A DNA stretch of 64,000 nucleotides, from NCBI GenBank assembly GCA_947164155.1, contig CAMUVS010000003.1:22570-86569 (forward strand), given 5' to 3'. How positions within the stretch are numbered: the first letter of the stretch is position 1; each line of letters begins with the position of its first letter. The stretch comes from an uncultured Bacillales bacterium (GTDB lineage Bacteria > Bacillota_I > Bacilli_A > RFN20 > CAG-826). The notes under the pieces are model-generated. The model made no database searches, was not told the origin of the DNA, and saw only the letters and a program-made list of their open reading frames with translations. A program made the translations under genes and the position numbers. Shown one piece after another: positions 1-64,000 of the stretch.

Positions 1-609
1 ATTATTAAGTTCATATAAACCATTATTTTTAATAGTAACTTTAACGGGATTAGCCTTATCTTCGTTAAATCTACCAGAACGATAAATTAGGCCTTGCTTA
101 ATATAAGTCTTATATTTATTAGTGGTAGAGTCATAAGTGCCCCAGCCACCTAAATCTCTAAAGTTCTCCACTCCTTCAATATTTAAATGACGAGGTTGAG
201 CAATAGTTGGATGATATTTATAGTGAGCAACATTACTAGTCTCTTTTCCTGTTTCGCTACTAACAGTCCAATAATAATCAGTGTCTAATTCGTCATTATA
301 AAAGTCAAGAAACGTATTAGGAGTTACATATTGTACTACTAAATCAGTAAGTTCTTCGTCTTTATATAATTTCACTGTGAAACTATCTCCAGAACCATCC
401 CAGCTTAATCTTACAGGTGTTGGTAAACCAACCGACATATTGCCGTTATATGGGGATGTATTTGAATTATCGGTGTTTTCAAGATAAATCATTTGAATTT
501 GACTAGGTCTAGCACCATCTCTAGTTGATTTAGTTTCTTTAGAAACGCTTTCTCCACATGAAGATAAACAAATCACTAACAATGGAAATAGGCATAGATT
601 TTTTTTCAT
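1..609 (-). CDS. Lipoprotein, N-terminal part only (C-terminus runs off the window start); tyrosine/serine phosphatase-like (Y_phosphatase3-type) domain after a beta-rich N-terminal region
   Basis: Absent from the ORF track because no stop lies in the window. Hand translation of the reverse strand from ATG (607-609) gives MKKNLCLFPLLVICLSSCGESVS... (lipobox LSSC). Further on it reads ...IEGVENFRDLGGWGTYDSTTNKYKTYIKQGLIYRSGRF..., the NFRDLGG / YRSG signature of the PF13350-type phosphatase family. It starts 3 nt after the stop of the nuclease gene. Confidence 0.7.
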   Translation of the reverse strand, partial: MKKNLCLFPLLVICLSSCGESVSKETKSTRDGARPSQIQMIYLENTDNSNTSPYNGNMSVGLPTPVRLSWDGSGDSFTVKLYKDEELTDLVVQYVTPNTFLDFYNDELDTDYYWTVSSETGKETSNVAHYKYHPTIAQPRHLNIEGVENFRDLGGWGTYDSTTNKYKTYIKQGLIYRSGRFNEDKANPVKVTIKNNGLYELNN

Positions 610-612
610 TTT

Positions 613-1815
613 TTATTCCTCGTTTTTCTTTCTTTTATTTCTAGAAATAATCATCAATCCAGCACCTAATAAAGAGATAGTTGATAAAAGAACACTAGTA
701 GTAACAATATTACCTCCACAACCACTGCTACTAGAAACAGCTCCGCCTCGAACTGTAATTTCACAAGTTGCAACGTGTCTACCATCACTAGTAATAACTG
801 TAATGGTGGCGTTGCCTCCACTATAGGCACTAACTAATCCTTTATCAGATACACGAGCAACATTCTCATTAGAACTTCCCCAATATAATTCGGGTAATGT
901 TGCACTAGATGGATTAGGTGACACAGTTAATTGTAAAGAATCACCAATATCTAAAGTTGCTTCAGTATAATTTAGTACGATATCAGTAATGGTGTCAGAT
1001 GGGGTTGGAGTTGGAGTTGGTGACAAACCACAAGCTTTACGAGTGTTATCATTTTCATTACCCCATATCTTACAAGCATATTCAGGATGATCGATAAATG
1101 GATTTCTATTTCCTTGAAGTTTTTCAGCTTCAGTATTTCGAGTTTTTTCTCGATTTAAGACCGGGTATTTTAAATTCCATTCAAGTAATGTACTTAATTT
1201 TCCCATCGTGTGGTTGCTAGAAGAATCGATATCGCGATCAACTAAACCTAATCGGGAGTCAGCAACAACGCAATAGAAAATAATTCTTGCAGAATCTCCT
1301 CGATACGATTCAACGCCTAAACTAGCAGGGTCCCATCCTCTTTCATTTGAATATGTAAATAAAGAATTACCACGACTAGAATTATCAGATGTTAAAGTTG
1401 GACGAGTCATATGAATATCATCTTCTAGTGGGTCATTACCACGACCACCAATAGTTCTACTAGCAGGCCAAGTATGTTCGCGGTTCATATTTCCGCTATA
1501 TTTAGCAGATTTGCCGCTATAAAAAGAGGTCACTTGGCCAGAAGAAGTACCTGGATCTGTTAATTGAAATTTACTAGGCATATTATCATAACCAACCAAA
1601 GATCTTCTTTTAGAAGTATTTAATGATTGAAGCGAAGATAATAAAGTAGTGCCACTACTAGATTCACTAATTCCACTATAGTAGATTTCTGGGGTGGTAT
1701 TTGAATATGCAAGTGTAGCAATAGTCTCTTTATTAGAGTTTAAAACAAAAGCAGACATTGCCACTGTAATACCTAAAGAAGATAATCCAATAAATAATTT
1801 CTTTTTAAAATTCAT
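613..1815 (-). CDS. Surface-anchored extracellular endonuclease I family nuclease with PT linker, Big_2 Ig-like domain and C-terminal TM anchor
   Basis: N-terminal signal/TM segment. Endonuclease I-type motifs NREHTWPAS, YRGDSARIIFY and GNRNPFIDHPEYA. PTPTPTP linker. Big_2-like segment (LQLTVSPNPSSATLPELYWGSSNENVARVSDKGLVSAYSGGNATITV). C-terminal hydrophobic helix plus RNKRKKNEE tail. Confidence 0.8.
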   Translation of the reverse strand: MNFKKKLFIGLSSLGITVAMSAFVLNSNKETIATLAYSNTTPEIYYSGISESSSGTTLLSSLQSLNTSKRRSLVGYDNMPSKFQLTDPGTSSGQVTSFYSGKSAKYSGNMNREHTWPASRTIGGRGNDPLEDDIHMTRPTLTSDNSSRGNSLFTYSNERGWDPASLGVESYRGDSARIIFYCVVADSRLGLVDRDIDSSSNHTMGKLSTLLEWNLKYPVLNREKTRNTEAEKLQGNRNPFIDHPEYACKIWGNENDNTRKACGLSPTPTPTPSDTITDIVLNYTEATLDIGDSLQLTVSPNPSSATLPELYWGSSNENVARVSDKGLVSAYSGGNATITVITSDGRHVATCEITVRGGAVSSSSGCGGNIVTTSVLLSTISLLGAGLMIISRNKRKKNEE

Positions 1816-1932
1816 GATTAATACCTTATATCAATTTTGATAATAAATTAATTTATTATTATTATAGTCAATATTCACTAAAAATAAAAGAAAGCCACAT
1901 AAATATCTACGATTTAGTTTTTAAAACATATT

Positions 1933-1956
1933 AAAAGGCGATTGTTTTCGCCTTTT
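1933..1956 (-). terminator. Rho-independent terminator after parE (hairpin symmetric, could act in both directions)
   Basis: Plus strand reads aaaaggcga-ttgtt-tcgcctttt. The stem AAAGGCGA/TCGCCTTT is flanked by A/T runs and lies 5 nt downstream of the parE stop. Confidence 0.6.
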
Positions 1957-1960
1957 AATA

Positions 1961-2269
1961 TTACCAATTGCTAATTTGAGTTATGTCTCTTCCTTGATAG
2001 AGAACATGAAGAATGTTTACTGTTTTTAATAGTTCATCAACAGAATAGAAGATATTGAATTTTTTTACAGATACTTTTCGAATATCGTCCTTAATAACTG
2101 CAAATCTAAGCGGAAATGTTGTTAATGATTTGATTGTCTCTAAGACTTTTTCTCTAAAAGTATCAGCAACCATCTCATTATTCAATTGGTAAGTCATATA
2201 ATCAATTATTAAAGCCATATCAATCGCGAATGAGTTGGTGATTTCAATTTTATAAGCTTCGATACTAAT
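1961..2269 (-). CDS. parE: ParE/RelE-family type II toxin; start codon uncertain (probably non-ATG, see findings)
   Basis: The ORF-track ATG version (1961..2218) lacks the conserved N-terminal strand. The in-frame upstream sequence reads I-S-I-E-A-YKIEITNSFAIDMALIIDYM..., which matches the canonical ParE N-terminus (YKIEIT..A..DL..I.DYI). The C-terminus FNIFYSVDELLKTVNILHVLYQGRD is typical of ParE/RelE. There is no ATG/GTG/TTG between the upstream in-frame stop and that strand. An ATT at 2267-2269 overlaps the antitoxin stop. Confidence 0.65.
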   Translation of the reverse strand: MSIEAYKIEITNSFAIDMALIIDYMTYQLNNEMVADTFREKVLETIKSLTTFPLRFAVIKDDIRKVSVKKFNIFYSVDELLKTVNILHVLYQGRDITQISNW

Positions 2270-2570
2270 GTCCGTATCTTTCTTTAAGAAATTGTTCTAA
2301 ATCTTCTAAGGAAATGACTCTGCCAGCTTTGACATCATCCACCCCTGTTTGAACTATTTTCATTACTTCTTCTTCAGACATATCACCTGTTGCAATTGGT
2401 TCTCTAACAGGAAGGGAGACATCAAATGGAATTTTCCCAGTTAAAATAACTTGGTGATAAAGCATATTTATTAATCCACTAGGGGTTACACCTAATTGTC
2501 TTAGTATCGCTTCAGCTTGTGTTTTCGTATTTGAATCAATACGCACAAAAATTGCTGCATCACTTGCCAT
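2265..2570 (-). CDS. relB: RelB/DinJ-family type II antitoxin
   Basis: AIFVRIDSNTKTQAEAILRQLGVTPSGLINMLYHQVILTGKIPF is the ribbon-helix-helix RelB/DinJ signature. The start was moved to the ATG at 2568-2570 (MASDAA...), preceded by AAAGGAGGAAATATCTT. The track's longer start has no RBS. Confidence 0.8.
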   Translation of the reverse strand: MASDAAIFVRIDSNTKTQAEAILRQLGVTPSGLINMLYHQVILTGKIPFDVSLPVREPIATGDMSEEEVMKIVQTGVDDVKAGRVISLEDLEQFLKERYGH

Positions 2571-2594
2571 AAGATATTTCCTCCTTTCATAATT

Positions 2595-2623
2595 ATGATA
2601 AATCAATTGATATACATTAGCAA
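2595..2623 (-). promoter_or_regulatory. Candidate sigma-70-type promoter of relB-parE with a 10-bp perfect palindrome in the spacer
   Basis: Minus-strand reading is TTGCTA - 17 nt (atgtatATCAATTGATt) - TATCAT. The palindrome ATCAATTGAT occupies 2602-2611, a likely autorepression operator for an RHH antitoxin. Confidence 0.45.
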
Positions 2624-2631
2624 TACTTAAA

Positions 2632-2664
2632 AGATAAATAAAAGGAGACTCCGAAGAATCTCCT
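2632..2664 (-). terminator. Rho-independent terminator of tuf (str operon end)
   Basis: Minus-strand RNA is AGGAGAUUC-UUCG-GAGUCUCCU: a 9-bp stem with one G-U and a UUCG tetraloop, followed by UUUUAUUUAUCUUUU. It lies about 25 nt after the tuf stop. Confidence 0.75.
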
Positions 2665-2687
2665 AATTGATTAATACGTTAACTAAA

Positions 2688-3872
2688 TTATTTAAGGATT
2701 TCGTTAACTGTACCAGCACCAACGGTTCTACCACCTTCACGGATGGAGAATTTGGTACCTTTTTCAAGAGCGATTGGGTGAATTAATTCAACGGTTAATT
2801 CAACGTTATCGCCTGGCATAACCATGTCGGTTCCAGCTGGAAGAGTGATAACACCAGTAACATCAGTTGTACGGAAGTAGAATTGTGGACGGTAGTTGCT
2901 TAAGAAAGCTGTATGACGGCCACCTTCTTCTTTGGTTAAAACGTAAACAGAGGCTTTGAATTTGGTGTGTGGAGTAACGGTTCCTGGTTTTGCAAGAACT
3001 TGACCACGTTGGACTTGATCACGGTTGATACCTCTTAAAAGGACACCAACGTTATCACCAGCTTGGACAAAGTCACAAGTTTTTCTGAAGGATTCAAGAC
3101 CAGTAATAACTGATTTTTGAGTTTCTTTAATACCAACGATTTCCACTTCGTCACCGAGTTTAGCACTACCTCTTTCAACACGGCCAGTAACGACTGTACC
3201 ACGTCCGGAAATAGTCATAACGTCTTCGATAGCGAGTAAGAATGGTTTATCGGTATCTCTGGTTGGAGCTGGGATATAGGAATCACATGCATCCATTAAT
3301 TCCATAATTGCAGCTTCAGCTTTTGGATCTCCATCAAGAGCGGCTCTAGCGGAACCACGAATCACTGGGACTTCATCTCCTGGGAAGCCATAGCTATTTA
3401 ATAAGTCACGGACATCCATTTCAACTAAGTCTAATAATTCTGGGTCATCGACTAAGTCAGTCTTGTTAATGAAGACGACGATGTAAGGAACACCAACTTG
3501 ACGTGCAAGTAAGATGTGTTCACGAGTTTGTGGCATAACGCCATCAGTACCGGCAACAACTAAGATTGCACCATCCATTTGAGCAGCACCAGTAATCATG
3601 TTTTTGACATAGTCAGCGTGACCTGGACAGTCAACGTGTGCATAGTGTCTTTTTTCTGTTTGATACTCAATGTGGGCAGTATTAATTGTAATACCACGAG
3701 CTTTTTCTTCTGGAGCAGCATCGATTTGATCGTATGCTTTCTTTTCAGATAAGCCTTTTTTTGCTAAGACAGTTGTAATAGCGGCGGTTAATGTGGTCTT
3801 ACCGTGGTCAACGTGACCAATGGTACCAATGTTAACGTGCTCTTTAGATCTGTCAAATTTTTCCTTTGCCAT
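2688..3872 (-). CDS. tuf: Translation elongation factor Tu
   Basis: Full-length EF-Tu with [18 protein letters not shown] and NKTD motifs. The start was set to [12 protein letters not shown], preceded by AAAGGAGAAATTCATACA. The track ORF adds 7 spurious residues. Confidence 0.98.
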
Positions 3873-3978
3873 TGTATGAATTTCTCCTTTCAATAAATGA
3901 ATTCAACATTTTTAATATATAGCAAGTTTAATTTATAATCAATACCAATCTATTGGTAATAATTATCTTACATTAAGA

Positions 3979-6054
3979 TTAGCGAGCAGACATCCCGCTT
4001 TTCTTAATAATTTCGTCTTGGACGTATCTTGGGCATTCGCCATAATGATCGAATTGCATTGCGTAGTTACCACGTCCTTGGGTCATACTACGTAAGTCGG
4101 TAACGTAACCAAACATTTCTGAGAGTGGTACTTCCGCTTCAATGATTTTGGCGTTGCTTCTTTGAGATTCACCAGTGACGAGTCCACGTCTACGGGCGAT
4201 ATCACCAAGAACATCACCATAATATTGTTCTGGAACAGTAACTTCAATCTTCATGATTGGTTCTAAGATCACTGGGTTACACTTCTTTGCAGCTTCTTTA
4301 AGAGCCATACTAGCAGCAATCTTATAAGCAGCTTCGGAAGAGTCAACATCATGGTAACTACCATCGAATAAGGTGGCTTTAATATCCATGACTTGGAATC
4401 CAGCAACCATACCTCTACCTAAGGCATCAACTAAGCCGTCTTGAGTTGGTTTGATATATTCTCTTGGAACACTACCACCAACAATCGCATCGACGAATTC
4501 GAAGCCTTTTCCTGGGTTTGGTTCAAATTTGATCCAAACGTGACCGTATTGTCCACGACCACCAGATTGTTTGATGTATTTACCTTCACAATCCGCTGAA
4601 CTTTTAATGGTTTCACGGTATTCAACTTGTGGAGCACCAACATTAACCGCAACATTGAATTCTCTTCTCATACGATCAACGATGATGTCTAAGTGTAATT
4701 CACCAACTCCAGCAATAATGGTTTGACCAGTCTCCGCATTAGTTCTCACTCTGAAGGTTGGATCTTCTTCAGCGAGTTTTTGAAGGGCGATAGACATTTT
4801 TTCTTGGTCAGCTTTGGTCTTTGGTTCCACTGCTTCTTCAATAACTGGATCTGGGAATTCCATCTTTTCAAGAATCACTGGGTTCTTTTCGTCACATAAG
4901 GTATCACCTGTGGTGGTATTCTTAAGTCCGACAACAGCACCAATATCACCAGCATGAAGTTCATCAACTTCTTGTCTGTGGTTGGAGTGCATCAAGACAA
5001 CACGAGCAATTCTTTCTTTTACACCTTTGGTGGAGTTTAAGACATAGCTTCCAGATTTAAGTGTACCGCTATAGACACGAACATAGGCTAATCTACCAAT
5101 GAATGGGTCAGTAGCAATTTTGAAGGCTAACGCACCAAGAGGAGCGTTATCATCTGGCTTACAAGTAACTTCGTTTCCATCTTCATCAGTGCCTTTTGCA
5201 GCAGGGATATCTAATGGACTTGGAAGATAATCAATAACACCATCTAATAAAAGTTGAATGTTCTTGTTCTTATAAGCGCTTCCGCAGAATACTGGGTGGA
5301 ACTCACCAGTTAAGACTGCTTTTCTGATTACAGATTTGATTTCATCAACTGTTGGTTCTTCACCTTCTAAGACTTTCATCATGAATTCATCATCGAAGGC
5401 GGCAAGAGCTTCTAATAATTCCGCTCTATGAGATTCCATTGAATCAACCATATCTTCTGGTACAGGTACTTCTTTTGGTTCTTGGCTACCAGCTTCATAG
5501 ACATAAGCTTTTCTTTCAATAATATCGACTGCACCTTTTAAGGTAGATTCAATACCAATTGGAAGTTGGACAGCTTTTGCATTTGCGCCAAGTCTTTCCT
5601 TTAAGGAACGAACACACATTTCGAAGTCCGCACCAATAGCGTCCAATTTGTTAACAAAGACAATTCTTGGGACGCCATATTTTGAACCTTGTCTCCAAAC
5701 TGTTTCAGTTTGTGGTTCAACACCATTTTTACCATCAAGAACAGTGACAGCACCATCAAGAACTCTTAATGATCTTTCAACTTCAACGGTGAAGTCGACG
5801 TGCCCTGGAGTGTCGATAATGTTAATTCTATTACCTTTCCAGAAAGCAGTTGTCGCTGCGGAGGTAATGGTAATACCTCTTTCTTGTTCTTGTTCCATCC
5901 AGTCCATAGTGGCCGCACCTTCGTGCACTTCACCAATCTTATGGATCTTTCCGGTAAAGAAGAGAATACGTTCTGTGGTTGTAGTTTTACCGGCGTCGAT
6001 GTGAGCCATGATACCGATGTTACGTGTATGAGCTAAATCAAATTCACGTGCCAT
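3979..6054 (-). CDS. fusA: Translation elongation factor G
   Basis: 691 aa with [20 protein letters not shown] and NKLD motifs. It holds the canonical position between rpsG and tuf. Confidence 0.98.
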
Positions 6055-6074
6055 AGATTTCTTCTCCTATAAGA

Positions 6075-6545
6075 TTACCAACGGTAATGTGCATAAGCTT
6101 TATTAGCTTCTGCCATCTTGTGGGTATCTTCTCTCTTTTTCACTGAAGCACCAGTGCCATTAGCAGCGTCGATGATTTCGCCCGCTAATCTTTCTTCCAT
6201 GCTTTTTTCGTTTCTAAGTCTAGAATAGTTAACTAACCATCTTAAACCTAATGTAACTTTTCTTTCTGGAGAAACTTCAGTAGGTACTTGGTAGTTAGCC
6301 GCACCAATTCTTCTGACCTTTAATTCGACTTCAGGCATGATGTTGTTGATTGCGGTAGCGAAGACGTCCATTGCTGGTTTACCGGTCTTTGCTTCAATTT
6401 TGTTGAAGGCGGAATAAAGAATAGTTTGTGCTGTTCCTTTTTTGCCATCAATCATGATTTTGTTAATTAAACGTGTTACGAGTTTTGAATTGTAAATTGG
6501 ATCTGGTAACACATCACGTTTACTTACGCTTCCTTTACGTGGCAT
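6075..6545 (-). CDS. rpsG: 30S ribosomal protein S7
   Basis: [37 protein letters not shown]... is a canonical S7 sequence in the str operon position. Confidence 0.98.
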
Positions 6546-6564
6546 CTTTCTTTCCTCCTTCTAA

Positions 6565-6984
6565 TTATTTCGCCGCTTTTGGTTTCTTAGAACCATATAA
6601 GCTACGTCCTTGACGACGGGCTTCAATTCCGGCGCAGTCAAGTGTTCCTCTAATAATGTGATAACGAACACCTGGTAAGTCCTTAACACGGCCGCCTCTA
6701 ATCATGACGGTTGAGTGTTCTTGTAAGTTATGTCCTTCACCACCAATATAGGCTGTAACTTCATAACCATTGCTTAATCTAACACGAGCGTATTTTCTTA
6801 AAGCAGAGTTTGGTTTTTTAGGGGTCATGGTACCAACACGGGTACAAACACCTCTTTTTTGGCTAGCTGCTTGGTTGGTTTCTTTTTTCTTTAAAGAGTT
6901 CCATCTTTTACCAAGAGCAGGAGCTTTTGATTTTACAGTGGCGGTTCTACGACCTTCACGGACTAATTGATTAATTGTTGGCAT
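6565..6984 (-). CDS. rpsL: 30S ribosomal protein S12
   Basis: MPTINQLVR...[11 protein letters not shown]...[18 protein letters not shown] is a canonical S12 sequence. Confidence 0.98.
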
Positions 6985-7139
6985 ATATTGCTCCTTTCAA
7001 TTACTTATTAGTTTTTGACTTGTGAACTGTCCACGTTACCGGGTGTGTCGGCTTCTTTCCTTAAAAAAGCGACCTCAACGGTCAACGTGCTCCAATTTCA
7101 CACGCTCATATATTATATATAGGTAAAAAAATCGCGCAA
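6985..7139 (-). promoter_or_regulatory. str-operon promoter plus GC-rich structured 5' leader
   Basis: Minus-strand reading is TTGCGC (7139-7134) - 16 nt - TATAAT (7117-7112). An approximately 120-nt leader follows that is unusually GC-rich for this window. It contains a long-range pairing CACGUUGACCG...CGGUAACGUG, and then AAAGGAG lies before the rpsL ATG. Confidence 0.45.
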
Positions 7140-7160
7140 CAAAAAAATAAAAAAAATTGT

Positions 7161-7192
7161 AAAAATGAAAACGCCACCTTATTTCGGGCAGC
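7161..7192 (-). terminator. Possible weak terminator after hepT
   Basis: Minus-strand RNA is GCUGCC-cgaaauaa-GGUGGC (6-bp stem with two G-U pairs), followed by GUUUUCAUUUUU. Confidence 0.35.
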
Positions 7193-7203
7193 ATCTTCTC
7201 AAA

Positions 7204-7548
7204 TTATTCTTTTTCATTTAGCGCTTTTTCAAGCAACTGCTTTAGTGTAGGAATATCTTTTTCTGCTGTATCAAGCAAAATGCTTAAACTTACGCTTTCA
7301 TAATTATGGGCAACTCGATTTCGTATCCCTCTTAGATTATCGATATGTAACCAAGGGTGATTTAATCTAAATTCAGCAGAAAGCCTGGTGCTATCTTCAT
7401 ACAATTTTTCAAATTCGAATTGCAATGCATCGCTAAGAATATATTCATTTTGAATTCTATCTCTTCCATTTTTTGAATAGATTTCTATTATTCTACTTGT
7501 TTTTTCAATCATCATTGAGATAATTCTATAATCTGTTTGTTCAATCAT
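7204..7548 (-). CDS. hepT: HepT-like HEPN (DUF86) RNase toxin of a type VII HepT/MntA TA pair
   Basis: The Rx4H HEPN motif is present in LRGIRNRVAHNYESV. Size is 114 aa. An ATGA start/stop overlap links it to the upstream nucleotidyltransferase gene. Confidence 0.8.
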   Translation of the reverse strand: MIEQTDYRIISMMIEKTSRIIEIYSKNGRDRIQNEYILSDALQFEFEKLYEDSTRLSAEFRLNHPWLHIDNLRGIRNRVAHNYESVSLSILLDTAEKDIPTLKQLLEKALNEKE

Positions 7549-8012
7549 ATTAATCTAATACCCTCCTTCAATATTTCTAAGATAATCGGGTTATCAGCGC
7601 TTAGATCTTTTAGCCTAACTAAGTCGATTTTTTTCTTTAATGCAGCTCTCATTTCCTCTGCTAAGTTAAAAAAATCTAATCCTGTAATATTTGTATCTAT
7701 AAGTAAATCAACATCACTATTTTCTCTTGCCTCATTACGTGCATAACTGCCAAATAGATAACATTTTGCAATATTTTTTGATTTTAAAATTGGAAGCAAT
7801 AATTCTTTTATTTTATCTAGTGATAATATGCCATGTTCTTCATCGATTTTTAATAAATCAAAAAGTTTTTCAGTTATCATCTTATACTTATATGAGTCTG
7901 CATACGTCTCATTTTCTTCATAGCGGATATAAGTACGATATGGAATGCCAAGCATAGCTGCTGCTTCTTTTTGTGTTAATTTATTTCGTTTTCTAATTTC
8001 TACTAAATTCAT
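7545..8012 (-). CDS. mntA: MntA-like minimal nucleotidyltransferase antitoxin fused to an N-terminal XRE-type HTH domain
   Basis: HTH segment LTQKEAAAMLGIPYRTYIRYE. NTase motif LFGSYARNEARENSDVDLLID (GSxxR...DxD). The start was set at MNLVEIRKRNK (ATG 8010-8012). The track's longer ORF would translate through the upstream repeat array. Confidence 0.75.
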   Translation of the reverse strand: MNLVEIRKRNKLTQKEAAAMLGIPYRTYIRYEENETYADSYKYKMITEKLFDLLKIDEEHGILSLDKIKELLLPILKSKNIAKCYLFGSYARNEARENSDVDLLIDTNITGLDFFNLAEEMRAALKKKIDLVRLKDLSADNPIILEILKEGIRLI

Positions 8013-8023
8013 ACACTTATAAT

Positions 8024-8106
8024 TTACCATTTTGGCATATATTGTCAATTTTAAAGTTACCATTTTGGCATATTATAATTTATGTAAATTTGCCATTTTG
8101 ACATGC
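8024..8106 (-). repeat. Three direct repeats (17 nt, exact 33-nt period) in the mntA-hepT promoter region; candidate operator array
   Basis: Plus strand has TTACCATTTTGGCATAT at 8024-8040 and an identical copy at 8057-8073. A third, degenerate copy TTGCCATTTTGACATGC lies at 8090-8106. Each contains the small inverted repeat CCA-TTT-TGG. A minus-strand TTGACA (8048-8043) sits between repeats 1 and 2. Confidence 0.6.
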
Positions 8107-8143
8107 ATCAAAACTTAAAAATAAAAATAATTTCTAGTTAAAA

Positions 8144-10111
8144 CTATAAATTAGGGTTCACACCACTAAGTAAATAAGCCACTAATGCTGCTCTAGCGGT
8201 AATATCATAATTCTTATAACTTTGTTGATAATATTTAGCGTATTTATATTCGGTAATATAAGAAATACTCACCGCATGAGTCAATCCGTTAACATATACT
8301 GGGTCGCCTTCTTTATAAGTACGATAATAGGAAGACTCTTCCATATTTGATATATTCGTGGAATTACATTCTTGAATAGATAGCAAGTTATCAAACGGGA
8401 AGACTTTAATTAATTTTCTTCTGGTCATCTCTCCAGCATTAACCGTGCTTCTAATTCCGCCTGTATTATGGCTAGCAAAATAAATAGTCACATTGTCAAA
8501 TTCACTCTTATGGGAGTTGACATACCAGTACATTGCTTGGCAAACAACATAAGTAAAACTTTCTTTAGAATAATATTTAGAGAAGGTATAAATAGGATCA
8601 TCTGCGTGAGCGATCATATCTCTATATTCTTCTTTTTGAGTAATCGCTTCAATATTCGGGTCCGCTTCACTGGTGTTACTATAAGCATAAATAACATTAG
8701 GGGTGCTGCTACTAACTAAATAACGATTATTTTGATATGACAAAGATAAATTCATAATTCCAATATATTTGCCGTTACTTCCTGCTTCTAAATAAGGAAC
8801 TCCATTATATGTGCCTTTTTTACTTACATGGTCGTGAGCAAAAAACATCGCATCAACATATTTTAAATTAGTGGATGGATCAGTTTGAGTTAAATCAGAA
8901 AATTTACTAGGTTCACCACTACTACCTTCAAATCCCCCGTCATGGAAACTAGCGATAATCACATCGCATCCTTTATCTTTTCTTAAATAAGTTGAATATT
9001 CTTTAATATAACTATTCGCACTAGGGAAATAGAATTTATCAGAAATACTACCAGTAATCGAGGTCTCAATTCCTTCTTGAATGGCCCCAATAATACCAAT
9101 CTTCACGCCACTTTTTTGAACGATTGTGTATGGAGATAACCAACTAGGTCTAGTGACGTTATCTGAACTATAAAAAGTGTTACAAGAAATAATGTCGCAG
9201 TCTAAGCTTGTAGCAAAAGTTTCAATCGCTTTTTCATCCCAGTCAAATTCATGGTTACCAAGAGACATCGCATCAAAGCCAATTTCATTCATTGCTTCAA
9301 TCATTATCTTTCCTCTAGTTTCATTAGATTCATATCCACCTTGAAACATATCTCCGCCAGAAAGAGTAAGAGAATATTGATCCCTATGGGTTTTAATATA
9401 CTGAGAAATATAGCTTATTCCTGCTTCATAATTATCATCATCACGAATAAATGAACCATGCGTATCGTTTATATAGTAAATAGACATATCAATATTACTA
9501 GGCGGATCAATTGGACTACTACTAATAGAGAAATTCACTACATTACTACTATCAGAATCTGAATAATAAATATTATCTCCTTTAGCAATAACGCTTATAG
9601 AATAATCCCCATCCGCTAAACTCAAAGTAGAGACATCTAAACTAGTAGAAGTTAAAGAACCACTCTTATTTCCTTCTCCAGTAATAGTATATAAATATCC
9701 ACTAGCGTGAGAGACACTATTCCAAGAAACAACATTATTATTAATAGAGATACTTGGTGCAGTTAATTTTGTTAATTCTGGAACGATTTTAGCAACCACT
9801 CTAATAGTGTAACTAACATCTACATAAGACTCTTTAGAAAGTGTGACCTTAAAGGCTTCTGACTTATCACTTTGAGTAAAAACATAGCCATCATTTATCG
9901 ACGATGTATAGTCAGTTATTCGCTCAGAAGTTTTATTATCAACAACTACTAAACCTTCGCTAGAGAAAGCTTCACCTATTTCGAATTTAGTTTTGTTTGG
10001 ATAAGAATATATTCTAAGTTCTTTTTTAGAAGGTGCAGAATAAACACATCCAAACAAGCAAAGAGAAATAGGGGCAATTAAAAGTAGCCACGCTTTGTTA
10101 AGTTTATTCAT
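8144..10111 (-). CDS. Lipoprotein, bifunctional metallophosphatase/5'-nucleotidase family with N-terminal Ig-like and FN3-like domains
   Basis: Lipobox LCLFGC. Calcineurin-like phosphoesterase motifs NDTHG, GGDMFQGG, GNHEFDW and FAHDH. C-terminal 5'-nucleotidase-like region. Confidence 0.8.
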   Translation of the reverse strand: MNKLNKAWLLLIAPISLCLFGCVYSAPSKKELRIYSYPNKTKFEIGEAFSSEGLVVVDNKTSERITDYTSSINDGYVFTQSDKSEAFKVTLSKESYVDVSYTIRVVAKIVPELTKLTAPSISINNNVVSWNSVSHASGYLYTITGEGNKSGSLTSTSLDVSTLSLADGDYSISVIAKGDNIYYSDSDSSNVVNFSISSSPIDPPSNIDMSIYYINDTHGSFIRDDDNYEAGISYISQYIKTHRDQYSLTLSGGDMFQGGYESNETRGKIMIEAMNEIGFDAMSLGNHEFDWDEKAIETFATSLDCDIISCNTFYSSDNVTRPSWLSPYTIVQKSGVKIGIIGAIQEGIETSITGSISDKFYFPSANSYIKEYSTYLRKDKGCDVIIASFHDGGFEGSSGEPSKFSDLTQTDPSTNLKYVDAMFFAHDHVSKKGTYNGVPYLEAGSNGKYIGIMNLSLSYQNNRYLVSSSTPNVIYAYSNTSEADPNIEAITQKEEYRDMIAHADDPIYTFSKYYSKESFTYVVCQAMYWYVNSHKSEFDNVTIYFASHNTGGIRSTVNAGEMTRRKLIKVFPFDNLLSIQECNSTNISNMEESSYYRTYKEGDPVYVNGLTHAVSISYITEYKYAKYYQQSYKNYDITARAALVAYLLSGVNPNL

Positions 10112-10149
10112 GTTAACATTCTACTCTTTTTACAAACTTATTCACAATA

Positions 10150-10172
10150 AAAAACCAGCGTTGACGCTGGTA
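10150..10172 (-). terminator. Rho-independent terminator after the zinc-ribbon protein gene
   Basis: Minus-strand RNA is ACCAGCG-UCAA-CGCUGGU followed by UUUUUAUUGUG. Confidence 0.65.
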
Positions 10173-10185
10173 TATAGACTATACG

Positions 10186-10698
10186 CTAATAGATGACTAG
10201 CACTAATCCTTGTAAGACTAAGGCCACCACCGCAAATGTAAGACCAAAAGCGACAAATAAAGGAACAAGAATCTCGATTCCTTTCATTTTTGTATTTACA
10301 TTTGGAAATACTTTTCGGTTAAGTGACATACCGATAGAAAAGAAAACAATTCCAGCAACTAACCCTAGCACTAGCATGATAATTCCAGGCACCATTGCCG
10401 CGCCATTACCAATAATTTTCACCATTAAAGAACCTAGCATTGCTATAGCAAAGAAACCAAATGCTAAACCAAGGAACAACAGCATTTTATGTAATCTAGG
10501 TTTATAAGTTGGCAAAGACCTAAAATTCTCAACAGTAATAGCCTCTCCACTAGAGCCCACTACTGGTCCATTAACTGGTCCACTGCCTTCTTTAATTTGA
10601 TTAAACGAAGTTTCACTAACTTCTTCTAAATACGCTCCACAAAACGGACAATATTTACTACCATCAGGTATTTCTTTGCTGCAATATTTACAAAGCAT
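10186..10698 (-). CDS. Zinc-ribbon domain membrane protein (function unknown)
   Basis: N-terminal CxxC-X10-CxxC (MLCKYCSKEIPDGSKYCPFCG), followed by several hydrophobic helices. Confidence 0.6.
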   Translation of the reverse strand: MLCKYCSKEIPDGSKYCPFCGAYLEEVSETSFNQIKEGSGPVNGPVVGSSGEAITVENFRSLPTYKPRLHKMLLFLGLAFGFFAIAMLGSLMVKIIGNGAAMVPGIIMLVLGLVAGIVFFSIGMSLNRKVFPNVNTKMKGIEILVPLFVAFGLTFAVVALVLQGLVLVIY

Positions 10699-10742
10699 AT
10701 ATTAGACCCCCTATATTTAATTTCAGTATACAGCATAAACAA

Positions 10743-10779
10743 AAAAACTGCCTAGAAATTAATCTAAGCAGTAATTATT
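10743..10779 (-). terminator. Terminator, copy A of a duplicated ~37-nt element (after the Phd-like mini-gene)
   Basis: Minus-strand RNA is CUGCUUAG-auuaauuu-CUAGGCAG followed by UUUUUUU. The 30-nt core aaaaactgcctagaaattaatctaagcagt is identical to 10970-10999. Confidence 0.7.
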
Positions 10780-10915
10780 TCTTTTCTTCGGAAACAGGAA
10801 GTAATTTAAACAAATGTTTTTCATCCCTAATAATTATTTCCTTTTCGATACCTTTTTCAATCAAAGAAACATATTTATAGAAGTTTTTATCAAACTCTTC
10901 CATTGTGATTTCCAT
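10775..10915 (-). CDS. Small (46 aa) Phd/YefM-like antitoxin N-domain protein, orphan
   Basis: Below the ORF-track size cut-off. Hand translation gives MEITMEEFDKNFYKYVSLIEKGIEKEIIIRDEKHLFKLLPVSEEKK. The ATG at 10913-10915 is preceded by AAAGGAGGCATTAGAT. The pattern resembles the Phd/YefM N-terminal fold. No toxin gene follows. Confidence 0.5.
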   Translation of the reverse strand: MEITMEEFDKNFYKYVSLIEKGIEKEIIIRDEKHLFKLLPVSEEKK

Positions 10916-10969
10916 ATCTAATGCCTCCTTTATTTATATTATTGATTGATTATTTATTTTTTATCAAAT

Positions 10970-11007
10970 AAAAACTGCCTAGAAATTAATCTAAGCAGTT
11001 AATTATT
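10970..11007 (-). terminator. rpoC terminator, copy B of the duplicated ~37-nt element
   Basis: Same hairpin as copy A, followed by UUUUUAUUUGAU. It lies 12 nt downstream of the rpoC stop (11019). Confidence 0.7.
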
Positions 11008-11018
11008 AGTTTTAACGA

Positions 11019-14000
11019 TTAAGCATTACGAGAATTAATCTTCTCTTTAATTTCGTTGATTGCACGGTCATAGTCTTCAACATATTTGTCTTTAACTTCA
11101 TGCATTGTGCCTTCAACTGTGAAGTCTTTTAATAATTCTTCGTTAGCTTCTTCACTCATAAGTCCACGTCCAGCTGGAATTAAGTGTCCAGTAATGACAT
11201 TTTCTTTTAAGCCGTGTAAGTAGTCAACTTTGCCTTTAATAGCAGCGTCAGTGAGTACTCTAGTAGTTTCTTGGAATGATGCCGCTGATAAGAAGGAATC
11301 AGTTTCAAGAGCCGCCTTAGTGATACCTAAGATAAGTGGAGAGAAGACCGCTGGACGTTTGCCGTTAATAATCGCTTCGTTATTTTTTGCAGTGAAGGTA
11401 TTAATCGATACACGGGTGCCCGCGATCATATCAGTATCTCCAGCGTCAATAACGTAGACTTTTCTTAACATTTGTCTGACGATAACTTCAATGTGCTTAT
11501 CAGAAATTCCAATATCTTGTAAGGAATAGACTTTTTGGACTTCTTTAATGATGTATTTTTCAACCGCGGTGACATCAGATACTTCAAGTAATTTCTTAGG
11601 ATCGATAGCACCTTCGGTGATCTTACCACCATTAATGACTTTGTCGCCTTTTTTGACACGTAATTTCGCACCAAATGCAGTAGTATAAGTCTTTTCTTCT
11701 AAATCGTTACGAACAGTGACTAAATAGCAACCATTCTTTTCTTCAATCTTAGTGATAGTACCTGGGATTTCAGAAATAAGAGCTTCACCTTTAGGGTTAC
11801 GAGCTTCAAATAATTCTTGAACTCTTGGTAAACCACTAGTGATATCGCTACCAGCAACGCCACCAGTATGGAAGGTTCTCATGGTTAACTGAGTACCTGG
11901 CTCACCAATAGATTGAGCAGCCATAATACCAACAGCTTCACCAACTTGGACTTCTCTACCAGTCGCTAGGTTACGTCCATAACAGTGGATACAAACACCG
12001 TCTTTAGTCTCACAACCGAATAAGGATCTGATTTCCACTTCTTCAATGCCAGCGTCAACAATGGCTTTGGCACTTTCTTCATTAATCATGGTGTTACCTT
12101 TAACAAGTACTTCACCAGTTTTTGGATTAACAACATCATTTAAGGCGTATCTACCAACTAAACGGTCATAAAGTTTAACAATAATCGCGTTTCTAGAAGT
12201 ATCTCTAATTTCTTTGACTTTGAAACCGTGGTCTGTGCCACAATCGACTTCTCTAACGATAACATCTTGAGAGACGTCAACAAGTCTTCTAGTTAAGTAA
12301 CCTGAGTCAGCGGTCTTAAGTGCGGTATCAGCACCACCCTTACGAGCACCATGGGTCGCAATAAAGAATTCAGAAACAGTCATACCTTCACGGAAACAAC
12401 GTTTAACTGGGAGTTCAATAGTTCCACCAGAGGTGTTACCCATAAGACCTCTCATACCGGCTAATTGTGTAATATTTGAAATATTACCACGAGCACCAGA
12501 GTCAGACATCATGAAGATGGTGTTTCTTTGATCTTTATTAAATTGTTCAGTTAATTTAGTTCTAACTTCCACAAGAACTTTATTCCAAACGTCACAAACG
12601 CTCTTATGTCTTTCTTCTTCGGTTAACATACCAAGTTCGAACATTTCTTGAATTTCCGCGACTTTCTTATCGCCAGCTTCTAAAATTTCTTCTTTACCTT
12701 CAACGATATGGATATCGTCAATAGAAATAGTAAATCCAGCCACTGTAGCATATTGGAAGCCTTGGTCTTTCATCTTATCTAGAACGGATGAAGTCTTTGG
12801 ATTACCTTTACGGTCATATCTTTGGAAGATTTCATTAATAATTTTTCCTAAATCTTTCTTTTTGATTGGTGATCTCACAGGCATTTTAGCGATAATTGCT
12901 TTGATATCGCTTCCACGTGGGACGAAATATTCAGGTAAATCATGAGCCATATTTTCCGCAGTAACTGCGTTTAAATATGGGAAATCACTTGGGAAGATTT
13001 GGTTGAAGATGATTTTACCAACAGAGGTGATTAAATAAGAATTATTCATCTCTTCGGTGAATCCTTTCTTCATTAAAGCCTTACCGATAATGGCGATTCT
13101 ATTATGTAAATGGATTTGCTTAGTTTGATAAGCAAGAATCACATCATCAACGCTTTTAAAGACTTTACCTTCACTAGCAGCGTATAATTCAAATCTTTCT
13201 GCTTCTTCAGGATCAGTAGCTTTTAAAGCTTTAGCTTTCTTTAAGAAATCTTCTTTAGTTGATTCTAAAGTTAAATAGTAATTTCCTAAGACCATATCTT
13301 GAGATGGGGTAACGATAGGTTTACCATCTTTTGGTCCTAAGATGTTATTAGAGGCAAGCATTAAATGTAATGCTTCTTCTTGTGCTGCTTTACTTAGTGG
13401 GACATGGACCGCCATTTGGTCACCATCGAAGTCAGCGTTAAAGCCTGTACAAACAAGTGGGTGTAATCTAATCGCTCTTCCATCCACTAAGCGTGGTTGG
13501 AAAGCTTGAATACCAAGTCTATGTAAAGTAGGAGCACGGTTAAGAAGAACTGGGTGCTTACCAATAATTTCTTCAACGATATCTAAGACAGCAGGATCAT
13601 ATCTATCGATAATTCTATCTGCGGTCTTATTCGCGTTAGTAATACCTCTTTTAATTAATTCGCACGCGATAAATGGCCTTAATAATTGGACCGCCATTTC
13701 ACGTGGAAGTCCACATTCATACATTTTTAAGAATGGACCAACCGCGATAACGGAACGACCAGAATAGTCGACACGTTTACCGAGTAAGTTTTGTCTGAAT
13801 CGACCTTGTTTACCTTTTAATCCAGAGGATAGGGATTTAAGAGGTCTACCACCAGGACCAGTAACTGGCTTATTTCTTCTACCGTTATCAATTAAAGCGT
13901 CCACTGCTTCTTGAAGCATACGTTTTTCATTCATTAATAAGACAGCAGGAGAATTCATATCGATTAATTTCTTTAAACGGTTGTTACGAGAAATTACTCT

Positions 14001-14924
14001 ACGATATAAATCGTTCAAGTCACTTGTAGCGAATCTACCGCCATCAAGTTGTAACATTGGTCTTAAATCAGGTGGAATCACTGGAATGACATCAAGGACC
14101 ATCCATTCTGGTTTGTTATCAGAATGTCTAAAGGCCTCAATGACTTCAAGTCTTTTTGTTAACTTCGCTCTATTTGAGGAAGTTGAATTCTTAATCTTAC
14201 GGGAGATTTCTTCTCCTTCAGCGTCTAAATCGATTTCAGCGAGTAAACGTTTAATCGCTCCAGCACCTTCAGAGAATTCAGCACCTGTAAATTTACGAAT
14301 GAAGTTGTAACAGGTTTGGAAGTCAAAGACTTCGTTATGATTTTCTAATCTCGCAACAAGTTCTTCGCTTCTTGCATAGTCATCACTACCTGGGATTAAA
14401 CCCCATTCTTCTCCTTTTTCTTGGATTTCTTTTATAACTGGAATAAAGATTTCTCTACCGTTTTTCTCGTTAATGAATTCACGATAAGTAAGAATCGTAC
14501 TCTTTCCAGGATTTAAACAGATGTGAGCAGCGTAATAGGCTACTTCTTCTAAGTGTTTAGGAGAAACATCTAAAAGTAATCCAATACGGCTAGGAATGCC
14601 TTTTAAATACCAAATGTGGGTACATGGGCTAGCAAGTTCAATGTGACCCATTCTTTCTCTTCTAACTTCTTTAGAGATAACTTCAACACCACATTTTTCA
14701 CATACGACGCCTGCGTATCTAATTTTCTTATATTTACCGCAATGGCATTCGTAGTCTTTCGCAGGACCAAAAATCTTTTCACAGTATAAACCTTGCATTT
14801 CTGGTTTTTGGCTACGATAGTTGATGGTCTCAGGTTTTAAAACTTCACCATGGGACCACGCTCTAATTGTGTCAGGAGAAGCTAATCCAACTTTAATCGC
14901 TGATAATTTCTTTACGTCAAACAT
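11019..14924 (-). CDS. rpoC: DNA-directed RNA polymerase subunit beta'
   Basis: 1301 aa with the NADFDGDQM catalytic motif and a zinc-binding [20 protein letters not shown] segment. Confidence 0.98.
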
Positions 14925-14942
14925 TGTTAATTTCTCCTTTCA

Positions 14943-17900
14943 TTAATCTTCACTTGTACTAGTTGACATACTTGTCATAGAGACATCTTCATCAATACCA
15001 GTTTGGACATTAGCCTCATCACCGACTAAGTTTCTTAAAGATGTGTTAATCTTTCTTTCTTCTTTATCAGCTTCTTTTGCTAATGCATCCATATCAATGA
15101 TATGACCTTCATCATCAAGAAGTTCAACATTCATCGCTAAGGATTCTAATTCTTTAACTAAGACTTTAAAGGCTTCTGGGATACCTGGTTTTGGAAGAGG
15201 TTGATCTTTAATAATCGCTTCATAAGTCTTTCTTCTACCAACACGGTCATCAGACTTCACGGTGATAATTTCTTGTAAGACGTGGGCAGCGCCATAAGCT
15301 TCAAGAGCCCAGACTTCCATTTCACCAAATCTTTGACCACCGTTTTGGGCTTTACCACCGAGTGGTTGTTGAGTGACTAAACTATATGGTCCAGTAGCAC
15401 GTGCGTGTAACTTATCATCAACCATGTGGATAAGTTTAATCATGTACATGACACCAACCGTGATTCTTTCATCGAACTTCTCACCAGTACGGCCATCATA
15501 TAAGACAGTTTTACCATCTTTTGCCATACCTGCTTTATCCATCATTTCGAAGATTTCTTCATTGGTGATACCGTCAAAAACAGGGGTTGCAATCTTATAT
15601 CCTAATTTCTTAAGAGCCATACCTAAATGGACTTCTAAGATCTGTCCGATGTTCATACGAGATGGAACACCTAATGGGTTTAACATAATATCAACAGGGG
15701 TGCCGTCTGGAAGGAATGGCATATCGCATTCTGGTAAGATACGGGAAATAACACCCTTATTACCGTGACGACCAGACATCTTATCACCTTCAGAGATCTT
15801 TCTCTTTTGGACGATATAGACAGTGACAATTTCATTAACTCCTGGTGGGAGTTCATTATCTTTGGCTTTTTCTTCTCTTTTACGAATCTTGACATCAAGA
15901 ACAATACCCGCTCCACCATGAGGGACTCTAAGAGAAGCATCTTTACCTTCGTTAGTTTTTTCTCCAAAGATCGCCATTAAGAATTTATCTTCTGGAGTTG
16001 GTTCAGATTGTCCACGAGGAGTTACTTTACCAACTAAGATATCTCCTTCTTTAACTTCAGTACCAACAACAACGATACCTCTACTATCTAAGTGAGCCTT
16101 GGCCTCAGTACCGACGTTAGGGACATCTGCGGTAATTTCTTCATCACCAAGTTTTGGAATGGAACGACATTCACAGTTATATTTTTCAATGTGAATTGAT
16201 GTATAGACATCGTCTTTGACGAGTCTTTCAGACATAATAACCGCGTCTTCATAGTTATAACCATTCCAAGTCATGAAGGCGATGGTCACGTTTTGACCTA
16301 AAGCAAGGTCACCGTTTTGCATTGCTGGTCCATCAGCGATAATTTGTCCTTTTTTGACTTTATCGCCAACTTTGACGATGCTTACTTGATTAATACAAGT
16401 ACCATTGTTACTACGTTCGAATTTTTGTAAGTGATAAGTGACTGGCTCAGATTCACCTTTAGGTAAAATTTCAATAGTCTTGCTATCGGTGTAAGTGACA
16501 ACACCTTCACTAGCGGAGACCACTGCTAAACCTGAGTCTCTTGCCACTTGATGTTCTAGACCAGTTCCCACAAGTGGAGCGTGTGGTCTAAGAAGTGGTA
16601 AGGCTTGACGTTGCATGTTAGAACCCATAAGAGCACGCATGGTGTCATCATTCTCTAAGAATGGAATGCTACCAGCAGCAATTGAAACGACTTGTTTTGG
16701 ACTAACATCAACGAAATCAATTTCTTCTTTTTTAGCTAAGATATTTTCACCTTTATATCTAGCAACGACAACATCATCTAAAATGGTGCCATCTTCTGCT
16801 AAGTGAATATTAGCTTCAGCAATTTTATAATCCCACTCTTCATCCGCGGAAAGATAAACACTATCTTCAGCTTTTGATAAGACTCTTAAAGTCTTGTGAT
16901 CCACTGGACGATATGGGGTTTCAATAAATCCATAATTATTAACTTTCGCGTATGTCGCTAAGTTATTAATAAGACCAATGTTTTGACCTTCAGGAGTTTC
17001 AATTGGACAGATACGTCCATAGTGAGAAACGTGAACGTCACGAACTTCGGTAGATGCTCTATCTCTAGTTAATCCACCAGGACCTAATGCAGATAATCTT
17101 CTTTTATTAGTTAATTCTGCAAGTGGGTTAGTTTGATCCATGAATTGAGATAATTGTGAAGATGCAAAGAATTCTCTAATAGAGGCTACGAGTGGTCTAG
17201 GATTAATTAAAGCTTTTGGCTTCACATTTCCTAAATCAGAAATAGACATCTTTTGTTGAACGGTCTTAAGCATCTTGGCTAAACCAACTCTAAATTGATT
17301 TTGAATTAATTCGCCAACACATCTAATTCTTCTATTTCCTAAGTGGTCGATATCATCACAGCTACCAAATCCGTCTTGGACATTTAAGAAATAAGAAAAT
17401 ATAGCCACGATATCACAGATATTAACGTGTGTACATGTATTATTTAAGTCAGTACCAATAACAATTGAGACTTTTTCTTTCTTGTCATTGTTATAGACTT
17501 TGACAATGTTCACTTTGCCGTTATTATCGAGTTTTTCGTTAATTTTTAAGACTCTTAAATGCGCACCTTGTTCAAAGAAATCTTCATTACGTAAGGCTTC
17601 AACATCTTCAACAGTTAGTTGATGACCTTTCTTAAATCTAATTTCTCCATCCGCAGAGACTAAGTCTTCCGCTAAGATACGGTTTGGTAAACGGTTATAG
17701 ATACCAAGTTTTTTAATAAATTTATATCTACCAGCGCGGCCTAAATCGTAACGTTTCTCATCAAAGAATCTTTGGACTAAGAAGTTGACTGTACCTTCTT
17801 CAGTGATTGGTTCACCTGGTTTCATCTTTCTAAAGATATCCACTAAAGCGGCTTTTGAAGATTTGATTTTGTTTTCTTCTTCTTTTTCTAAAGTGTTTCT

Positions 17901-18551
17901 TAAAGCTTGAGATCCACCAAAGAGTTTTAAGATATCATCACTACTTTCAAAGCCTAAAGCTCTAAGTAAAGTAGTCGCGTGAATCTTTCTTTGTCTATCG
18001 ATTCTCACGCTTAACATATCTTTAGCGTCAGATTCAAATTGTAACCAAGTACCTCTACCTGGAATTAAATCAGCTTCGTATAAAAATTTACCAGCTTTAA
18101 ATTCTTTAGATAAATATGCACCTGGAGATCTCACTAATTGAGAAACGATAACTCTTTCAGCACCATTAACGATAAATGTTCCACTATTAGTCATTAAAGG
18201 TAAATCACCCATAAAAACTTCGGATTCTTGAATTTCACCTGTTTCTTTGTGAATTAATCTCACCATGATGTACATAGGGACGTTATAAGTTAAGTCTCTT
18301 TCTTTACATTCAAGGAAAGTATGTTTTGCTTCACCAAGACGAATAGATAAATATTCAATGGTTAATGTGCCAGTATAGTTTTCAATTGGAAATGATTCTC
18401 TAAAAACTTCATCTAATCCCTTTTCTAAAAATTCAGCGTAACTCTTTGTTTGAATTTCCACTAAATTTGGAAGTGGGAGATCACCAGAGATTTTGGAGTA
18501 ATCATATCTTCCGTTATTAATTTGTCTAAGTTCAGTAATATTTCTGGACAT
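14943..18551 (-). CDS. rpoB: DNA-directed RNA polymerase subunit beta
   Basis: 1202 aa with conserved blocks such as [17 protein letters not shown] and [25 protein letters not shown]. Confidence 0.98.
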
Positions 18552-18586
18552 TATAATGGCTCCTTTTTCAATAAATTATATTTTGT

Positions 18587-19183
18587 TCACTTTGTGGCTT
18601 TGATTATCCAATAGCCTTTTTCTTTATGAAGCACAGAAACGTTTTCAAATACCGTTTCAATGTATTTGAGAGCGCTCTCCGCTCCTTGCTTTCGTCTAAT
18701 CACCACGTATAGCGAACCGCCATCAATTAAGTATTGCTTGCTCTCCTTATACATTTGGTAGGTAACGACTTTACCTGCTCTAATTGGAGGGTTCACAACA
18801 ATTGAATCATATGGTCCTTCAATCTTTTCATAGATGTCACTTTGAAGGAAGGTGACTCGTGACTTTAAATTCAGCCGTTCACCGCTCTTTGACGCTAGAG
18901 CGAGTGCGCGCGAATTAATATCGGCAAGATCAACTCTTGCCTCACTAGAATTTTGAGCAATGGTTAGTCCAATTGGACCATAGCCACACCCTAAATCCAA
19001 GATCCTCCCGGTTAGATGAAGAGGAAGTAATACCTTAAGAAAGATATACGACCCCTCATCGATTCGAGATTTAGAAAATACTCCGTTATCGGTATAATAG
19101 GCGTACTCTTGACCATATAAGGAGAATTTAATCTCCCTGATATTTGATTCCGAAGACGGACTCTGGTCAAAATAATAACCCAT
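18587..19183 (-). CDS. Class I SAM-dependent methyltransferase (RsmC/YbxB-like rRNA methyltransferase)
   Basis: Contains DLGCGYGPIG (SAM motif I) and VVNPPIRAG (NPPxH/R-type motif). It sits between rplL and rpoB, as ybxB does in Bacillus. Confidence 0.75.
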   Translation of the reverse strand: MGYYFDQSPSSESNIREIKFSLYGQEYAYYTDNGVFSKSRIDEGSYIFLKVLLPLHLTGRILDLGCGYGPIGLTIAQNSSEARVDLADINSRALALASKSGERLNLKSRVTFLQSDIYEKIEGPYDSIVVNPPIRAGKVVTYQMYKESKQYLIDGGSLYVVIRRKQGAESALKYIETVFENVSVLHKEKGYWIIKATK

Positions 19184-19215
19184 TAATACCTCTAGAGTTT
19201 GATAGTAAAGTTAAA

Positions 19216-19593
19216 TTATTTAACTTCGACTTCAGCACCAGCGGCTTCGAGAGCTTTCTTGTGCTCTTCAGCTTCAACTGGGGAGATGTGTTCTTTGACG
19301 GCAACAGGAGCTGCGTCAACTAACTTTTTGGCATCCATTAAGCCTAAGCCAGTGATAGCTTGGACAGCCTTGATGACTGGGACTTTAGATGCACCAGCAG
19401 ATTTTAAGAATAAGCTAACTTCGGTTGGTCCTTTAGCAGCTTCTTCTTCAGCAGGGGCAGCAGCTGCAACGGCCACAGGGGCAGCGGCAGTGACACCAAA
19501 TTCTTCTTCAACAGCTTTGACTAATTCATTTAATTCGAGAACAGTCATTTCTTTTAAGCTGGCGATAATTTCTTCTTTTGTTAATTTAGCCAT
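19216..19593 (-). CDS. rplL: 50S ribosomal protein L7/L12
   Basis: Ala-rich hinge plus the conserved C-terminal domain [12 protein letters not shown]...[14 protein letters not shown]. Confidence 0.97.
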
Positions 19594-19617
19594 TTTTCTT
19601 TTCCTCCTAAATTGGCA

Positions 19618-20106
19618 TTATTTTGCATCCGCAACAGCCTTAACAGCGCAGGCAAATTGACGGACTGGTGCTTGTAAGCACGATAACAACATGGCAAGTA
19701 GACCATCTCTACCAGGTAATTTAGCAATTTCTTTGACTCCGTTTGCATCAGCAAATTTTCCTTCAAAGACGCCACCCTTGATATTAAGATTGTCTCCATA
19801 TCTTTTTGCGTATTTAGCAAGCACTTTGGCAGCACTATTGACTTCTTTAGAGAAGAAGATAGCGTTAGGACCACTTAAAACTTGCTTTAAGTCAGCGTAA
19901 CCGAGTTCATCACTTGCACGTTCAACAAGAGAATTCTTATAAACGTTCATTGATGCACCTTCAGCACGTAAGGCTCTTCTTAATTCTTGAAGTTGTTCCA
20001 CGGTTAATCCACGGTATTCAGCAACAACAAGAGCAGAACTTTCCTTAGCTTTAGAAACGATTTCGCTAACTGTTTCTTGTTTCGCTAATAAGACATCCTT
20101 ATTCAT
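19618..20106 (-). CDS. rplJ: 50S ribosomal protein L10
   Basis: 162 aa with the L10 pattern (VVAEYRGLTVEQLQELRRALR). It sits upstream of rplL. Confidence 0.95.
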   Translation of the reverse strand: MNKDVLLAKQETVSEIVSKAKESSALVVAEYRGLTVEQLQELRRALRAEGASMNVYKNSLVERASDELGYADLKQVLSGPNAIFFSKEVNSAAKVLAKYAKRYGDNLNIKGGVFEGKFADANGVKEIAKLPGRDGLLAMLLSCLQAPVRQFACAVKAVADAK

Positions 20107-20246
20107 GTTTTGACCTCCTTTTCAATTTGTTTTTTTGTTTTGAGGCTCCAATATACAGTGAGAATAAATGCTTTATTTCTTCACCTCGGTAACATTATTA
20201 AGACTCCACGTCCGTTACTGTCTTGGGTATATTAGAATCTAGTTAA
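20107..20246 (-). promoter_or_regulatory. Candidate L10 (rplJ) autoregulatory leader
   Basis: A 140-nt spacer between rplA and rplJ, relatively GC-rich, with several mutually exclusive helices (e.g. GUAAC...GUUAC and GAGGUGA...UCAC...CCUC). This is the position where Bacillota carry the L10 leader. No covariance model was run. Confidence 0.4.
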
Positions 20247-20927
20247 TTAACGACCTTCAAATGTGAAGTGGATTGCTGGACCCATGGTCGTATGGATAAC
20301 AGCGTTTTTAATGTAGGTACCTTTGACTGAAGCTGGTCTAGCCTTTAATAAAGCGTCAACTAAGGCTTGTAAATTTTCTTCAATCTTCTTTGCATCAAAG
20401 CTGACTCTAGCAATAGACACATGCATGTTTGCTTCTTTGTCAACACGGTATTCCACTTTACCGGCTTTGATTTCTTTAATTGCTCTAGCGATATCTGGAT
20501 TGACGGTACCAGTCTTTGGATTTGGCATTAAGCCTTTAGGACCTAATACACGAGCAACTTTACCGATGACAGGCATCATGTTTGGTGTGGCAACGATAAC
20601 GTCGTAATCAAACCACCCACCGGCGATTTTATCGATCATTTCTTGTCCACCAACGAAGTCTGCACCAGCAGCTTTAGCGTCTTCAACTTTGTCAGTAATG
20701 GCTAAGACCTTTTTGGTTTTGCCGTTTCCGTGTGGAAGGATGAGAGTTCCTCTGACTTGTTGATCAGCTTGTTTTGGATCGACATTGAGTTTGAATGAAG
20801 CGTCGACTGTCGCATCAAATTTGACAGTAGAAGTTTCTTTGACGAGTTTCACTGCTTCTTCAACAGTGTATAACTTACTGGCATCCACTTTTGCTAAAGC
20901 GGCAACATATTTCTTACCCTTTTTCAT
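20247..20927 (-). CDS. rplA: 50S ribosomal protein L1
   Basis: Canonical L1 sequence. The start was set to MKKGKKY because the track's upstream ATG is part of the GGAGGA RBS (TAATGGAGGACACTATG). Confidence 0.95.
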
Positions 20928-20938
20928 AGTGTCCTCCA

Positions 20939-21352
20939 TTAGTCGTCAACGACGATTCCCATATTACGAGCACTACCTTCGATGATTTTCATAGCCGCTT
21001 CAATGTCATTAGCGTTTAAATCAGGTAATTTGTACTCGGCAATCTCTTTGAGTTTGGCTCTTGAGATATGACCCACAACAGTTTTGCAACCAGTCGCAGA
21101 TCCTTTAGCAATTCCAGCAGCCTTTAATAATAATGGGGCAACTGGAGAAGTTTTGATGACAAAGTCACAGGACTTGTCTTCATAAGCAGTGATGATTACT
21201 GGAACGATTTCTCCACGTCTATCAGCAGTCTTGGCGTTAAAGTCTGTACAGAATTTCGCCATGTTAATGCCAGCAGAAGCGAGTTTTGGTCCTGGTTTAG
21301 CTTCGCCGCCAGGGAGTTCCATTTTCAACACTTTCGCGATTTTTTTACTCAC
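20939..21352 (-). CDS. rplK: 50S ribosomal protein L11
   Basis: (V->M)[30 protein letters not shown]... is a canonical L11 sequence. The GTG start at 21350-21352 is preceded by AAAAGGAGGAAAGTCAC. The 28 extra N-terminal residues in the track are non-homologous. Confidence 0.93.
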
Positions 21353-21470
21353 GTGACTTTCCTCCTTTTTTAGATTGTCCGTGCCGTGGTATGAGTGAAT
21401 CACCACTCTTCCACAGGCTTTGCGTGTGCGACACACTCTCTCATACGTGTGAGGGCAACATGCTTATATA
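21353..21470 (-). promoter_or_regulatory. GC-rich structured 5' leader of rplK-rplA (possible L1 autoregulatory site)
   Basis: Minus-strand RNA is ...GUUGCCCUCACACGUAUGAGAGAGUGUGUCGCACACGCAAAGCCUGUGGAAGAGUGGUGAUUCACUCAUACCACGGCACGGACAAUC..., the GC-richest non-coding stretch in the window, with obvious helices (CACACGUAUGAGAGAGUGUG; GUGGUGAUUCACUCAUACCAC). Confidence 0.35.
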
Positions 21471-21559
21471 TGCTATCAAAATAAAATATGCGCTTGCAAT
21501 CACTTTTTTCAATTTTTTTATTTTAAAATAACAGTGATAGGCACAAATAAGAAAAATAT

Positions 21560-21589
21560 TTTACAAGTAAAATATCTTTATGTTATAAT
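21560..21589 (+). promoter_or_regulatory. Candidate promoter of ktrB-ktrA with extended -10
   Basis: TTTACA (21560-21565), an 18-nt spacer ending in TGT, then TATAAT (21584-21589). Confidence 0.45.
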
Positions 21590-21653
21590 TTTTTCACAAT
21601 TAATAGCAAATTTGCTTTTAATTTTGCTAAGAGTATAATACAAGCAGATTAAT

Positions 21654-23039
21654 ATGAAGAGCGAAAGAAAGACCAAAGCTAAGCAAATATCTCCATATCT
21701 ATTAGTCATCCTCTCCTTTGTTGGAGTTATCCTTTTAGGCTCATTTTTATTGACCCTTCCATTCGCCCATAGAGACGGTAATTGGGGTAACTACATGGAT
21801 GCTTTATTTCACGCGACTAGTGCGACCTGTGTGACTGGACTATCAACATATAGTTTAGGAATAGAAGGAGAACTCACATTTTTTGGTCAAATTGTGATGT
21901 TAATCATGATCCAAATTGGTGGTCTTGGTTTTATCACAATCCTTACATTTTTTGTATCATTGATACAAAAGAAGATTCAATTTAAAGATCGATATATGCT
22001 CGCTCAAGCGGTTAACTCCACCTCTATTGCCGATGTCACTAAATTCGTTAGAAGAGTGATTGTGATTGTCGCTACCGCTGAGATACTTGGTTTTGCTTTA
22101 GGTCTACCTGTATTTTTAAATGTTCCAGGCTATTCAGTTCCTAAAGCTATTTGGGCTAGTATATTTACTTCTATTTCTGCTTTTAATAACGCAGGATTTG
22201 ATATCTTTGGAGGAACTAGTTTAATCCAAGGAATGGGTACAATTGTCGTCGATACCATGCCTCAATGGGCATATTATTATATGCAAGGCTATATCATGAT
22301 TTTAATCGTCATGGGTGGGTTATCATTCTTAACGATCATCGAATTAACATTCCAAAGAAAAAAGGCCAAACAATTATCTTCTTTTACTAGAATTACTTTA
22401 TTAATGACTGGTTCTTTAATTATCTTTGGATTTGGCATATTGATGTTAACGGACGGCATTTCTGGAAACATTACCCCATATCAAGCATTATTTCAAAGTG
22501 TCACTACTAGAACCGCTGGATTTGCAAGTTTTGATCAATCAACATTATCCCCAGCAGGAAAGACAGTTAGCTGTGTTTTAATGTTCATCGGTGGTTCACC
22601 AATCAGTACCGCTGGTGGTATTAAAACCACCACTATCTTCGTTTTAATCCTTTGCTTTATTAGATTCTTACAAGGTAGAAAAATTTCTGCATTCAAAAGA
22701 GAATTTACTAATTCATCAATTATTAAAACAATGACTTTAGTGTTCTTATCAGTTGTCGTTTTATTAGTCGGTTTCATTTGTATTGCCTCATTTGAAAGAG
22801 GAAATGCCGCCGCGACAACAGACGCAGTATTATATGAAACATTTTCGGCCTTTGGTACAGTTGGTTTAAGTGAAAACTTAACCACTACGTTATCTTTAGG
22901 CAGTAAGATTGTTATTTGCTTATTAATGTTCTTTGGAAGACTTGGTCCAATCACTTTATTCCAAATCTTCCAGACAAATATCGATAATGAGAAAAACACT
23001 CACTATCGCGAAATTCCAACAGATGTTATCATAGGTTAG
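21654..23039 (+). CDS. ktrB: TrkH/KtrB-family potassium uptake membrane subunit
   Basis: 461 aa, polytopic, with four pore-loop glycine motifs (IGGLGF, NNAGFD, TRTAGF, GTVGLS). Confidence 0.88.
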   Translation: MKSERKTKAKQISPYLLVILSFVGVILLGSFLLTLPFAHRDGNWGNYMDALFHATSATCVTGLSTYSLGIEGELTFFGQIVMLIMIQIGGLGFITILTFFVSLIQKKIQFKDRYMLAQAVNSTSIADVTKFVRRVIVIVATAEILGFALGLPVFLNVPGYSVPKAIWASIFTSISAFNNAGFDIFGGTSLIQGMGTIVVDTMPQWAYYYMQGYIMILIVMGGLSFLTIIELTFQRKKAKQLSSFTRITLLMTGSLIIFGFGILMLTDGISGNITPYQALFQSVTTRTAGFASFDQSTLSPAGKTVSCVLMFIGGSPISTAGGIKTTTIFVLILCFIRFLQGRKISAFKREFTNSSIIKTMTLVFLSVVVLLVGFICIASFERGNAAATTDAVLYETFSAFGTVGLSENLTTTLSLGSKIVICLLMFFGRLGPITLFQIFQTNIDNEKNTHYREIPTDVIIG

Positions 23040-23051
23040 GAGGAAATCTCT

Positions 23052-23729
23052 ATGGCACACAAATCATTTGCAGTTATCGGATTAGGACAATTTGGCCGAT
23101 CAATCGTTAAAGAACTTTCTGATAATGGTATGGACGTTATCGCTATTGATAATAACGAACAAACAGCTAAAGAAGTCGCGGTGGATTTACCAACCACATT
23201 TATCGCCGATAGTACTGATGAAAAAGCCTTAAAAGAATTAGGCATTGGAGACGTTGATGCTGCTATTGTCGCTTTTGGCGATAATCAAGAAGCTAGTGTT
23301 TTAACTACTGTTATTTTAAGAGAATTAGGAGTTAAAAACATTATCGTTCGTGTTGATGACGACTATTACGTACCAATTATGAAAAAATTAGGAGCGACTG
23401 AAGTTATCACTCCTCAAAAAGCCGCTGGTAGCGCATTAGCAAACCGTATTGGCAATGAAGACTTCCAAGAATATTACAAATTAGACAATAAATACTCAGT
23501 TGTATCTATTATTATTAATCCAGGCTTCTTCCCTCAAACATTAAAGGATATGAATCCTAAAAATGTGTATGGAGTTAACGTTGTCTTGATTAGAAGAGCG
23601 AATAAATCATTTGTTCCTGGCGGTAATGACTCTTTACTTCCTGATGATATCGTTTACGTTGTTGGCACCACTAAAGAAATCTACGCCTTTAGAGAAGCCA
23701 TTAACGGTAATAAAGCCAAAAAGAAATAA
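23052..23729 (+). CDS. ktrA: KtrA/TrkA-family potassium uptake regulatory (RCK) subunit
   Basis: FAVIGLGQFGRSIV Rossmann motif followed by an RCK_C-like C-terminus. GGAGGAAATCTCT lies before the ATG. Confidence 0.88.
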   Translation: MAHKSFAVIGLGQFGRSIVKELSDNGMDVIAIDNNEQTAKEVAVDLPTTFIADSTDEKALKELGIGDVDAAIVAFGDNQEASVLTTVILRELGVKNIIVRVDDDYYVPIMKKLGATEVITPQKAAGSALANRIGNEDFQEYYKLDNKYSVVSIIINPGFFPQTLKDMNPKNVYGVNVVLIRRANKSFVPGGNDSLLPDDIVYVVGTTKEIYAFREAINGNKAKKK

Positions 23730-23750
23730 ATATCGTTATTCTATAAGAAT

Positions 23751-23778
23751 AAAGCAACTCACTTGAGTTGCTTTTTTT
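23751..23778. terminator. Bidirectional terminator shared by convergent ktrA and hipA
   Basis: AGCAACTC-actt-GAGTTGCT is a perfect 8-bp stem, with T7 on the plus strand and a U-rich tract on the minus strand. Confidence 0.7.
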
Positions 23779-24979
23779 ATTCTATGACGAAATGTTTTTT
23801 AAGCATTTCTATCTCATTATTTTTTAAAGAATATTTATGACAATAATTATCAAAATTTTCCTTTATAACCGAAACTGTTTTACTGACAATCTCTTGCGCT
23901 TCAAGTTCTGATAAGCGGAACTTTTTATATAATTTAGCGACTTCTTTTAAGGGCAAAGAAGTATGCGTTTCATCAATTTTTAAAACGTGGTTTTTGTTAT
24001 GGACCCCAATTGTTAAATCAAAAGCAGGAGATAAAGTCCAACCATTTTTATTAAAAATAAAACCATGGTTCCTTAAGTGGTCGTCAGTATTATTGATTGC
24101 CACATTAAACACTATACGTTTAAAAAGCTCTTTTAGATTAGCGTTAACGTTTTGGCATCGAGATATGATTAAACTTGCAATATCTAAATAAGAATAAATA
24201 TCGTCTCCTTTAATAGCTCCTAGTAAACATAAAGCGCTAGCATAATGTATACGTTTATTAAAATTTCTATCAAATCTTTTACTTAAATAAGTAGAACCAT
24301 ATTTGGATAATTTCATTAGTTTGGCTTCTGGAACATTTATGTTACATAGCTTGGCTAAATCGTGTACCACCATTTCCATTGCTCCCACATCAAAATCATC
24401 ATTCTTATTAGGGAATTTAGCGATGTAGACGACCTTATCATTATCAAAAACATTACACTTAGGTCTAGCCCCACCTAAAGAAGATCCAGGAGAAAATAAT
24501 AAATCTAATTCTTCATCAGATAATTCATCGTCTACCTTAATAGCGGCTTGTTCTAGTTTATTGATATATATAATTGGAGGAATATTAGTGTTTCTTTGTG
24601 AAAGATATTCGCCGTCTTCATTCATAATTCTAATCGCCCCGGTACGATATATATCACTTATTCCAGTAAGATAATCAATAACATTTACTATATTAACGTC
24701 TCTTTTATGTGCGTCTCTTAAGATAAGTTTTCTTCCCCATCTATCAGGAAGAGAATCTTCCAAAAAACTAAAAGTTTCTCTATTTTTAGCGGGGTATTGT
24801 CTACCACAAGAAAGCATTAAGTCAGGATCAAAAAACTTATTTATATTGTCTGATTTTAAAAAAGAATCAGAAAATTCAAAAGAGTGGATTTCTTTTCCAG
24901 ACTCAAAAGAAACATACAACGTTCCAATAACATTTGTATTGTCTTCTAAACAAATAATATATTTCTTTTCTTTAATCAT
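23777..24979 (-). CDS. hipA: HipA-family serine/threonine kinase toxin
   Basis: GSSLGGARPKC and NNTDDHLRNHGF motifs. 400 aa. ATGA overlap with the upstream HTH gene. Confidence 0.88.
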   Translation of the reverse strand: MIKEKKYIICLEDNTNVIGTLYVSFESGKEIHSFEFSDSFLKSDNINKFFDPDLMLSCGRQYPAKNRETFSFLEDSLPDRWGRKLILRDAHKRDVNIVNVIDYLTGISDIYRTGAIRIMNEDGEYLSQRNTNIPPIIYINKLEQAAIKVDDELSDEELDLLFSPGSSLGGARPKCNVFDNDKVVYIAKFPNKNDDFDVGAMEMVVHDLAKLCNINVPEAKLMKLSKYGSTYLSKRFDRNFNKRIHYASALCLLGAIKGDDIYSYLDIASLIISRCQNVNANLKELFKRIVFNVAINNTDDHLRNHGFIFNKNGWTLSPAFDLTIGVHNKNHVLKIDETHTSLPLKEVAKLYKKFRLSELEAQEIVSKTVSVIKENFDNYCHKYSLKNNEIEMLKKHFVIE

Positions 24980-25287
24980 ACTTTTCGAGCTCGTTGCTTT
25001 CTTTTAAGGCCTAAATCTTGTAATGTCCTACCTAATACATCATCTTTAGCAATTAATAATAAGTCATCTTCTAAACCGCCTAAAGCCTGTAGCACCATAG
25101 CATAGCTACCTATTGAAACGCTTGGCGATCCTTTTTCTATTTGCCATAAAGTCATTCTGGAAATATCGGCTCTTTCACAAACTAAGCTTGTTGGCATATT
25201 ACGTCTTAATCTCGCTAATTTGATTTGATTGCCCATTTGTTTTAATACCCTTTCGGTAACTATAGACATTGCTGGTACATGCTTCAT
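24976..25287 (-). CDS. hipB: HipB-like XRE-family HTH antitoxin
   Basis: The segment NQIKLARLRRNMPTSLVCERADISRMTLWQIEKG is an XRE-type HTH. The gene sits immediately upstream of hipA and is translationally coupled to it. Confidence 0.8.
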   Translation of the reverse strand: MKHVPAMSIVTERVLKQMGNQIKLARLRRNMPTSLVCERADISRMTLWQIEKGSPSVSIGSYAMVLQALGGLEDDLLLIAKDDVLGRTLQDLGLKRKQRARKV

Positions 25288-25310
25288 TTAATTGTCCTCT
25301 AATGTTTTAT

Positions 25311-25339
25311 ATTTTAGCTTATTCATCATTTTGTGTCAA
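25311..25339 (-). promoter_or_regulatory. Candidate hipBA promoter
   Basis: Minus-strand reading is TTGACA (25339-25334) - 17 nt - TAAAAT (25316-25311), then AGAGGA before the hipB ATG. Confidence 0.5.
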
Positions 25340-25374
25340 TTTTATCAAACATTATAAGTAGATATTTTCAAGCA

Positions 25375-25402
25375 ATAAAAAATCCCCGCGTAACACGGGG
25401 AT
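25375..25402 (-). terminator. Rho-independent terminator after nusG
   Basis: Minus-strand RNA is AUCCCCG-uguuacg-CGGGGAU followed by UUUUUAUUGC. Confidence 0.7.
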
Positions 25403-25421
25403 AAATAATCAAAGACAACTA

Positions 25422-26048
25422 TTAGATTTTATCAATTTCAGAGAAATCGACTTCCACTCTAGTTGGTCGACCAAAGAAGACAGTTTCAAGTTCAACAGCA
25501 CCAGTTTCCTTATTAATAGAAATAATTCTACCTTCGGTGCCTTCAAGAGTGCCGTGGATAACTTTAACATAGTCGCCTTCCATGTATCTGTCATACATTG
25601 ATTCATCGACCATACCCATTCTCTTAAGAACTGGTTCAATTTGTTCTCTTGGAACTGGGAATGGTTTAGTACCTTTACCAGCAGATCCAACAAATCCTGT
25701 AACCCCCGGAGTGTTTCTAACAATATACCAAGCATAGTCAGTCATAATCATTTCTACGAAAACATAACCTGGGTATAAGTTCTTCATTCTGGTTTTACCT
25801 GTTGGTAAACCATCTTTCATCACTGGAACTTCTTGTTCCACGACAATGATTCTGAAGATTAAATCTTCTAAGCCCATTGACTCGACACGTTTTTGTAAGT
25901 TATAAGCGACTTTTCTTTCGTGGGTGGAGTATGTAGATACCACATACCAGGCTTTATCACCTAATTTTGCTTCTTTATTTGCTTGTTGAGCTTCATCACC
26001 AATATCAGTATTGGTATCAGAGAATGCTGTTTTATTATTGTCTACCAT
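25422..26048 (-). CDS. nusG: Transcription termination/antitermination factor NusG (with an acidic N-terminal extension)
   Basis: NGN domain (WYVVSTYSTHERKV...PGYVFVEM) and KOW domain (GDYVKVIHGTLEGTEGRI). The start was set to MVDNNK after TTGGAGGACAAAACA. Confidence 0.93.
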   Translation of the reverse strand: MVDNNKTAFSDTNTDIGDEAQQANKEAKLGDKAWYVVSTYSTHERKVAYNLQKRVESMGLEDLIFRIIVVEQEVPVMKDGLPTGKTRMKNLYPGYVFVEMIMTDYAWYIVRNTPGVTGFVGSAGKGTKPFPVPREQIEPVLKRMGMVDESMYDRYMEGDYVKVIHGTLEGTEGRIISINKETGAVELETVFFGRPTRVEVDFSEIDKI

Positions 26049-26063
26049 TGTTTTGTCCTCCAA

Positions 26064-26258
26064 TTAAATGCCTTTAAAAGCATCACTTAAGATGTCAATT
26101 AATTGCTTACCTGCTAAATCTTCTGCAAAAAGTAATAATCCAGTCACCGCAGCGATAATCACAACCACAATGATTGATGGAATTAACACTTCTCTTTTTG
26201 GCCATCTAACTCTTTTACCTTCTTTGACGACCCCTTTAAAATATTTTCCAAGTCCCAT
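26064..26258 (-). CDS. secE: Preprotein translocase subunit SecE
   Basis: 64 aa with KRVRWPKREV followed by a single TM helix. It sits between rpmG and nusG. Confidence 0.9.
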   Translation of the reverse strand: MGLGKYFKGVVKEGKRVRWPKREVLIPSIIVVVIIAAVTGLLLFAEDLAGKQLIDILSDAFKGI

Positions 26259-26270
26259 TATATGAGCCTC

Positions 26271-26417
26271 CTATTTACTAGCCTTATGAAGAGTCTGCTT
26301 ATTACAGTTTTTACAGAACTTCATTAATTCTAGTCTTTTGTTATTTTCTTTGTTCACTGTTGTAACATAGTTTCGAGCTAGACATTCGGAGCAAATCAAA
26401 ATCACTTTTTCTCTCAT
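26271..26417 (-). CDS. rpmG: 50S ribosomal protein L33
   Basis: Below the ORF-track cut-off. Hand translation gives [48 protein letters not shown] (CxxC...CxxC). GAGG lies before the ATG. Confidence 0.9.
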
Positions 26418-26450
26418 CTCTAACCTCGCTATGTGAATTACAGTAGCATT

Positions 26451-26479
26451 ACTATATCACTAGCAATTTTTGATGTAAA
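26451..26479 (-). promoter_or_regulatory. Candidate promoter of rpmG-secE-nusG
   Basis: Minus-strand reading is TTTACA (26479-26474) - 17 nt - TATAGT (26456-26451). Confidence 0.45.
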
Positions 26480-26537
26480 CAACAAAAAAGCACTTTTTTA
26501 GCGCTTTTATTAATAAAATATAGGATTTGAAGGTTAA

Positions 26538-27014
26538 TTACTTAATAACTTTTTGATTCTTCAAAATATATAAAATAGAAATAGCGGTCGCTCCCACTAG
26601 AGCCACTACTGTAGCAATAACAATAATTGAAGATTGATCTAGCTTTTGTTTTTCTTCTTTGACCTTATTATGGTTTGGATAATATTTATTAACTAATGTT
26701 CTAATAACTTGCCCAATTGTGTAGCCTTCTTCCACCCCATCTGCTTGAGCGTTAACATAGTCTTTTTCTTCTTGGCTGAGCCCCATATAGACAATATACA
26801 TTTCTTTAAATTCTTCTTTAGTGATATCACACACTGCAGGATGAGCTTCTCTAAAAGAGGCCCAATAATCTAAAAAAGGATGCTCGTCATTTAATCTAAT
26901 TGCATAAGAAATTGAGGGAGTTTTGACAAAATTTAACTCAGTTTTGATGTTATTTTTGCCAAAAGCACCAAACATCATAGGAACTAGAAATAAAGGTAGA
27001 AGAAACTTTTTCAT
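26538..27014 (-). CDS. Small exported protein with a Cys-containing helical module and C-terminal TM anchor (unknown function)
   Basis: Signal peptide MKKFLLPLFLVPMMFGAFG. The module ...YWASFREAHPAVCDITKEEFKEMYIVYMGLSQEEKDYV...IRTLVNKYY is followed by SSIIVIATVVALVGATAISILYIL-KNQKVIK. Confidence 0.55.
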   Translation of the reverse strand: MKKFLLPLFLVPMMFGAFGKNNIKTELNFVKTPSISYAIRLNDEHPFLDYWASFREAHPAVCDITKEEFKEMYIVYMGLSQEEKDYVNAQADGVEEGYTIGQVIRTLVNKYYPNHNKVKEEKQKLDQSSIIVIATVVALVGATAISILYILKNQKVIK

Positions 27015-27015
27015 A

Positions 27016-27786
27016 TTATCCTTTTTGTTTTATTAATTTATTAGATAAATACATTATATACGAAACTAGAAAAGTATTTAATGGAATATTAAAGAAGGCA
27101 ACAATAATTTGACTGACTAAAATAATTAAAAAAGTCGAACCTGAAAACGCCCACCATTTCATTAATACTCCAAAACCCACCATAATCGTTAACTCAATTA
27201 CAAAGCAAGCAAATCCAATAGAAAAAACGTTAATATTTATCTCGCGTTTTTTAAAAAATCTAGAGAGAAATATTTGAGTAAATAACGTAAGTCCAAGTAG
27301 GATAAGAGAGCCGACAGGAATTAAAATGCGGTAGACAAGCGCTAAATTAACATCATAATCTAAGGCAGAAAATAAAGTTAAGCCCACTAATAAAATAGTG
27401 AAAACCACTACCTCAATTGATAACAAAAGTTTTTCGTTTTTAATAGTTTGAAATAACTTATAAACAAAGAAACTCGCAAAACCTAATAAAGCATAAATAA
27501 AAGTGATTTGAAAAAATGGAGCACTACCAAACATTTTAGGATCAAAGATATAAAATCCCACAATATCACTAGCAGCGCCTACTAATAGACCAAACCAGGG
27601 ACCAAGTAAAATTGAAGAAAAGATAATTAAAGCAGGCCCACCAAAAGAGATGCGGACAAAAGGCAAAACGGGAATATAATTCACCGCAAAGATTTTTTGA
27701 AATAAAGCGATGAGAATAATAAAAATGCCCGCAAGAGCGATTTTTTGAGTCATTGAAAGATTATAGATTCTTTTAAATTTCACCAT
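27016..27786 (-). CDS. ECF-transporter S component-like membrane protein (folate-family-like)
   Basis: Polytopic. The segment RISFGGPALIIFSSILLGPWFGLLVGAASDIVGF resembles FolT-type S components. The gene overlaps the 3' end of folC. It is longer than typical S components. Confidence 0.5.
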   Translation of the reverse strand: MVKFKRIYNLSMTQKIALAGIFIILIALFQKIFAVNYIPVLPFVRISFGGPALIIFSSILLGPWFGLLVGAASDIVGFYIFDPKMFGSAPFFQITFIYALLGFASFFVYKLFQTIKNEKLLLSIEVVVFTILLVGLTLFSALDYDVNLALVYRILIPVGSLILLGLTLFTQIFLSRFFKKREININVFSIGFACFVIELTIMVGFGVLMKWWAFSGSTFLIILVSQIIVAFFNIPLNTFLVSYIMYLSNKLIKQKG

Positions 27787-28993
27787 TAGTTATCTCTTTT
27801 TTAACTAAGTTAGCAAAGGCTAAACTACCAGTAATTAAAATTACATCCTCTGGATAAGTTTCTTTAAGTGATTTAATTAATTTTTTATGGTCACTATGAA
27901 ATTTATAATCTTCTAGATAAAGGAAATAATCGCTTTCCTCTCTAGCGCGATTATGGGCAAATGTTGTTAATAATAATTCCCCTAATAAACTTATTTCGGG
28001 AAGCATAACGGTAATATTTTTATCTTTAAAAGAAGCAAATACGATATGAACTACTTTACCAGGGAATACTAATTCCATATCTTTTCTTAATTTAATAATC
28101 GCATCTGGATTATGAGCCCCATCAATAACAAATGTTGGCTTACCTTCAAAAATATTAAATCTACTATCTAGAGTTGGTTTATATAATCCCTCTTTAACTG
28201 CGTTAATATCAACAGGATAAGTTTCTTGTAGAATATTTACTGCTTCTAAAGCTAAACAAGCGTCAGAAACGCTAGAAAAAGACTTAGAAGGGATTTTAAC
28301 TTCGTTATAAGGACGATATTCAAAAGTATAGCCTTCATTAGTGAGATTTAAGCTATGATAATGATCGACTTTATAAATCTTGCTTTTAGTTTCTTTAGCT
28401 TTATTTACTAAAACATCTAAAGCATCTCCTTGAATTTCACCAATTAATAAAGGAACTTCGTTTTTAATAATTCCCGCCTTATGTAAAGCAATTTCACTAA
28501 TAGAAACACCCAAGAAATTTGTGTGTTCACTAGTGATATTAGTGATAATACTTAAAATTGGTTTAAAGATATTAGTCGCATCAATCTCTCCACCCATTCC
28601 GCATTCAATAATCGCGATATCAACTTTTTGATCGATAAAATATTTAAACGCCATAAAAGTGATAATTTCAAAGCTCGATAAATCATATTTATCAAAATAT
28701 TTTTTATATTCTTTAAAAGTATTTTCAACGTAACTAATAGAGACAAATTCATTATTTACTCTAATCATGTCTAACATAGATTCGTAACACGGGGAAATGA
28801 ATAGCCCCACTTTTTTTCCGCTGGCGATATAAATATTATTTATATAGTTACAGGTACTACCCTTCCCGTTCGTGCCACTAACGTGGATACTAGGAATATC
28901 ATATTTAAAGCCTATCTTACGTAAAAAAGCGTCAAAGTTATCTCTTTGATAATCATTACGGTTATAGCGATTAATTTCTTCTAAAACACTCAT
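27773..28993 (-). CDS. folC: Folylpolyglutamate synthase / dihydrofolate synthase
   Basis: Mur-ligase P-loop VSGTNGKGST and overall FolC-like layout, 406 aa. Confidence 0.85.
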   Translation of the reverse strand: MSVLEEINRYNRNDYQRDNFDAFLRKIGFKYDIPSIHVSGTNGKGSTCNYINNIYIASGKKVGLFISPCYESMLDMIRVNNEFVSISYVENTFKEYKKYFDKYDLSSFEIITFMAFKYFIDQKVDIAIIECGMGGEIDATNIFKPILSIITNITSEHTNFLGVSISEIALHKAGIIKNEVPLLIGEIQGDALDVLVNKAKETKSKIYKVDHYHSLNLTNEGYTFEYRPYNEVKIPSKSFSSVSDACLALEAVNILQETYPVDINAVKEGLYKPTLDSRFNIFEGKPTFVIDGAHNPDAIIKLRKDMELVFPGKVVHIVFASFKDKNITVMLPEISLLGELLLTTFAHNRAREESDYFLYLEDYKFHSDHKKLIKSLKETYPEDVILITGSLAFANLVKKEITNGEI

Positions 28994-28994
28994 T

Positions 28995-29444
28995 TTATAA
29001 ACCTTTATCTAATTCTCTTTGAATATCGCGTTTTTTAATTGTTTCACGCTTATCGTAATTATGCTTGCCTTTCGCTAGAGCAATCTCCACTTTTACTTTT
29101 CCTTTGGAAAAATAGATTCTAGTAGGAACTACAGTAAATCCTTCAGTTTTAATTTTTTGGGCCAGCCATCTAATTTGATGTTTATGTAAAAGGAGTTTTC
29201 TATTTCTTAAAGGGTCATGGTTAAATAGATTTCCATGATCATAAGGTTTAATATACATATTAATGATTTCTGCTTCTTCATTACGAATAACGACATAAGA
29301 ATCATTAATTGTCGCTCCAGTCACTCTTAAAGATTTTATTTCTGTGCCTTTAAGTTCAATTCCTGCTTCCATAAAGTCAGTTAAGAAATAATTGAAATGC
29401 GCTTTTTTATTACTAGCAATAATCTTAATCCCTACGCTTTTCAT
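28995..29444 (-). CDS. smpB: SsrA-binding protein
   Basis: NKKAHFNYFL...GIELKGTEIKSLR...LLLHKHQI is a canonical SmpB sequence. Confidence 0.95.
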   Translation of the reverse strand: MKSVGIKIIASNKKAHFNYFLTDFMEAGIELKGTEIKSLRVTGATINDSYVVIRNEEAEIINMYIKPYDHGNLFNHDPLRNRKLLLHKHQIRWLAQKIKTEGFTVVPTRIYFSKGKVKVEIALAKGKHNYDKRETIKKRDIQRELDKGL

Positions 29445-31503
29445 TGAAATCTCCTAATCTATCAGTTAAAACATCATTTTTGAGTGAATATAAAAGTGAA
29501 TCATTATAGTCTTTAATAAATTCTTTTTGGTCCTTAAACGGCACAAAATAAGAAGCTAAATAGAAGGCAATTAAGCACATAACCGCAAATAAAATATAGG
29601 AAATTGGAGAAACTAAATCTAGATATTTGCTAATTAAACAAGTAACTAGAACCACTCCTCCTACAGAAAGTAAACCCATAAAGGAGTTTTTACTCATTCC
29701 AATTAAAGTTGGCAGATAATTTTTAAATTTCATCTTTTTAGCAACTCCAAAAATAATTGCTTCACCAACTAAAATTAATATCACGAATATTGGTAAAGTC
29801 CACTCTCCTCCTTTAATCGCCCAAGACCTATAGAAATAAAATCTTAACGCTAAATAGACGACTGGACTAGCAACAACTAAGAAATTAATAATCGATAAGA
29901 TAGTTGAAGTCTTTCGAGAATGATTTTTTGCAATACAAGAAATAATAAACGGCACAAATAAAGCGCAGATAAATAACAAAACAATAATATTGATTAAGAA
30001 ATACATCGCATGTCTATTTTCTCTAAATAATGGGAAAACAAATAAAGCAACGCTCACCGCAATTAACGCCATAAATAATTTGGCTAGAGACTTACTAATT
30101 AAGCTAGACTTCATTGGTTTTGGTTTATTAACTTCAATTACATCATCACCTAAAGTCTGATGCTTATAATGCTTCCATTTATTCATCATTGGTAAATAAA
30201 AGAACGCAGCAATTAATAAGCCTAACGTACTAGTGGTTAAAAACATAATACTTTCCATCACTGCATAGCCAAGTAAAGCTAAACCAATAATTAAGAATAT
30301 GAAGGCAAATCTCGCATCTTTTTTAATTAAGCGAATAAAGCAATATAGATAGTAAACAACAAATAAGAACAAGAAAGTTATTCCTAAAACACCGAAATTC
30401 ATTAAAGCTTGGATATAGCCAGAATGGGCAGATAAAGTAGTTATACTAGATCCTTTATAAGCGTTCCAAAATCCACCTATAATGTGATTAGCGTTTTTAA
30501 AGCCAAAGCCAAAGACGAGATTTAAAGGATGTTCACCAATATAAGATATTGAACTACTCCAAGTGAATGTTCTCATTGATAAGGTGTCGAATTTAGCGGA
30601 TGTAAAATTGAAATATAAGAATCTTAAAAATGAGGAGAAGCCTCCTAAATTATAATTGAGTCCCACCGCTAATAAGACAACAATAGAGCACATAATAGTT
30701 AAATATAATGTTAATAAAGCTATTCCTCTACCATAGTGCTTTTTAATAGTGAAAATAATCTCAATTAAGAAATAGATGCTTAAAGAAGCAAACATAATCG
30801 CTACTGCTGTTAAAGAAGCAACCACACAAGTAAAGAATCCCAAATAGAACATTGAGATATAAGAGAAAACATTCTTTTTATAGTAGTTAAGTCCAAAGCA
30901 AGAGAAGATGCCTAACAAAAGCATCAAACTATACATATTTGGATTCCAGAATATGGACTTAACGTCATAGGGCAAATTACTCGCTGTCAAATTATAAATA
31001 ATGTGGTCTGTTTCTTTAATCCAAGAATAGATTGTGGTTAATAAGCAGAAAATGATAATGATGATATAGATAATTTTAATCTTTCTAATAGAAGGGTGAT
31101 TCTTTGTGAAATAGAATAAAATCCCATAAATAGAAATTAAATAGATTGCTAAAGATAGAGTCTGAATAACTTTATCTGAGTTAGTAACACTATATTCAAA
31201 ATGCTGAACCCCATCTAATATTGCTCCTGAGAACTGCCAAATCGCGATACATCCACCCATAAAGCAGATAAGTAAAATAGACATTAAAACATAATCTAAC
31301 GTCACTTTGTTTTTGATATGTTCAATTATGAAATAGGCTAGATAACAACTTAAAGCGATAGAAAAATACATTAAAAAATGAATTTTAGATAACGGACCAA
31401 TTGGGTGAACTGATAAGAAACCAACATCCTCTAAAATCAAACAAGTCGCGATTAAAGCGACGTATAATAATATATTAGACAACGTAAATTTTAATTTACC
31501 CAT
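29425..31503 (-). CDS. Large polytopic membrane protein, O-antigen ligase/Wzy_C-like
   Basis: About 18 predicted TM helices. The loop TLSAHSGYIQALMNFGVLG resembles the Wzy_C/O-antigen ligase H..Y...E.G..G motif. Confidence 0.5.
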   Translation of the reverse strand: MGKLKFTLSNILLYVALIATCLILEDVGFLSVHPIGPLSKIHFLMYFSIALSCYLAYFIIEHIKNKVTLDYVLMSILLICFMGGCIAIWQFSGAILDGVQHFEYSVTNSDKVIQTLSLAIYLISIYGILFYFTKNHPSIRKIKIIYIIIIIFCLLTTIYSWIKETDHIIYNLTASNLPYDVKSIFWNPNMYSLMLLLGIFSCFGLNYYKKNVFSYISMFYLGFFTCVVASLTAVAIMFASLSIYFLIEIIFTIKKHYGRGIALLTLYLTIMCSIVVLLAVGLNYNLGGFSSFLRFLYFNFTSAKFDTLSMRTFTWSSSISYIGEHPLNLVFGFGFKNANHIIGGFWNAYKGSSITTLSAHSGYIQALMNFGVLGITFLFLFVVYYLYCFIRLIKKDARFAFIFLIIGLALLGYAVMESIMFLTTSTLGLLIAAFFYLPMMNKWKHYKHQTLGDDVIEVNKPKPMKSSLISKSLAKLFMALIAVSVALFVFPLFRENRHAMYFLINIIVLLFICALFVPFIISCIAKNHSRKTSTILSIINFLVVASPVVYLALRFYFYRSWAIKGGEWTLPIFVILILVGEAIIFGVAKKMKFKNYLPTLIGMSKNSFMGLLSVGGVVLVTCLISKYLDLVSPISYILFAVMCLIAFYLASYFVPFKDQKEFIKDYNDSLLYSLKNDVLTDRLGDFNEKRRD

Positions 31504-31583
31504 TTGAATATGATTATAATGACTAGATGTCTAATTGTCTAATTATTATTAAATAATTCTCTAATTAGATAGATTATGTTAAA

Positions 31584-31620
31584 GCAAAAAAAGAAGCGTT
31601 AAGGGGGATTAACGCTTCTA
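31584..31620 (-). terminator. Rho-independent terminator after carD
   Basis: Minus-strand RNA is AGAAGCGUUAA-uccccc-UUAACGCUUCU followed by UUUUUUUGC. Confidence 0.75.
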
Positions 31621-31645
31621 AGGGGATTTATAAGATACTAAAATC

Positions 31646-32131
31646 TTATACAATTAATTGGGTGACAACTTCTTCTACTTTTTCTCTATCACACTTGAAG
31701 GAGATTGCGAATTCATCAAATAAAATTGATTCTGCGTCTTTTAACATTTGTAAATCAGTAGGGCCTAATTTTACAAGTTGTCCATGAGAGTTGTAATAAT
31801 TGAAGAAATATAATTGTCTAGATAAGTAGGCGAGATCATAGACATTACCGCTTAAAAGCTTTTTCTTATACAAATCTCTTCTTTGTTTAGTGTTGCTGAT
31901 AAATCCAGCTTCAACGGTCTTCATATAGTTAATGACTTCTTTAGCCTCAGTCTCATTCATCACTGGACGAATGATATTTTCAGTTCGTGATTTTAAAACG
32001 TAAATATTTTCTTTTGGATTTTTACGTGAGACAATCACGAAATATTGGTTTCCAGCGATCTCAGTTTCTCCGACAATCTTGGAAAGTCCTTCTCGGCAAT
32101 GAACAACAATTTCATTAACTTTGAATTCCAT
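31646..32131 (-). CDS. carD: CarD/CdnL-family RNA polymerase-binding transcription factor
   Basis: MEFKVNEIVVHCREGLSKIVG is the Tudor-like CarD_TRCF N-domain. 161 aa. Confidence 0.8.
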   Translation of the reverse strand: MEFKVNEIVVHCREGLSKIVGETEIAGNQYFVIVSRKNPKENIYVLKSRTENIIRPVMNETEAKEVINYMKTVEAGFISNTKQRRDLYKKKLLSGNVYDLAYLSRQLYFFNYYNSHGQLVKLGPTDLQMLKDAESILFDEFAISFKCDREKVEEVVTQLIV

Positions 32132-32258
32132 GACATAATTATGCCAAAAAAATAGCGTTTTTTCAATTACTTTTTTTAACCAAATTTTGAAAAGTATTGA
32201 TGTATTCTATATTTTTTTGATGTTTTTGATTGACTTAAATATACTACATTTTGAATAT

Positions 32259-32284
32259 AAAAAGGCCTAATTTGTTTAGGCCTA
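32259..32284 (-). terminator. Rho-independent terminator after glgP
   Basis: Minus-strand RNA is UUAGGCCUAA-acaaa-UUAGGCCUUUUAUAUU. Confidence 0.65.
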
Positions 32285-32309
32285 ATGTGAGTTTTTTTTA
32301 AATTACAGA

Positions 32310-34715
32310 CTACGCAATTTTTGGTAACTTCCAAATATCTTTAACGTAAGATTCAATGGTGCGGTCACTAGAGAAGAATCCACTACTAGCGATATTGATT
32401 AAACACATAGTAGCCCATTTATCTTTATCTTGATATAGGCTAGAAGCTTTTTCTTGGGCTTCGATATAGCTTGGTAAATCTTTTAAGATAAAGTATTGGT
32501 CGTTATTATTCATAATCTCATCAAAGATCATTCTAAATTTATCTGGTCTATAACTTGTCCATTCACCTTCGAACAAAGAATCCATAATCGCTTTAATTCT
32601 AGAATCTGAATTATACATATCCCAAGGAGAATATCCACCTGTACGATTAAATTCTTCTACTTCTTCATTTTTAAGACCAAAGATTACTTCGTTTTCTTCT
32701 CCTGCTAAATCAACGATTTCAATATTTGCTCCATCTAAAGTTCCTAAAGTAATGGCTCCATTCATCATAAATTTCATATTACTAGTGCCACTAGCTTCTT
32801 TTCCAGCAGTAGAGATTTGTTCAGAAATATCAGCAGCAGGAATAATTAATTCCGCTAAGGAGACACCATAATTTTCAATAAAGACAACTTTTAAATATTT
32901 AGAAATATCTGGGTCATTATTAACAACCTTAGCAACCGCTAAAATTAATTCGATAATCTTTTTAGCGTAGGTATAACTTGGTGCAGCTTTCGCCCCAAAT
33001 ATATAAGTATGAGGATAGATTCTGAAGTTAGGATCAGACTTCATTCTTTGATATAAGTAAATAATATGGAAGACATTCATTAATTGTCTCTTATAAGCGT
33101 GTAACCGCTTGACTTGAACATCAAAGATTGAATTCACATCAACGTCAATGCCGTTATGTTCTTTGATGTATTTAGCGAGTTTCTTTTTGTTTTCGAGTTT
33201 GATGTCTTGGAATTCTTTGATGACTTTCTTATCGGTCGCATATTTCTTAAATTCAGAAATCTTCGACATATCAGTAATCCATTTATCTCCAATTTTAGAG
33301 GTGATTAAATCCGCTAATCTTGGATCGGAATTAAGTAACCATCTACGATGGGTGACACCGTTCGTTTTATTATTAAATTTCTCAGGCATATATTTATAAA
33401 ATTCTTTAAATGTATTAGCCTTTAAAATTTCTGTATGTAAAGCAGCAACTCCGTTCACTGAGAAAGCGGTATAAATCGCTAAATTAGTCATATGAATTTG
33501 TCCGTCTTTAATAATATTCATCGCGTAGCGATCCCAGTCAGGAACTCCAGCGTTATTCATTTCAATATTAAATCTACGGTTAATTTCTTCAATGATCATG
33601 AAGATACGTGGAATTAAAGTTTGCACATAAGTAATAGGCCACTTCTCTAAAGCTTCCACCATAACAGTGTGATTAGTGTAGGCCATACATTGAGTAACTT
33701 CTTCCCAAGCTTCTGCCCATTCCATATCGTATTCATCAAGCATGATTCTCATCATTTCAGGAATCGCTAAAATTGGGTGAGTGTCATTTAATTGGAAGAC
33801 ATATTTTTGGTGAATTCCTTTTAAAGTGCCGTGATGTCTATAATAAGAATCTAAGGCGCTTTGTAAACCAGCAGAGACCAAGAAATATTGTTGTCTAAGT
33901 CTTAAAATACGTCCTGATTCAGTTGAATCATCTGGGTATAAGCCGTGGCATAACTCTTCTAAAGCGTTACAGTATTCTTTAAAAGGCATGTTCTTTGGTA
34001 AAGAATGATTACTTGGCTCAGCGTTCCAAAGTCTTAAAGTATTAGTGACATTATTTCTATAACCAATAACTGGCATATCATATGGGACTGCTCTAATGCA
34101 AACTGCATCCGCGATTCTAATACCGTAAGTTCCATCTTTCTTTTGATAAGATTCTGGGTGTCCATAGAATTTAACTTCTACCGCGTATTTAGAACGTCTA
34201 ACTTCCCAAACATTACCGTTAACTAACCATTGATCAGGTAATTCGACTTGTTTACCGTCTTTAATTCTTTGACGGAAGAAGCCGTATTCATAACGAATAC
34301 AGTTACCATTACCGATATAGCCTAAAGAAGCAATAGAATCTAGAAAACAGGCAGCAAGTCGGCCTAAACCACCATTACCAAGTCCAGCGTCGCTTTCTTC
34401 ATCTTCTAAGGCATTAATATCGATGCCTAATTCTTCTAATCCTTCTTTGACCATTTTATATAAGCCAAGGTTTTGGATATTGTTATTAAGCATTCTACCC
34501 ATTAAAAATTCCATCGAGAAATAAATTAAAACTTTCTTTCCCTTGGTCGTACTTTCTAAGTGTGTATTATTCCAGTCAACGTTCGCGTAATCTCTAATCA
34601 TTTCGCCTAAGATAGTGTATTGTTCATTAACTCCACTATCTTTGACTTCAACTCCATAACGTTGAAGTAAACGATCTTGAAATTCCTTCTTAAAATTTTG
34701 TTTGCTACTAAACAT
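32310..34715 (-). CDS. glgP: Glycogen/maltodextrin phosphorylase (GT35)
   Basis: PLP-lysine block EASGTSNMKFMMNGA, LGNGGLGRLAACFLDS and NDTHP. The start was set to MFSSKQNF after AATAGGAGGTTTACT. Confidence 0.93.
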   Translation of the reverse strand: MFSSKQNFKKEFQDRLLQRYGVEVKDSGVNEQYTILGEMIRDYANVDWNNTHLESTTKGKKVLIYFSMEFLMGRMLNNNIQNLGLYKMVKEGLEELGIDINALEDEESDAGLGNGGLGRLAACFLDSIASLGYIGNGNCIRYEYGFFRQRIKDGKQVELPDQWLVNGNVWEVRRSKYAVEVKFYGHPESYQKKDGTYGIRIADAVCIRAVPYDMPVIGYRNNVTNTLRLWNAEPSNHSLPKNMPFKEYCNALEELCHGLYPDDSTESGRILRLRQQYFLVSAGLQSALDSYYRHHGTLKGIHQKYVFQLNDTHPILAIPEMMRIMLDEYDMEWAEAWEEVTQCMAYTNHTVMVEALEKWPITYVQTLIPRIFMIIEEINRRFNIEMNNAGVPDWDRYAMNIIKDGQIHMTNLAIYTAFSVNGVAALHTEILKANTFKEFYKYMPEKFNNKTNGVTHRRWLLNSDPRLADLITSKIGDKWITDMSKISEFKKYATDKKVIKEFQDIKLENKKKLAKYIKEHNGIDVDVNSIFDVQVKRLHAYKRQLMNVFHIIYLYQRMKSDPNFRIYPHTYIFGAKAAPSYTYAKKIIELILAVAKVVNNDPDISKYLKVVFIENYGVSLAELIIPAADISEQISTAGKEASGTSNMKFMMNGAITLGTLDGANIEIVDLAGEENEVIFGLKNEEVEEFNRTGGYSPWDMYNSDSRIKAIMDSLFEGEWTSYRPDKFRMIFDEIMNNNDQYFILKDLPSYIEAQEKASSLYQDKDKWATMCLINIASSGFFSSDRTIESYVKDIWKLPKIA

Positions 34716-34746
34716 AGTAAACCTCCTATTTATAATAAATAAATTA

Positions 34747-36561
34747 TTATTTTCTTCTTTCTTTAAGTTTAAAGATACATGCTCCCATAGAAGCAAGTTT
34801 GATATTTAAATAGCCGTAGAAAGTATTTATTGGGCCACCATTATATTGGTTTGCACCACCATAAATATCTTTATCGCTATTAAAGATTTCTTCATATATT
34901 CCTTCTACTTCCACAGGAATTCCGAAGTTATCATAGTAATTTGTAGTCATATTAAAGACAAAGATTAAAACTTCATCATCCACTCTACGAGTGAAAGCAA
35001 AAACACTATCGACGTTATTATCAACAATTAACCACTTAAATCTTTCTGGGTTGTGTTCTTGATAATACATTGCTTTATGCGCTCTATAGATTAAGTTTAA
35101 GTCTTTATATAATCTAGAAATTGAATCATGAGCAGGGAACGCTTTAGATTCCCAAGGTAATGATTTATTTTCATTCCATTCATCAAAGCTCGCAAAGTCA
35201 TTACCCATGAAGTTAAGTTTCTTACCTGGATGAGCGAATTGATAAGTAACTAAGTTTCTTAGAAACGCAAATTTTTGATAATAGTCACCCCACATCTTAT
35301 TGAGTAAAGTGCCTTTACCGTGCACTACTTCATCATGAGAAAATGGAAGCATAAAATTATCACTATAGAAATAAGCCATAGAGAAAGTAAGTTTATTATG
35401 CTCATATTTCTTATAGATTGGGTCTAATGCGTAATACTTTAAAGTATCATTCATCCAGCCTAAATCCCATTTATAGTCAAACCCTAAGCCGTCTTGTTCA
35501 GTGGCTCTAGTAACTCCTGGGAAATCACTACTATCTTCGGCAATCATCATTACTTGGTCATGATATAAATGCATCTTGCCGTTAAGACGTTTAATAAATT
35601 CAATCGCTCCTTCATTACGACCGTCATTCTTATTGCCGTTCCAGAAGATTAAATTGCTAACTGCATCAATTCTAATGCCGTCAGCATGAAAATATTCAAC
35701 AAAATAATTAACCGCACTCATTAAGAAGGATCTCACTGGATCTTTTCCTAAATCAAATTGATAGCTTCCCCAAGGGGAAACACGGTGCTCATTATTGTAT
35801 TCAAATAAATATCCACCATCATAATTAGCTAATGCCCAACTATCAGTGGCAAAATGTACTGGAGCAAAATCAACGATAATGCCAATACCTTCTTGATGGA
35901 GTCTATCCACTAAAGACATAAATTGATAAGGATTACCGTATCTAGGGTCAATTGAGAAGAAGCCAGTAGCTTGATAGCCCCAGCTACCAGTAAATGGATG
36001 AGCGACGACCGGCATCACTTCAATATGGGTATAACCCATACCTTTAATATATGGGATTAATTCATCAGCGATTTCTTCATAAGATGAGAATCTATCTCCA
36101 TGGTTTTTAAGCCAACTTCCTAAATGCATTTCATAAATGGATACTGGTTTATCAAAGTTTCTGTCTCTACCTTTTAAGAATTTTTTATCATGCCAGGCAA
36201 AGTCTTCAATATTGAATGTTCTACTACAAGTATTTGGGGCGATTTCGCAAAAGAAGGCGTATGGGTCAATCTTATCAACGTATTCTCCTTGAGCGTTTTT
36301 AAAATGATATTTATATGATTGATAGTTTGTTGCTCCTGGCACAAATACTTCCCAGACTCCACAGCTATCAACCTTATTCATTTTGTGAGAATAAATATCC
36401 CAGTTATTAAAATCCCCAATAACCGAAACATCATCCGCACATGGAGCGTATAGTCTAAAAACGACACCATCAACTCCGTCTTGTTTAACAAAGTGCGCAC
36501 CAAAATATTTGTAGGCATCAATACTTTGGCCCATTAAGTAGTTAGAAAAATCATATCCCAT
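34747..36561 (-). CDS. glgB: 1,4-alpha-glucan branching enzyme (GH13_9 with CBM48)
   Basis: GH13 regions DFAPVHF, GIRIDAVSN, IAEDSS and FSHDEVVHGKG. 604 aa. Confidence 0.9.
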   Translation of the reverse strand: MGYDFSNYLMGQSIDAYKYFGAHFVKQDGVDGVVFRLYAPCADDVSVIGDFNNWDIYSHKMNKVDSCGVWEVFVPGATNYQSYKYHFKNAQGEYVDKIDPYAFFCEIAPNTCSRTFNIEDFAWHDKKFLKGRDRNFDKPVSIYEMHLGSWLKNHGDRFSSYEEIADELIPYIKGMGYTHIEVMPVVAHPFTGSWGYQATGFFSIDPRYGNPYQFMSLVDRLHQEGIGIIVDFAPVHFATDSWALANYDGGYLFEYNNEHRVSPWGSYQFDLGKDPVRSFLMSAVNYFVEYFHADGIRIDAVSNLIFWNGNKNDGRNEGAIEFIKRLNGKMHLYHDQVMMIAEDSSDFPGVTRATEQDGLGFDYKWDLGWMNDTLKYYALDPIYKKYEHNKLTFSMAYFYSDNFMLPFSHDEVVHGKGTLLNKMWGDYYQKFAFLRNLVTYQFAHPGKKLNFMGNDFASFDEWNENKSLPWESKAFPAHDSISRLYKDLNLIYRAHKAMYYQEHNPERFKWLIVDNNVDSVFAFTRRVDDEVLIFVFNMTTNYYDNFGIPVEVEGIYEEIFNSDKDIYGGANQYNGGPINTFYGYLNIKLASMGACIFKLKERRK

Positions 36562-36684
36562 AAAAAATCACCTTACTAATTATATAATATGCTTCTTATT
36601 TTTTTAATAAAAATAATATGAAAGTATATATCTATAGAACAAACTAGATGCGCTTATTTTATAAGTATAAAATACCAGTGAACT

Positions 36685-36817
36685 TATGCAAAAAATGCAT
36701 AGGTTGGGTTTGGTCGAAAATTTCAGCGGAACAAGTTTGTACAAAAAATGTATCAACTAAAGAACAAGTGCGGAAAACGCATTGGTTTGATTAAAGTATG
36801 ATTGCAAAAAATGCAAT
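36685..36817. promoter_or_regulatory. Three T(G/A)CA-N5-TG(C/T)A palindromic sites upstream of glgB (candidate operator set)
   Basis: tATGCAaaaaaTGCAT at 36685-36700, tTGTACAaaaaaTGTAT at 36737-36753 and ATTGCAaaaaaTGCAAT at 36801-36817. All lie in the 325-nt malQ-glgB spacer. Confidence 0.5.
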
Positions 36818-36845
36818 CGTAGTAATTTTAGGGGGCGCAATTTAG

Positions 36846-36879
36846 TAAAAAAGAGTTGCCAAGGAATGCATGGCAACTC
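36846..36879 (-). terminator. Rho-independent terminator after malQ
   Basis: Minus-strand RNA is GAGUUGCCA-ugcauuccu-UGGCAACUC (perfect 9-bp stem) followed by UUUUUUAC. Confidence 0.75.
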
Positions 36880-36886
36880 ATATATA

Positions 36887-38317
36887 CTATTTAAACCATT
36901 TATAATCTGGATATTTAATTCTCTTAGTCCAGTTATGATCTTTAAGTTTCCATTCCCAGTTAGGGGATCCTACTGTTCCTGGATAATTCATTCTCGCTCT
37001 ATTATCTAACTTCAATAAATCTTGAAGTGGGAAAATAGTCATTAAAGATGGAATAGTGAATATATATTTCACTATCTCATCATATAATTTCTTATCATTA
37101 GTGACCCCTAATCTTCTTTTAATAAAGGCCTTTTGGTCTTCATTAAGATTTAAGAACCAACCATATAAAGTTTCATTATCGTGAGTTCCTGGATAGACAA
37201 TTTGTCTATTAGTGCTTTCATTATTTAAATCAAAGATCGTGAATTCACTAATAAACATCCCTGGAAGATTAAATCGATCTCTAAGCTCTAATACTTCAGG
37301 TCTTAAATCACCTAAATCTTCCGCGATTAATTGAGTGTTAGGATATTTCTGATATAAAGCATTAAAAAATTCGTCTTGAGGTCCAATTTTCCATTCACCG
37401 ATTCTTGCATCAGTCGCGTCTCCTGGAATCACATAATATGTATCAAAGGCTCTAAAATGGTCAATTCTAAGTAAGTCACATAAATTCATTAAATAGCCGA
37501 CACGGTCCACTAATAACTTATAGTTATCTTCTTTCATTTTTTCAAAGTTATAAATTGGAGTACCCCAAAGTTGACCAACATCACTAAAAGCGTCAGGGCC
37601 TACTCCACCTACTTCAAATAATTTGTTATCTGGACCAATAGAGAATTGATCTCTATTAAGCCAACATTCAACCCCGTCAAAGCCAACATAGAACGGCATA
37701 TCGCAAATGACCTTAATGCCTTTTCTTTTCGCATAACTTAAAACATGTTTCCACTGCTTTAAAGCCACGTACTGCATAAATATAACAAAATTAATTTCAT
37801 CTAATAATTTTACAGGTGGACAAGTATGAGTGAGATAGTAATCTCTATCTTCTGCTCTCCACTCATTCCACTGCTTATTATCGTTATGCCATTTGAATAC
37901 TTCAAATGTCGCATAAGGCATTACCCATTTATTTCTCACTTTAAATTTATGAAGTGTTTCTGGTTGTTTCTTCATAAATTTCTTATAAGCAAGATATAAA
38001 TATTTCTTCTTATATTCACCAACATTATAGAAATCAACACTACTAGTATGTTCTAAATAAGCAGGCACTCTTTTAATTAAGCCTTGTTTAGTTAAATAAT
38101 CTAAAGAGATATATCTAAACTCTAAAGCATTAGAGCAAGTAGACATATATGGAGAATATCCTGGCCCTAATGGGTTAAGAGGAAGAACTTGCCAATATTG
38201 ATATTTATTCTTATGTAACCAATCGATGAATTTATAACATTCATCACCAAAATCACCAATGCCGTGTCTAGAAGGAAGAGAAGACACCGCAAGTAAAACA
38301 CCTAATTTCTTATTCAT
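36887..38317 (-). CDS. malQ: 4-alpha-glucanotransferase (amylomaltase, GH77)
   Basis: LRIDHFRAF, PGTHDNET and GSPNWEW motifs. 476 aa. Confidence 0.9.
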   Translation of the reverse strand: MNKKLGVLLAVSSLPSRHGIGDFGDECYKFIDWLHKNKYQYWQVLPLNPLGPGYSPYMSTCSNALEFRYISLDYLTKQGLIKRVPAYLEHTSSVDFYNVGEYKKKYLYLAYKKFMKKQPETLHKFKVRNKWVMPYATFEVFKWHNDNKQWNEWRAEDRDYYLTHTCPPVKLLDEINFVIFMQYVALKQWKHVLSYAKRKGIKVICDMPFYVGFDGVECWLNRDQFSIGPDNKLFEVGGVGPDAFSDVGQLWGTPIYNFEKMKEDNYKLLVDRVGYLMNLCDLLRIDHFRAFDTYYVIPGDATDARIGEWKIGPQDEFFNALYQKYPNTQLIAEDLGDLRPEVLELRDRFNLPGMFISEFTIFDLNNESTNRQIVYPGTHDNETLYGWFLNLNEDQKAFIKRRLGVTNDKKLYDEIVKYIFTIPSLMTIFPLQDLLKLDNRARMNYPGTVGSPNWEWKLKDHNWTKRIKYPDYKWFK

Positions 38318-38391
38318 AATATATTCATATATCCTTATTTATAAAATAATATTAATTCTATTTATTAATAATATCAATATGATTGGGACAA

Positions 38392-38423
38392 AAAATATAA
38401 AAGGCAGCCCATATAGGACTGCC
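38392..38423 (-). terminator. Probable terminator after the 74-aa ORF
   Basis: Minus-strand RNA is GGCAGUCC-uauau-GGGCUGCC followed by UUUUAUAUUUUUU. Confidence 0.55.
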
Positions 38424-38449
38424 AAGTTATAGTAATCACTTGCTATATA

Positions 38450-38674
38450 TTAATTACGAGTGATGATGAAACGGTTGTTGAAGTTACAGTAATATTCAAT
38501 GGAATGCTTATTATCGTTCACTGAATATTCATCATTGACTTGTAAATTATAGAGATAATGTTCCTCATAGTAATCAAACATATAGTTAATAGCTTCGGTT
38601 CTAGAGGCGAACATTGACCTCTTAAGTTTAACAGGTCTTCCCTGAACAATCGCTTCAAGGGTATAGTATTTCAT
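38450..38674 (-). CDS. Hypothetical 74-aa cytoplasmic protein, Tyr/Asn-rich
   Basis: Monocistronic ORF with its own candidate promoter (TTGACT-16-TAGAAT at about 38741-38768), RBS GAGAGG and terminator. No family recognised. Confidence 0.45.
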   Translation of the reverse strand: MKYYTLEAIVQGRPVKLKRSMFASRTEAINYMFDYYEEHYLYNLQVNDEYSVNDNKHSIEYYCNFNNRFIITRN

Positions 38675-38839
38675 TTGTATTACCTCTCTTTCAGTAGTTT
38701 ATCGTCGTGCTTAGGACGAGAGGTCTTACCAATGAAGAACATTATTCTAGTCCTTTTTATAAAATAGTCAATAGGAATACAAAAGAATTTTATCTATAAA
38801 TAGATAACATATAATTTTATAAAAAATATTTTTCAATTT

Positions 38840-38864
38840 AAAAGCGATCCAAATGGACCGCTTA
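38840..38864 (-). terminator. Terminator after the 381-aa surface protein gene (member of the AAAAGCG...CCGCTTA family)
   Basis: Minus-strand RNA is AGCGGUCC-auuu-GGAUCGCU followed by UUUUAAAUUG. Confidence 0.7.
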
Positions 38865-38882
38865 TTTAATTATATTAAATAA

Positions 38883-40028
38883 TTAGTTTTCTTTCTTTTT
38901 TCTAAAGAGGAAATATCCACCAATAGCTGCTAAAGCAATAGAAGAAATAACAATAATGATAATTGCGGTTCCACCATTTTCACCAATTATGGAACTAAGA
39001 ATTCTGGAATTGGCTGATGCTGAATTAACACTTCTTAACTCATTAATTACTTCCGCAAAAGTAACGGTTGTATCTGCTCCAGAGGAAGATGTGTCCTTAT
39101 ATGTATAAATTGTTGCTGAATCGACATAAGTTTTAGCGGATGCAGTTAATCCATCATATCTATCAACCCATGTCTTAGCATCAAGACCACAAATACTATA
39201 TTGCTTAACACTACCACTTGATGGAACTGCTAATCTTGCAGTATTCAAGTCATATACAAATGCTGCAGCAGCACCATAAGTAGAATCACTTCTCCAAGAG
39301 CTTCCATCATGCCAGTAGTAATTTCCTTCTACATAAGACATATCGCCTGATTGATTAGATCCACCATCATTAAAAATGAAATTAGATTTAGAGGAATTTA
39401 CGTATTCAAATGTCACCTTTTGGAGCATGCCGCCATTAAATTTGAGGTTTGAGTCACTAATAGACACGCTGGTTCCAGGCCAAGAACCATTTAAATATAT
39501 TTCTTTTGAACCAATTTTTTCGAATGTATAAACATTAAGGGCTCCCCAATCAAATGCGTCAACGTAGACTGTAGCAGTTTTTACATCATTATGAGTATAA
39601 GCAACCCATCCAACATCATGAACATACATTTTATGGTTAAAGCTATCAGTTGTTGTCCAAGAACTAAATGGTTGTTGCTGACTAACCCAAGCTGATCCAT
39701 TGTATAGTTGGATTTGCATAGTATCTACACCACCATACTTGACATTATAATCAGCTCTTAAAATATAGTACTCAGTTGAACCTCTTGTGTATGTATATCT
39801 CTCTGGAGTAAACTCATAAGTCCACCAAGTACCATTATCTCCAATATTTAAATTTAACTTGACAGTATAACCTTGAAGGGTAGATGCTTGAACAGCATAA
39901 TATAAATAATAATCACCTTCCGCATTAACAGCCTTAACATCATTGGCATGATTAGCACCAGCAAATGCACCAACGCCTAAAAGCGCAGCAAATGCCGTAG
40001 CAAAAAGCATTTTTCTTTTAGCTCTCAT
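38883..40028 (-). CDS. Membrane-anchored surface protein with CBM25/26-like starch-binding module (paralog family member, 381 aa)
   Basis: Signal peptide. N-terminal beta module shared with the 733-aa protein (YYAV...MQIQLYNGSAWVSQ). A segment NVYTF...GSWPGTSV...FIFNDGGSNQSGDM matches the CBM25/26 pattern. Cys-containing helical module. Anchor IIIIVISSIALAAIGGYFLF-RKKKEN. Confidence 0.65.
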   Translation of the reverse strand: MRAKRKMLFATAFAALLGVGAFAGANHANDVKAVNAEGDYYLYYAVQASTLQGYTVKLNLNIGDNGTWWTYEFTPERYTYTRGSTEYYILRADYNVKYGGVDTMQIQLYNGSAWVSQQQPFSSWTTTDSFNHKMYVHDVGWVAYTHNDVKTATVYVDAFDWGALNVYTFEKIGSKEIYLNGSWPGTSVSISDSNLKFNGGMLQKVTFEYVNSSKSNFIFNDGGSNQSGDMSYVEGNYYWHDGSSWRSDSTYGAAAAFVYDLNTARLAVPSSGSVKQYSICGLDAKTWVDRYDGLTASAKTYVDSATIYTYKDTSSSGADTTVTFAEVINELRSVNSASANSRILSSIIGENGGTAIIIIVISSIALAAIGGYFLFRKKKEN

Positions 40029-40140
40029 AAATAAAACCTCCCGAAAGTTCTATAAATGTAGATTGTTGATAGTTTACCTTAACTTACAATTTATAACAAC
40101 ACTTTTTATAAAATAAAAATAGAATTAGAATCATCAAATT

Positions 40141-40164
40141 AAAAAAGGCGACAAAGTCGCCTTC
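40141..40164 (-). terminator. Terminator after the 382-aa surface protein gene
   Basis: Minus-strand RNA is AAGGCGAC-uuu-GUCGCCUU followed by UUUUAAUUU. Confidence 0.7.
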
Positions 40165-40219
40165 TGTATCAAATTCTATCTAACATTATAACTTTCGGGA
40201 GTCGATAGAAATTGTTACC

Positions 40220-41368
40220 TTAATCGTTTTTCTTCTTCTTAAATAAGAAGTATCCGCCTATAGCAGCGATAGATACTGAGCTAATAACAATGATAGCAAT
40301 CATGCTACTTGAATTTTCTACAGTTTGAGTAATAGGATTAACACTGATAGCAGCGGCTCTAGGAGTAGAACTACTATTCACTATAAATCGCACTAAGCTT
40401 GAATGAGCTGCTACTGCATGATCATATGTTGCAAGTGCTTTGCCTAAATTATCACCATTTGGATCAGCAGTTGCTCCGTAAACGTAATCTTTTGCATCGT
40501 TGGAAAGTTTTCCATATTCTGTCGCACATGACGTCCAACCACTTGGAAGAGTTTTACCGGTAGCATCGCATCCAACATGAGTATTAAAATATGTTGCCCA
40601 TCCATCAGCGTCAACTATATCTTGTCTTGAAATCCATAATCTTTTAGTTTCGGTATCAAAATAGAAATCGTATGTACCAGCAATTTCGCATTTAATATTT
40701 GGATTTTGATCACTTCTTTCGGTTTGACTTCCGCCCGAAATAGCATTTGCTAACGCATCTGGTCTGCCATAATATCCAGACCAAACGCCGTCACCTGCAA
40801 GCATTTTGAATTCTTCATCTTTTTCTAAACTAACAGAACCTGATACTTCTGGATTACCATCACCATTTATACCAATTTTTGATAATGTGGTTTTTGTACC
40901 AAAACTTGAAACTAAACTGCTTCTGACTTGTGCCGAAACTGTCCATTGAGAGGTACTTGGATTATCCCAACCGTTATCGATGTAAGTCGCTTCATTCCAT
41001 CCTAAATCACTAGTTTGATTCCATTTTTGATTCCAATTACCGCTTGTCGCAGCCGGATTCATTCGAACCCAAATTAATTTAGTTGGTGTAAAACTTATAG
41101 AATAATCGAATTTGTATAACAACGTGCTAGTTGATGAGGTTTGTAAAGAAGTCCAATAGTTGTTTGTATCATCAGTGATATAAGCACAAATTTTTGCACC
41201 GCTTTGAAACCAGTTGTGGTTTGAAGCAAATTTAACTATTAAACTCCCAGAAGCCCCAGCAGCTTCAACTTTAGTAGCGTTACCTTTTTGATAAGCAACA
41301 GAAACACCAATACCAGCAGCTAAAACTGTTGATAATAATAATCCACCAATAAGTTTTTTAAGTTTCAT
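40220..41368 (-). CDS. Membrane-anchored surface protein, paralog family member (382 aa), downstream of the G10 promoter
   Basis: Signal peptide. N-terminal module (ICAYITDD..NYWTSL...LIWVRMNP...NQKWNQTSDLGW) related to the C-terminal module of the 1067-aa lipoprotein. A Y-x-G/FK beta module (EEFKMLAGDGVWSGYYG...GTYDFYFDTETKRLWIS). Cys-containing helical module. Anchor IAIIVISSVSIAAIGGYFLF-KKKKND. Confidence 0.6.
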   Translation of the reverse strand: MKLKKLIGGLLLSTVLAAGIGVSVAYQKGNATKVEAAGASGSLIVKFASNHNWFQSGAKICAYITDDTNNYWTSLQTSSTSTLLYKFDYSISFTPTKLIWVRMNPAATSGNWNQKWNQTSDLGWNEATYIDNGWDNPSTSQWTVSAQVRSSLVSSFGTKTTLSKIGINGDGNPEVSGSVSLEKDEEFKMLAGDGVWSGYYGRPDALANAISGGSQTERSDQNPNIKCEIAGTYDFYFDTETKRLWISRQDIVDADGWATYFNTHVGCDATGKTLPSGWTSCATEYGKLSNDAKDYVYGATADPNGDNLGKALATYDHAVAAHSSLVRFIVNSSSTPRAAAISVNPITQTVENSSSMIAIIVISSVSIAAIGGYFLFKKKKND

Positions 41369-41499
41369 AATTTTTCACTTGTCACTAGAGTTTCTAGCGA
41401 CTACTCCTTCCTAGAAGTTAAAACAAGTAAGATATCTCATTGTTTTGAGAACTGTCACTTCAGGAATTTTATTCCTAAAGTATGATGAAAGTTGTAATT

Positions 41500-41528
41500 A
41501 ATATACCCCCCCCCCGTCGCTTTGTCAA
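41500..41528 (-). promoter_or_regulatory. Near-consensus promoter with a G10 tract inside its 17-nt spacer
   Basis: Minus-strand reading is TTGACA (41528-41523) aagcgac GGGGGGGGGG (41515-41506) TATATT (41505-41500). It lies about 130 nt upstream of the ATG at 41368. Confidence 0.6.
41506..41515. repeat. Homopolymeric C10/G10 tract
   Basis: Plus strand reads atata-CCCCCCCCCC-gtcgc. It is the only G/C homopolymer of this length I noticed in the window. Confidence 0.95.
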
Positions 41529-41540
41529 CACATAAATATC

Positions 41541-41557
41541 ATTATGCTAAGCATAAT
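41541..41557. promoter_or_regulatory. Perfect 8-1-8 palindrome just upstream of the -35 box (candidate regulator site)
   Basis: ATTATGCT-A-AGCATAAT at 41541-41557, with a third ATTATG half-site at 41561-41566. Confidence 0.45.
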
Positions 41558-41896
41558 GGTATTATGTTATTTAACCTCAAAATACATTATTTCTTCACGT
41601 TACTCAAAAGGGACAAAATTATATTTCTATTTGTATTTTTAAATGCACCTCATATATAAATGTATTTGCTTATTAATAAAAATAATTAAGCACAATAATT
41701 TTTACTTCTTTCTAAAGATCATTTTGTTTAAATTAATCAAATTTAAGTTATTAAACTCATAATTATTTATCTAATAATTGTTATCTAGATTTAAAGCCTA
41801 TTTAAGACAGGTTAAAGCAAAAAACGTTAATTTATTCAACTTTACTACAAAAGCGTCTTAAATCAGCCTTTATGCGCGATATATACGCACACAAAT

Positions 41897-41922
41897 TAAA
41901 AGCGGACCAAACGGCCCGCTTA
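41897..41922 (-). terminator. Terminator after the 733-aa surface protein gene (AAAAGCG...CCGCTTA family)
   Basis: Minus-strand RNA is AGCGGGCC-guuu-GGUCCGCU followed by UUUUAAUUUG. Confidence 0.7.
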
Positions 41923-41941
41923 GACTAGATTAACTAGTTAA

Positions 41942-44143
41942 TTATTTTTGTTTTCTCTTTTTGAAAACTAATAAGGTTGTAAATGCAAGAGCACTAACAG
42001 CAGCAATAGAGATCACAATAATCATTGTAGAATTATTAACATCACTAGAGGAGAATGTTAAAGAAGATTGTCTAGCTTCGACCTTTTGTCCCCAGATGAA
42101 GTCCTTAAACATTCCTGTGCCATATTTTGTAATAATATAAGCATATCTAGCAACCATTCTTAATTTAGCGTCATCGGATTCTTCATCTCCGCCATTAAAT
42201 CCAACATCTTTAATGTCTTGAATTTCATCTTCTGATAAGCCTTTAAAACCTTCTTCAAATTGTGACCACAATAATTGTAAGGTTTCTAAATCAGTTTGTG
42301 TACCTTGAGCGTGACAAACTGTTCCAGTATGACTTAAGAAATCTTCAATATAAGCATATTCACCACCATTGAACCAAACTTTGTTTTCATCATTAACGTA
42401 GAACGCATATGTTCCAGGAACTGTGAATGCAAAGTTAGTATCTTCATCAATATGGACAAACGCAGGCTCTTCTTTATGACCCATTTCATAAGTAGCAGGA
42501 GCCCAACCAGGTGTTCCTGAACCAGCATCTGCAACAAATTCTAATGGTTTAACAACAAATGGATTATCATCAGTAGTACCTTCTGGAACTTCTACTGCAC
42601 CTGTGCATTTATTACCAGCGGATGTACCTAATTTCATTGAGTTTTCAACTGAGAATGTTTCATCTTCTCCACCAGCTAAGTACCATCCAAGTTGCATAGC
42701 CTTTATATAGAGCGACATATTAGATTCAACAGGGGTAACTCCAGATTCAAATGGAACTGTACAATCAGAGTCGCTATAGACACCTAAAGCAACATATCCT
42801 TCTGGAGTAACATCAGGAACAGTAAATGGTTGTCCTTTAATGACATCAGTATCTTCATATAACGCACTTGTTTCACCTTGACAATAACTACCAGCGTATT
42901 GTTTTGCAAAAACTGTTACTGTTACTCTTTCAGCATGATTAACAACGTCAAATAAGAATTGATTATTAACGTATTTTGCATAAACATCATAAGTTCCATC
43001 AGCGGTGAATTTTAAATTATGACCAACTAATGTGCCAACTTCAGATTCACCATCTTGTAAAGAGGCCCATTGTTCAAATGGAGATCTATCAGTATAGTAA
43101 CTGCAAATTCTAATTTCATCATTTGCTTTTGCTTCAAAACCAATAAATTGAGCCACATCACCTTCATATAAATCTTCAGTGCTCATTTTGTTAGCGGCAA
43201 CATATTTCCATTCGCTAGCAGAGCCTTTAATATAGTAGCCTTCAGAAGCAGGAACTTCTTGAGCAGCATCTGACCATTGAACTTTAAAGCATCCAGATTC
43301 ATCAGTTTCACTCAAAAGTTGTAAATATGCTTTTGCACCTTCTTGGCTAATATCTACGGTTTGTGAAGCAACGCCATCATTAATAATAAAGCTAGCGTCT
43401 ACTGGAACTGTTACAGACTTGCCGTTAACAGCTAATCCTGGCCACTCAGCATTTTTGCCATCTTCATTCCAAGCATAAACATTATATGTATCAAATTTTT
43501 TAGCGTAGCCATCATCAATTGTATATGTAGCTGTTTCTTTATCAACAAATCTACCATAGACGCTACAATCAGAAGTGATTTCGGTTACTTTAGTTTTATA
43601 ATCTGATGCTGTATACCACCCATCAAATGTCTTTCCGTAAGTATTATCCTTTAAAACTGGAGTAGAACCGTCAACAACATCAATAGCAGTTTCTGCAGTT
43701 CCGTCGACTACTGGAGTAACTTTATGAGTTTGACCGTCTGGAGTATAAGTCTTCCATGATCCATCATAAATTTTTCCATTATAGGTAGATACCGCTGTCC
43801 ATGTATCGAATGCCACAACTTGGCTTATCCATGTTCCTCCATCATATTGTTGAAGTTGCATAATGCCAAGACCATCATACTTATCAGTAAAGGAACAAGT
43901 ATAAACAGGAACACCTCCAAAAGTATTATCTGTTTTGGTCATTTCAAAAGTTTCCCAAGGATCTGAATCATAACTACCATAACGAACATTACATTTAACT
44001 GTATATGATGTTGTAACAGCATAATAGATCGTAGTCTTGGTTGCTGCTTTAACTTCAGCAACTTCATTTTGATGTGCACCAACGGCAACACCAACGCCTA
44101 AAGCCATTGCTAAAGTCGTAGCAAAAATTAATCCTTTCTTCAT
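41942..44143 (-). CDS. Membrane-anchored multi-module surface protein with CBM25/26-like module (733 aa, paralog family member)
   Basis: Signal peptide. N-terminal module (TIYYAV...MQLQQYDGGTWISQ). A segment YNVYAWNEDGKNAEWPGLAV...FIINDGVASQTVDI matches the CBM25/26 pattern. At least two Y-x-G/FK beta modules. Cys-containing helical module (FLSHTGTVCHAQG...LSEDEIQDIK...ARYAYIITKYG). Anchor MIIVISIAAVSALAFTTLLVF-KKRKQK. Confidence 0.65.
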   Translation of the reverse strand: MKKGLIFATTLAMALGVGVAVGAHQNEVAEVKAATKTTIYYAVTTSYTVKCNVRYGSYDSDPWETFEMTKTDNTFGGVPVYTCSFTDKYDGLGIMQLQQYDGGTWISQVVAFDTWTAVSTYNGKIYDGSWKTYTPDGQTHKVTPVVDGTAETAIDVVDGSTPVLKDNTYGKTFDGWYTASDYKTKVTEITSDCSVYGRFVDKETATYTIDDGYAKKFDTYNVYAWNEDGKNAEWPGLAVNGKSVTVPVDASFIINDGVASQTVDISQEGAKAYLQLLSETDESGCFKVQWSDAAQEVPASEGYYIKGSASEWKYVAANKMSTEDLYEGDVAQFIGFEAKANDEIRICSYYTDRSPFEQWASLQDGESEVGTLVGHNLKFTADGTYDVYAKYVNNQFLFDVVNHAERVTVTVFAKQYAGSYCQGETSALYEDTDVIKGQPFTVPDVTPEGYVALGVYSDSDCTVPFESGVTPVESNMSLYIKAMQLGWYLAGGEDETFSVENSMKLGTSAGNKCTGAVEVPEGTTDDNPFVVKPLEFVADAGSGTPGWAPATYEMGHKEEPAFVHIDEDTNFAFTVPGTYAFYVNDENKVWFNGGEYAYIEDFLSHTGTVCHAQGTQTDLETLQLLWSQFEEGFKGLSEDEIQDIKDVGFNGGDEESDDAKLRMVARYAYIITKYGTGMFKDFIWGQKVEARQSSLTFSSSDVNNSTMIIVISIAAVSALAFTTLLVFKKRKQK

Positions 44144-44190
44144 TATAAAAATCTCCTTTTGTTTTTTATTAAAAAACGATTAACACTTAT

Positions 44191-44219
44191 ATTTTACTAT
44201 TTTTATTTTATACTGTAAA
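44191..44219 (-). promoter_or_regulatory. Candidate promoter of the 733-aa surface protein gene
   Basis: Minus-strand reading is TTTACA (44219-44214) - 17 nt - TAAAAT (44196-44191). The RBS AAAAGGAGA lies before the ATG. Confidence 0.45.
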
Positions 44220-44340
44220 TTATTTCTATTTATAGAAAAGATATTTAGACAATAAATAATAATGTTTAGTACATTTTCATATGAACGAGTCATACTTTTT
44301 AGAATATACAAAATTTATTTATTAATTAAATAGCCATATT

Positions 44341-44365
44341 AAAAGCGGACCCGGAGGCCCGCTTA
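44341..44365 (-). terminator. Terminator ending the long starch operon (AAAAGCG...CCGCTTA family)
   Basis: Minus-strand RNA is AGCGGGCC-uccg-GGUCCGCU followed by UUUUAAUAUGG. Confidence 0.7.
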
Positions 44366-44384
44366 TGATGATAATTATTTGAAA

Positions 44385-47300
44385 TTATTGAGGGTTATAT
44401 TCTTTCCAAGAGGAACAGCTATAGGAATAAGTTCCGCTAGTACAAGTCATATTTTCAGTTTGATTATAAATTCTACCAGTGACATCTCCTTTAGTGCTCC
44501 AATTTGGAGTAGCTGTACCTTGGATACATCTTACTAATAAGAAGCCTGTTAATTCTTCATCAACTGTAAATGTAGCGGTAGTTCCAGAAATTGTTAATGC
44601 TTTCCAAGAACCAGTATCGTTAGCTGACCATACCCAAGCAAAGATTACACAACCATCATTTTGAATCCAAGTTGGTAAAGAGGTCACAGTATAAGTAATA
44701 TCATCTTCAATTGGAGTATCTCCTCCACCATCAGCATAATAGAGTTTAATGTGGTTACCTTCTCCATGTTCAACATATAAGTCGACATAATAATTGCCAG
44801 TCACTAAGACTTTTAAATTGCCTTCGCTTGTTGTGGTCCAGTGAGTTGCATCTTCTGTATATCCTTCATTAGATCCAATAAATGCTTCATCAGCTACAGA
44901 ATAGACTTTTAATTCAGTATTAGCGCTTAATTCAATAGGTCCAAGACTATAATGGTTGTCATCAAGAGAATCTTGATTCATCGCATATTGCTCATCAATT
45001 TCCCAGGCACCGTTAATACCTTCAACATAATATAAGGCTTCTGGGGATGGAGATGGAGATGAGTTAGCCTCAACATAAACTGACCAACCTCTATTTTGAT
45101 CTAAGCATTTAACATAAATCTTATAAGTACCTTCAGTATTAACAACAACATTATCTGGATGACTCATTTGACCTTTAGCAAATGCACCAACAGTGTCTTC
45201 ATAAGCGACTTCCCAATATAATGTTTCTCCACCAATGACAACTTTAAATTGATTATCTTTAACAAATGTAACTGTTGCTTCATATTGAACAATAACATCA
45301 TCACTCTTAGGAGCGGTAGATACTTCAAACTTCATTGCTTTAGAAGCATCGCTTCCCCAATAATCAGCTGTACCAGTAGCTGTACCAGTATGATAATCAG
45401 CATTACCAACAAGATAAGGAATACCATCTTCGAATGTTTTTGGAAGTGGGGCGTCAGTAGAGATAGTAACTATTACTTCTACACTCTTCCAGCTATCAGT
45501 AAAGACAATCTTAGCAGTACCAGCGTTTTCTCCTGCGGTAACAGTGAATTTATAATTTTCACTACCTGTTCCACGAACAACACTAATTAAGGAACTACCT
45601 TCAGTTATTTCATAAGATAGGTCTCCTTGCCAATCGTGTGCTTCTAAAACAGTGGATTCATTAATTTGAATTTGTGGTGTGGTATCAGATAAGTTCAATT
45701 CATGACGTCCAACATAAATGCTATACCATCCTTCAGGATGTTCGTTAGTATATTGCGCGTGATAGATTGCATAATATCCAGTACGGTTAACTAAGATATT
45801 ATTATCAGCAGTCACTGACATATCTGGAGAAGTACCAACGAAGGCCCCTTCATTTACTTTATATTCACCAATACGATATGTACCAGTTGTGTAACCATCA
45901 ATTTCTAAATATGCTGAGGCATTACGTAACTTCCAAAGATCGCCTTGGTTAAATTTCACAATCGCTCTTCTTTCATATAATAAGGTATCATGAGGTGTTT
46001 GAACGACTTCATTAACGGCCTTAGCTTGATTGGCTCTATCCCAGCTACCAGTTGAGGAAGCTTTAGAAACACCACTAGAATAATCAGCACTACCAACGAT
46101 ATAAGTCATATCGCTACTAAATGGAATTTCTGGAACACTAACAGTAATTTCTTTAGCGGCACTGACACCTAAAACAGTAGCAGTAATAGTAACTACGCCA
46201 TCACTAACTCCACTAACAGAGCCAGATTCATTAACGGTAGCAATATCAGTGTTACTACTACTATAAGTGACATATTCACTTGGAACGCCGCTAGGATCAG
46301 TAGAAACACTTAATTGAATGCTGCTACCAACATTAACTTCATTAGCCCCAGAAATAGAAACAGTATCAACTTCATAACCAACTGATAAATTCACAGTCTT
46401 ACTAACTCCGCTTCGAGTTTCGGAAACTGTTAAGGTGGTTGAACCTATTGCACTAACAGCAAATAATTTGCCAGCTTCATTAACTCGAGCAACAGTTTCA
46501 TCTGCTACTTGGAAAGTGAAGTTAGGAATAGAAGCAACAGGATATCCAGCTTTATCGGTTGTATATTCAAATGGAATAGTTATATTACTTCTTCCATTTC
46601 TATTAGTTAAACTAATATCATCAAGAAGAATATTTTGAACTTTGACTTCAAAGACATTAACAGTCATTTTTTCACTAGTAATAGTTCCTTCTTTGCCTTT
46701 GGCGGTCGCATAGATCTTTGCGCTACCAGTAGCTAAAGCGTGGACAATACCAGTATCTTCTTCAACAGATAATATAGATGGATTATCAGAATAATATTTA
46801 ACTTCTGGATGAGTCACTTCAACATCTAGTTCATTAGCTCTAATAGCCTCAGCCTTCATAGTAAAGTTATGACCAATTTCGACTTCAGATTCAAATTCAG
46901 TAATACGAACTGTATCTGGATAAATTGTGCGGTCAGCGACTTCCACAGTTAATTCAATAGCTTTATTAATATAAGCACTACTAGCGGTAATGATAACGTT
47001 ACCACTAACATCTTTAGTGGTTAAAACACCATCATCGTTAATAGTTGCGATATCTTCGTTAGATGAATGCCAAGATAATTCTGTTTCGGTAGTGTCACTT
47101 GGAGAGTATCTCACTAAGTTTTCTAATTGATATTGATGATTAAAATCAGCAGGTAAATTATCTTGAACGAAATAAATATCAGTTACAGGAACATAGACTT
47201 CAACAGTTAAATTAATTGGTTCAAATGAAGCTTCTTTATTAGAACATGTAATTGTGGTTTTACCAGCTTCTAAAGCAGTAACTACACCTTTAGAAACAGT

Positions 47301-47588
47301 AGCAACACTTTCATTACTACTAGCCCAACTTAATGCTCCTTTAACTGCTTTAGCAGGTTCAATAGAGTATTGATATGCATGAGTTTCTCCGTGAGGAATA
47401 TAAATGGATTCTTCCCCACTTTCAAAACTAACTTTGGTAATAGGGACACTATAATCAACCCATTCAGTATCAATATCTAAATCAGAATCATCATAATTAA
47501 GTCCAATTGAGCCATTACCTCCACAAGAAGTAAGAGTTAATCCGGCAAAAGCTAAAGCAAATAAGTAGTATCTTTTCTTCATATTCAC
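44385..47588 (-). CDS. Large surface lipoprotein: five Big_2 Ig-like domains, three Y-x-G/FK beta modules and a C-terminal CBM-like module (1067 aa)
   Basis: Lipobox LTLTSCGG. Repeated Big_2 pattern (e.g. LSWASSNESVATVSKGVVTALEAGKTTITC; VTYSSSNTDIATVNESGSVSGVSDGVVTITA). Modules starting YIVGSADY, YLVGNADY and YYVEGINGAW. C-terminus VIFAWVWSANDTGSWKAL...FLLVRC...YNQTENM. Confidence 0.7.
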   Translation of the reverse strand: MNMKKRYYLFALAFAGLTLTSCGGNGSIGLNYDDSDLDIDTEWVDYSVPITKVSFESGEESIYIPHGETHAYQYSIEPAKAVKGALSWASSNESVATVSKGVVTALEAGKTTITCSNKEASFEPINLTVEVYVPVTDIYFVQDNLPADFNHQYQLENLVRYSPSDTTETELSWHSSNEDIATINDDGVLTTKDVSGNVIITASSAYINKAIELTVEVADRTIYPDTVRITEFESEVEIGHNFTMKAEAIRANELDVEVTHPEVKYYSDNPSILSVEEDTGIVHALATGSAKIYATAKGKEGTITSEKMTVNVFEVKVQNILLDDISLTNRNGRSNITIPFEYTTDKAGYPVASIPNFTFQVADETVARVNEAGKLFAVSAIGSTTLTVSETRSGVSKTVNLSVGYEVDTVSISGANEVNVGSSIQLSVSTDPSGVPSEYVTYSSSNTDIATVNESGSVSGVSDGVVTITATVLGVSAAKEITVSVPEIPFSSDMTYIVGSADYSSGVSKASSTGSWDRANQAKAVNEVVQTPHDTLLYERRAIVKFNQGDLWKLRNASAYLEIDGYTTGTYRIGEYKVNEGAFVGTSPDMSVTADNNILVNRTGYYAIYHAQYTNEHPEGWYSIYVGRHELNLSDTTPQIQINESTVLEAHDWQGDLSYEITEGSSLISVVRGTGSENYKFTVTAGENAGTAKIVFTDSWKSVEVIVTISTDAPLPKTFEDGIPYLVGNADYHTGTATGTADYWGSDASKAMKFEVSTAPKSDDVIVQYEATVTFVKDNQFKVVIGGETLYWEVAYEDTVGAFAKGQMSHPDNVVVNTEGTYKIYVKCLDQNRGWSVYVEANSSPSPSPEALYYVEGINGAWEIDEQYAMNQDSLDDNHYSLGPIELSANTELKVYSVADEAFIGSNEGYTEDATHWTTTSEGNLKVLVTGNYYVDLYVEHGEGNHIKLYYADGGGDTPIEDDITYTVTSLPTWIQNDGCVIFAWVWSANDTGSWKALTISGTTATFTVDEELTGFLLVRCIQGTATPNWSTKGDVTGRIYNQTENMTCTSGTYSYSCSSWKEYNPQ

Positions 47589-47594
47589 TGCCTC

Positions 47595-48602
47595 CTATGC
47601 TGGTAAAACAGGGACATCAAACCATTGTCCGTACAAAGTAACGGTATAAGACATCATTGGTAAATCTGCAATGACGTCTTTATTCATATCCCATAAATTA
47701 TCTTTTGTATCGATGATTGGATGAGTAGACCAACCGATGAAATATGGGAAGGCAGGATCCATTGCTTGAGAATTATTCACAGTTGGAATTAAGGAATTGC
47801 CTTCAGCATCTTTTGCTTCGATTAATGGTCGATCATAATACCAATCAAATTTTGCTAATAATTTAGTTTTAGTAGTATCTTTTGGATCAGCGTTATTGTA
47901 ATCGATATAGAAATAGACTGTATATTCTTTATCGATTGGTTTTTCTTCCTCTATAACAACTATGTGACATTTAGCAGAACCATCTCCAGCAGTAACTAAA
48001 ACATCAGCTTTACCTTTGGCTTTTGCTTTAACTACACAAGCGGAAGTGGTAGATTGTGTAATTTCAATAACAGTAGTATTACCAGCATCAAAAGTTGCAT
48101 CTGCTAAAGGAGAAACAGTAGCGGTTAAGTTAAATTCTTCACCAACTGATAAAGTTCTACTAGAGGAAGATAAAGTAATTTTGGTTGTACCTGGCTCAGG
48201 AGTTGGTCCTGGACCTGGATCAGGAGTAACACTAGGAACATAAATTTCACAAGTTGCTAATTGATATCCTGCAATAAAAGAGATTTGTGTAGTGCCACTA
48301 CCAACAACTTCAACAAAGCAGTTATCAGTTTCATAATCTGGAGATATACGAGCAACACTAGTCTTGCTAGATGCCCATCGTTTTGAAACTTCAACTTCTT
48401 TATCGTCTCTAAATTTAATTTCACCAAATAAAACGAAGGAATCACCAATAGAGGCTGTCAAGTATTCTTCAGAAATAGAAACTGATTCCACCATCTTATT
48501 ATTATTAGATGTACTGCTTGAACCACCAGTTTCACCACAAGATGCTAATCCAAAGGTTAATAATGCCAGGGAAGATAATGCTAATTTAAAAATGTTTTTC
48601 AT
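47595..48602 (-). CDS. Surface lipoprotein with two Big_2 domains, PG-rich linker and a C-terminal beta domain (335 aa)
   Basis: Lipobox GLASCGE. Big_2-like segments (RWASSKTSVARISPD...GSGTTQISF; LTATVSPLADATF...AKGKADVLVTA). Linker PDPGPGPTPEPG. Confidence 0.65.
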   Translation of the reverse strand: MKNIFKLALSSLALLTFGLASCGETGGSSSTSNNNKMVESVSISEEYLTASIGDSFVLFGEIKFRDDKEVEVSKRWASSKTSVARISPDYETDNCFVEVVGSGTTQISFIAGYQLATCEIYVPSVTPDPGPGPTPEPGTTKITLSSSSRTLSVGEEFNLTATVSPLADATFDAGNTTVIEITQSTTSACVVKAKAKGKADVLVTAGDGSAKCHIVVIEEEKPIDKEYTVYFYIDYNNADPKDTTKTKLLAKFDWYYDRPLIEAKDAEGNSLIPTVNNSQAMDPAFPYFIGWSTHPIIDTKDNLWDMNKDVIADLPMMSYTVTLYGQWFDVPVLPA

Positions 48603-48620
48603 TGTTCTATCCTCCTAAAA

Positions 48621-51600
48621 TTAACCATTTAACTTATAGCAAATAAATCCATATTTTGGCATTGCTATATTATCTCCAGAACGAGAGATATTCATGTTAG
48701 AGAATACGATGTCTGCAACATTAATATTGCCCCAGGTAAAGGTTCCACCGCTTCTGCCAGCAAATAAGAAACCATATCCTTGGGTTGATGAGATTCTACA
48801 CCATCCAGCAACTACGCTAGATCCATCTCCATCGCCCCAGGCATTATAAATAGAATCATCATGTAATTCCCACATAGTGTGATAATCGACTCTAGTCATT
48901 GCGTCTCTGGCTTTAATCATATCTGACCAAGTCTTGTTATAACTTGATACATCTACGCCGTTAACTTCAATCTTACGGTCCCACTTAAAGGAATTCACGT
49001 AATCAGGAGCTTTATAAGAGTTATGAGAAATAATATCTCCATACATATCAACATCTTGAGTAGCAATTACCACGTTAGGATCTGAATCATAATGCTTATA
49101 TTGTGGATATGGTCTAACTGTCGCAGGAGATCCGTCCGCTTTTGGAGCACTTTGAACATTTTTATAATCATCTAAATCATAAGAATATGTTTTAGTTCTA
49201 TATAATTCTTCGCCTCCTTGCATAAAGGCCACACCATTAGACATCATCACCGCTCCGTGACATGCTAAAGTTGCTTCGATAGTTTCTTTAATAGTTGGAG
49301 CAACAGTTGCAGAGTGAGATGGGAGATTATGACCACTACCAAGGGTGTATCTTAATTGATCCCATAAAGTATAGTTATCATGACAACTCATGTAATTAAT
49401 AGTTTGTTCTGGGTTTGCTCCTGGGGCTCTATTATTTGCGCCTTTAAGCATGGAAACAACTGTTGAAGATTTGTTGCCAACATATTCAGAACCCATAGAA
49501 ATATAACCAAATTGAGGATATGGATTATTGTTATATCCATCATCATTTCTTCCTTTGGTCTCATCTCTACCATCATCATTAAAGCCGCCGACTTGTCCAT
49601 GAGAAGTATCAGAGGCATATAAATTAGCGTAAGCTTGTTGGCTAGATGCACCACCTTTAATTAAATCAAAGAAGCGAGTGTCACTGAAATATGGATAAAT
49701 ATCTTTTCCATCATCTGGAGAATATTTTGGATATGTACTTTGTCCGCCATAATCAAGAACTTCAAATTCAACACCAGAATCTTTATCTCTTAACAAAGCA
49801 CGACCGTGATATCCACCACTAGTCCAGCCTTCTCCATAAAGGACAATGTCTTTATCAACATTGTTATATAAATCTTGCTTGGCATCATCTAAGGTCCAAC
49901 AATCAATTAATCCCATTAAATCAAAACGGAATCCTTTGATCTTGTATTCTTCTGCCCACCAATGTAAGGAATCAACAACAAATTTAGAACCCATTTTGGC
50001 GTCAGTTTTAAATTCATTATTACATCCAGAACCATCGTAATATTCCCAGTTAGGTGTATAACGGAAATAATATTTAGGCATCATTTTGTTAAATGAGGAT
50101 TGAGAGGCACTACTAACGTGATTATAAACAACGTCCATAATGACTCTAGTGTGATTATCGTTATTAGCGAAAGCCATAACTAAATTTTTAAAATCTCTAA
50201 TTCTTTCTAAAGGATCGTAATCAACCCATTTACCATTATTATCATAGATAAATGATTCAGGAGAATATCCACCTTCAACACAGTTATAGTTAAGAGGATT
50301 ATAACCCCAGTTAAATTTCATCTTTTCTGGTCTTTCTTCATTATCTTGGTCAAAAACAGGTAAAATTTGTACAGCTTTAACACCTAATTCGTTAATGTGA
50401 TCAAAACCAGTAGTTACAGTTTTATTATTTTTGGTATAGGTTGTACCTTTTTCCACGAAGGCTTTATAAGAACCTCTAGTGTTATTTGCGTTACTAACCC
50501 AAGTTTCATCCATAGTTAAATCACGAATATGAATTTCATAAATTGATAAATCTTGCGGGGTTTCGATATCATATCCAGCCACTCCATCCCATACTGCAGG
50601 AACATTATTCCAGCCATCAGGATTAGCATCTACTCCATTTTTATCATAGACATAACCTCTAATGCCGTTAACCCCACAAGCTTTGACATATGGATCAACT
50701 GTTTCAATAGTGCCAGCACTATGAGTTAAAGTAAAGGTATAGTAGCTACCAGCCATATCACCTTCGATTGTGGTTTCCCAAATACCTCCAGATTGATAAG
50801 ACATCTTATAAATATCTTTATCATCGTTACCACCTAAAGATTTAGGAGTACCGGTATCATAAATATTAAGTAAGACATTAGCGCTAATTGGAGACCAAAT
50901 TCTAAATGTTGTTTTACTTGGAGTATAAATCATTCCAAGTTCCCCATTATATGTATAGAATTGATTAAATCTTTCTTGAGAATATAAATTTTCTGCACCA
51001 ACAATGCATTTTTGCCATCGATCAAATCCAGGGAATTTAGTTTCTACAACATATTGAATATTGATTTTAGCAGTAGCGTTAAAGACGATATCAAATTCAT
51101 TACCAGTAGGAACACCAGATTTGATTTGATAATAATCTTTATTTGATGCTTGTGCTGCTTCTGACATATTTAAATAATTCTTGTCATAAGCAAATAAACG
51201 ATATTCAGTTGGTACCCACTTTTTACCTTCAGCGTCAATTGTAGAAGTACAGTGAATAGTTTTAAAATCAGTGAATTTTGCTGATTTGACTTTTGGAAGT
51301 TCACTTTCAGCTTTAGTTTTATAAATTTCAACAGAGGTTCCTTCTCCAGGAATGGTCCATAATTCGAGAGTGCCGTTATTCTCGATAATTAAATCTTGAT
51401 ATAAAGCATAATCAATAATGGTATCTTCGGATTGTCCAGCCCAAGTACCAGCAACTTTAATAATGAAATATAACGCAGAAGTGTCTGCGTATTCAGGGAT
51501 AACAGAGAAATCTAACGTAATCTCCATATCCACAGCAGTCCATTCTCCGTTAGGTTTTCTTTCAGTACCATCAACTCCGGTAACCCAAGTGTAGAATCTA

Positions 51601-51866
51601 CGAGTATTACAAGCGTTATCATCATTATGGTAATGAAGAATAACTTTATTTGGTAACACTAATTCATCATCACCTTCCGCTGCTCTAACAGAACGGAATG
51701 GTTTGCCTTTGATATTAGTTAAATCATCGTCATCAGTTTTTTCTACTGGTGGATCATAATTTACGACTTCCTCATCTTTAGGAACATCGAAAGCACTACA
51801 GGCTGGTAAGACTAACGCTCCACCAGCAAGTAATACAGTAAATATTGATAATGCTTTATTTTTCAT
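48621..51866 (-). CDS. pulA: Type I pullulanase lipoprotein (GH13 with CBM48 and N-terminal pullulanase-associated domain)
   Basis: Lipobox LVLPACS. YNWGYNP, VIMDVVYNH, GFRFDLMG, YGEGW and YMSCHDN motifs. Confidence 0.88.
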   Translation of the reverse strand: MKNKALSIFTVLLAGGALVLPACSAFDVPKDEEVVNYDPPVEKTDDDDLTNIKGKPFRSVRAAEGDDELVLPNKVILHYHNDDNACNTRRFYTWVTGVDGTERKPNGEWTAVDMEITLDFSVIPEYADTSALYFIIKVAGTWAGQSEDTIIDYALYQDLIIENNGTLELWTIPGEGTSVEIYKTKAESELPKVKSAKFTDFKTIHCTSTIDAEGKKWVPTEYRLFAYDKNYLNMSEAAQASNKDYYQIKSGVPTGNEFDIVFNATAKINIQYVVETKFPGFDRWQKCIVGAENLYSQERFNQFYTYNGELGMIYTPSKTTFRIWSPISANVLLNIYDTGTPKSLGGNDDKDIYKMSYQSGGIWETTIEGDMAGSYYTFTLTHSAGTIETVDPYVKACGVNGIRGYVYDKNGVDANPDGWNNVPAVWDGVAGYDIETPQDLSIYEIHIRDLTMDETWVSNANNTRGSYKAFVEKGTTYTKNNKTVTTGFDHINELGVKAVQILPVFDQDNEERPEKMKFNWGYNPLNYNCVEGGYSPESFIYDNNGKWVDYDPLERIRDFKNLVMAFANNDNHTRVIMDVVYNHVSSASQSSFNKMMPKYYFRYTPNWEYYDGSGCNNEFKTDAKMGSKFVVDSLHWWAEEYKIKGFRFDLMGLIDCWTLDDAKQDLYNNVDKDIVLYGEGWTSGGYHGRALLRDKDSGVEFEVLDYGGQSTYPKYSPDDGKDIYPYFSDTRFFDLIKGGASSQQAYANLYASDTSHGQVGGFNDDGRDETKGRNDDGYNNNPYPQFGYISMGSEYVGNKSSTVVSMLKGANNRAPGANPEQTINYMSCHDNYTLWDQLRYTLGSGHNLPSHSATVAPTIKETIEATLACHGAVMMSNGVAFMQGGEELYRTKTYSYDLDDYKNVQSAPKADGSPATVRPYPQYKHYDSDPNVVIATQDVDMYGDIISHNSYKAPDYVNSFKWDRKIEVNGVDVSSYNKTWSDMIKARDAMTRVDYHTMWELHDDSIYNAWGDGDGSSVVAGWCRISSTQGYGFLFAGRSGGTFTWGNINVADIVFSNMNISRSGDNIAMPKYGFICYKLNG

Positions 51867-51896
51867 TGGACGACCTCCAAAAAATTAATTTGTTAA

Positions 51897-52736
51897 TTAG
51901 GCAAGTTGAATATAGAGCCTATCTTGTTGATACATGATTTGAATATAGAAATCACCTGTAAATGTTTGTTTAACAGTGTATTCTTTAGTGCCAATAGTGA
52001 GATACTCATCAACTTTTGGATTTTCTTCAGTGCCACCAAAGGAATAAGGATTAATATTAACAACCCATTTACCTAAAGTTGAAGGATCATAAAGTGAGAA
52101 TGTATCTCCAGTATTAAGAGTAACTCCTTGAACTAAATATTCATCATATCCTTCAAAGTTTTTACCCTTTGATTCTCCGATATAAGCGGTTCCATCTCCA
52201 GTAATAATACCGAATCCAGTTTGTACAGTTCCTCCACCAGATCCGCCTCCGGAACCTCCTCCAGAGCCTCCGCCACCAGTATTTCCACCGGCGTCAGTGC
52301 CATCAAAAATGGCTTTTAAGGCAACTCCAGCTTTAGCAGGAACTGTTGTGTAATAATCTGGCCAAACATGGTCATTATCTTCGTCATAATATGCCCAGCC
52401 TCTAAATGTCGAACCACTAACAGTAGTTTTTACAATAGTTGCATCTGGTAAGGCAGTGCCGCTATCACCTTTCCAAGTAATGGTGTTTTCGTAGAATAAT
52501 TCATCAACTGTACCTTTAACAGGTGCCCCATCGATTGATAAATAGCCAAATGGTCCAATCATTAAATAGGTAATGAAATCGGAGCTATTATCTCTAAAGC
52601 CAATAGCTGGTCTACCATTTAATTCTCCACGTTCGAAATGAGGTTCAGATGGCGCTAATTCTTGTCCGCCACTAGAACAACTTGCTAGAGCAATAAGAGG
52701 AAGTAAAGTAAATAAATATTTTGCTTTCATTTTCAT
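51897..52736 (-). CDS. Surface lipoprotein with (GGGS)n linker and a C-terminal Y-x-G/FK-type beta module (279 aa)
   Basis: The start was set to MKMKAKYLFTLLPLIALASCSSGG after AATAAGGAGGAT. The track's 52 extra residues overlap the amylase gene. Linker GGNTGGGGSGGGSGGGSGGG. C-terminal module ends ...GDTFSLYD...FTGDFYIQIMYQQDRLYIQL. Confidence 0.65.
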   Translation of the reverse strand: MKMKAKYLFTLLPLIALASCSSGGQELAPSEPHFERGELNGRPAIGFRDNSSDFITYLMIGPFGYLSIDGAPVKGTVDELFYENTITWKGDSGTALPDATIVKTTVSGSTFRGWAYYDEDNDHVWPDYYTTVPAKAGVALKAIFDGTDAGGNTGGGGSGGGSGGGSGGGTVQTGFGIITGDGTAYIGESKGKNFEGYDEYLVQGVTLNTGDTFSLYDPSTLGKWVVNINPYSFGGTEENPKVDEYLTIGTKEYTVKQTFTGDFYIQIMYQQDRLYIQLA

Positions 52737-52743
52737 ATCCTCC

Positions 52744-55700
52744 TTATTTTTGAACCACAACAAATCCATAAGCTGGAACTGTTGTATCAGTGCTACCATA
52801 AGAACCACCAATTTTTGGTCCTTGGTTATGAGCTTCAATTTCTTTGGACGTTGAGCTAGCGTTAATAAAGACGATAACACTTCTAGAGCCATCAGAAATC
52901 TTCATAGAAATAGTATTGGTGTCTCCACCCATTGTTCCAGTCCACTCTAAACTACCATAAGTTGGGAATCTAGAATCACCTTTAGCGTGACAGACTGCTT
53001 TAAAGAAGTTATACATTGAGTTAGGGTCTTGTTGTTGAGCGCTAACAATTGGAGTTTGTGAAGAAATAGAATCCCATAAGACATCAAGTCCGCCGAATCC
53101 ATATTCAACGACTCCGTCTTTGCCGTATTCAGTACCCCATCTCATTGGTTGACGATACCATCTATCAATATTGTTGCCGTGGTCATCAACATCTTGGATC
53201 TTATCGCTTAAGTTACCACATAAGCCAATTTCATCGCCGTAATAGATCCAGCTTAATCCTGGACTTAATAAGGTGACTGCCGCAAACCATTTAGCACGGT
53301 TTTTAGCAGCTTCCCAGTTAGAAGAATTAACTTCAGCGTGATGTACTGAAACATTAGTGGTTGCAGCGTGATTGAGTAATCTAGCAACGTCATGGTTAGA
53401 AGTAAAGGCACCGTTAATGGCCTTAGAACGATATTGAGCGTTATAGCCTAAAGTAGCGGTAATATCTCCACCCATTGCAGTAATTCCACCACCACTAATT
53501 GTGGATTCATGTAAATGATAATAAGTTGAGAAGTCAAATTGAGAATCAATCGCTTCATAGAATGGAGCAATACGAGCGTTCCATCCATCAAAGTTTTCAC
53601 CAACTAAGAAGCAATTTGGATAAGCCGCTTTAATAGTGCCGGCAAATTGTTTCCAGAACATGACGTTAAGGTCACGGTCATAAGTGTAATCGTTCATGAC
53701 TTTGATTTCTCTTCCTAGTTCTGGGTTATAGTAGGTACGATAACCAACGTCATAAGTGACATAATCACCAGAGTAGTTATAAGTTGGATCTAATTCAGAT
53801 AATAAGTAAATATGTTTAATCGCGTCTAATCTAAAGCCGTCTAGACCAAAGCTTAACCAATATTTACACATATCGGTCATGTAGTCTCTTGTAGCTTGGC
53901 AAGAATAATTGAGTTCGGCCATACCACTACCGAATTTGCCGTAATAGTAGTAATTAGAAGTTCCATCTCTATACCAGTCAGAAGAATCTTCAACATTCTT
54001 AGTGACAAATGTAGCAGGATTATCAGGACCATATGGTTTCTTTGGATCAGCTGCTTCCACTCCGTTCCATTCTAAAATCTTGTCACCTTTATATTTCCAG
54101 ACATACATATCACGGTAATTAATAGTCTTGCCGTTAATGATTTCGGTTTCTGCTCTTTGAGATTTCTTATATAAGACGTTACTCTTAGAGGTATGGTTAA
54201 TAACCATATCCATTAAGACTTTCATGCCCTTCGCGTGGGCTTTATATAATAATTCTTGGTAATCTTTTAAAGTTCCAAATCTTTGGTCAATCTTATAATA
54301 GTCAGTAACATCATATCCATGATAAGAATTACTTTCTTGAATTGGTGTTAACCATAAAACATCGATTCCAAGATCTTCTAAGTAATCTAATTTTGAGGTG
54401 ATACCTTTAATATCTCCATAACCATCGCCATTGCTATCGCAGAATGATGGAACAAAAATTTGATATCCAGTACCTGGACGATCATTTAAGAAGGAGGTTG
54501 AAGTACTTACTCCTGCTTTAAAGGCATCATATTTTAAGTTGGTAATATCATTTTTAGAACGATATTGTCCGGTTGTATCAGTAGCGGTTGGGTTAACAAT
54601 TGTTTGAGTTCCACTTGTAGTTTTAAAATCGCTTACAGCGCCTTCAACAGCATAGACATGTAAATATCCATCTTTACCAGAAGGCATAATTCTACCAATA
54701 CGTTTAATATAGCTTTCCGCACCACCATCAGATGTCCACATATCGCTACCATCCATTTTAGTTTGGTCAACGACTAAGAAGCCAATTGCTGCGGATAAAA
54801 ATAAGTCATGATATTCTTCAGTCCAAAGATAATCGCCAATTAATGGTGCAGGCTTACCGGTTCTACCACCGACAACTCCGCCAGGAATTAAAGATTGATC
54901 TAAGACTAAGTCCATAACTTGTCCAAATTGATCTGAATATGGTTCAGTACCTTCTCCACCACAATCAGCATTGGTCATCCAACCCCATGTTTGTGGAGTA
55001 ATACCTTTTTGGTCGTAATTATGGCTTGCACCCCATAAACTACCTTCGCCATCATCTGGATAGTTTGGCCAAGCCCAAATGGCCCATTTATCATAATCCG
55101 AATCTGTTTTTCTTAAATAATGGAAATATAAATGTCCTGGTTTACTCCAAGCGGCGATTTGTGCATCATAATCACTTTCTCCGCCACTAGCAGTAACGGT
55201 GACGTGACAAGTAACAGTACGAGTATCATCTTCACTAGTAACAGTTGCGGAAATATCAGCAGAACCAGCTTTAATGGCTTTAATTGTGCCGTTAGTAACT
55301 TCAACAACGCTTGGATTACTAGATCCCCAAGTAACTGTCGCACCAGCTGGACGATATGTCGCGGTTAATTTATCGCTAGTACCTTCGGTCAAAGTTAAAT
55401 TTTGTTTATCTAAGGAGATATAAATATCGCTAGCAGGATCAATTACTGTTACTGCACAAGAAGCAGTTTTAGTACCAACTTTTGCAATAATTGTCGCTAA
55501 TCCTTCAGAAATTGCTTTAACTTTTGCGCTTGTATTGTCTTTTGGTTCAACTGTAGCGACTAATTCATCTGAAGTAGTAAAACTAACAGGATTATTCGTT
55601 CCACTAACAGAGGCTGTAAGAATAAATTCTTCATTAATTGATAATTGTTTAGAAGTTGGAGAAAGAGCAAGAGTAATAGTTGGTTCTACATTACCTCCAC

Positions 55701-56025
55701 CAACAGTAACAGTACAAACAGCACTCTTACCACCATGGATTGCTAAAACATTGGCAGTACCTTTTGATAAGCCAGATATTGTAGCACTATTGCCTTGCGA
55801 AGAGACTTTAACTACTGTGGAATCACTATTAACCCAGTTAACAGTTTGTCCATCTGAACTTACTGCAGTAATAGTTTTAGATTCGCCAATCGCTAAGTCT
55901 AAAGATTCTTCAGAAACATCAACGTATTCCACTTCCGCTCCAGGGCCAATGTCAATTGTGTCTCCGCCACAGGCAGTGAGTGAAAGGATACTGATTATTA
56001 ATGGAATTAGTAATCTTTTTCGCAT
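52744..56025 (-). CDS. GH13 alpha-amylase-family lipoprotein with three N-terminal Big_2 domains (1093 aa)
   Basis: Lipobox LSLTACGG. Three Big_2 repeats. GH13 regions VLMDMVINHT (I), GFRLDAIKHI (II), LVGENFD (III) and FTSNHDVAR (IV). Exact specificity (amylase, neopullulanase or amylopullulanase) cannot be told from motifs. Confidence 0.85.
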   Translation of the reverse strand: MRKRLLIPLIISILSLTACGGDTIDIGPGAEVEYVDVSEESLDLAIGESKTITAVSSDGQTVNWVNSDSTVVKVSSQGNSATISGLSKGTANVLAIHGGKSAVCTVTVGGGNVEPTITLALSPTSKQLSINEEFILTASVSGTNNPVSFTTSDELVATVEPKDNTSAKVKAISEGLATIIAKVGTKTASCAVTVIDPASDIYISLDKQNLTLTEGTSDKLTATYRPAGATVTWGSSNPSVVEVTNGTIKAIKAGSADISATVTSEDDTRTVTCHVTVTASGGESDYDAQIAAWSKPGHLYFHYLRKTDSDYDKWAIWAWPNYPDDGEGSLWGASHNYDQKGITPQTWGWMTNADCGGEGTEPYSDQFGQVMDLVLDQSLIPGGVVGGRTGKPAPLIGDYLWTEEYHDLFLSAAIGFLVVDQTKMDGSDMWTSDGGAESYIKRIGRIMPSGKDGYLHVYAVEGAVSDFKTTSGTQTIVNPTATDTTGQYRSKNDITNLKYDAFKAGVSTSTSFLNDRPGTGYQIFVPSFCDSNGDGYGDIKGITSKLDYLEDLGIDVLWLTPIQESNSYHGYDVTDYYKIDQRFGTLKDYQELLYKAHAKGMKVLMDMVINHTSKSNVLYKKSQRAETEIINGKTINYRDMYVWKYKGDKILEWNGVEAADPKKPYGPDNPATFVTKNVEDSSDWYRDGTSNYYYYGKFGSGMAELNYSCQATRDYMTDMCKYWLSFGLDGFRLDAIKHIYLLSELDPTYNYSGDYVTYDVGYRTYYNPELGREIKVMNDYTYDRDLNVMFWKQFAGTIKAAYPNCFLVGENFDGWNARIAPFYEAIDSQFDFSTYYHLHESTISGGGITAMGGDITATLGYNAQYRSKAINGAFTSNHDVARLLNHAATTNVSVHHAEVNSSNWEAAKNRAKWFAAVTLLSPGLSWIYYGDEIGLCGNLSDKIQDVDDHGNNIDRWYRQPMRWGTEYGKDGVVEYGFGGLDVLWDSISSQTPIVSAQQQDPNSMYNFFKAVCHAKGDSRFPTYGSLEWTGTMGGDTNTISMKISDGSRSVIVFINASSTSKEIEAHNQGPKIGGSYGSTDTTVPAYGFVVVQK

Positions 56026-56050
56026 AATTTCTTTCTCCTTTTAATTGAAT

Positions 56051-56719
56051 TTAATCGTGGACAACAATGTCCGTTTTTCTTAATACGTTATCTTTATAAC
56101 CAACAACATGATTTTCAATAAGCATTCCTAATTTGTTTACTGAATAGGATTGTCCACATGTCACTGTAACTCCATCTCTAACGACATCAACTTCATATTC
56201 ATAGAGGTAGAGTTCGTTCTCTTGATCGATGGTGATGAACTCTTGAAGTACTGGAGCGACTTGTAAGATATAATCTCCGTAATACATTCCTTGAGTATGA
56301 TATTCACCTTCGATTTGAGTTTTTGTATAGAAGAAGTTTCTAATTAATCCACTACATTCATCTAATGAAGATTCTTTTAATTCTCCATTAGTGGATAAGT
56401 AGTATTTATCATCCATCACCACAAATTCTTCTTCTATTTTTTCTACTTCGATTTCATCAACATATTTTATGGTTGTCTTGCTATAAGACGGATGAGTGCC
56501 ATCTAGATAAGAGAATTCCATCTCGGTGACTTCTAGGTTTACTTTCCCATCTATATTTTCTTCAACCTCTTTGACATAGCCACCTTTTTTATAAGTGTCC
56601 ATGGCTTTTTTTAAAGAGAAATTAATTACGAATTCTTTTATATCAGTTCTAAGTTCTGGTTTTGTTGAGCAGCTACTTAAAGTGGCTAAAAGAATGACAG
56701 GGAAAATAAACTTTTTCAT
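56051..56719 (-). CDS. Lipoprotein of unknown function (222 aa)
   Basis: The preferred start is MKKFIFPVILLATLSSCST (ATG 56717-56719), 1 nt after the upstream stop. No recognisable catalytic motif. Confidence 0.6.
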   Translation of the reverse strand: MKKFIFPVILLATLSSCSTKPELRTDIKEFVINFSLKKAMDTYKKGGYVKEVEENIDGKVNLEVTEMEFSYLDGTHPSYSKTTIKYVDEIEVEKIEEEFVVMDDKYYLSTNGELKESSLDECSGLIRNFFYTKTQIEGEYHTQGMYYGDYILQVAPVLQEFITIDQENELYLYEYEVDVVRDGVTVTCGQSYSVNKLGMLIENHVVGYKDNVLRKTDIVVHD

Positions 56720-56720
56720 A

Positions 56721-57533
56721 TTATGGATTTGCTGGTCCAAATTCATAGGAATAAACAGCTTCTAATGCAACTTGATCAGCGCTTACCCTATCAGGATCAT
56801 AATCAATGGTGTACATGCTTTCTTTAGTTAACCAACCATCTTTGTTATATTCAAAGAAGATATTAACTTTTGCATTAACAGTATTGGAATAGCATGGAAG
56901 CGGATTATAGTCTTTCCACGGATATAATTCTGGATGAGCATTATAATCTGGATAATATGGATAGTTATCAATAGTTACATTCGTATGAACTTTATTACCG
57001 CTGAAGCGGATACCTCCATCAGGAAGAGCTTCCATAACCATATGCATGCTACTTGGATTAGCGTTAGCGGCTTGTCCAAGATATGAAGTAATTAAGTGTT
57101 CAATAATATAGTGAGCACAGGTGTTATTTTCACTAGTGGTATATTCACCAGTGGCCTTGTTTTTACCATAAGCAAAGAAGTTTTCGGAATTGATTCTTAA
57201 AGGAGCTCTTAACCAATAACTTCTTGAGGCCATCGCATAAATGATAATGTCAAAATCACTACTTCTAGGATCAACAGATTCGTTAAAGAAACCTTCATTA
57301 TATCGAGCATATGGAACAAAGCTATCAGTAGAAGGAGTCTGGTCGAATGTTGCATCAACCGGAGTGATTTCTCCATTAAAATCTAATTTTCCTATTACTT
57401 TATAATAAGGATACATAGTCTCAGTAGAAAAGTTAGAAACTATTTTCTTAGCATCATCCAAAGAAATAGAATCCTGGCCGCAGCTAGTAAGCAACATTGG
57501 AATTAGTAAAAATGGAACAAATGTTTTTCTCAT
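56721..57533 (-). CDS. Lipoprotein of unknown function (270 aa)
   Basis: MRKTFVPFLLIPMLLTSCGQ contains a lipobox. The start overlaps the malK-like stop. Aromatic-rich (YPYYPDYNAHPELYPWKDYNPLP). No family recognised. Confidence 0.6.
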   Translation of the reverse strand: MRKTFVPFLLIPMLLTSCGQDSISLDDAKKIVSNFSTETMYPYYKVIGKLDFNGEITPVDATFDQTPSTDSFVPYARYNEGFFNESVDPRSSDFDIIIYAMASRSYWLRAPLRINSENFFAYGKNKATGEYTTSENNTCAHYIIEHLITSYLGQAANANPSSMHMVMEALPDGGIRFSGNKVHTNVTIDNYPYYPDYNAHPELYPWKDYNPLPCYSNTVNAKVNIFFEYNKDGWLTKESMYTIDYDPDRVSADQVALEAVYSYEFGPANP

Positions 57534-60091
57534 TAGTACAACCTAATATTGCGTTCGTCTTCGTAAATTTGTGTTTTCTCAACAGCAGGTGCGAGATGGA
57601 TTACGCTTCCTAAAGCAATATCCCTTTCTTGTTTGATGTAGGCGGTTACTTTCTCTCCATAGAGATTACCAACACACTTATAAAGTTTGACATCACCATA
57701 ATTTACAAGGGATACGACTTTGAATTCCAAAGCACCTTCTTGTTCGACAAATCCATCATGTGGAACTTCGATACGGAAGACTTTGGTAAAGACTCTTTCG
57801 CCCATACCTTGAATAATCTTATTGGTAATATCATCAGATAATAATTGATAGAAATAATCATATTTAAAGAAGAATAATAATTCAGCACGTCTAAGAGCGC
57901 TACTTTCTTCTTTATCAAATTCTTTAGTTTTCTTTTCGTATTCTTTAGTAACTGTTTCAAGTGGATAACATTCTTGTTTAAAGAGCTTTTCATCTTCTTT
58001 CATTTTGTCCTTACTTAAAGCAACAAATTGGGAATAATGAGCTTTTAATCCATTTAATTCAGTTTCTTTATCAAAATCTAAAGCGTTCATTCTTCTTTCA
58101 ACTTCACTTTGTTTCATTTGTGGGAAATTTTCACGGAATACGCTATAAGATAGACGACGTGAACGACGGGATTCTTTATCCTTGTTCTTCATCATAAATT
58201 CTTTATAATCAGCAGCTTCATCGGCTTTAATTTGACGATATTGTTCGTTAATCTTAGCCATTTCTTCTTTTTTGATTTGTTTATGTTTTGCTTTTGCTTC
58301 TTTGGAGTCGACTCTATATTGAGCTCTTGCTTCCTTAAGTTTAGTTTTAAGTTCAGCTTTCTTAGACTCCATTTCCGCTTCTTTTTGAGCCACCGTAGGA
58401 TTGACTTCGTTTTGACGAGCTTCAGCATCTTTAATAGCGGCTTCTTTTTCTGCTTCAAAGGCTTGACGTTTTTCAGCGTATTCTTGTTGCACTTTAGAAA
58501 CTTTTTCTTGTTTTAATGCTTCAAAACGAGCATCTTTAGTAACTTCGGAAACAGTTTTAAAGTTTACAAATGTCGCAAAGACTCTGTCTCTATCTGCTAA
58601 AGGTTCAGCTACTACTTGATCATTTTCATCTCTAAATGTGGCACGTGAATAGTCAACAGTGAATTTGACTGTGCTACCTTTTTTAACATTTTCATCAACT
58701 TTTAAGAATAATTTCTTATCCCCAACTTTAACTAAAGCGATAGAACATTCTTTATGTTTTTCTACTAATTCAACTTTACCTTCTACACTACCATTTTCAC
58801 TAATTTCAGTAGCATCTAAAGGTAAAGCAATTGTGCCATTTACTAAATGATCCACTGGAATAGATTGAGGTTTAGTAGCGCTACCAAATAAAGTCATCTT
58901 TTCATTTTCAATAGTGACTGGTAAAACGTTTCTTTCTGGGATTTGAGGAATAATAGTAATTTCAGTTTCCGCATCAAATAAATGGATTCTTTCCATATCA
59001 ATACGGGCTTTAATTACATCTCCTGCAACATGACCCATCTTGCTAGGTGCTTTAATAATGACAGCAGTCTTGCTTTCTTCTCCTAAAGCTTCAACTTCTT
59101 TTAAGTCGCCATAAATAAGAGTTTCATTACCAAGTTCTTCAAAGTGAGAAATAGTGACATCAACGATATTATCGCCTTTTGCGACTTCAGCTTCATCCGC
59201 GGAAATTGCTTCGCATCTAAAGCCTAAAATAATATCTTTTTCACCAGTTAAATATTTTCTTTCAGCCTTTAAGACTTGGTCGTGAGTGAGTTTTAAGGCA
59301 GGTTGTTCGCAATCTTGCCATAATACATCAACATCTTTGCCGTTATCTTTTAATCTAACGTTAAAGAAGTTCATTTGTGGAGTTCCAATAAATCCGGCCA
59401 CGAACTTATTAACTGGATGGTCATATAAATTTTGTGGAGTGTCAATTTGTTGGACACGTCCTAATTTCATAACCACAACTCTAGTACCTAAAGTCATAGC
59501 TTCGACTTGGTCATGAGTAACGTAAATAAATGTAGTTTTTAATTGTTGATGGAGTTTAGAGATCATGCTTCTCATTTGACCTCTTAACTTCGCATCAAGG
59601 TTAGATAAAGGTTCATCAAGTAACATGACTTTAGGATTTCTTAAAATAGCACGTCCTAAAGAGACACGTTGTCTTTGACCACCAGACATCGCTTTTGGTT
59701 TACGGTCTAAATAATCTTTTAAGCCTAATACTTCAGCGGCCCACATCACCTTTTCATGAATTTCGGTTCTTGGAACTTTTCTTAAAGTTAAACCAAAGGC
59801 CATATTTTCATAAACAGTCATATGTGGATAAAGAGCATAGTTTTGGAAGACCATGGCGATATCTCTATCTTTTGGTTGCATATCGTTAACAAGAGTGTCA
59901 CCGATATAAAGTTCACCAGTGGAGATTTCTTCTAAGCCTGCGATCATTCTTAAAGTAGTAGATTTACCACAACCAGAAGGACCGACGAAGACAATAAATT
60001 CTCCATCTTCAATATTCATATTAAAGTCACTAACAGCTTTATGCCCGTTAGGATAGACTTTGTAAATGTGTTCTAATTTTAAAGAAGCCAT
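57533..60091 (-). CDS. MalK/MsmK-type sugar ABC-transporter ATPase with a ~470-aa C-terminal extension (852 aa)
   Basis: Walker A GPSGCGKST, signature LSGGQRQR and Walker B MLLDEPLSNLD, followed by a MalK-like regulatory domain. Then comes an extra beta region, a Lys/Glu-rich predicted coiled coil and a terminal beta domain. Confidence 0.85.
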   Translation of the reverse strand: MASLKLEHIYKVYPNGHKAVSDFNMNIEDGEFIVFVGPSGCGKSTTLRMIAGLEEISTGELYIGDTLVNDMQPKDRDIAMVFQNYALYPHMTVYENMAFGLTLRKVPRTEIHEKVMWAAEVLGLKDYLDRKPKAMSGGQRQRVSLGRAILRNPKVMLLDEPLSNLDAKLRGQMRSMISKLHQQLKTTFIYVTHDQVEAMTLGTRVVVMKLGRVQQIDTPQNLYDHPVNKFVAGFIGTPQMNFFNVRLKDNGKDVDVLWQDCEQPALKLTHDQVLKAERKYLTGEKDIILGFRCEAISADEAEVAKGDNIVDVTISHFEELGNETLIYGDLKEVEALGEESKTAVIIKAPSKMGHVAGDVIKARIDMERIHLFDAETEITIIPQIPERNVLPVTIENEKMTLFGSATKPQSIPVDHLVNGTIALPLDATEISENGSVEGKVELVEKHKECSIALVKVGDKKLFLKVDENVKKGSTVKFTVDYSRATFRDENDQVVAEPLADRDRVFATFVNFKTVSEVTKDARFEALKQEKVSKVQQEYAEKRQAFEAEKEAAIKDAEARQNEVNPTVAQKEAEMESKKAELKTKLKEARAQYRVDSKEAKAKHKQIKKEEMAKINEQYRQIKADEAADYKEFMMKNKDKESRRSRRLSYSVFRENFPQMKQSEVERRMNALDFDKETELNGLKAHYSQFVALSKDKMKEDEKLFKQECYPLETVTKEYEKKTKEFDKEESSALRRAELLFFFKYDYFYQLLSDDITNKIIQGMGERVFTKVFRIEVPHDGFVEQEGALEFKVVSLVNYGDVKLYKCVGNLYGEKVTAYIKQERDIALGSVIHLAPAVEKTQIYEDERNIRLY

Positions 60092-60106
60092 ATAATCTTC
60101 CTCCTA

Positions 60107-60979
60107 TTAACCTTTAACCGCACCACCAGCGATACCTTCAACATAGTAACGTTGTAACCAGAAGAATAACGCGGTGATCGGAATGGAGACAAGTACTGCA
60201 CCAGCGCAGAACGCTCCATATAAATCATTAGTAGCCATTGTGGTTAAACCTTGTAAACCAACAGCGATGGTATAACCTTGTGGTTGAATACCGGCAGACT
60301 GAATGATGTATTTACCAAACATAAAGTCGCCCCAAGGTCCAGTGAATGACACTAAGATGGTATAAATAATAATTGGTTTTGAAAGTGGAATAATAATTCT
60401 CCAGAAAACTGTGTTTTTAGTTCCACCATCAATCATAACCGCCTCATCTAATGATTTAGGAATCGTATCAAAGAATCCTTTAGCGACGTAATAGCTCATC
60501 GCACTAGATGCGGTGTAAACCAAGATTAAGGAATAAATTGATGTATTTAATCCTAATAATTCAAGAATATAGTAGATAACTAACATTCCAAGGAATCCAG
60601 GGAACATGCCTAGAATAAGGATTAATTTCATCAGTCCTTGTCTGCCTTTAAATCTTAATCTAGATAATGCGTATGAGGTCATTAAGACTAAGATGGTTTG
60701 TAATAAAGCAGTAAAGAAAGCAATAATCAAAGTGTTAAACCACCAGTTCATAAATGGAACTCGTGAATCAGTGAATAATGCTTTGTAATTATCAAAGGTC
60801 CAAACATTAGGAATGATACTCTTTGAGTTATAAGCAGTATTTTGAATATCTGCAAATGATTGAAGAATTAAATAGAAGAATGGGAATAACCAAATCAAAG
60901 AGATAACAGTTAAAATGACATAAGTTGTTATTTTTGAGCTTTTTTCCGCAAATCTTTTTGAAGCATGAATCTTTGCCAT
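60107..60979 (-). CDS. Sugar ABC transporter permease, MalG-like
   Basis: Six TM segments and an EAA-type loop (LDEAVMIDGGTKNTVFWRIIIP). Confidence 0.85.
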   Translation of the reverse strand: MAKIHASKRFAEKSSKITTYVILTVISLIWLFPFFYLILQSFADIQNTAYNSKSIIPNVWTFDNYKALFTDSRVPFMNWWFNTLIIAFFTALLQTILVLMTSYALSRLRFKGRQGLMKLILILGMFPGFLGMLVIYYILELLGLNTSIYSLILVYTASSAMSYYVAKGFFDTIPKSLDEAVMIDGGTKNTVFWRIIIPLSKPIIIYTILVSFTGPWGDFMFGKYIIQSAGIQPQGYTIAVGLQGLTTMATNDLYGAFCAGAVLVSIPITALFFWLQRYYVEGIAGGAVKG

Positions 60980-62496
60980 TATTGGAAATCCTCCTCATTC
61001 TTAACAGAGTTACTGCGTCCATAGAAGATAAGTGAGAAGACAGCAATAATTGCGAAGACTAACACACCAAGAGCACAAGCTACAGCGTAAGCCTTATCTT
61101 GTCCTTCCATAGACATTTTATAAATCCAAGTAATTAATAAGTCGGTTTCACCAACATCGCCATATCCAAGTGAGGCCATACCCATTGATGGAGCACCTCT
61201 AGATAAGAGATAGACAATATTGAAGTTATTGATATTACCAATAAACTGCGATAACAAATATGGTCCAGTAATAAAGAGCATATATGGTAAGGTAATAGCG
61301 GTGTACATCTTAAATGATGAAGCGCCATCAATACGAGCGGATTCATATAAATCTTCTGGAATGTTCATTAAAATACCAGAACAAATAAGCATCGTATAAG
61401 GAACACCAACCCAAGTATTAACAATAATGATCAATACACGAGATAAAATCTTATTATCAAATGCGCTTTCAGCACCACTAATCCAACCCCAGTTACGGAA
61501 TAAATTAGTAAGAACACCACTACCAGCAAGCATTTGGTTAATTAAAAGCAACGAAACGAATTGAGGAACAGCGATAGTTAAAATTAAGACTGTTCTCCAT
61601 AATTTCTTTAATTTGATACCTTTTTTATTAATAAGTAAGGCAACAATCATTCCTAAGAAATAGTTAGTGAAAGTTGCAAGTAATGCCCATAAGAGGGTCC
61701 ACGCTAAAACTTTTAAGAAGACACCAACTAATCCCGAGGAATTCGAACTTGAGAAAAATCCTGCATAGTTATCAAAACCAACCCAGTCAAAGAGATAGAA
61801 CTGTGTACCACTATAGTTGGTAAATCCAGTAACAATCATAAAGATGACTGGAATAACAGTAAATCCAACAAGTCCAACAATTGGGATTGCTAATAATAAA
61901 GTGTGATATTTTGAATCAAGGATATCATGAAAGAATTGTGAATCTTTTGCATAACGTCCTACATGATTATTATCTTGAAGTGATTTGGCGTCTCTAATAG
62001 AGAAATACCATAACGCAACAAAGATAATCATCAAGATAATTGTGGCAATAGAGTAAAGTAAAATTGAGAATGATCTATCACCACCTTGAATAACAAGTGG
62101 CATACCAGTAGAAGGATCATCAATATATGTACTACTTTTTGCCGCAAATGTGCCTAAGTTTCCTAATTTTGCTAAATATGGGCCACCAGCAGCGATCATA
62201 AACCAGATGAAGACGACCTCAAACAAAAGATAGAGAACTCCGCGAATTATTTGATGATGGGTAATTTGATAAAAACCCATAAACAAGAAATTCGCTCTAA
62301 CGCCCCAAGTACCCTTCTTCCAGGCTTGAATAATGGTATCAAAAGGCGAAAGAATTTTATGCCATAGCTTTAATAGCTTATTTGGAATACGTTTAAAGAA
62401 GTTGACAAAACCAATGCCAATGCCTCTAAAGAAGTTTCCAAAGTTGACAAGGAATCTCTCAAATTTTGTTAACGATAAATATTGAATCGTTGTCAT
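60979..62496 (-). CDS. Sugar ABC transporter permease, MalF-like (505 aa, long periplasmic-type loop)
   Basis: Eight TM segments and an EAA loop (LYESARIDGASSFKMYTAITLP). Confidence 0.85.
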   Translation of the reverse strand: MTTIQYLSLTKFERFLVNFGNFFRGIGIGFVNFFKRIPNKLLKLWHKILSPFDTIIQAWKKGTWGVRANFLFMGFYQITHHQIIRGVLYLLFEVVFIWFMIAAGGPYLAKLGNLGTFAAKSSTYIDDPSTGMPLVIQGGDRSFSILLYSIATIILMIIFVALWYFSIRDAKSLQDNNHVGRYAKDSQFFHDILDSKYHTLLLAIPIVGLVGFTVIPVIFMIVTGFTNYSGTQFYLFDWVGFDNYAGFFSSSNSSGLVGVFLKVLAWTLLWALLATFTNYFLGMIVALLINKKGIKLKKLWRTVLILTIAVPQFVSLLLINQMLAGSGVLTNLFRNWGWISGAESAFDNKILSRVLIIIVNTWVGVPYTMLICSGILMNIPEDLYESARIDGASSFKMYTAITLPYMLFITGPYLLSQFIGNINNFNIVYLLSRGAPSMGMASLGYGDVGETDLLITWIYKMSMEGQDKAYAVACALGVLVFAIIAVFSLIFYGRSNSVKNEEDFQ

Positions 62497-62516
62497 AAAT
62501 AAATCCTAATAATAAA

Positions 62517-64000
62517 TTAACTGCCTTTACTTAAGCTCTTATCTAAAGCCTTTAATACGGCAACATAGGCGCTATCATCAGCACCGGCTGGAATAGCCTT
62601 AATGCTGGTATAAGCAACCATGGCTTCACTCCAAAGAGAAGAGGAAACAGCTTTCATTGGAACGACGCCATTATTTTTGGATTGTTCAGTTAATGCTTTA
62701 ATATGTGGTTCGTTTTGTGCGGCCACGATAAATGCATCATGCATCTTTTCTTGTAATAATGTAGGTCTTACATTGTATTGTGAAAATCTCTTGAACTGAG
62801 CATATTCAGAACATAAGAATTTCGCAACATTACATGCTTTGGTCATGTCATCCTTACTTAATTGTAAGTTGACACCATAGAATTTATAACCTAAGAAGCT
62901 ACCTAATCTAGCAGTCTTATTTTCATCAATATATGGGAGAGGGGCAACAGCATAATCGTCACCTAATGATTTCTTAAAGTTTTCGACTTTAGAACAGTCA
63001 GTGATGGTAACGAATACATAATCTGAAAGTTTTGGAGCAGAATTAGCATTTCTAATTGCTGGATGATTAATAACATTTCTTAAATCTTTAGCAGCTTTTA
63101 AACCAGCTTCAGAGTTGAAGTTACTAGTAGCAGTATAAGAGTTGCCATCTGGTTCAACAACATAAAGAGGTTCGCCGTTATTATAGGACATAAGAGCAGG
63201 AGCCATATAGAATCCAGCATTTAGGCTATAATCAACTTCTAATCCTTGGCTTTGGGCGTAATCTAAGATACCAGGAAGAGTGTCTAAAACACCTTCAGGA
63301 GCACCTTGTAAGGCACTCTTAGAATAGAACATAACTAAACCATTATCAGCGGCAAATGGATAACCAACAACTTTATTTAATTGGGCTGCTTTTCTTACAT
63401 CATTACCCATGTTGTCCATAATCCATTCAATATCACTATTTGGAACATTAGCTAAGGCACCAAATTGATAAAGTGTCATAGTTTGGTCACTAGCGTATGG
63501 GAAGACGGCTGGCATACCTGAAGCATCTTGATATCCAGAAGTACCATTGTCTTCTTCAAAGTCCATAATTGTCCAAGAAATGTTACTACCGGTAAATGTA
63601 TTAAAGTCCGCTAACAAGCCTTCCATAAATGTTCTTTGGTTTTTAGGGGATCCAATTTTTAAGGAACCAGAATACCCAAGATCAGTATCGACAGCAATAT
63701 CATAATCAGTTACAGGTCCTGTGCCATCAGAGACAGTCACTTGGCAAACTTTTGTAATATTGTTTGAACCAACAACACTTACAGTGGTTGATCCTACACT
63801 TAATCCAGTAACAGTAACAGCCTTATCCCCAGCAGAAGTTAAATTAATAATATTTGTGTCTCCCGCGCTAAAGGTCACTGTGGTGTCACTTGGATTAACG
63901 GATGTCACCGATAAAATGAATGAATCATTAACTTTGATAGTTTGGCTAGAAGTACTTAAATTGATTTTTGGAGTATCAGTAGATCCAGAACCATCATCAC
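62517..64000 (-). CDS. Extracellular sugar-binding protein (ABC family 1-like) fused to an N-terminal Big_2 domain; N-terminus lies outside the window
   Basis: The reading frame stays open from 63908 to the window edge (hand translation ...DDGSGSTDTPKINLSTSSQTIKVNDSFILSVTSVNPSD...), so the track start is an artefact. The Big_2-like segment ends ...GSTTVSVVGSNNITKVCQVTVS. The remainder resembles a MalE-like binding protein by position and size. Confidence 0.65.
   Translation of the reverse strand, partial: DDGSGSTDTPKINLSTSSQTIKVNDSFILSVTSVNPSDTTVTFSAGDTNIINLTSAGDKAVTVTGLSVGSTTVSVVGSNNITKVCQVTVSDGTGPVTDYDIAVDTDLGYSGSLKIGSPKNQRTFMEGLLADFNTFTGSNISWTIMDFEEDNGTSGYQDASGMPAVFPYASDQTMTLYQFGALANVPNSDIEWIMDNMGNDVRKAAQLNKVVGYPFAADNGLVMFYSKSALQGAPEGVLDTLPGILDYAQSQGLEVDYSLNAGFYMAPALMSYNNGEPLYVVEPDGNSYTATSNFNSEAGLKAAKDLRNVINHPAIRNANSAPKLSDYVFVTITDCSKVENFKKSLGDDYAVAPLPYIDENKTARLGSFLGYKFYGVNLQLSKDDMTKACNVAKFLCSEYAQFKRFSQYNVRPTLLQEKMHDAFIVAAQNEPHIKALTEQSKNNGVVPMKAVSSSLWSEAMVAYTSIKAIPAGADDSAYVAVLKALDKSLSKGS

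Follow-up and report, generated by a model that had tools for sequence, protein, structure and literature searches.

Among the closest described systems, SusE and SusF of Bacteroides thetaiotaomicron (4fem/4fch and 4fe9) are, like the proteins analysed here, non-catalytic, lipid-anchored surface proteins encoded beside an amylase gene. They too carry tandem starch-binding modules of ~100 residues, the X25 modules, to which the dominant repeat of the present locus is homologous (E = 5e-14 to SusF). Ruminococcus bromii likewise provides Firmicutes examples of non-catalytic starch-adherence proteins made from X25 or CBM26 modules: Sas20 and Sca5 contain X25 modules, and Sas6 combines a CBM26 with another CBM (PMC9112005). 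Amy13K of Eubacterium rectale and related Gram-positive multi-CBM amylases share with our locus cell-surface starch capture, CBM26 and an ABC maltooligosaccharide importer. We analysed a stretch of 64,000 nucleotides (the window) and consider it likely that the region described below is the surface-capture part of a starch/alpha-glucan utilisation locus of an uncultured rumen "Bacilli bacterium". To our knowledge, no relative of this abundant uncultured rumen Bacilli lineage has been cultured, and none of its proteins has been studied.

A sequence-only reading of the window had described six non-catalytic proteins clustered with amylase and pullulanase genes. The six ORFs were recovered on the minus strand with exactly the ends and lengths it gave, and none of the six contained a catalytic Pfam domain. 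They are embedded in a complete alpha-glucan locus, for which all coordinates here and below are window positions on the minus strand. The catalytic partners are a GH13 alpha-amylase lipoprotein with N-terminal Big_2 spacers (52744..56025) and a pullulanase-type GH13 enzyme with CBM48 and a lipoprotein-like signal (48621..51866). On one side lie the cytoplasmic alpha-glucan enzymes MalQ (GH77), GlgB and GlgP (32310..38317), and on the other an ABC importer (57533..64000) comprising a solute-binding protein, two permeases and an 852-aa MalK-like ATPase; the gene for the solute-binding protein, which has a Big_2-like N-terminal extension, continues beyond the window edge. Two small lipoproteins of 231 and 270 aa, encoded between malK and the amylase gene (56051..57533), may be extra components of the capture system. 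The genes for three of the binding proteins (p279, p335 and p1067) are tightly packed between or after the enzyme genes. The GC content is ~34%, and an Rfam scan of the region detected no regulatory RNA. RpoB matches, at 81% identity or more, came only from MAGs labelled no more closely than "Bacilli bacterium". The gene order is repeated in four rumen "Bacilli bacterium" MAGs and in further metagenome contigs. Between close strains the binding proteins are reshuffled while the enzymes are 90-95% identical, so that the binding proteins turn over fast relative to the enzymes. We found no description of this system in the literature.

Two modes of membrane attachment were recognised. Lipobox signals of the form L-x-x-C occur in p1067 (LTSC), p335 and p279 (both LASC), and elsewhere in the locus in the amylase (LTAC), the pullulanase (LPAC), and the 231-aa (LSSC) and 270-aa (LTSC) lipoproteins. 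The proteins p733, p382 and p381 have a C-terminal transmembrane (TM) helix followed by a basic tail, together with a hydrophobic N-terminal signal peptide. The proposed anchoring by lipobox or C-terminal helix was therefore borne out, but the term "tail-anchored" was not: because they carry N-terminal signal peptides, p733, p382 and p381 are predicted to be type I membrane proteins. The near-invariant signal peptide that p733 homologues appeared to share was put down largely to ascertainment bias in the word-based search; among proteins detected by their C-terminal module alone, the signal peptides are related but vary in sequence. The absence of LPXTG, cohesin/dockerin and SLH elements was confirmed, none having been found in sequence or domain scans. 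Nine proteins scanned gave no cohesin or dockerin match at E<=0.1, the LPXTG motif is absent from the sequences, and matches to TIGR01167 were sub-threshold and covered the TM helix and tail, not the motif.

The three predicted type I proteins differ in module content. In p381 (38883..40028), the signal peptide is followed by module M1 (aa 36-150, nt 39579-39923), a CBM26 (aa 160-231, nt 39336-39551), a diverged pre-anchor region (aa ~245-340) and the TM helix with an RKKKEN tail (aa 350-376, nt 38901-38981). In p382 (40220..41368), the order is signal peptide, the CBM26-like module M3 (aa 37-140, nt 40949-41260), an X25 or SusE/SusF-type module (about aa 165-249, nt 40622-40876), a four-helix module that we call Ct (aa 263-343, nt 40340-40582) and the TM helix with a KKKKND tail (nt 40238-40315). 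The largest, p733 (41942..44143), contains M1 (nt 43739-44044), a Flg_new repeat (nt 43538-43732), CBM26 (nt 43289-43531), X25 (nt 42929-43258), a second Flg_new repeat (nt 42692-42856), a second X25 (nt 42365-42688), Ct (nt 42029-42343) and the TM helix with a KKRKQK tail (nt 41957-42028), again behind a signal peptide. The sequence-only reading had overlooked the Flg_new repeats.

The lipoproteins include the Big_2 Ig-like spacers that had been proposed, with five copies in p1067 and two in p335. Protein p1067 (44385..47588), whose true start is probably two codons downstream, giving 1065 aa, begins with the five Big_2 domains (aa 69-486, nt 46131-47384) and continues with a borderline X25 copy (nt 45702-46103), a segment of ~95 aa that is Big_2-like by eye only (aa 630-722), two further X25 copies (nt 45063-45374 and 44763-45041) and a C-terminal CBM26-like M3 (nt 44400-44690). 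In p335 (47595..48602), the two Big_2 domains precede a conserved C-terminal domain of ~115 aa (nt 47598-47939), and no CBM or other binding module was detected. Protein p279 (51897..52736) consists of an N-terminal domain (nt 52287-52655), a Gly/Ser linker and a C-terminal module of ~110 aa, tentatively X25-like (nt 51900-52229). Neither the p335 C-terminal nor the p279 N-terminal domain had a PDB match. Both were considered as Flg_new repeats on the strength of a motif seen by eye (F-x-G-W ... Y-A/G-x-W/F), an assignment dropped when hhalign gave no significant result.

The ~100-aa repeat was identified as X25 through its family profile, which in a PDB search matched SusF (4fe9, 5e-14) and SusE (4fch/4fem, 6e-5 and 7.6e-4). 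Family members exceed the Pfam SusF_SusE (PF16411) threshold (P0059, 2.3e-11; P0087, 1.1e-7), and many carry the precomputed family PF26120, CBM_1st_SusF. The assignment is based on the family profile because the window proteins themselves gave no Pfam SusF_SusE match at E<=0.1; direct searches of p733 and p1067 against the PDB returned Big_2-type or chance matches only. When individual copies were scored with a profile built from homologues only, against 800 shuffled controls, five were significant, at 23-76 bits compared with 11.9 bits for the best shuffle: p733 296-405 and 486-593, p382 165-247, and p1067 739-842 and 850-942 (aa). Residues 496-626 of p1067 form a borderline copy. The C-terminal module of p279 seemed to be linked by jackhmmer, 59 of its 73 matches overlapping X25 matches, but the first-round links were weak. 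We downgraded it to a tentative X25 since neither hhalign (15%), nor the PDB search (nothing), nor the homologue-only profile (aa 195-266, 8.4 bits) gave significant support. Instead of at least seven copies in five proteins, as had been counted, there are six or seven in three or four, with none in p335 or p381. In X25 modules two conserved aromatic residues ~40-46 residues apart form the glucan platform (described in PMC9112005). At the two alignment positions that putatively correspond to it, every X25 copy of the window has W, F or Y, and SusF has W. The dextran-binding SGBP BT3088 likewise contains an X25-type domain (E = 0.0036), so the ligand specificity proposed here is drawn from context only.

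The segments earlier matched to a CBM25/26 pattern can be assigned to CBM26. The p381 copy scores 28.7 bits against a Pfam cut-off of 28.1, and a profile made from this copy and that of p733 matches characterised starch-active proteins, namely R. bromii Amy16 (1.3e-13) and Amy4 (1.8e-12), E. rectale Amy13K (9e-5) and Sas6. The proposed sharing of M3 between the N-terminus of p382 and the C-terminus of p1067 was supported by a link at 3e-13. Pfam CBM26 matches above cut-off lie inside the M3 modules of two relatives (P0016 and P0012), and M3 is probably CBM26-related on this sequence evidence. Against this, hhalign gave M3 a probability of only 9% with the CBM26 profile (2% with X25), and M3 had no PDB sequence match. 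M1 is indeed common to p381 and p733 (39% identity over 144 aa, E = 1.5e-19) and is confidently predicted to be a rare beta-sandwich; an HMM search of a 5.8-billion-protein set added just six fragments. Its profile was not linked to X25, CBM26 or M3, nor did it have a PDB sequence match, and Foldseek returned nothing below E = 0.1, the weak echoes (CBM21, TVAI N-domain, CGTase) having TM ~0.4. Among homologues, architectures that are otherwise identical carry M1, M3 or X25 in one and the same N-terminal slot, and in the L007 orthologue of p279 an M3 replaces the C-terminal module. Both substitutions suggest that M1, M3, X25 and the p279 C-terminal module are functionally interchangeable.

Directly before the C-terminal TM helix lies the conserved domain Ct, overlooked in the sequence-only reading. 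No other part of the family is as constant: Ct occurs in 89 of 94 homologues and is carried by ~1,270 representative proteins at E<=1e-3, always immediately before the anchor. Its Trp and Tyr are invariant and its Cys nearly so, and the predicted structure comprises four helices (pLDDT 85), for which neither a PDB sequence match nor a fold match was obtained (best E = 2.4). This constancy of sequence, fold and position would suit a module with a cohesin-dockerin-like assembly role: through Ct, the TM helices or both, the proteins would join the lipoprotein enzymes and the ABC transporter in a defined membrane-bound complex instead of binding independently. We regard such a complex as unlikely: non-starch passengers (Big_3, Beta_helix_3) carry Ct too, as would equally be expected of a general-purpose stalk or anchor, none of the lipoproteins encoded in the locus has it, and in p381 the Ct profile picks out at most a diverged version (E = 1.5). 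Rather doubtful, too, is a joint reading in which M1 is a new, rare alpha-glucan-binding family and Ct plus TM helix a lineage-wide anchoring and assembly cassette. M1 is put forward as a putative glucan-binding family because of the slot it shares with X25 and M3, its confidently predicted beta-sandwich and its weak CBM21/CBM34/CGTase fold echoes. If that reading were true, the Ct cassette might organise binding proteins, enzymes and transporter into a cohesin-free, amylosome-like membrane complex in a large uncultured rumen Bacilli clade, perhaps a wall-less one.

The six proteins might instead be general adhesins, or bind other glycans such as dextran, host or microbial glycans or plant-wall polymers, their proximity to starch genes being incidental. 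The dextran-binding SGBP with its X25-like domain is in keeping with this, as are the lack of significant matches for M1, Ct, the p335 C-terminal domain and the p279 N-terminal domain, and the occurrence of the Ct anchor cassette on proteins without starch modules. Yet CBM26 is a starch-specific family whose matches here are starch-active proteins, diverged MAGs keep the same arrangement of these genes with those for the amylase, the pullulanase, MalQ, GlgB and GlgP, and p279, p335 and p1067 are packed closely among the enzyme genes, all of which makes an adhesin role very improbable. A much closer question is whether the cell has a normal Gram-positive wall without sortase substrates, the Big_2, Flg_new and Ct spacers pushing membrane-anchored modules through the peptidoglycan. 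Spacers are anchor-proximal and binding modules distal in every protein, one related MAG is labelled Erysipelotrichaceae (the others only Bacilli or Bacillales), and the TM helix with its basic tail resembles an LPXTG sorting signal that lacks the motif. The window carries no envelope genes that would inform on this point. The low GC content and lipoprotein-rich design are, however, presumably also compatible with a wall-less Acholeplasma/Anaeroplasma-like organism, and we rate a walled cell as a real possibility at somewhat short of even chances.

We thus favour the reading as a surface-capture apparatus. The earlier description of non-catalytic, membrane-tethered, modular proteins with modules of alpha-glucan-binding type (CBM26, X25) in a conserved starch/maltodextrin locus agrees with our sequence analysis. 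Directly observed are the genes present, the homologies of their modules, the anchor signals and the conservation of gene order; that the proteins bind glucan, are exposed at the surface and cooperate with the enzymes is inferred. In the model, the three lipoproteins (p1067, p335 and p279) and the three type I proteins (p733, p382 and p381), the latter held by a C-terminal TM helix and basic cytoplasmic tail after removal of a cleavable signal peptide, would display arrays of CBM26, CBM26-like M3 and SusE/SusF-type X25 modules. Non-binding spacers would keep these modules off the membrane, with Big_2 near the lipid anchor, Flg_new between modules, and Ct with an Asn/Ser-rich linker near the TM helix. 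Many weak sites would jointly retain starch granules, or glucan in solution, on the surface of the cell, where the amylase and pullulanase, lipoproteins on Ig-like stalks, would cleave the glucan. The stalked solute-binding protein would then catch maltooligosaccharides for import by the ABC transporter, and MalQ and GlgP would process them inside the cell. Rumen starch breakdown influences feed efficiency and acidosis, and M1 and Ct are concrete targets for biochemistry.

The sequence-only reading had likened the apparatus to the Sus complex and the amylosome but considered its architecture unrelated. At the level of modules this is wrong, because homology links the dominant repeat to the domains with which SusF and SusE bind starch (5e-14 and 6e-5); CBM26, moreover, is common to amylosome enzymes and Sas6. 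Similar to Sus in how it would work, the locus nevertheless does not qualify as a PUL, since its flanking genes encode an ABC importer and not SusC/SusD, and an outer membrane is taken as absent. Half of the binding proteins are held by a C-terminal TM helix and not by lipid, X25 stands alongside CBM26, M3, M1, Big_2, Flg_new and Ct modules, and the SusE N-terminal domain is missing. Unlike the R. bromii amylosome proteins, those of the window lack cohesin, dockerin and sortase signal and are attached directly to the membrane, and in the PDB search their X25 profile picked up SusF and SusE but not Sca5. In Amy13K the CBMs are fused to a wall-anchored enzyme, whereas here the modules reside mostly on separate non-catalytic proteins with lipobox or TM anchors. 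The toolkit of SusE/SusF-type X25 and CBM26 thus reaches directly membrane-anchored proteins outside Bacteroidota and Clostridia, and the system appears, judging from its sequences, to be a functionally plausible, fresh version of a known starch-capture strategy and not a new kind of system.

All six non-catalytic proteins singled out by the sequence-only reading (p381, p382, p733, p1067, p335, and p279, named by their length in amino acids) were present as ORFs on the minus strand, which carries every gene of the region, with the ends and lengths it had given, and a Pfam scan found a catalytic domain in none of them. The alpha-glucan locus that surrounds them is complete. Read along transcription, it begins with a solute-binding protein, a pair of permeases, and a MalK-like ATPase of 852 aa, and continues with two small lipoproteins of 270 and 231 aa (p270 and p231). 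A tightly packed block comes next, encoding the amylase (a GH13 lipoprotein with Big_2 spacers), p279, the pullulanase-type GH13 enzyme, which carries CBM48, and then p335 and p1067. The genes for p733, p382, and p381 lie 3' of p1067, and MalQ (GH77), GlgB, and GlgP end the locus. Since p733 and p382 each have a strong promoter-like site 5' and a terminator-like hairpin 3', they look like separate transcription units, in contrast to the packed amylase-to-p1067 block.

The 573-nt spacer between p733 and p382 (41369-41941) is AT-rich and free of ORFs, and it contains the terminator-like hairpin of p733 (41921-41900), an 11/12 promoter-like site (41528-41500), and a 13-bp palindrome (41535-41563); no Rfam match was found in it. 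Between p381 and malQ there is an ORF of 74 aa (38450-38674, minus strand), with a terminator-like hairpin behind it (38423-38403). Seven related loci (L001-L006 and L011) have a gene at this place, alike in length and position, and these counterparts had no Pfam entry in the precomputed annotation. The gap between p335 and p1067 is 6 nt (47588-47595); a cluster member from another sample, P0130, is 1407 aa long, which would fit a p335-p1067 fusion, judged by length alone. Unrelated to the finding, the window also carries a HipA-like kinase gene amid housekeeping genes (23777-24979) and, 5' of the rplJ region, an L10 leader recognized by Rfam (20154-20245).

The repeat of about 100 aa that had been noted across five proteins proved to be of the SusE/SusF type (X25). 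A profile of 30 repeat copies matched SusF (4fe9) at 5e-14 and SusE (4fch and 4fem) at 6e-5 and 7.6e-4; relatives scored above threshold with Pfam SusF_SusE, and many of them bear the precomputed family PF26120 (CBM_1st_SusF). The SusE/SusF domains are known as "X25" modules and also occur in Sas20, Sca5, and Sca3 of R. bromii and in one Bacillus pullulanase (PMC9112005). When the window copies were scored with a profile built from homologues only (Z=2000, 800 shuffled controls), five of them reached 23-76 bits, the best shuffle reaching 11.9; residues 496-626 of p1067 scored 11.4 bits against that same best shuffle, and 22 bits with an iterated profile. These copies place X25 in p733, p382, and p1067. 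The C-terminal module of p279 scored 8.4 bits with the homologue-only profile and is considered X25-like only tentatively, because further tests of it came out negative, and no copy was detected in p335 or p381; the count is three or four proteins rather than five. The presence of Big_2 spacers was confirmed, with five in p1067 and two in p335, and p733 has two Flg_new repeats in addition.

The segments likened to CBM25/26 (p381 160-231 and p733 205-285) are CBM26 modules, the p381 copy scoring just over the Pfam gathering cut-off. A profile of both copies matched R. bromii Amy16 (1.3e-13), Amy4 (1.8e-12), and Amy10, as well as E. rectale Amy13K (9e-5) and Sas6. The module said to be common to the N-terminus of p382 (37-140) and the C-terminus of p1067 (967-1063), M3, is also real, its two copies being linked at 3e-13, and no other N-terminal module is as common in the p733 family (63 proteins). 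M3 is probably CBM26-related: in relatives retaining the WPG motif, Pfam CBM26 exceeds its cut-off within M3. The profile-profile match to CBM26 is weak (9%), with the conserved motifs nonetheless in register.

The N-terminal module common to p381 (36-150) and p733 (34-135), M1, was likewise borne out (39% identity over 144 aa, E=1.5e-19), its family being unassigned. It is rare, occurring in about 15 proteins of the homologue set, and six more fragments emerged when its profile was run against 5.8 billion proteins. AlphaFold confidently models it as an all-beta sandwich (pLDDT 84, pTM 0.80), for which Foldseek returned no match below E=0.1. The weak matches at TM ~0.4 include the CBM21 of PTG/GM, the TVAI N-domain, and CGTase, and these echoes in the modeled fold hint at a tie to starch- and glycogen-binding modules, short of an assignment. 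Profile comparisons of M1 with the other modules were negative, and M1 is a possible candidate for a new CBM family.

Anchoring by lipobox was confirmed for p1067, p335, and p279, and lipoboxes are also present in the amylase, the pullulanase, p231, and p270. The other three proteins had been described as tail-anchored. At their C-termini, p733, p382, and p381 do have a TM helix with a Lys/Arg tail behind it; however, all three also have N-terminal signal peptides and are thus predicted to be type I membrane proteins rather than members of the strict tail-anchored class. The Pfam scan found no cohesin, dockerin, or SLH domain, and the LPXTG model covered the TM helix and tail alone at a sub-threshold score, in agreement with the reported absence of all four elements. 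A signal peptide, MKKGLIFATTLAMALGVGVAVGAHQ, is near-invariant at the N-termini of the p733 homologues P0001-P0094, a word-based homologue set. Its conservation largely reflects ascertainment, because proteins recovered via the pre-anchor module alone carry related yet variable signal peptides.

This pre-anchor module (Ct), overlooked in the sequence-only reading, is a segment of about 90-100 aa directly ahead of the anchor, common to the three TM-anchored proteins (p733 601-705, p382 263-343, and diverged in p381). It occurs in 89 of the 94 p733 homologues, with Trp and Tyr residues that are invariant and a Cys that is nearly so, and is confidently predicted to form four helices (pLDDT 85.5); neither its sequence nor its fold matched anything in the PDB. 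Against 1.84 billion representative proteins, the Ct profile gave 1,268 matches at E<=1e-3 (206 at E<=1e-10), and nearly all of the matches listed end 30-45 residues short of the C-terminus. X25, M3, CBM26, or M1 was present on 94 of the 120 best new Ct-bearing representatives. Ct is not confined to starch proteins, since some of the remainder carry Big_3, Beta_helix_3, or Flg_new instead, which suggests that Ct plus a TM anchor may serve this lineage as a general-purpose anchoring cassette. Six proteins with Ct and a TM anchor have such passengers and no starch module (P0206, P0238, P0258, P0266, P0268, and P0276).

The gene order recurs in four rumen/reticulum MAGs, labeled Bacilli bacterium, Bacillales bacterium UBA2753, and Erysipelotrichaceae bacterium, and in other metagenome contigs. 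An RpoB comparison at identities of 81% and above gave no named relative. Compared with the window, the related locus L009 has enzymes that are 90-95% identical; for p335, p279, and the half of p1067 that holds the Big_2 domains, identity is 70-77%. The CBM-bearing half of p1067 and the p733-like genes have been reshuffled, and module by module their identity is 30-54%. The p279 orthologue of L007 has M3 in place of the C-terminal module found in the window, and the first slot of otherwise identical family architectures may hold M1, M3, or X25, a pattern that we interpret as modular exchange between functionally equivalent binding units. Reshuffling of binding-protein genes between strains, beside enzyme neighbors 90-95% identical, was located at 1014-1841 of L007 and 9300-14000 of L009. 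In L011, from another strain, the p381 homologue is separated from malQ by an insertion of a DUF6088/AbiEii toxin-antitoxin pair plus an AAA_14/DUF4143 gene (14513-17926).

The solute-binding protein ORF (62517-64000, minus strand) has no upstream stop and extends past the window end. Because a Big_2-like Ig segment precedes the SBP_bac_8 domain in its visible N-terminal part, the importer's binding protein appears to be stalk-mounted likewise. Typical MalK proteins have about 370 aa; in the MalK-like ATPase (57533-60091, minus strand), the ABC and OB domains are followed by an extension of about 480 aa with a long Lys/Glu-rich stretch, coiled-coil-like in appearance, and no Pfam match was found for this extension. 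The lipoproteins p231 (LSSC) and p270 (LTSC), encoded between malK and the amylase (56051-57533, minus strand), matched no family in Pfam or NCBIfam and may be additional components of the system.

With the homologies, anchors, and gene order in hand, the best-supported reading of the region is as an apparatus for capturing starch at the cell surface. Modules that each bind alpha-glucan weakly would be exposed there in arrays, with Ig-like, Flg_new, and helical spacers setting them at graded distances from the membrane, and would gather substrate for the two GH13 lipoproteins, with which they would cooperate; the products would then pass through the stalked binding protein and the ABC importer to MalQ and GlgP. 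The observation behind the sequence-only reading was real and largely accurate, and its interpretation is supported in part. A widespread, structurally unmatched anchor module and a possible new CBM family could both raise the interest of the locus.

The system resembles SusE/SusF in its similar working and in the type of binding module; however, the locus is not a Sus-like PUL because the SusC/SusD pair is absent. It is like the R. bromii Sas proteins in modules and role, and it is not an amylosome because cohesins and dockerins are absent. The description of the architecture as unrelated to known systems was wrong at the level of modules, but it applies to anchoring and assembly.

Follow-up and report, generated by a model that had tools for sequence, protein, structure and literature searches.

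A length-variable poly-G tract in the spacer of a putative surface-protein promoter, a candidate phase-variation switch in an uncultured rumen Bacilli lineage

RESULTS

The surface-protein gene and its starch-utilization locus

The sequence analyzed (the window) is a 64-kb stretch of the genome of an uncultured Bacillales bacterium (GCA_947164155.1; CAMUVS010000003.1:22570-86569). It carries a starch/maltodextrin cluster that includes genes for a solute-binding protein, two permeases, a MalK-like ATPase, a 1093-aa GH13 amylase, a 1081-aa CBM48 protein, Big_2 surface proteins, a 733-aa surface protein, the 382-aa protein that is the subject of this work, a 381-aa CBM26 protein, the GH77 enzyme MalQ, GlgB, and glycogen phosphorylase. 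The MalK-like ABC ATPase (positions 57533 to 60091) is 852 aa long; its ABC and OB_MalK domains fill the first ∼300 residues only and are followed by a long C-terminal extension without a Pfam match. A 74-aa open reading frame (ORF) between the CBM26 protein gene and malQ (38450 to 38674) was also called at the equivalent position in two related contigs (L006 and L009) which makes it probable that this is a genuine, conserved small gene. At 23777 to 25287, between the trkAH genes and nusG, a gene for a 400-aa HipA_C-domain protein adjoins one for a small, 103-aa HTH protein, a likely HipBA-type toxin-antitoxin pair. Overlaps between ORFs of ∼150 nt (51897-52892 with 52744-56025) and ∼50 nt (32310-34796 with 34747-36561) are probably not real and reflect start codons placed too far upstream in the mechanical ORF list; one of these ORFs uses TTG.

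The 382-aa protein is encoded on the minus strand (40220 to 41368), and is predicted to have a signal peptide at its N terminus and, at its C terminus, a transmembrane helix followed by the tail KKKKND. In the AlphaFold model (pLDDT, 84.9), a disordered signal-peptide region was followed by two β-sandwich domains (residues 39 to 247), a helical domain (residues 249 to 321), and the C-terminal transmembrane helix. Surface exposure of the product is thus a prediction that draws on the signal peptide, β-sandwich ectodomains, transmembrane helix, and basic tail. A Pfam search of the protein returned no match. The best Foldseek matches of the model in the PDB were weak and partial, namely, SusE with cyclodextrin (4fem_A; E value, 3e−3; 116 columns), with further weak matches to CBM41 and SusF, and homologues carry weak CBM26, SusF_SusE, or Flg_new matches. 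A starch-binding surface protein is a plausible reading of the model.

An intrinsic terminator flanks the gene at either end. The upstream one (41921 to 41900, minus strand; 9-bp stem with six GC pairs and a T run) belongs to the gene for the 733-aa surface protein, an exact look-up of which returned no record, and is conserved in two related contigs (L005 and L008); it is predicted to isolate the downstream promoter from read-through. The second (40165 to 40143, minus strand; 10-bp stem, then a T run) lies 3′ of the 382-aa gene, which is therefore a monocistronic unit with its own putative promoter. Within the 573-nt intergenic region upstream, the small ORFs found were just AT-rich junk ORFs of 20 to 45 aa.

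The RpoB protein was 100% identical to those of the rumen metagenome-assembled genomes (MAGs) "Bacillales bacterium UBA2450" and "uncultured Erysipelotrichaceae RUG11432" and only ∼60% identical to those of cultured Kandleria and Sharpea. The host is therefore a member of an uncultured rumen Bacilli lineage (labeled "Erysipelotrichaceae") that is known from MAGs only. The assemblies of these RpoB-identical MAGs (L002, L023, and L024) do not contain the promoter 27-mer used in the searches described below, and all that RUG11432 offers is a 2-kb contig beginning within the C-terminal anchor of a paralog. These gaps suggest that the locus assembles or bins poorly.

A G10 tract fills most of the spacer of a putative promoter

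The minus strand from 41528 to 41500 reads TTGACA-AAGCGAC-GGGGGGGGGG-TATATT. The −35 hexamer, TTGACA (41523 to 41528), matches the consensus, and the −10 hexamer, TATATT (41500 to 41505), matches it at five of six positions. The 17-nt spacer between them is made up of a nonrepeat part, AAGCGAC in the window (41516 to 41522), and a homopolymer of 10 G residues (41506 to 41515; C10 on the plus strand) that abuts the −10 box and is the variable-length element by which the spacer is set at 17 nt. With a score of 11/12, this arrangement was the top sigma-70-type match between 38 and 45 kb, and no better promoter was found between the upstream terminator and the ATG. The claim of the first-pass annotation that a near-consensus promoter holds G10 within a spacer of exactly 17 nt was thereby confirmed; with a terminator upstream and no better promoter in the 573-nt intergenic region as indirect support, TTGACA and TATATT would form the active promoter. 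The predicted transcription start site (TSS) lies at ∼41493, 7 nt past TATATT.

The annotation had also singled out the tract as the sole long G/C homopolymer in an AT-rich window, which proved correct: the window has 35% G+C, and no other G or C run of at least 6 nt occurs in its 64 kb. From base composition, ∼0.004 runs of at least 10 nt would be expected in the window, and one was observed. In ∼100 kb of related loci, all G/C runs of at least 7 nt were the promoter tract, without interruptions. Since the ATG (41368) is 138 to 147 nt downstream of the tract and is preceded, three codons earlier, by an in-frame TGA, the tract cannot be coding, and intragenic (translational) phase variation by a simple-sequence repeat (SSR) was rejected.

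A conserved dyad, an upstream box, and a putatively structured leader

Upstream of the −35 box, the sequence ATTATGCT-A-AGCATAAT (41541 to 41557) is an exact palindrome ending 12 nt from the hexamer, as the annotation had described. It forms part of a 19-nt dyad, CATTATGC-TTA-GCATAATG (41540 to 41558), that is likewise exactly palindromic, is centered at about −56, and has the core CATTAT-N7-ATAATG. A search of the 64-kb window at 0 or 1 mismatch returned this dyad as the single match. Every lineage had the outer half-sites CATTAT and ATAATG at the same 7-nt separation; the inner 7 nt differed by lineage (GCTTAGC, GCTTTGC, GCAATGC, GCAAAGC, ATTTAAT, CTCAATG, or ACAGAGT), and the distance from the dyad to the −35 box was fixed. 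Retention of the outer half-sites as the inner bases change supports a functional dyad. An additional regulatory layer had been proposed from the palindrome; the likeliest reading is that the dyad is the presumed operator of a dimeric regulator. A third half-site had been noted as well, and CATAAT is indeed present at 41566 to 41561; it was not conserved in more distant lineages. The window held no second good copy of the dyad, and therefore no regulon or regulator could be assigned; no regulator gene was found in the window.

Farther upstream, ∼110 nt from the predicted TSS, the box TTGTCCCTTTTGAG (41603 to 41616, minus strand) was nearly invariant in 10 lineages, and the intergenic flanks diverged; the genome RUG14566, from another species, has the related form TTGTCCCTTTGAA. 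An invertible promoter (inverton) was considered for this region and rejected, as inverted repeats with the promoter between them and a nearby recombinase were both absent. The inverted-repeat search gave weak AT-rich matches only (70 to 93% identity), none bracketing the promoter, the 19-nt dyad being a local palindrome, and no recombinase domain was found among the 27 neighboring proteins scanned.

The predicted 5′ leader runs for ∼125 nt from the TSS to the ATG (41493 to 41369, minus strand). It contains a 5′-proximal hairpin (41480 to 41458), the sequence GGAAGGAG (41411 to 41404), and a second hairpin before the ATG (41401 to 41381); this 9-bp hairpin sits between the strong GGAAGGAG and the ATG, and at normal spacing the leader offers just one element resembling a Shine-Dalgarno sequence, a weak AGTGA. 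The fold energy of the leader was −38.2 kcal/mol (z = −4.6 versus shuffled sequences). Its helices are kept in 10 lineages, but with one compensatory pair only; a structured leader is plausible. An Rfam scan of the intergenic region and leader identified no known riboswitch or leader family, the one match being a subthreshold, chance snoRNA match.

Tract length differs between near-identical contigs

Homologous promoters were recovered by exact-protein look-ups, a scan with a promoter 27-mer, and a scan with a leader 16-mer, giving 21 contigs with a complete tract, the window included. The 16-mer scan of species-representative genomes returned 28 matches, of which 25 were chance matches in unrelated taxa; the relevant ones were L004 and L120 (RUG14566) only, and a further match in an Erysipelotrichaceae MAG (L113) had none of the cassette. 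L004 (OMSN01000080.1; RUG829) was initially a candidate for a different protein behind the promoter. This was rejected because the contig is chimeric, its first ∼650 nt being the AT-rich locus and the remainder high-GC sequence of an unrelated organism, and L004 was used for tract length only.

TTGACA and TATATT were invariant in 21/21 contigs, and in none of them was the tract interrupted by a substitution. Six tract lengths were observed: G5 in one contig (L022; 12-nt spacer), G7 in four (L016, L017, and L018 with 13-nt spacers and L019 with a 14-nt spacer), G8 in two (L003 and L008; 15 nt), G9 in seven (L004, L010, L011, L013, L014, L021, and L132; 16 nt), G10 in three (the window, L005, and L131; 17 nt), and G11 in four (L020, L130, L133, and L134; 18 nt). 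All of these lengths are assembly consensuses from short-read metagenomes, and some contigs perhaps come from the same animals or studies, L016 to L018 probably deriving from one sample and L020 and L021 from related accessions. The nonrepeat part of the spacer reads AAGCAAC, AAGGCAC, AAGTGAC, or AAGCAA in other lineages, and the range of 12 to 18 nt arises solely from tract length together with one 1-nt flank change. The comparison of tract length in related strains that the annotation had proposed as a check was thus positive, with lengths from G5 to G11 between unchanged hexamers.

Nearly identical contigs already differed in the tract. L003 differs from the window by three mismatches in 2,900 nt and one 2-nt gap, which falls in the tract (G8 versus G10). 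L020 and L021 have no mismatch in 3,739 nt and carry G11 and G9, respectively, and five contigs encoding an identical 513-aa protein, with 0 to 8 mismatches in up to 3.9 kb, carry G11, G10, G9, G11, and G11. Across these three clades, 99.7 to 100% identical over 2.9 to 3.9 kb, the tract was the sole indel, and by our arithmetic its rate of change per site is ∼1,000-fold (three orders of magnitude) that of substitution. In the most variable lineages, spacers cluster at 16 to 18 nt, around the 17-nt optimum, a distribution that fits selection around this optimum. The two closest pairs differ by 2 nt, not by the single-nucleotide step expected to be commonest, and constant lineages also exist, one with G9 in four contigs and another with G7 in three.

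Five further contigs (L006, L012, L015, L135, and L136) terminate within the tract or 1 nt beyond it. The first residues of L006 are exactly nine G's, as would be expected if a de Bruijn graph had branched between G9 and a longer allele; three of these breaks lack the exact form expected from a length bubble, and none of the five G5 or G7 contigs breaks at the tract. The breaks are suggestive of length switching within clones, with the caveat that contig breaks at poly-G can also reflect a loss of sequencing quality. Together with the tract being the sole indel among nearly identical contigs, they support the annotation's proposal of a candidate slipped-strand switch.

In the G5 and G7 alleles, with spacers of 12 to 14 nt, both the gene and the −35 box are intact, which would require either a recent contraction or another route of expression. 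No alternative −35 box for short-tract alleles was seen on inspection of L016.

The tract belongs to an expression slot with differing gene centers

Two contigs (L001 and L009) encode homologues of the 382-aa protein with 65 to 72% identity behind short intergenic regions and ordinary promoters that have no tract, so the tract is not a property of this protein family. The contig of L001, from RUG14566, also has the full cassette before a different, 513-aa gene: the dyad CATTAT-N7-ATAATG, TTGACA, AAGCAAC with G10, TATATT, the leader, a signal peptide beginning MKLKKL, and the same C-terminal anchor. The leader is only ∼83% identical and the ectodomain differs, and the pure tract persists. Weak signatures of Flg_new and SusF_SusE were found in the 513-aa protein of RUG14566.

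The cassette of L005 lies before the gene for a 400-aa protein. BLASTN alignment of this contig to the window gave a 5′ flank at 93% identity (window positions 41967 to 41297) and a 3′ flank at 96% identity (40277 to 40100), with an unalignable center of ∼1 kb. For L131, the corresponding flanks were 83% identical (41563 to 41260) and 90% identical (40306 to 39956), and the center was again unalignable. The 5′ flank comprises the intergenic region, the promoter, and the first ∼70 nt of the ORF, and the 3′ flank comprises its last ∼58 nt and the terminator; the last ∼58 nt of the gene and the terminator region are thus 90 to 96% identical in loci whose gene centers are unrelated. From this mosaic pattern, the poly-G promoter belongs to a conserved expression slot with apparently exchangeable ectodomains that is kept across species, and the switch, if it is one, belongs to this slot and not to the 382-aa protein family. 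In one strain (L136), a Y1_Tnp (IS200-like) transposase gene is located directly 3′ of the 382-aa gene (contig positions 1519 to 1986), at a site where other strains have the gene for a 400-aa surface protein.

DISCUSSION

A probable promoter-spacer switch or rheostat

The tract described here is a pure repeat, lies in a promoter spacer, and is polymorphic in length, the features by which promoter-spacer SSR phase variation is recognized at the sequence and population levels. We consider it probable that it acts as a slipped-strand switch or rheostat of the porA/vlp type on a monocistronic surface-protein gene. The G tract would be a hypermutable SSR occupying most of the spacer of a housekeeping-sigma (sigma-A-type) promoter, and slipped-strand mispairing in replication would add or remove G residues to give spacers of 15, 16, 17, or 18 nt and beyond. 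Transcription would be maximal at G10, with the 7-nt nonrepeat part, lower at G9 or G11, and virtually absent at G8 and below. The outcome would be heritable yet reversible heterogeneity in the display of whichever surface protein occupies the slot, with conventional regulation via the conserved dyad at about −56 layered over the switch. As the observed spacers range from 12 to 18 nt, the element may work in a graded manner, as a rheostat with locked-off alleles, no less than as a binary switch. That tract length would set expression is argued from the general dependence of sigma-70/sigma-A promoters on spacer length and from porA, and switching within clonal populations is what we infer from the pattern among assemblies.

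The same length differences could in principle record promoter tuning at the strain level, in which each strain has a fixed, selected length and clonal populations switch too seldom for this to be ecologically relevant. Such stability is seen in places: G9 is shared by four contigs of one lineage despite as many as 14 differences elsewhere, three assemblies agree on G7, and short alleles such as G5 and G7 should be fairly stable. We regard this account as unlikely, since contigs with 0 to 3 substitutions in 3 to 4 kb already differ in the tract, which puts its rate of change far above that of substitution, and five contigs break there; tracts of G9 to G11 are, moreover, as long as those known for high switching rates from the characterized SSR systems of Neisseria, Campylobacter, and Haemophilus.

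Less probable still is a mutational hot spot without a regulatory role, with TTGACA and TATATT inactive or insensitive to spacing and the length variation neutral. The intact genes behind 12- to 14-nt spacers would agree with neutrality. It accords poorly with hexamers and a leader that are invariant across lineages whose flanks diverge by 10 to 20%, with a tract that has never been substituted in the 21 contigs and is kept across species in a genome otherwise avoiding G/C runs, and with the lack of any better promoter between the upstream terminator and the ATG.

Least credible is an artifact of sequencing or assembly that disguises a tract of one fixed length: homopolymers are error prone, contigs do break at this one, and L020 and L021 might stem from related data processed by different pipelines, but lengths of 5 to 11 were recovered across several studies, eras, and assemblers (Logan, MEGAHIT, SPAdes type, and JGI) with no assembler pattern, three reassemblies that probably go back to a single sample are in exact agreement (all G7), short-read consensus is normally reliable at 8 to 11 nt, and no other homopolymer in the same alignments shows an indel.

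Relation to known systems

A promoter-spacer SSR switch or rheostat of the kind we favor would have several precedents. Promoter-located SSR mechanisms are established for porA, Haemophilus influenzae hifA/B, the Bordetella pertussis fimbriae, and Mycoplasma hyorhinis (PMC3899988), and the architecture seen here agrees with theirs. In Neisseria meningitidis, a G/C homopolymer of ∼9 to 13 nt (poly-G) lies between the −35 and −10 boxes of porA, and single-nucleotide changes alter the spacer and grade the transcription of a surface protein (PMC3899988). The composition, position, and length range of the tract are essentially identical at the present locus, which is known from sequence alone. The meningococcus is a Gram-negative pathogen and porA and opc encode a porin or adhesin, whereas the organism studied here is an uncultured rumen commensal of a Gram-positive lineage and the gene lies in a starch-utilization locus with a conserved dyad upstream. 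Switching of opc proceeds likewise, by a poly-C tract between its −35 and −10 boxes.

The vlp genes of M. hyorhinis offer a likeness in a Bacilli/Mollicutes-related lineage, also being switched by a homopolymer in the promoter spacer. As in the slot described here, a conserved promoter, leader, and signal-peptide region precede variable surface-protein bodies. The vlp tract is poly-A and the products are lipoproteins from a multigene family with repetitive C termini, whereas here the tract is poly-G, no more than one slot per locus has been observed to date, and the proteins have a C-terminal transmembrane helix as anchor and CBM-like ectodomains.

In the fim2 and fim3 promoters of B. pertussis, the tract sets the distance from the activator (BvgA) site to the −10 box. 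In the present promoter, the distance from the dyad to the −35 box is fixed, and only the spacing of −35 to −10 changes. The likeness to fim2/fim3 lies in a C/G homopolymer in the promoter (PMC3899988), which there alters how the promoter is positioned with respect to an activator site upstream.

Among Gram-positive bacteria, one-nucleotide indels in a homopolymer between Spy1336/R28 and Spy1337 of Streptococcus pyogenes M28 are polymorphic in natural populations and change the transcript levels of the surface-protein gene (PMC7098570). That case shares with ours a polymorphic intergenic homopolymer 5′ of a surface-protein gene; it differs in that the tract is poly-T, lies between divergent genes, works via a regulator axis, and is not documented as filling a −35/−10 spacer.

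In the first-pass annotation, stochastic switching of a nutrient-capture surface protein was held not to be known for this kind of starch-utilization locus. In Bacteroides, SusC/SusD-like and other surface proteins are phase varied by invertible promoters (Nakayama-Imaohji et al., as cited in PMC11868660), so phase variation of starch- and glycan-utilization surface proteins as such is known, and what is new is the combination of mechanism and taxon. Bacteroides resembles the present case as a gut commensal with stochastic ON/OFF expression of glycan-utilization surface proteins linked to phage and host pressures. The mechanism there is recombinase-mediated inversion between inverted repeats; at this locus, neither flanking repeats nor a nearby recombinase was found.

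A possible portable slot

The mosaic structure of the cassette allows a broader reading, which we put forward tentatively and hold to be somewhat doubtful. The slot may be a portable, species-spanning unit with the dyad, the phase-variable promoter, the structured leader, and the signal peptide on its 5′ side and the membrane anchor and terminator on its 3′ side, into which unrelated starch-binding ectodomains (of the 382-aa protein here, the 400-aa protein in L005, and the 513-aa SusE/F-like protein in RUG14566) are swapped by recombination. A slot with exchangeable ectodomains is the most novel aspect of the locus. If this reading is true, rumen Bacilli combine ON/OFF switching by an SSR with cassette replacement, in the manner of a Mycoplasma-style variable surface system applied to nutrient-capture proteins, and phage, protozoal, or host-antibody pressure might drive such a system.

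Implications

SSR phase variation has been documented mostly in host-adapted pathogens, and a recent review poses as a major question whether the apparent restriction of multilocus phase variation to pathogens is real or a product of database bias (PMC11868660). The locus described here is a candidate porA-type switch in an uncultured rumen commensal, in a gene of a starch-utilization cluster, and the tract polymorphism is already visible at the population level in public metagenomes. If the switch operates as proposed, the display of amylolytic surface proteins in the rumen would differ between cells of one strain, which would bear on functional predictions made from MAGs, on phage-host dynamics, and on the poor assembly of such loci.
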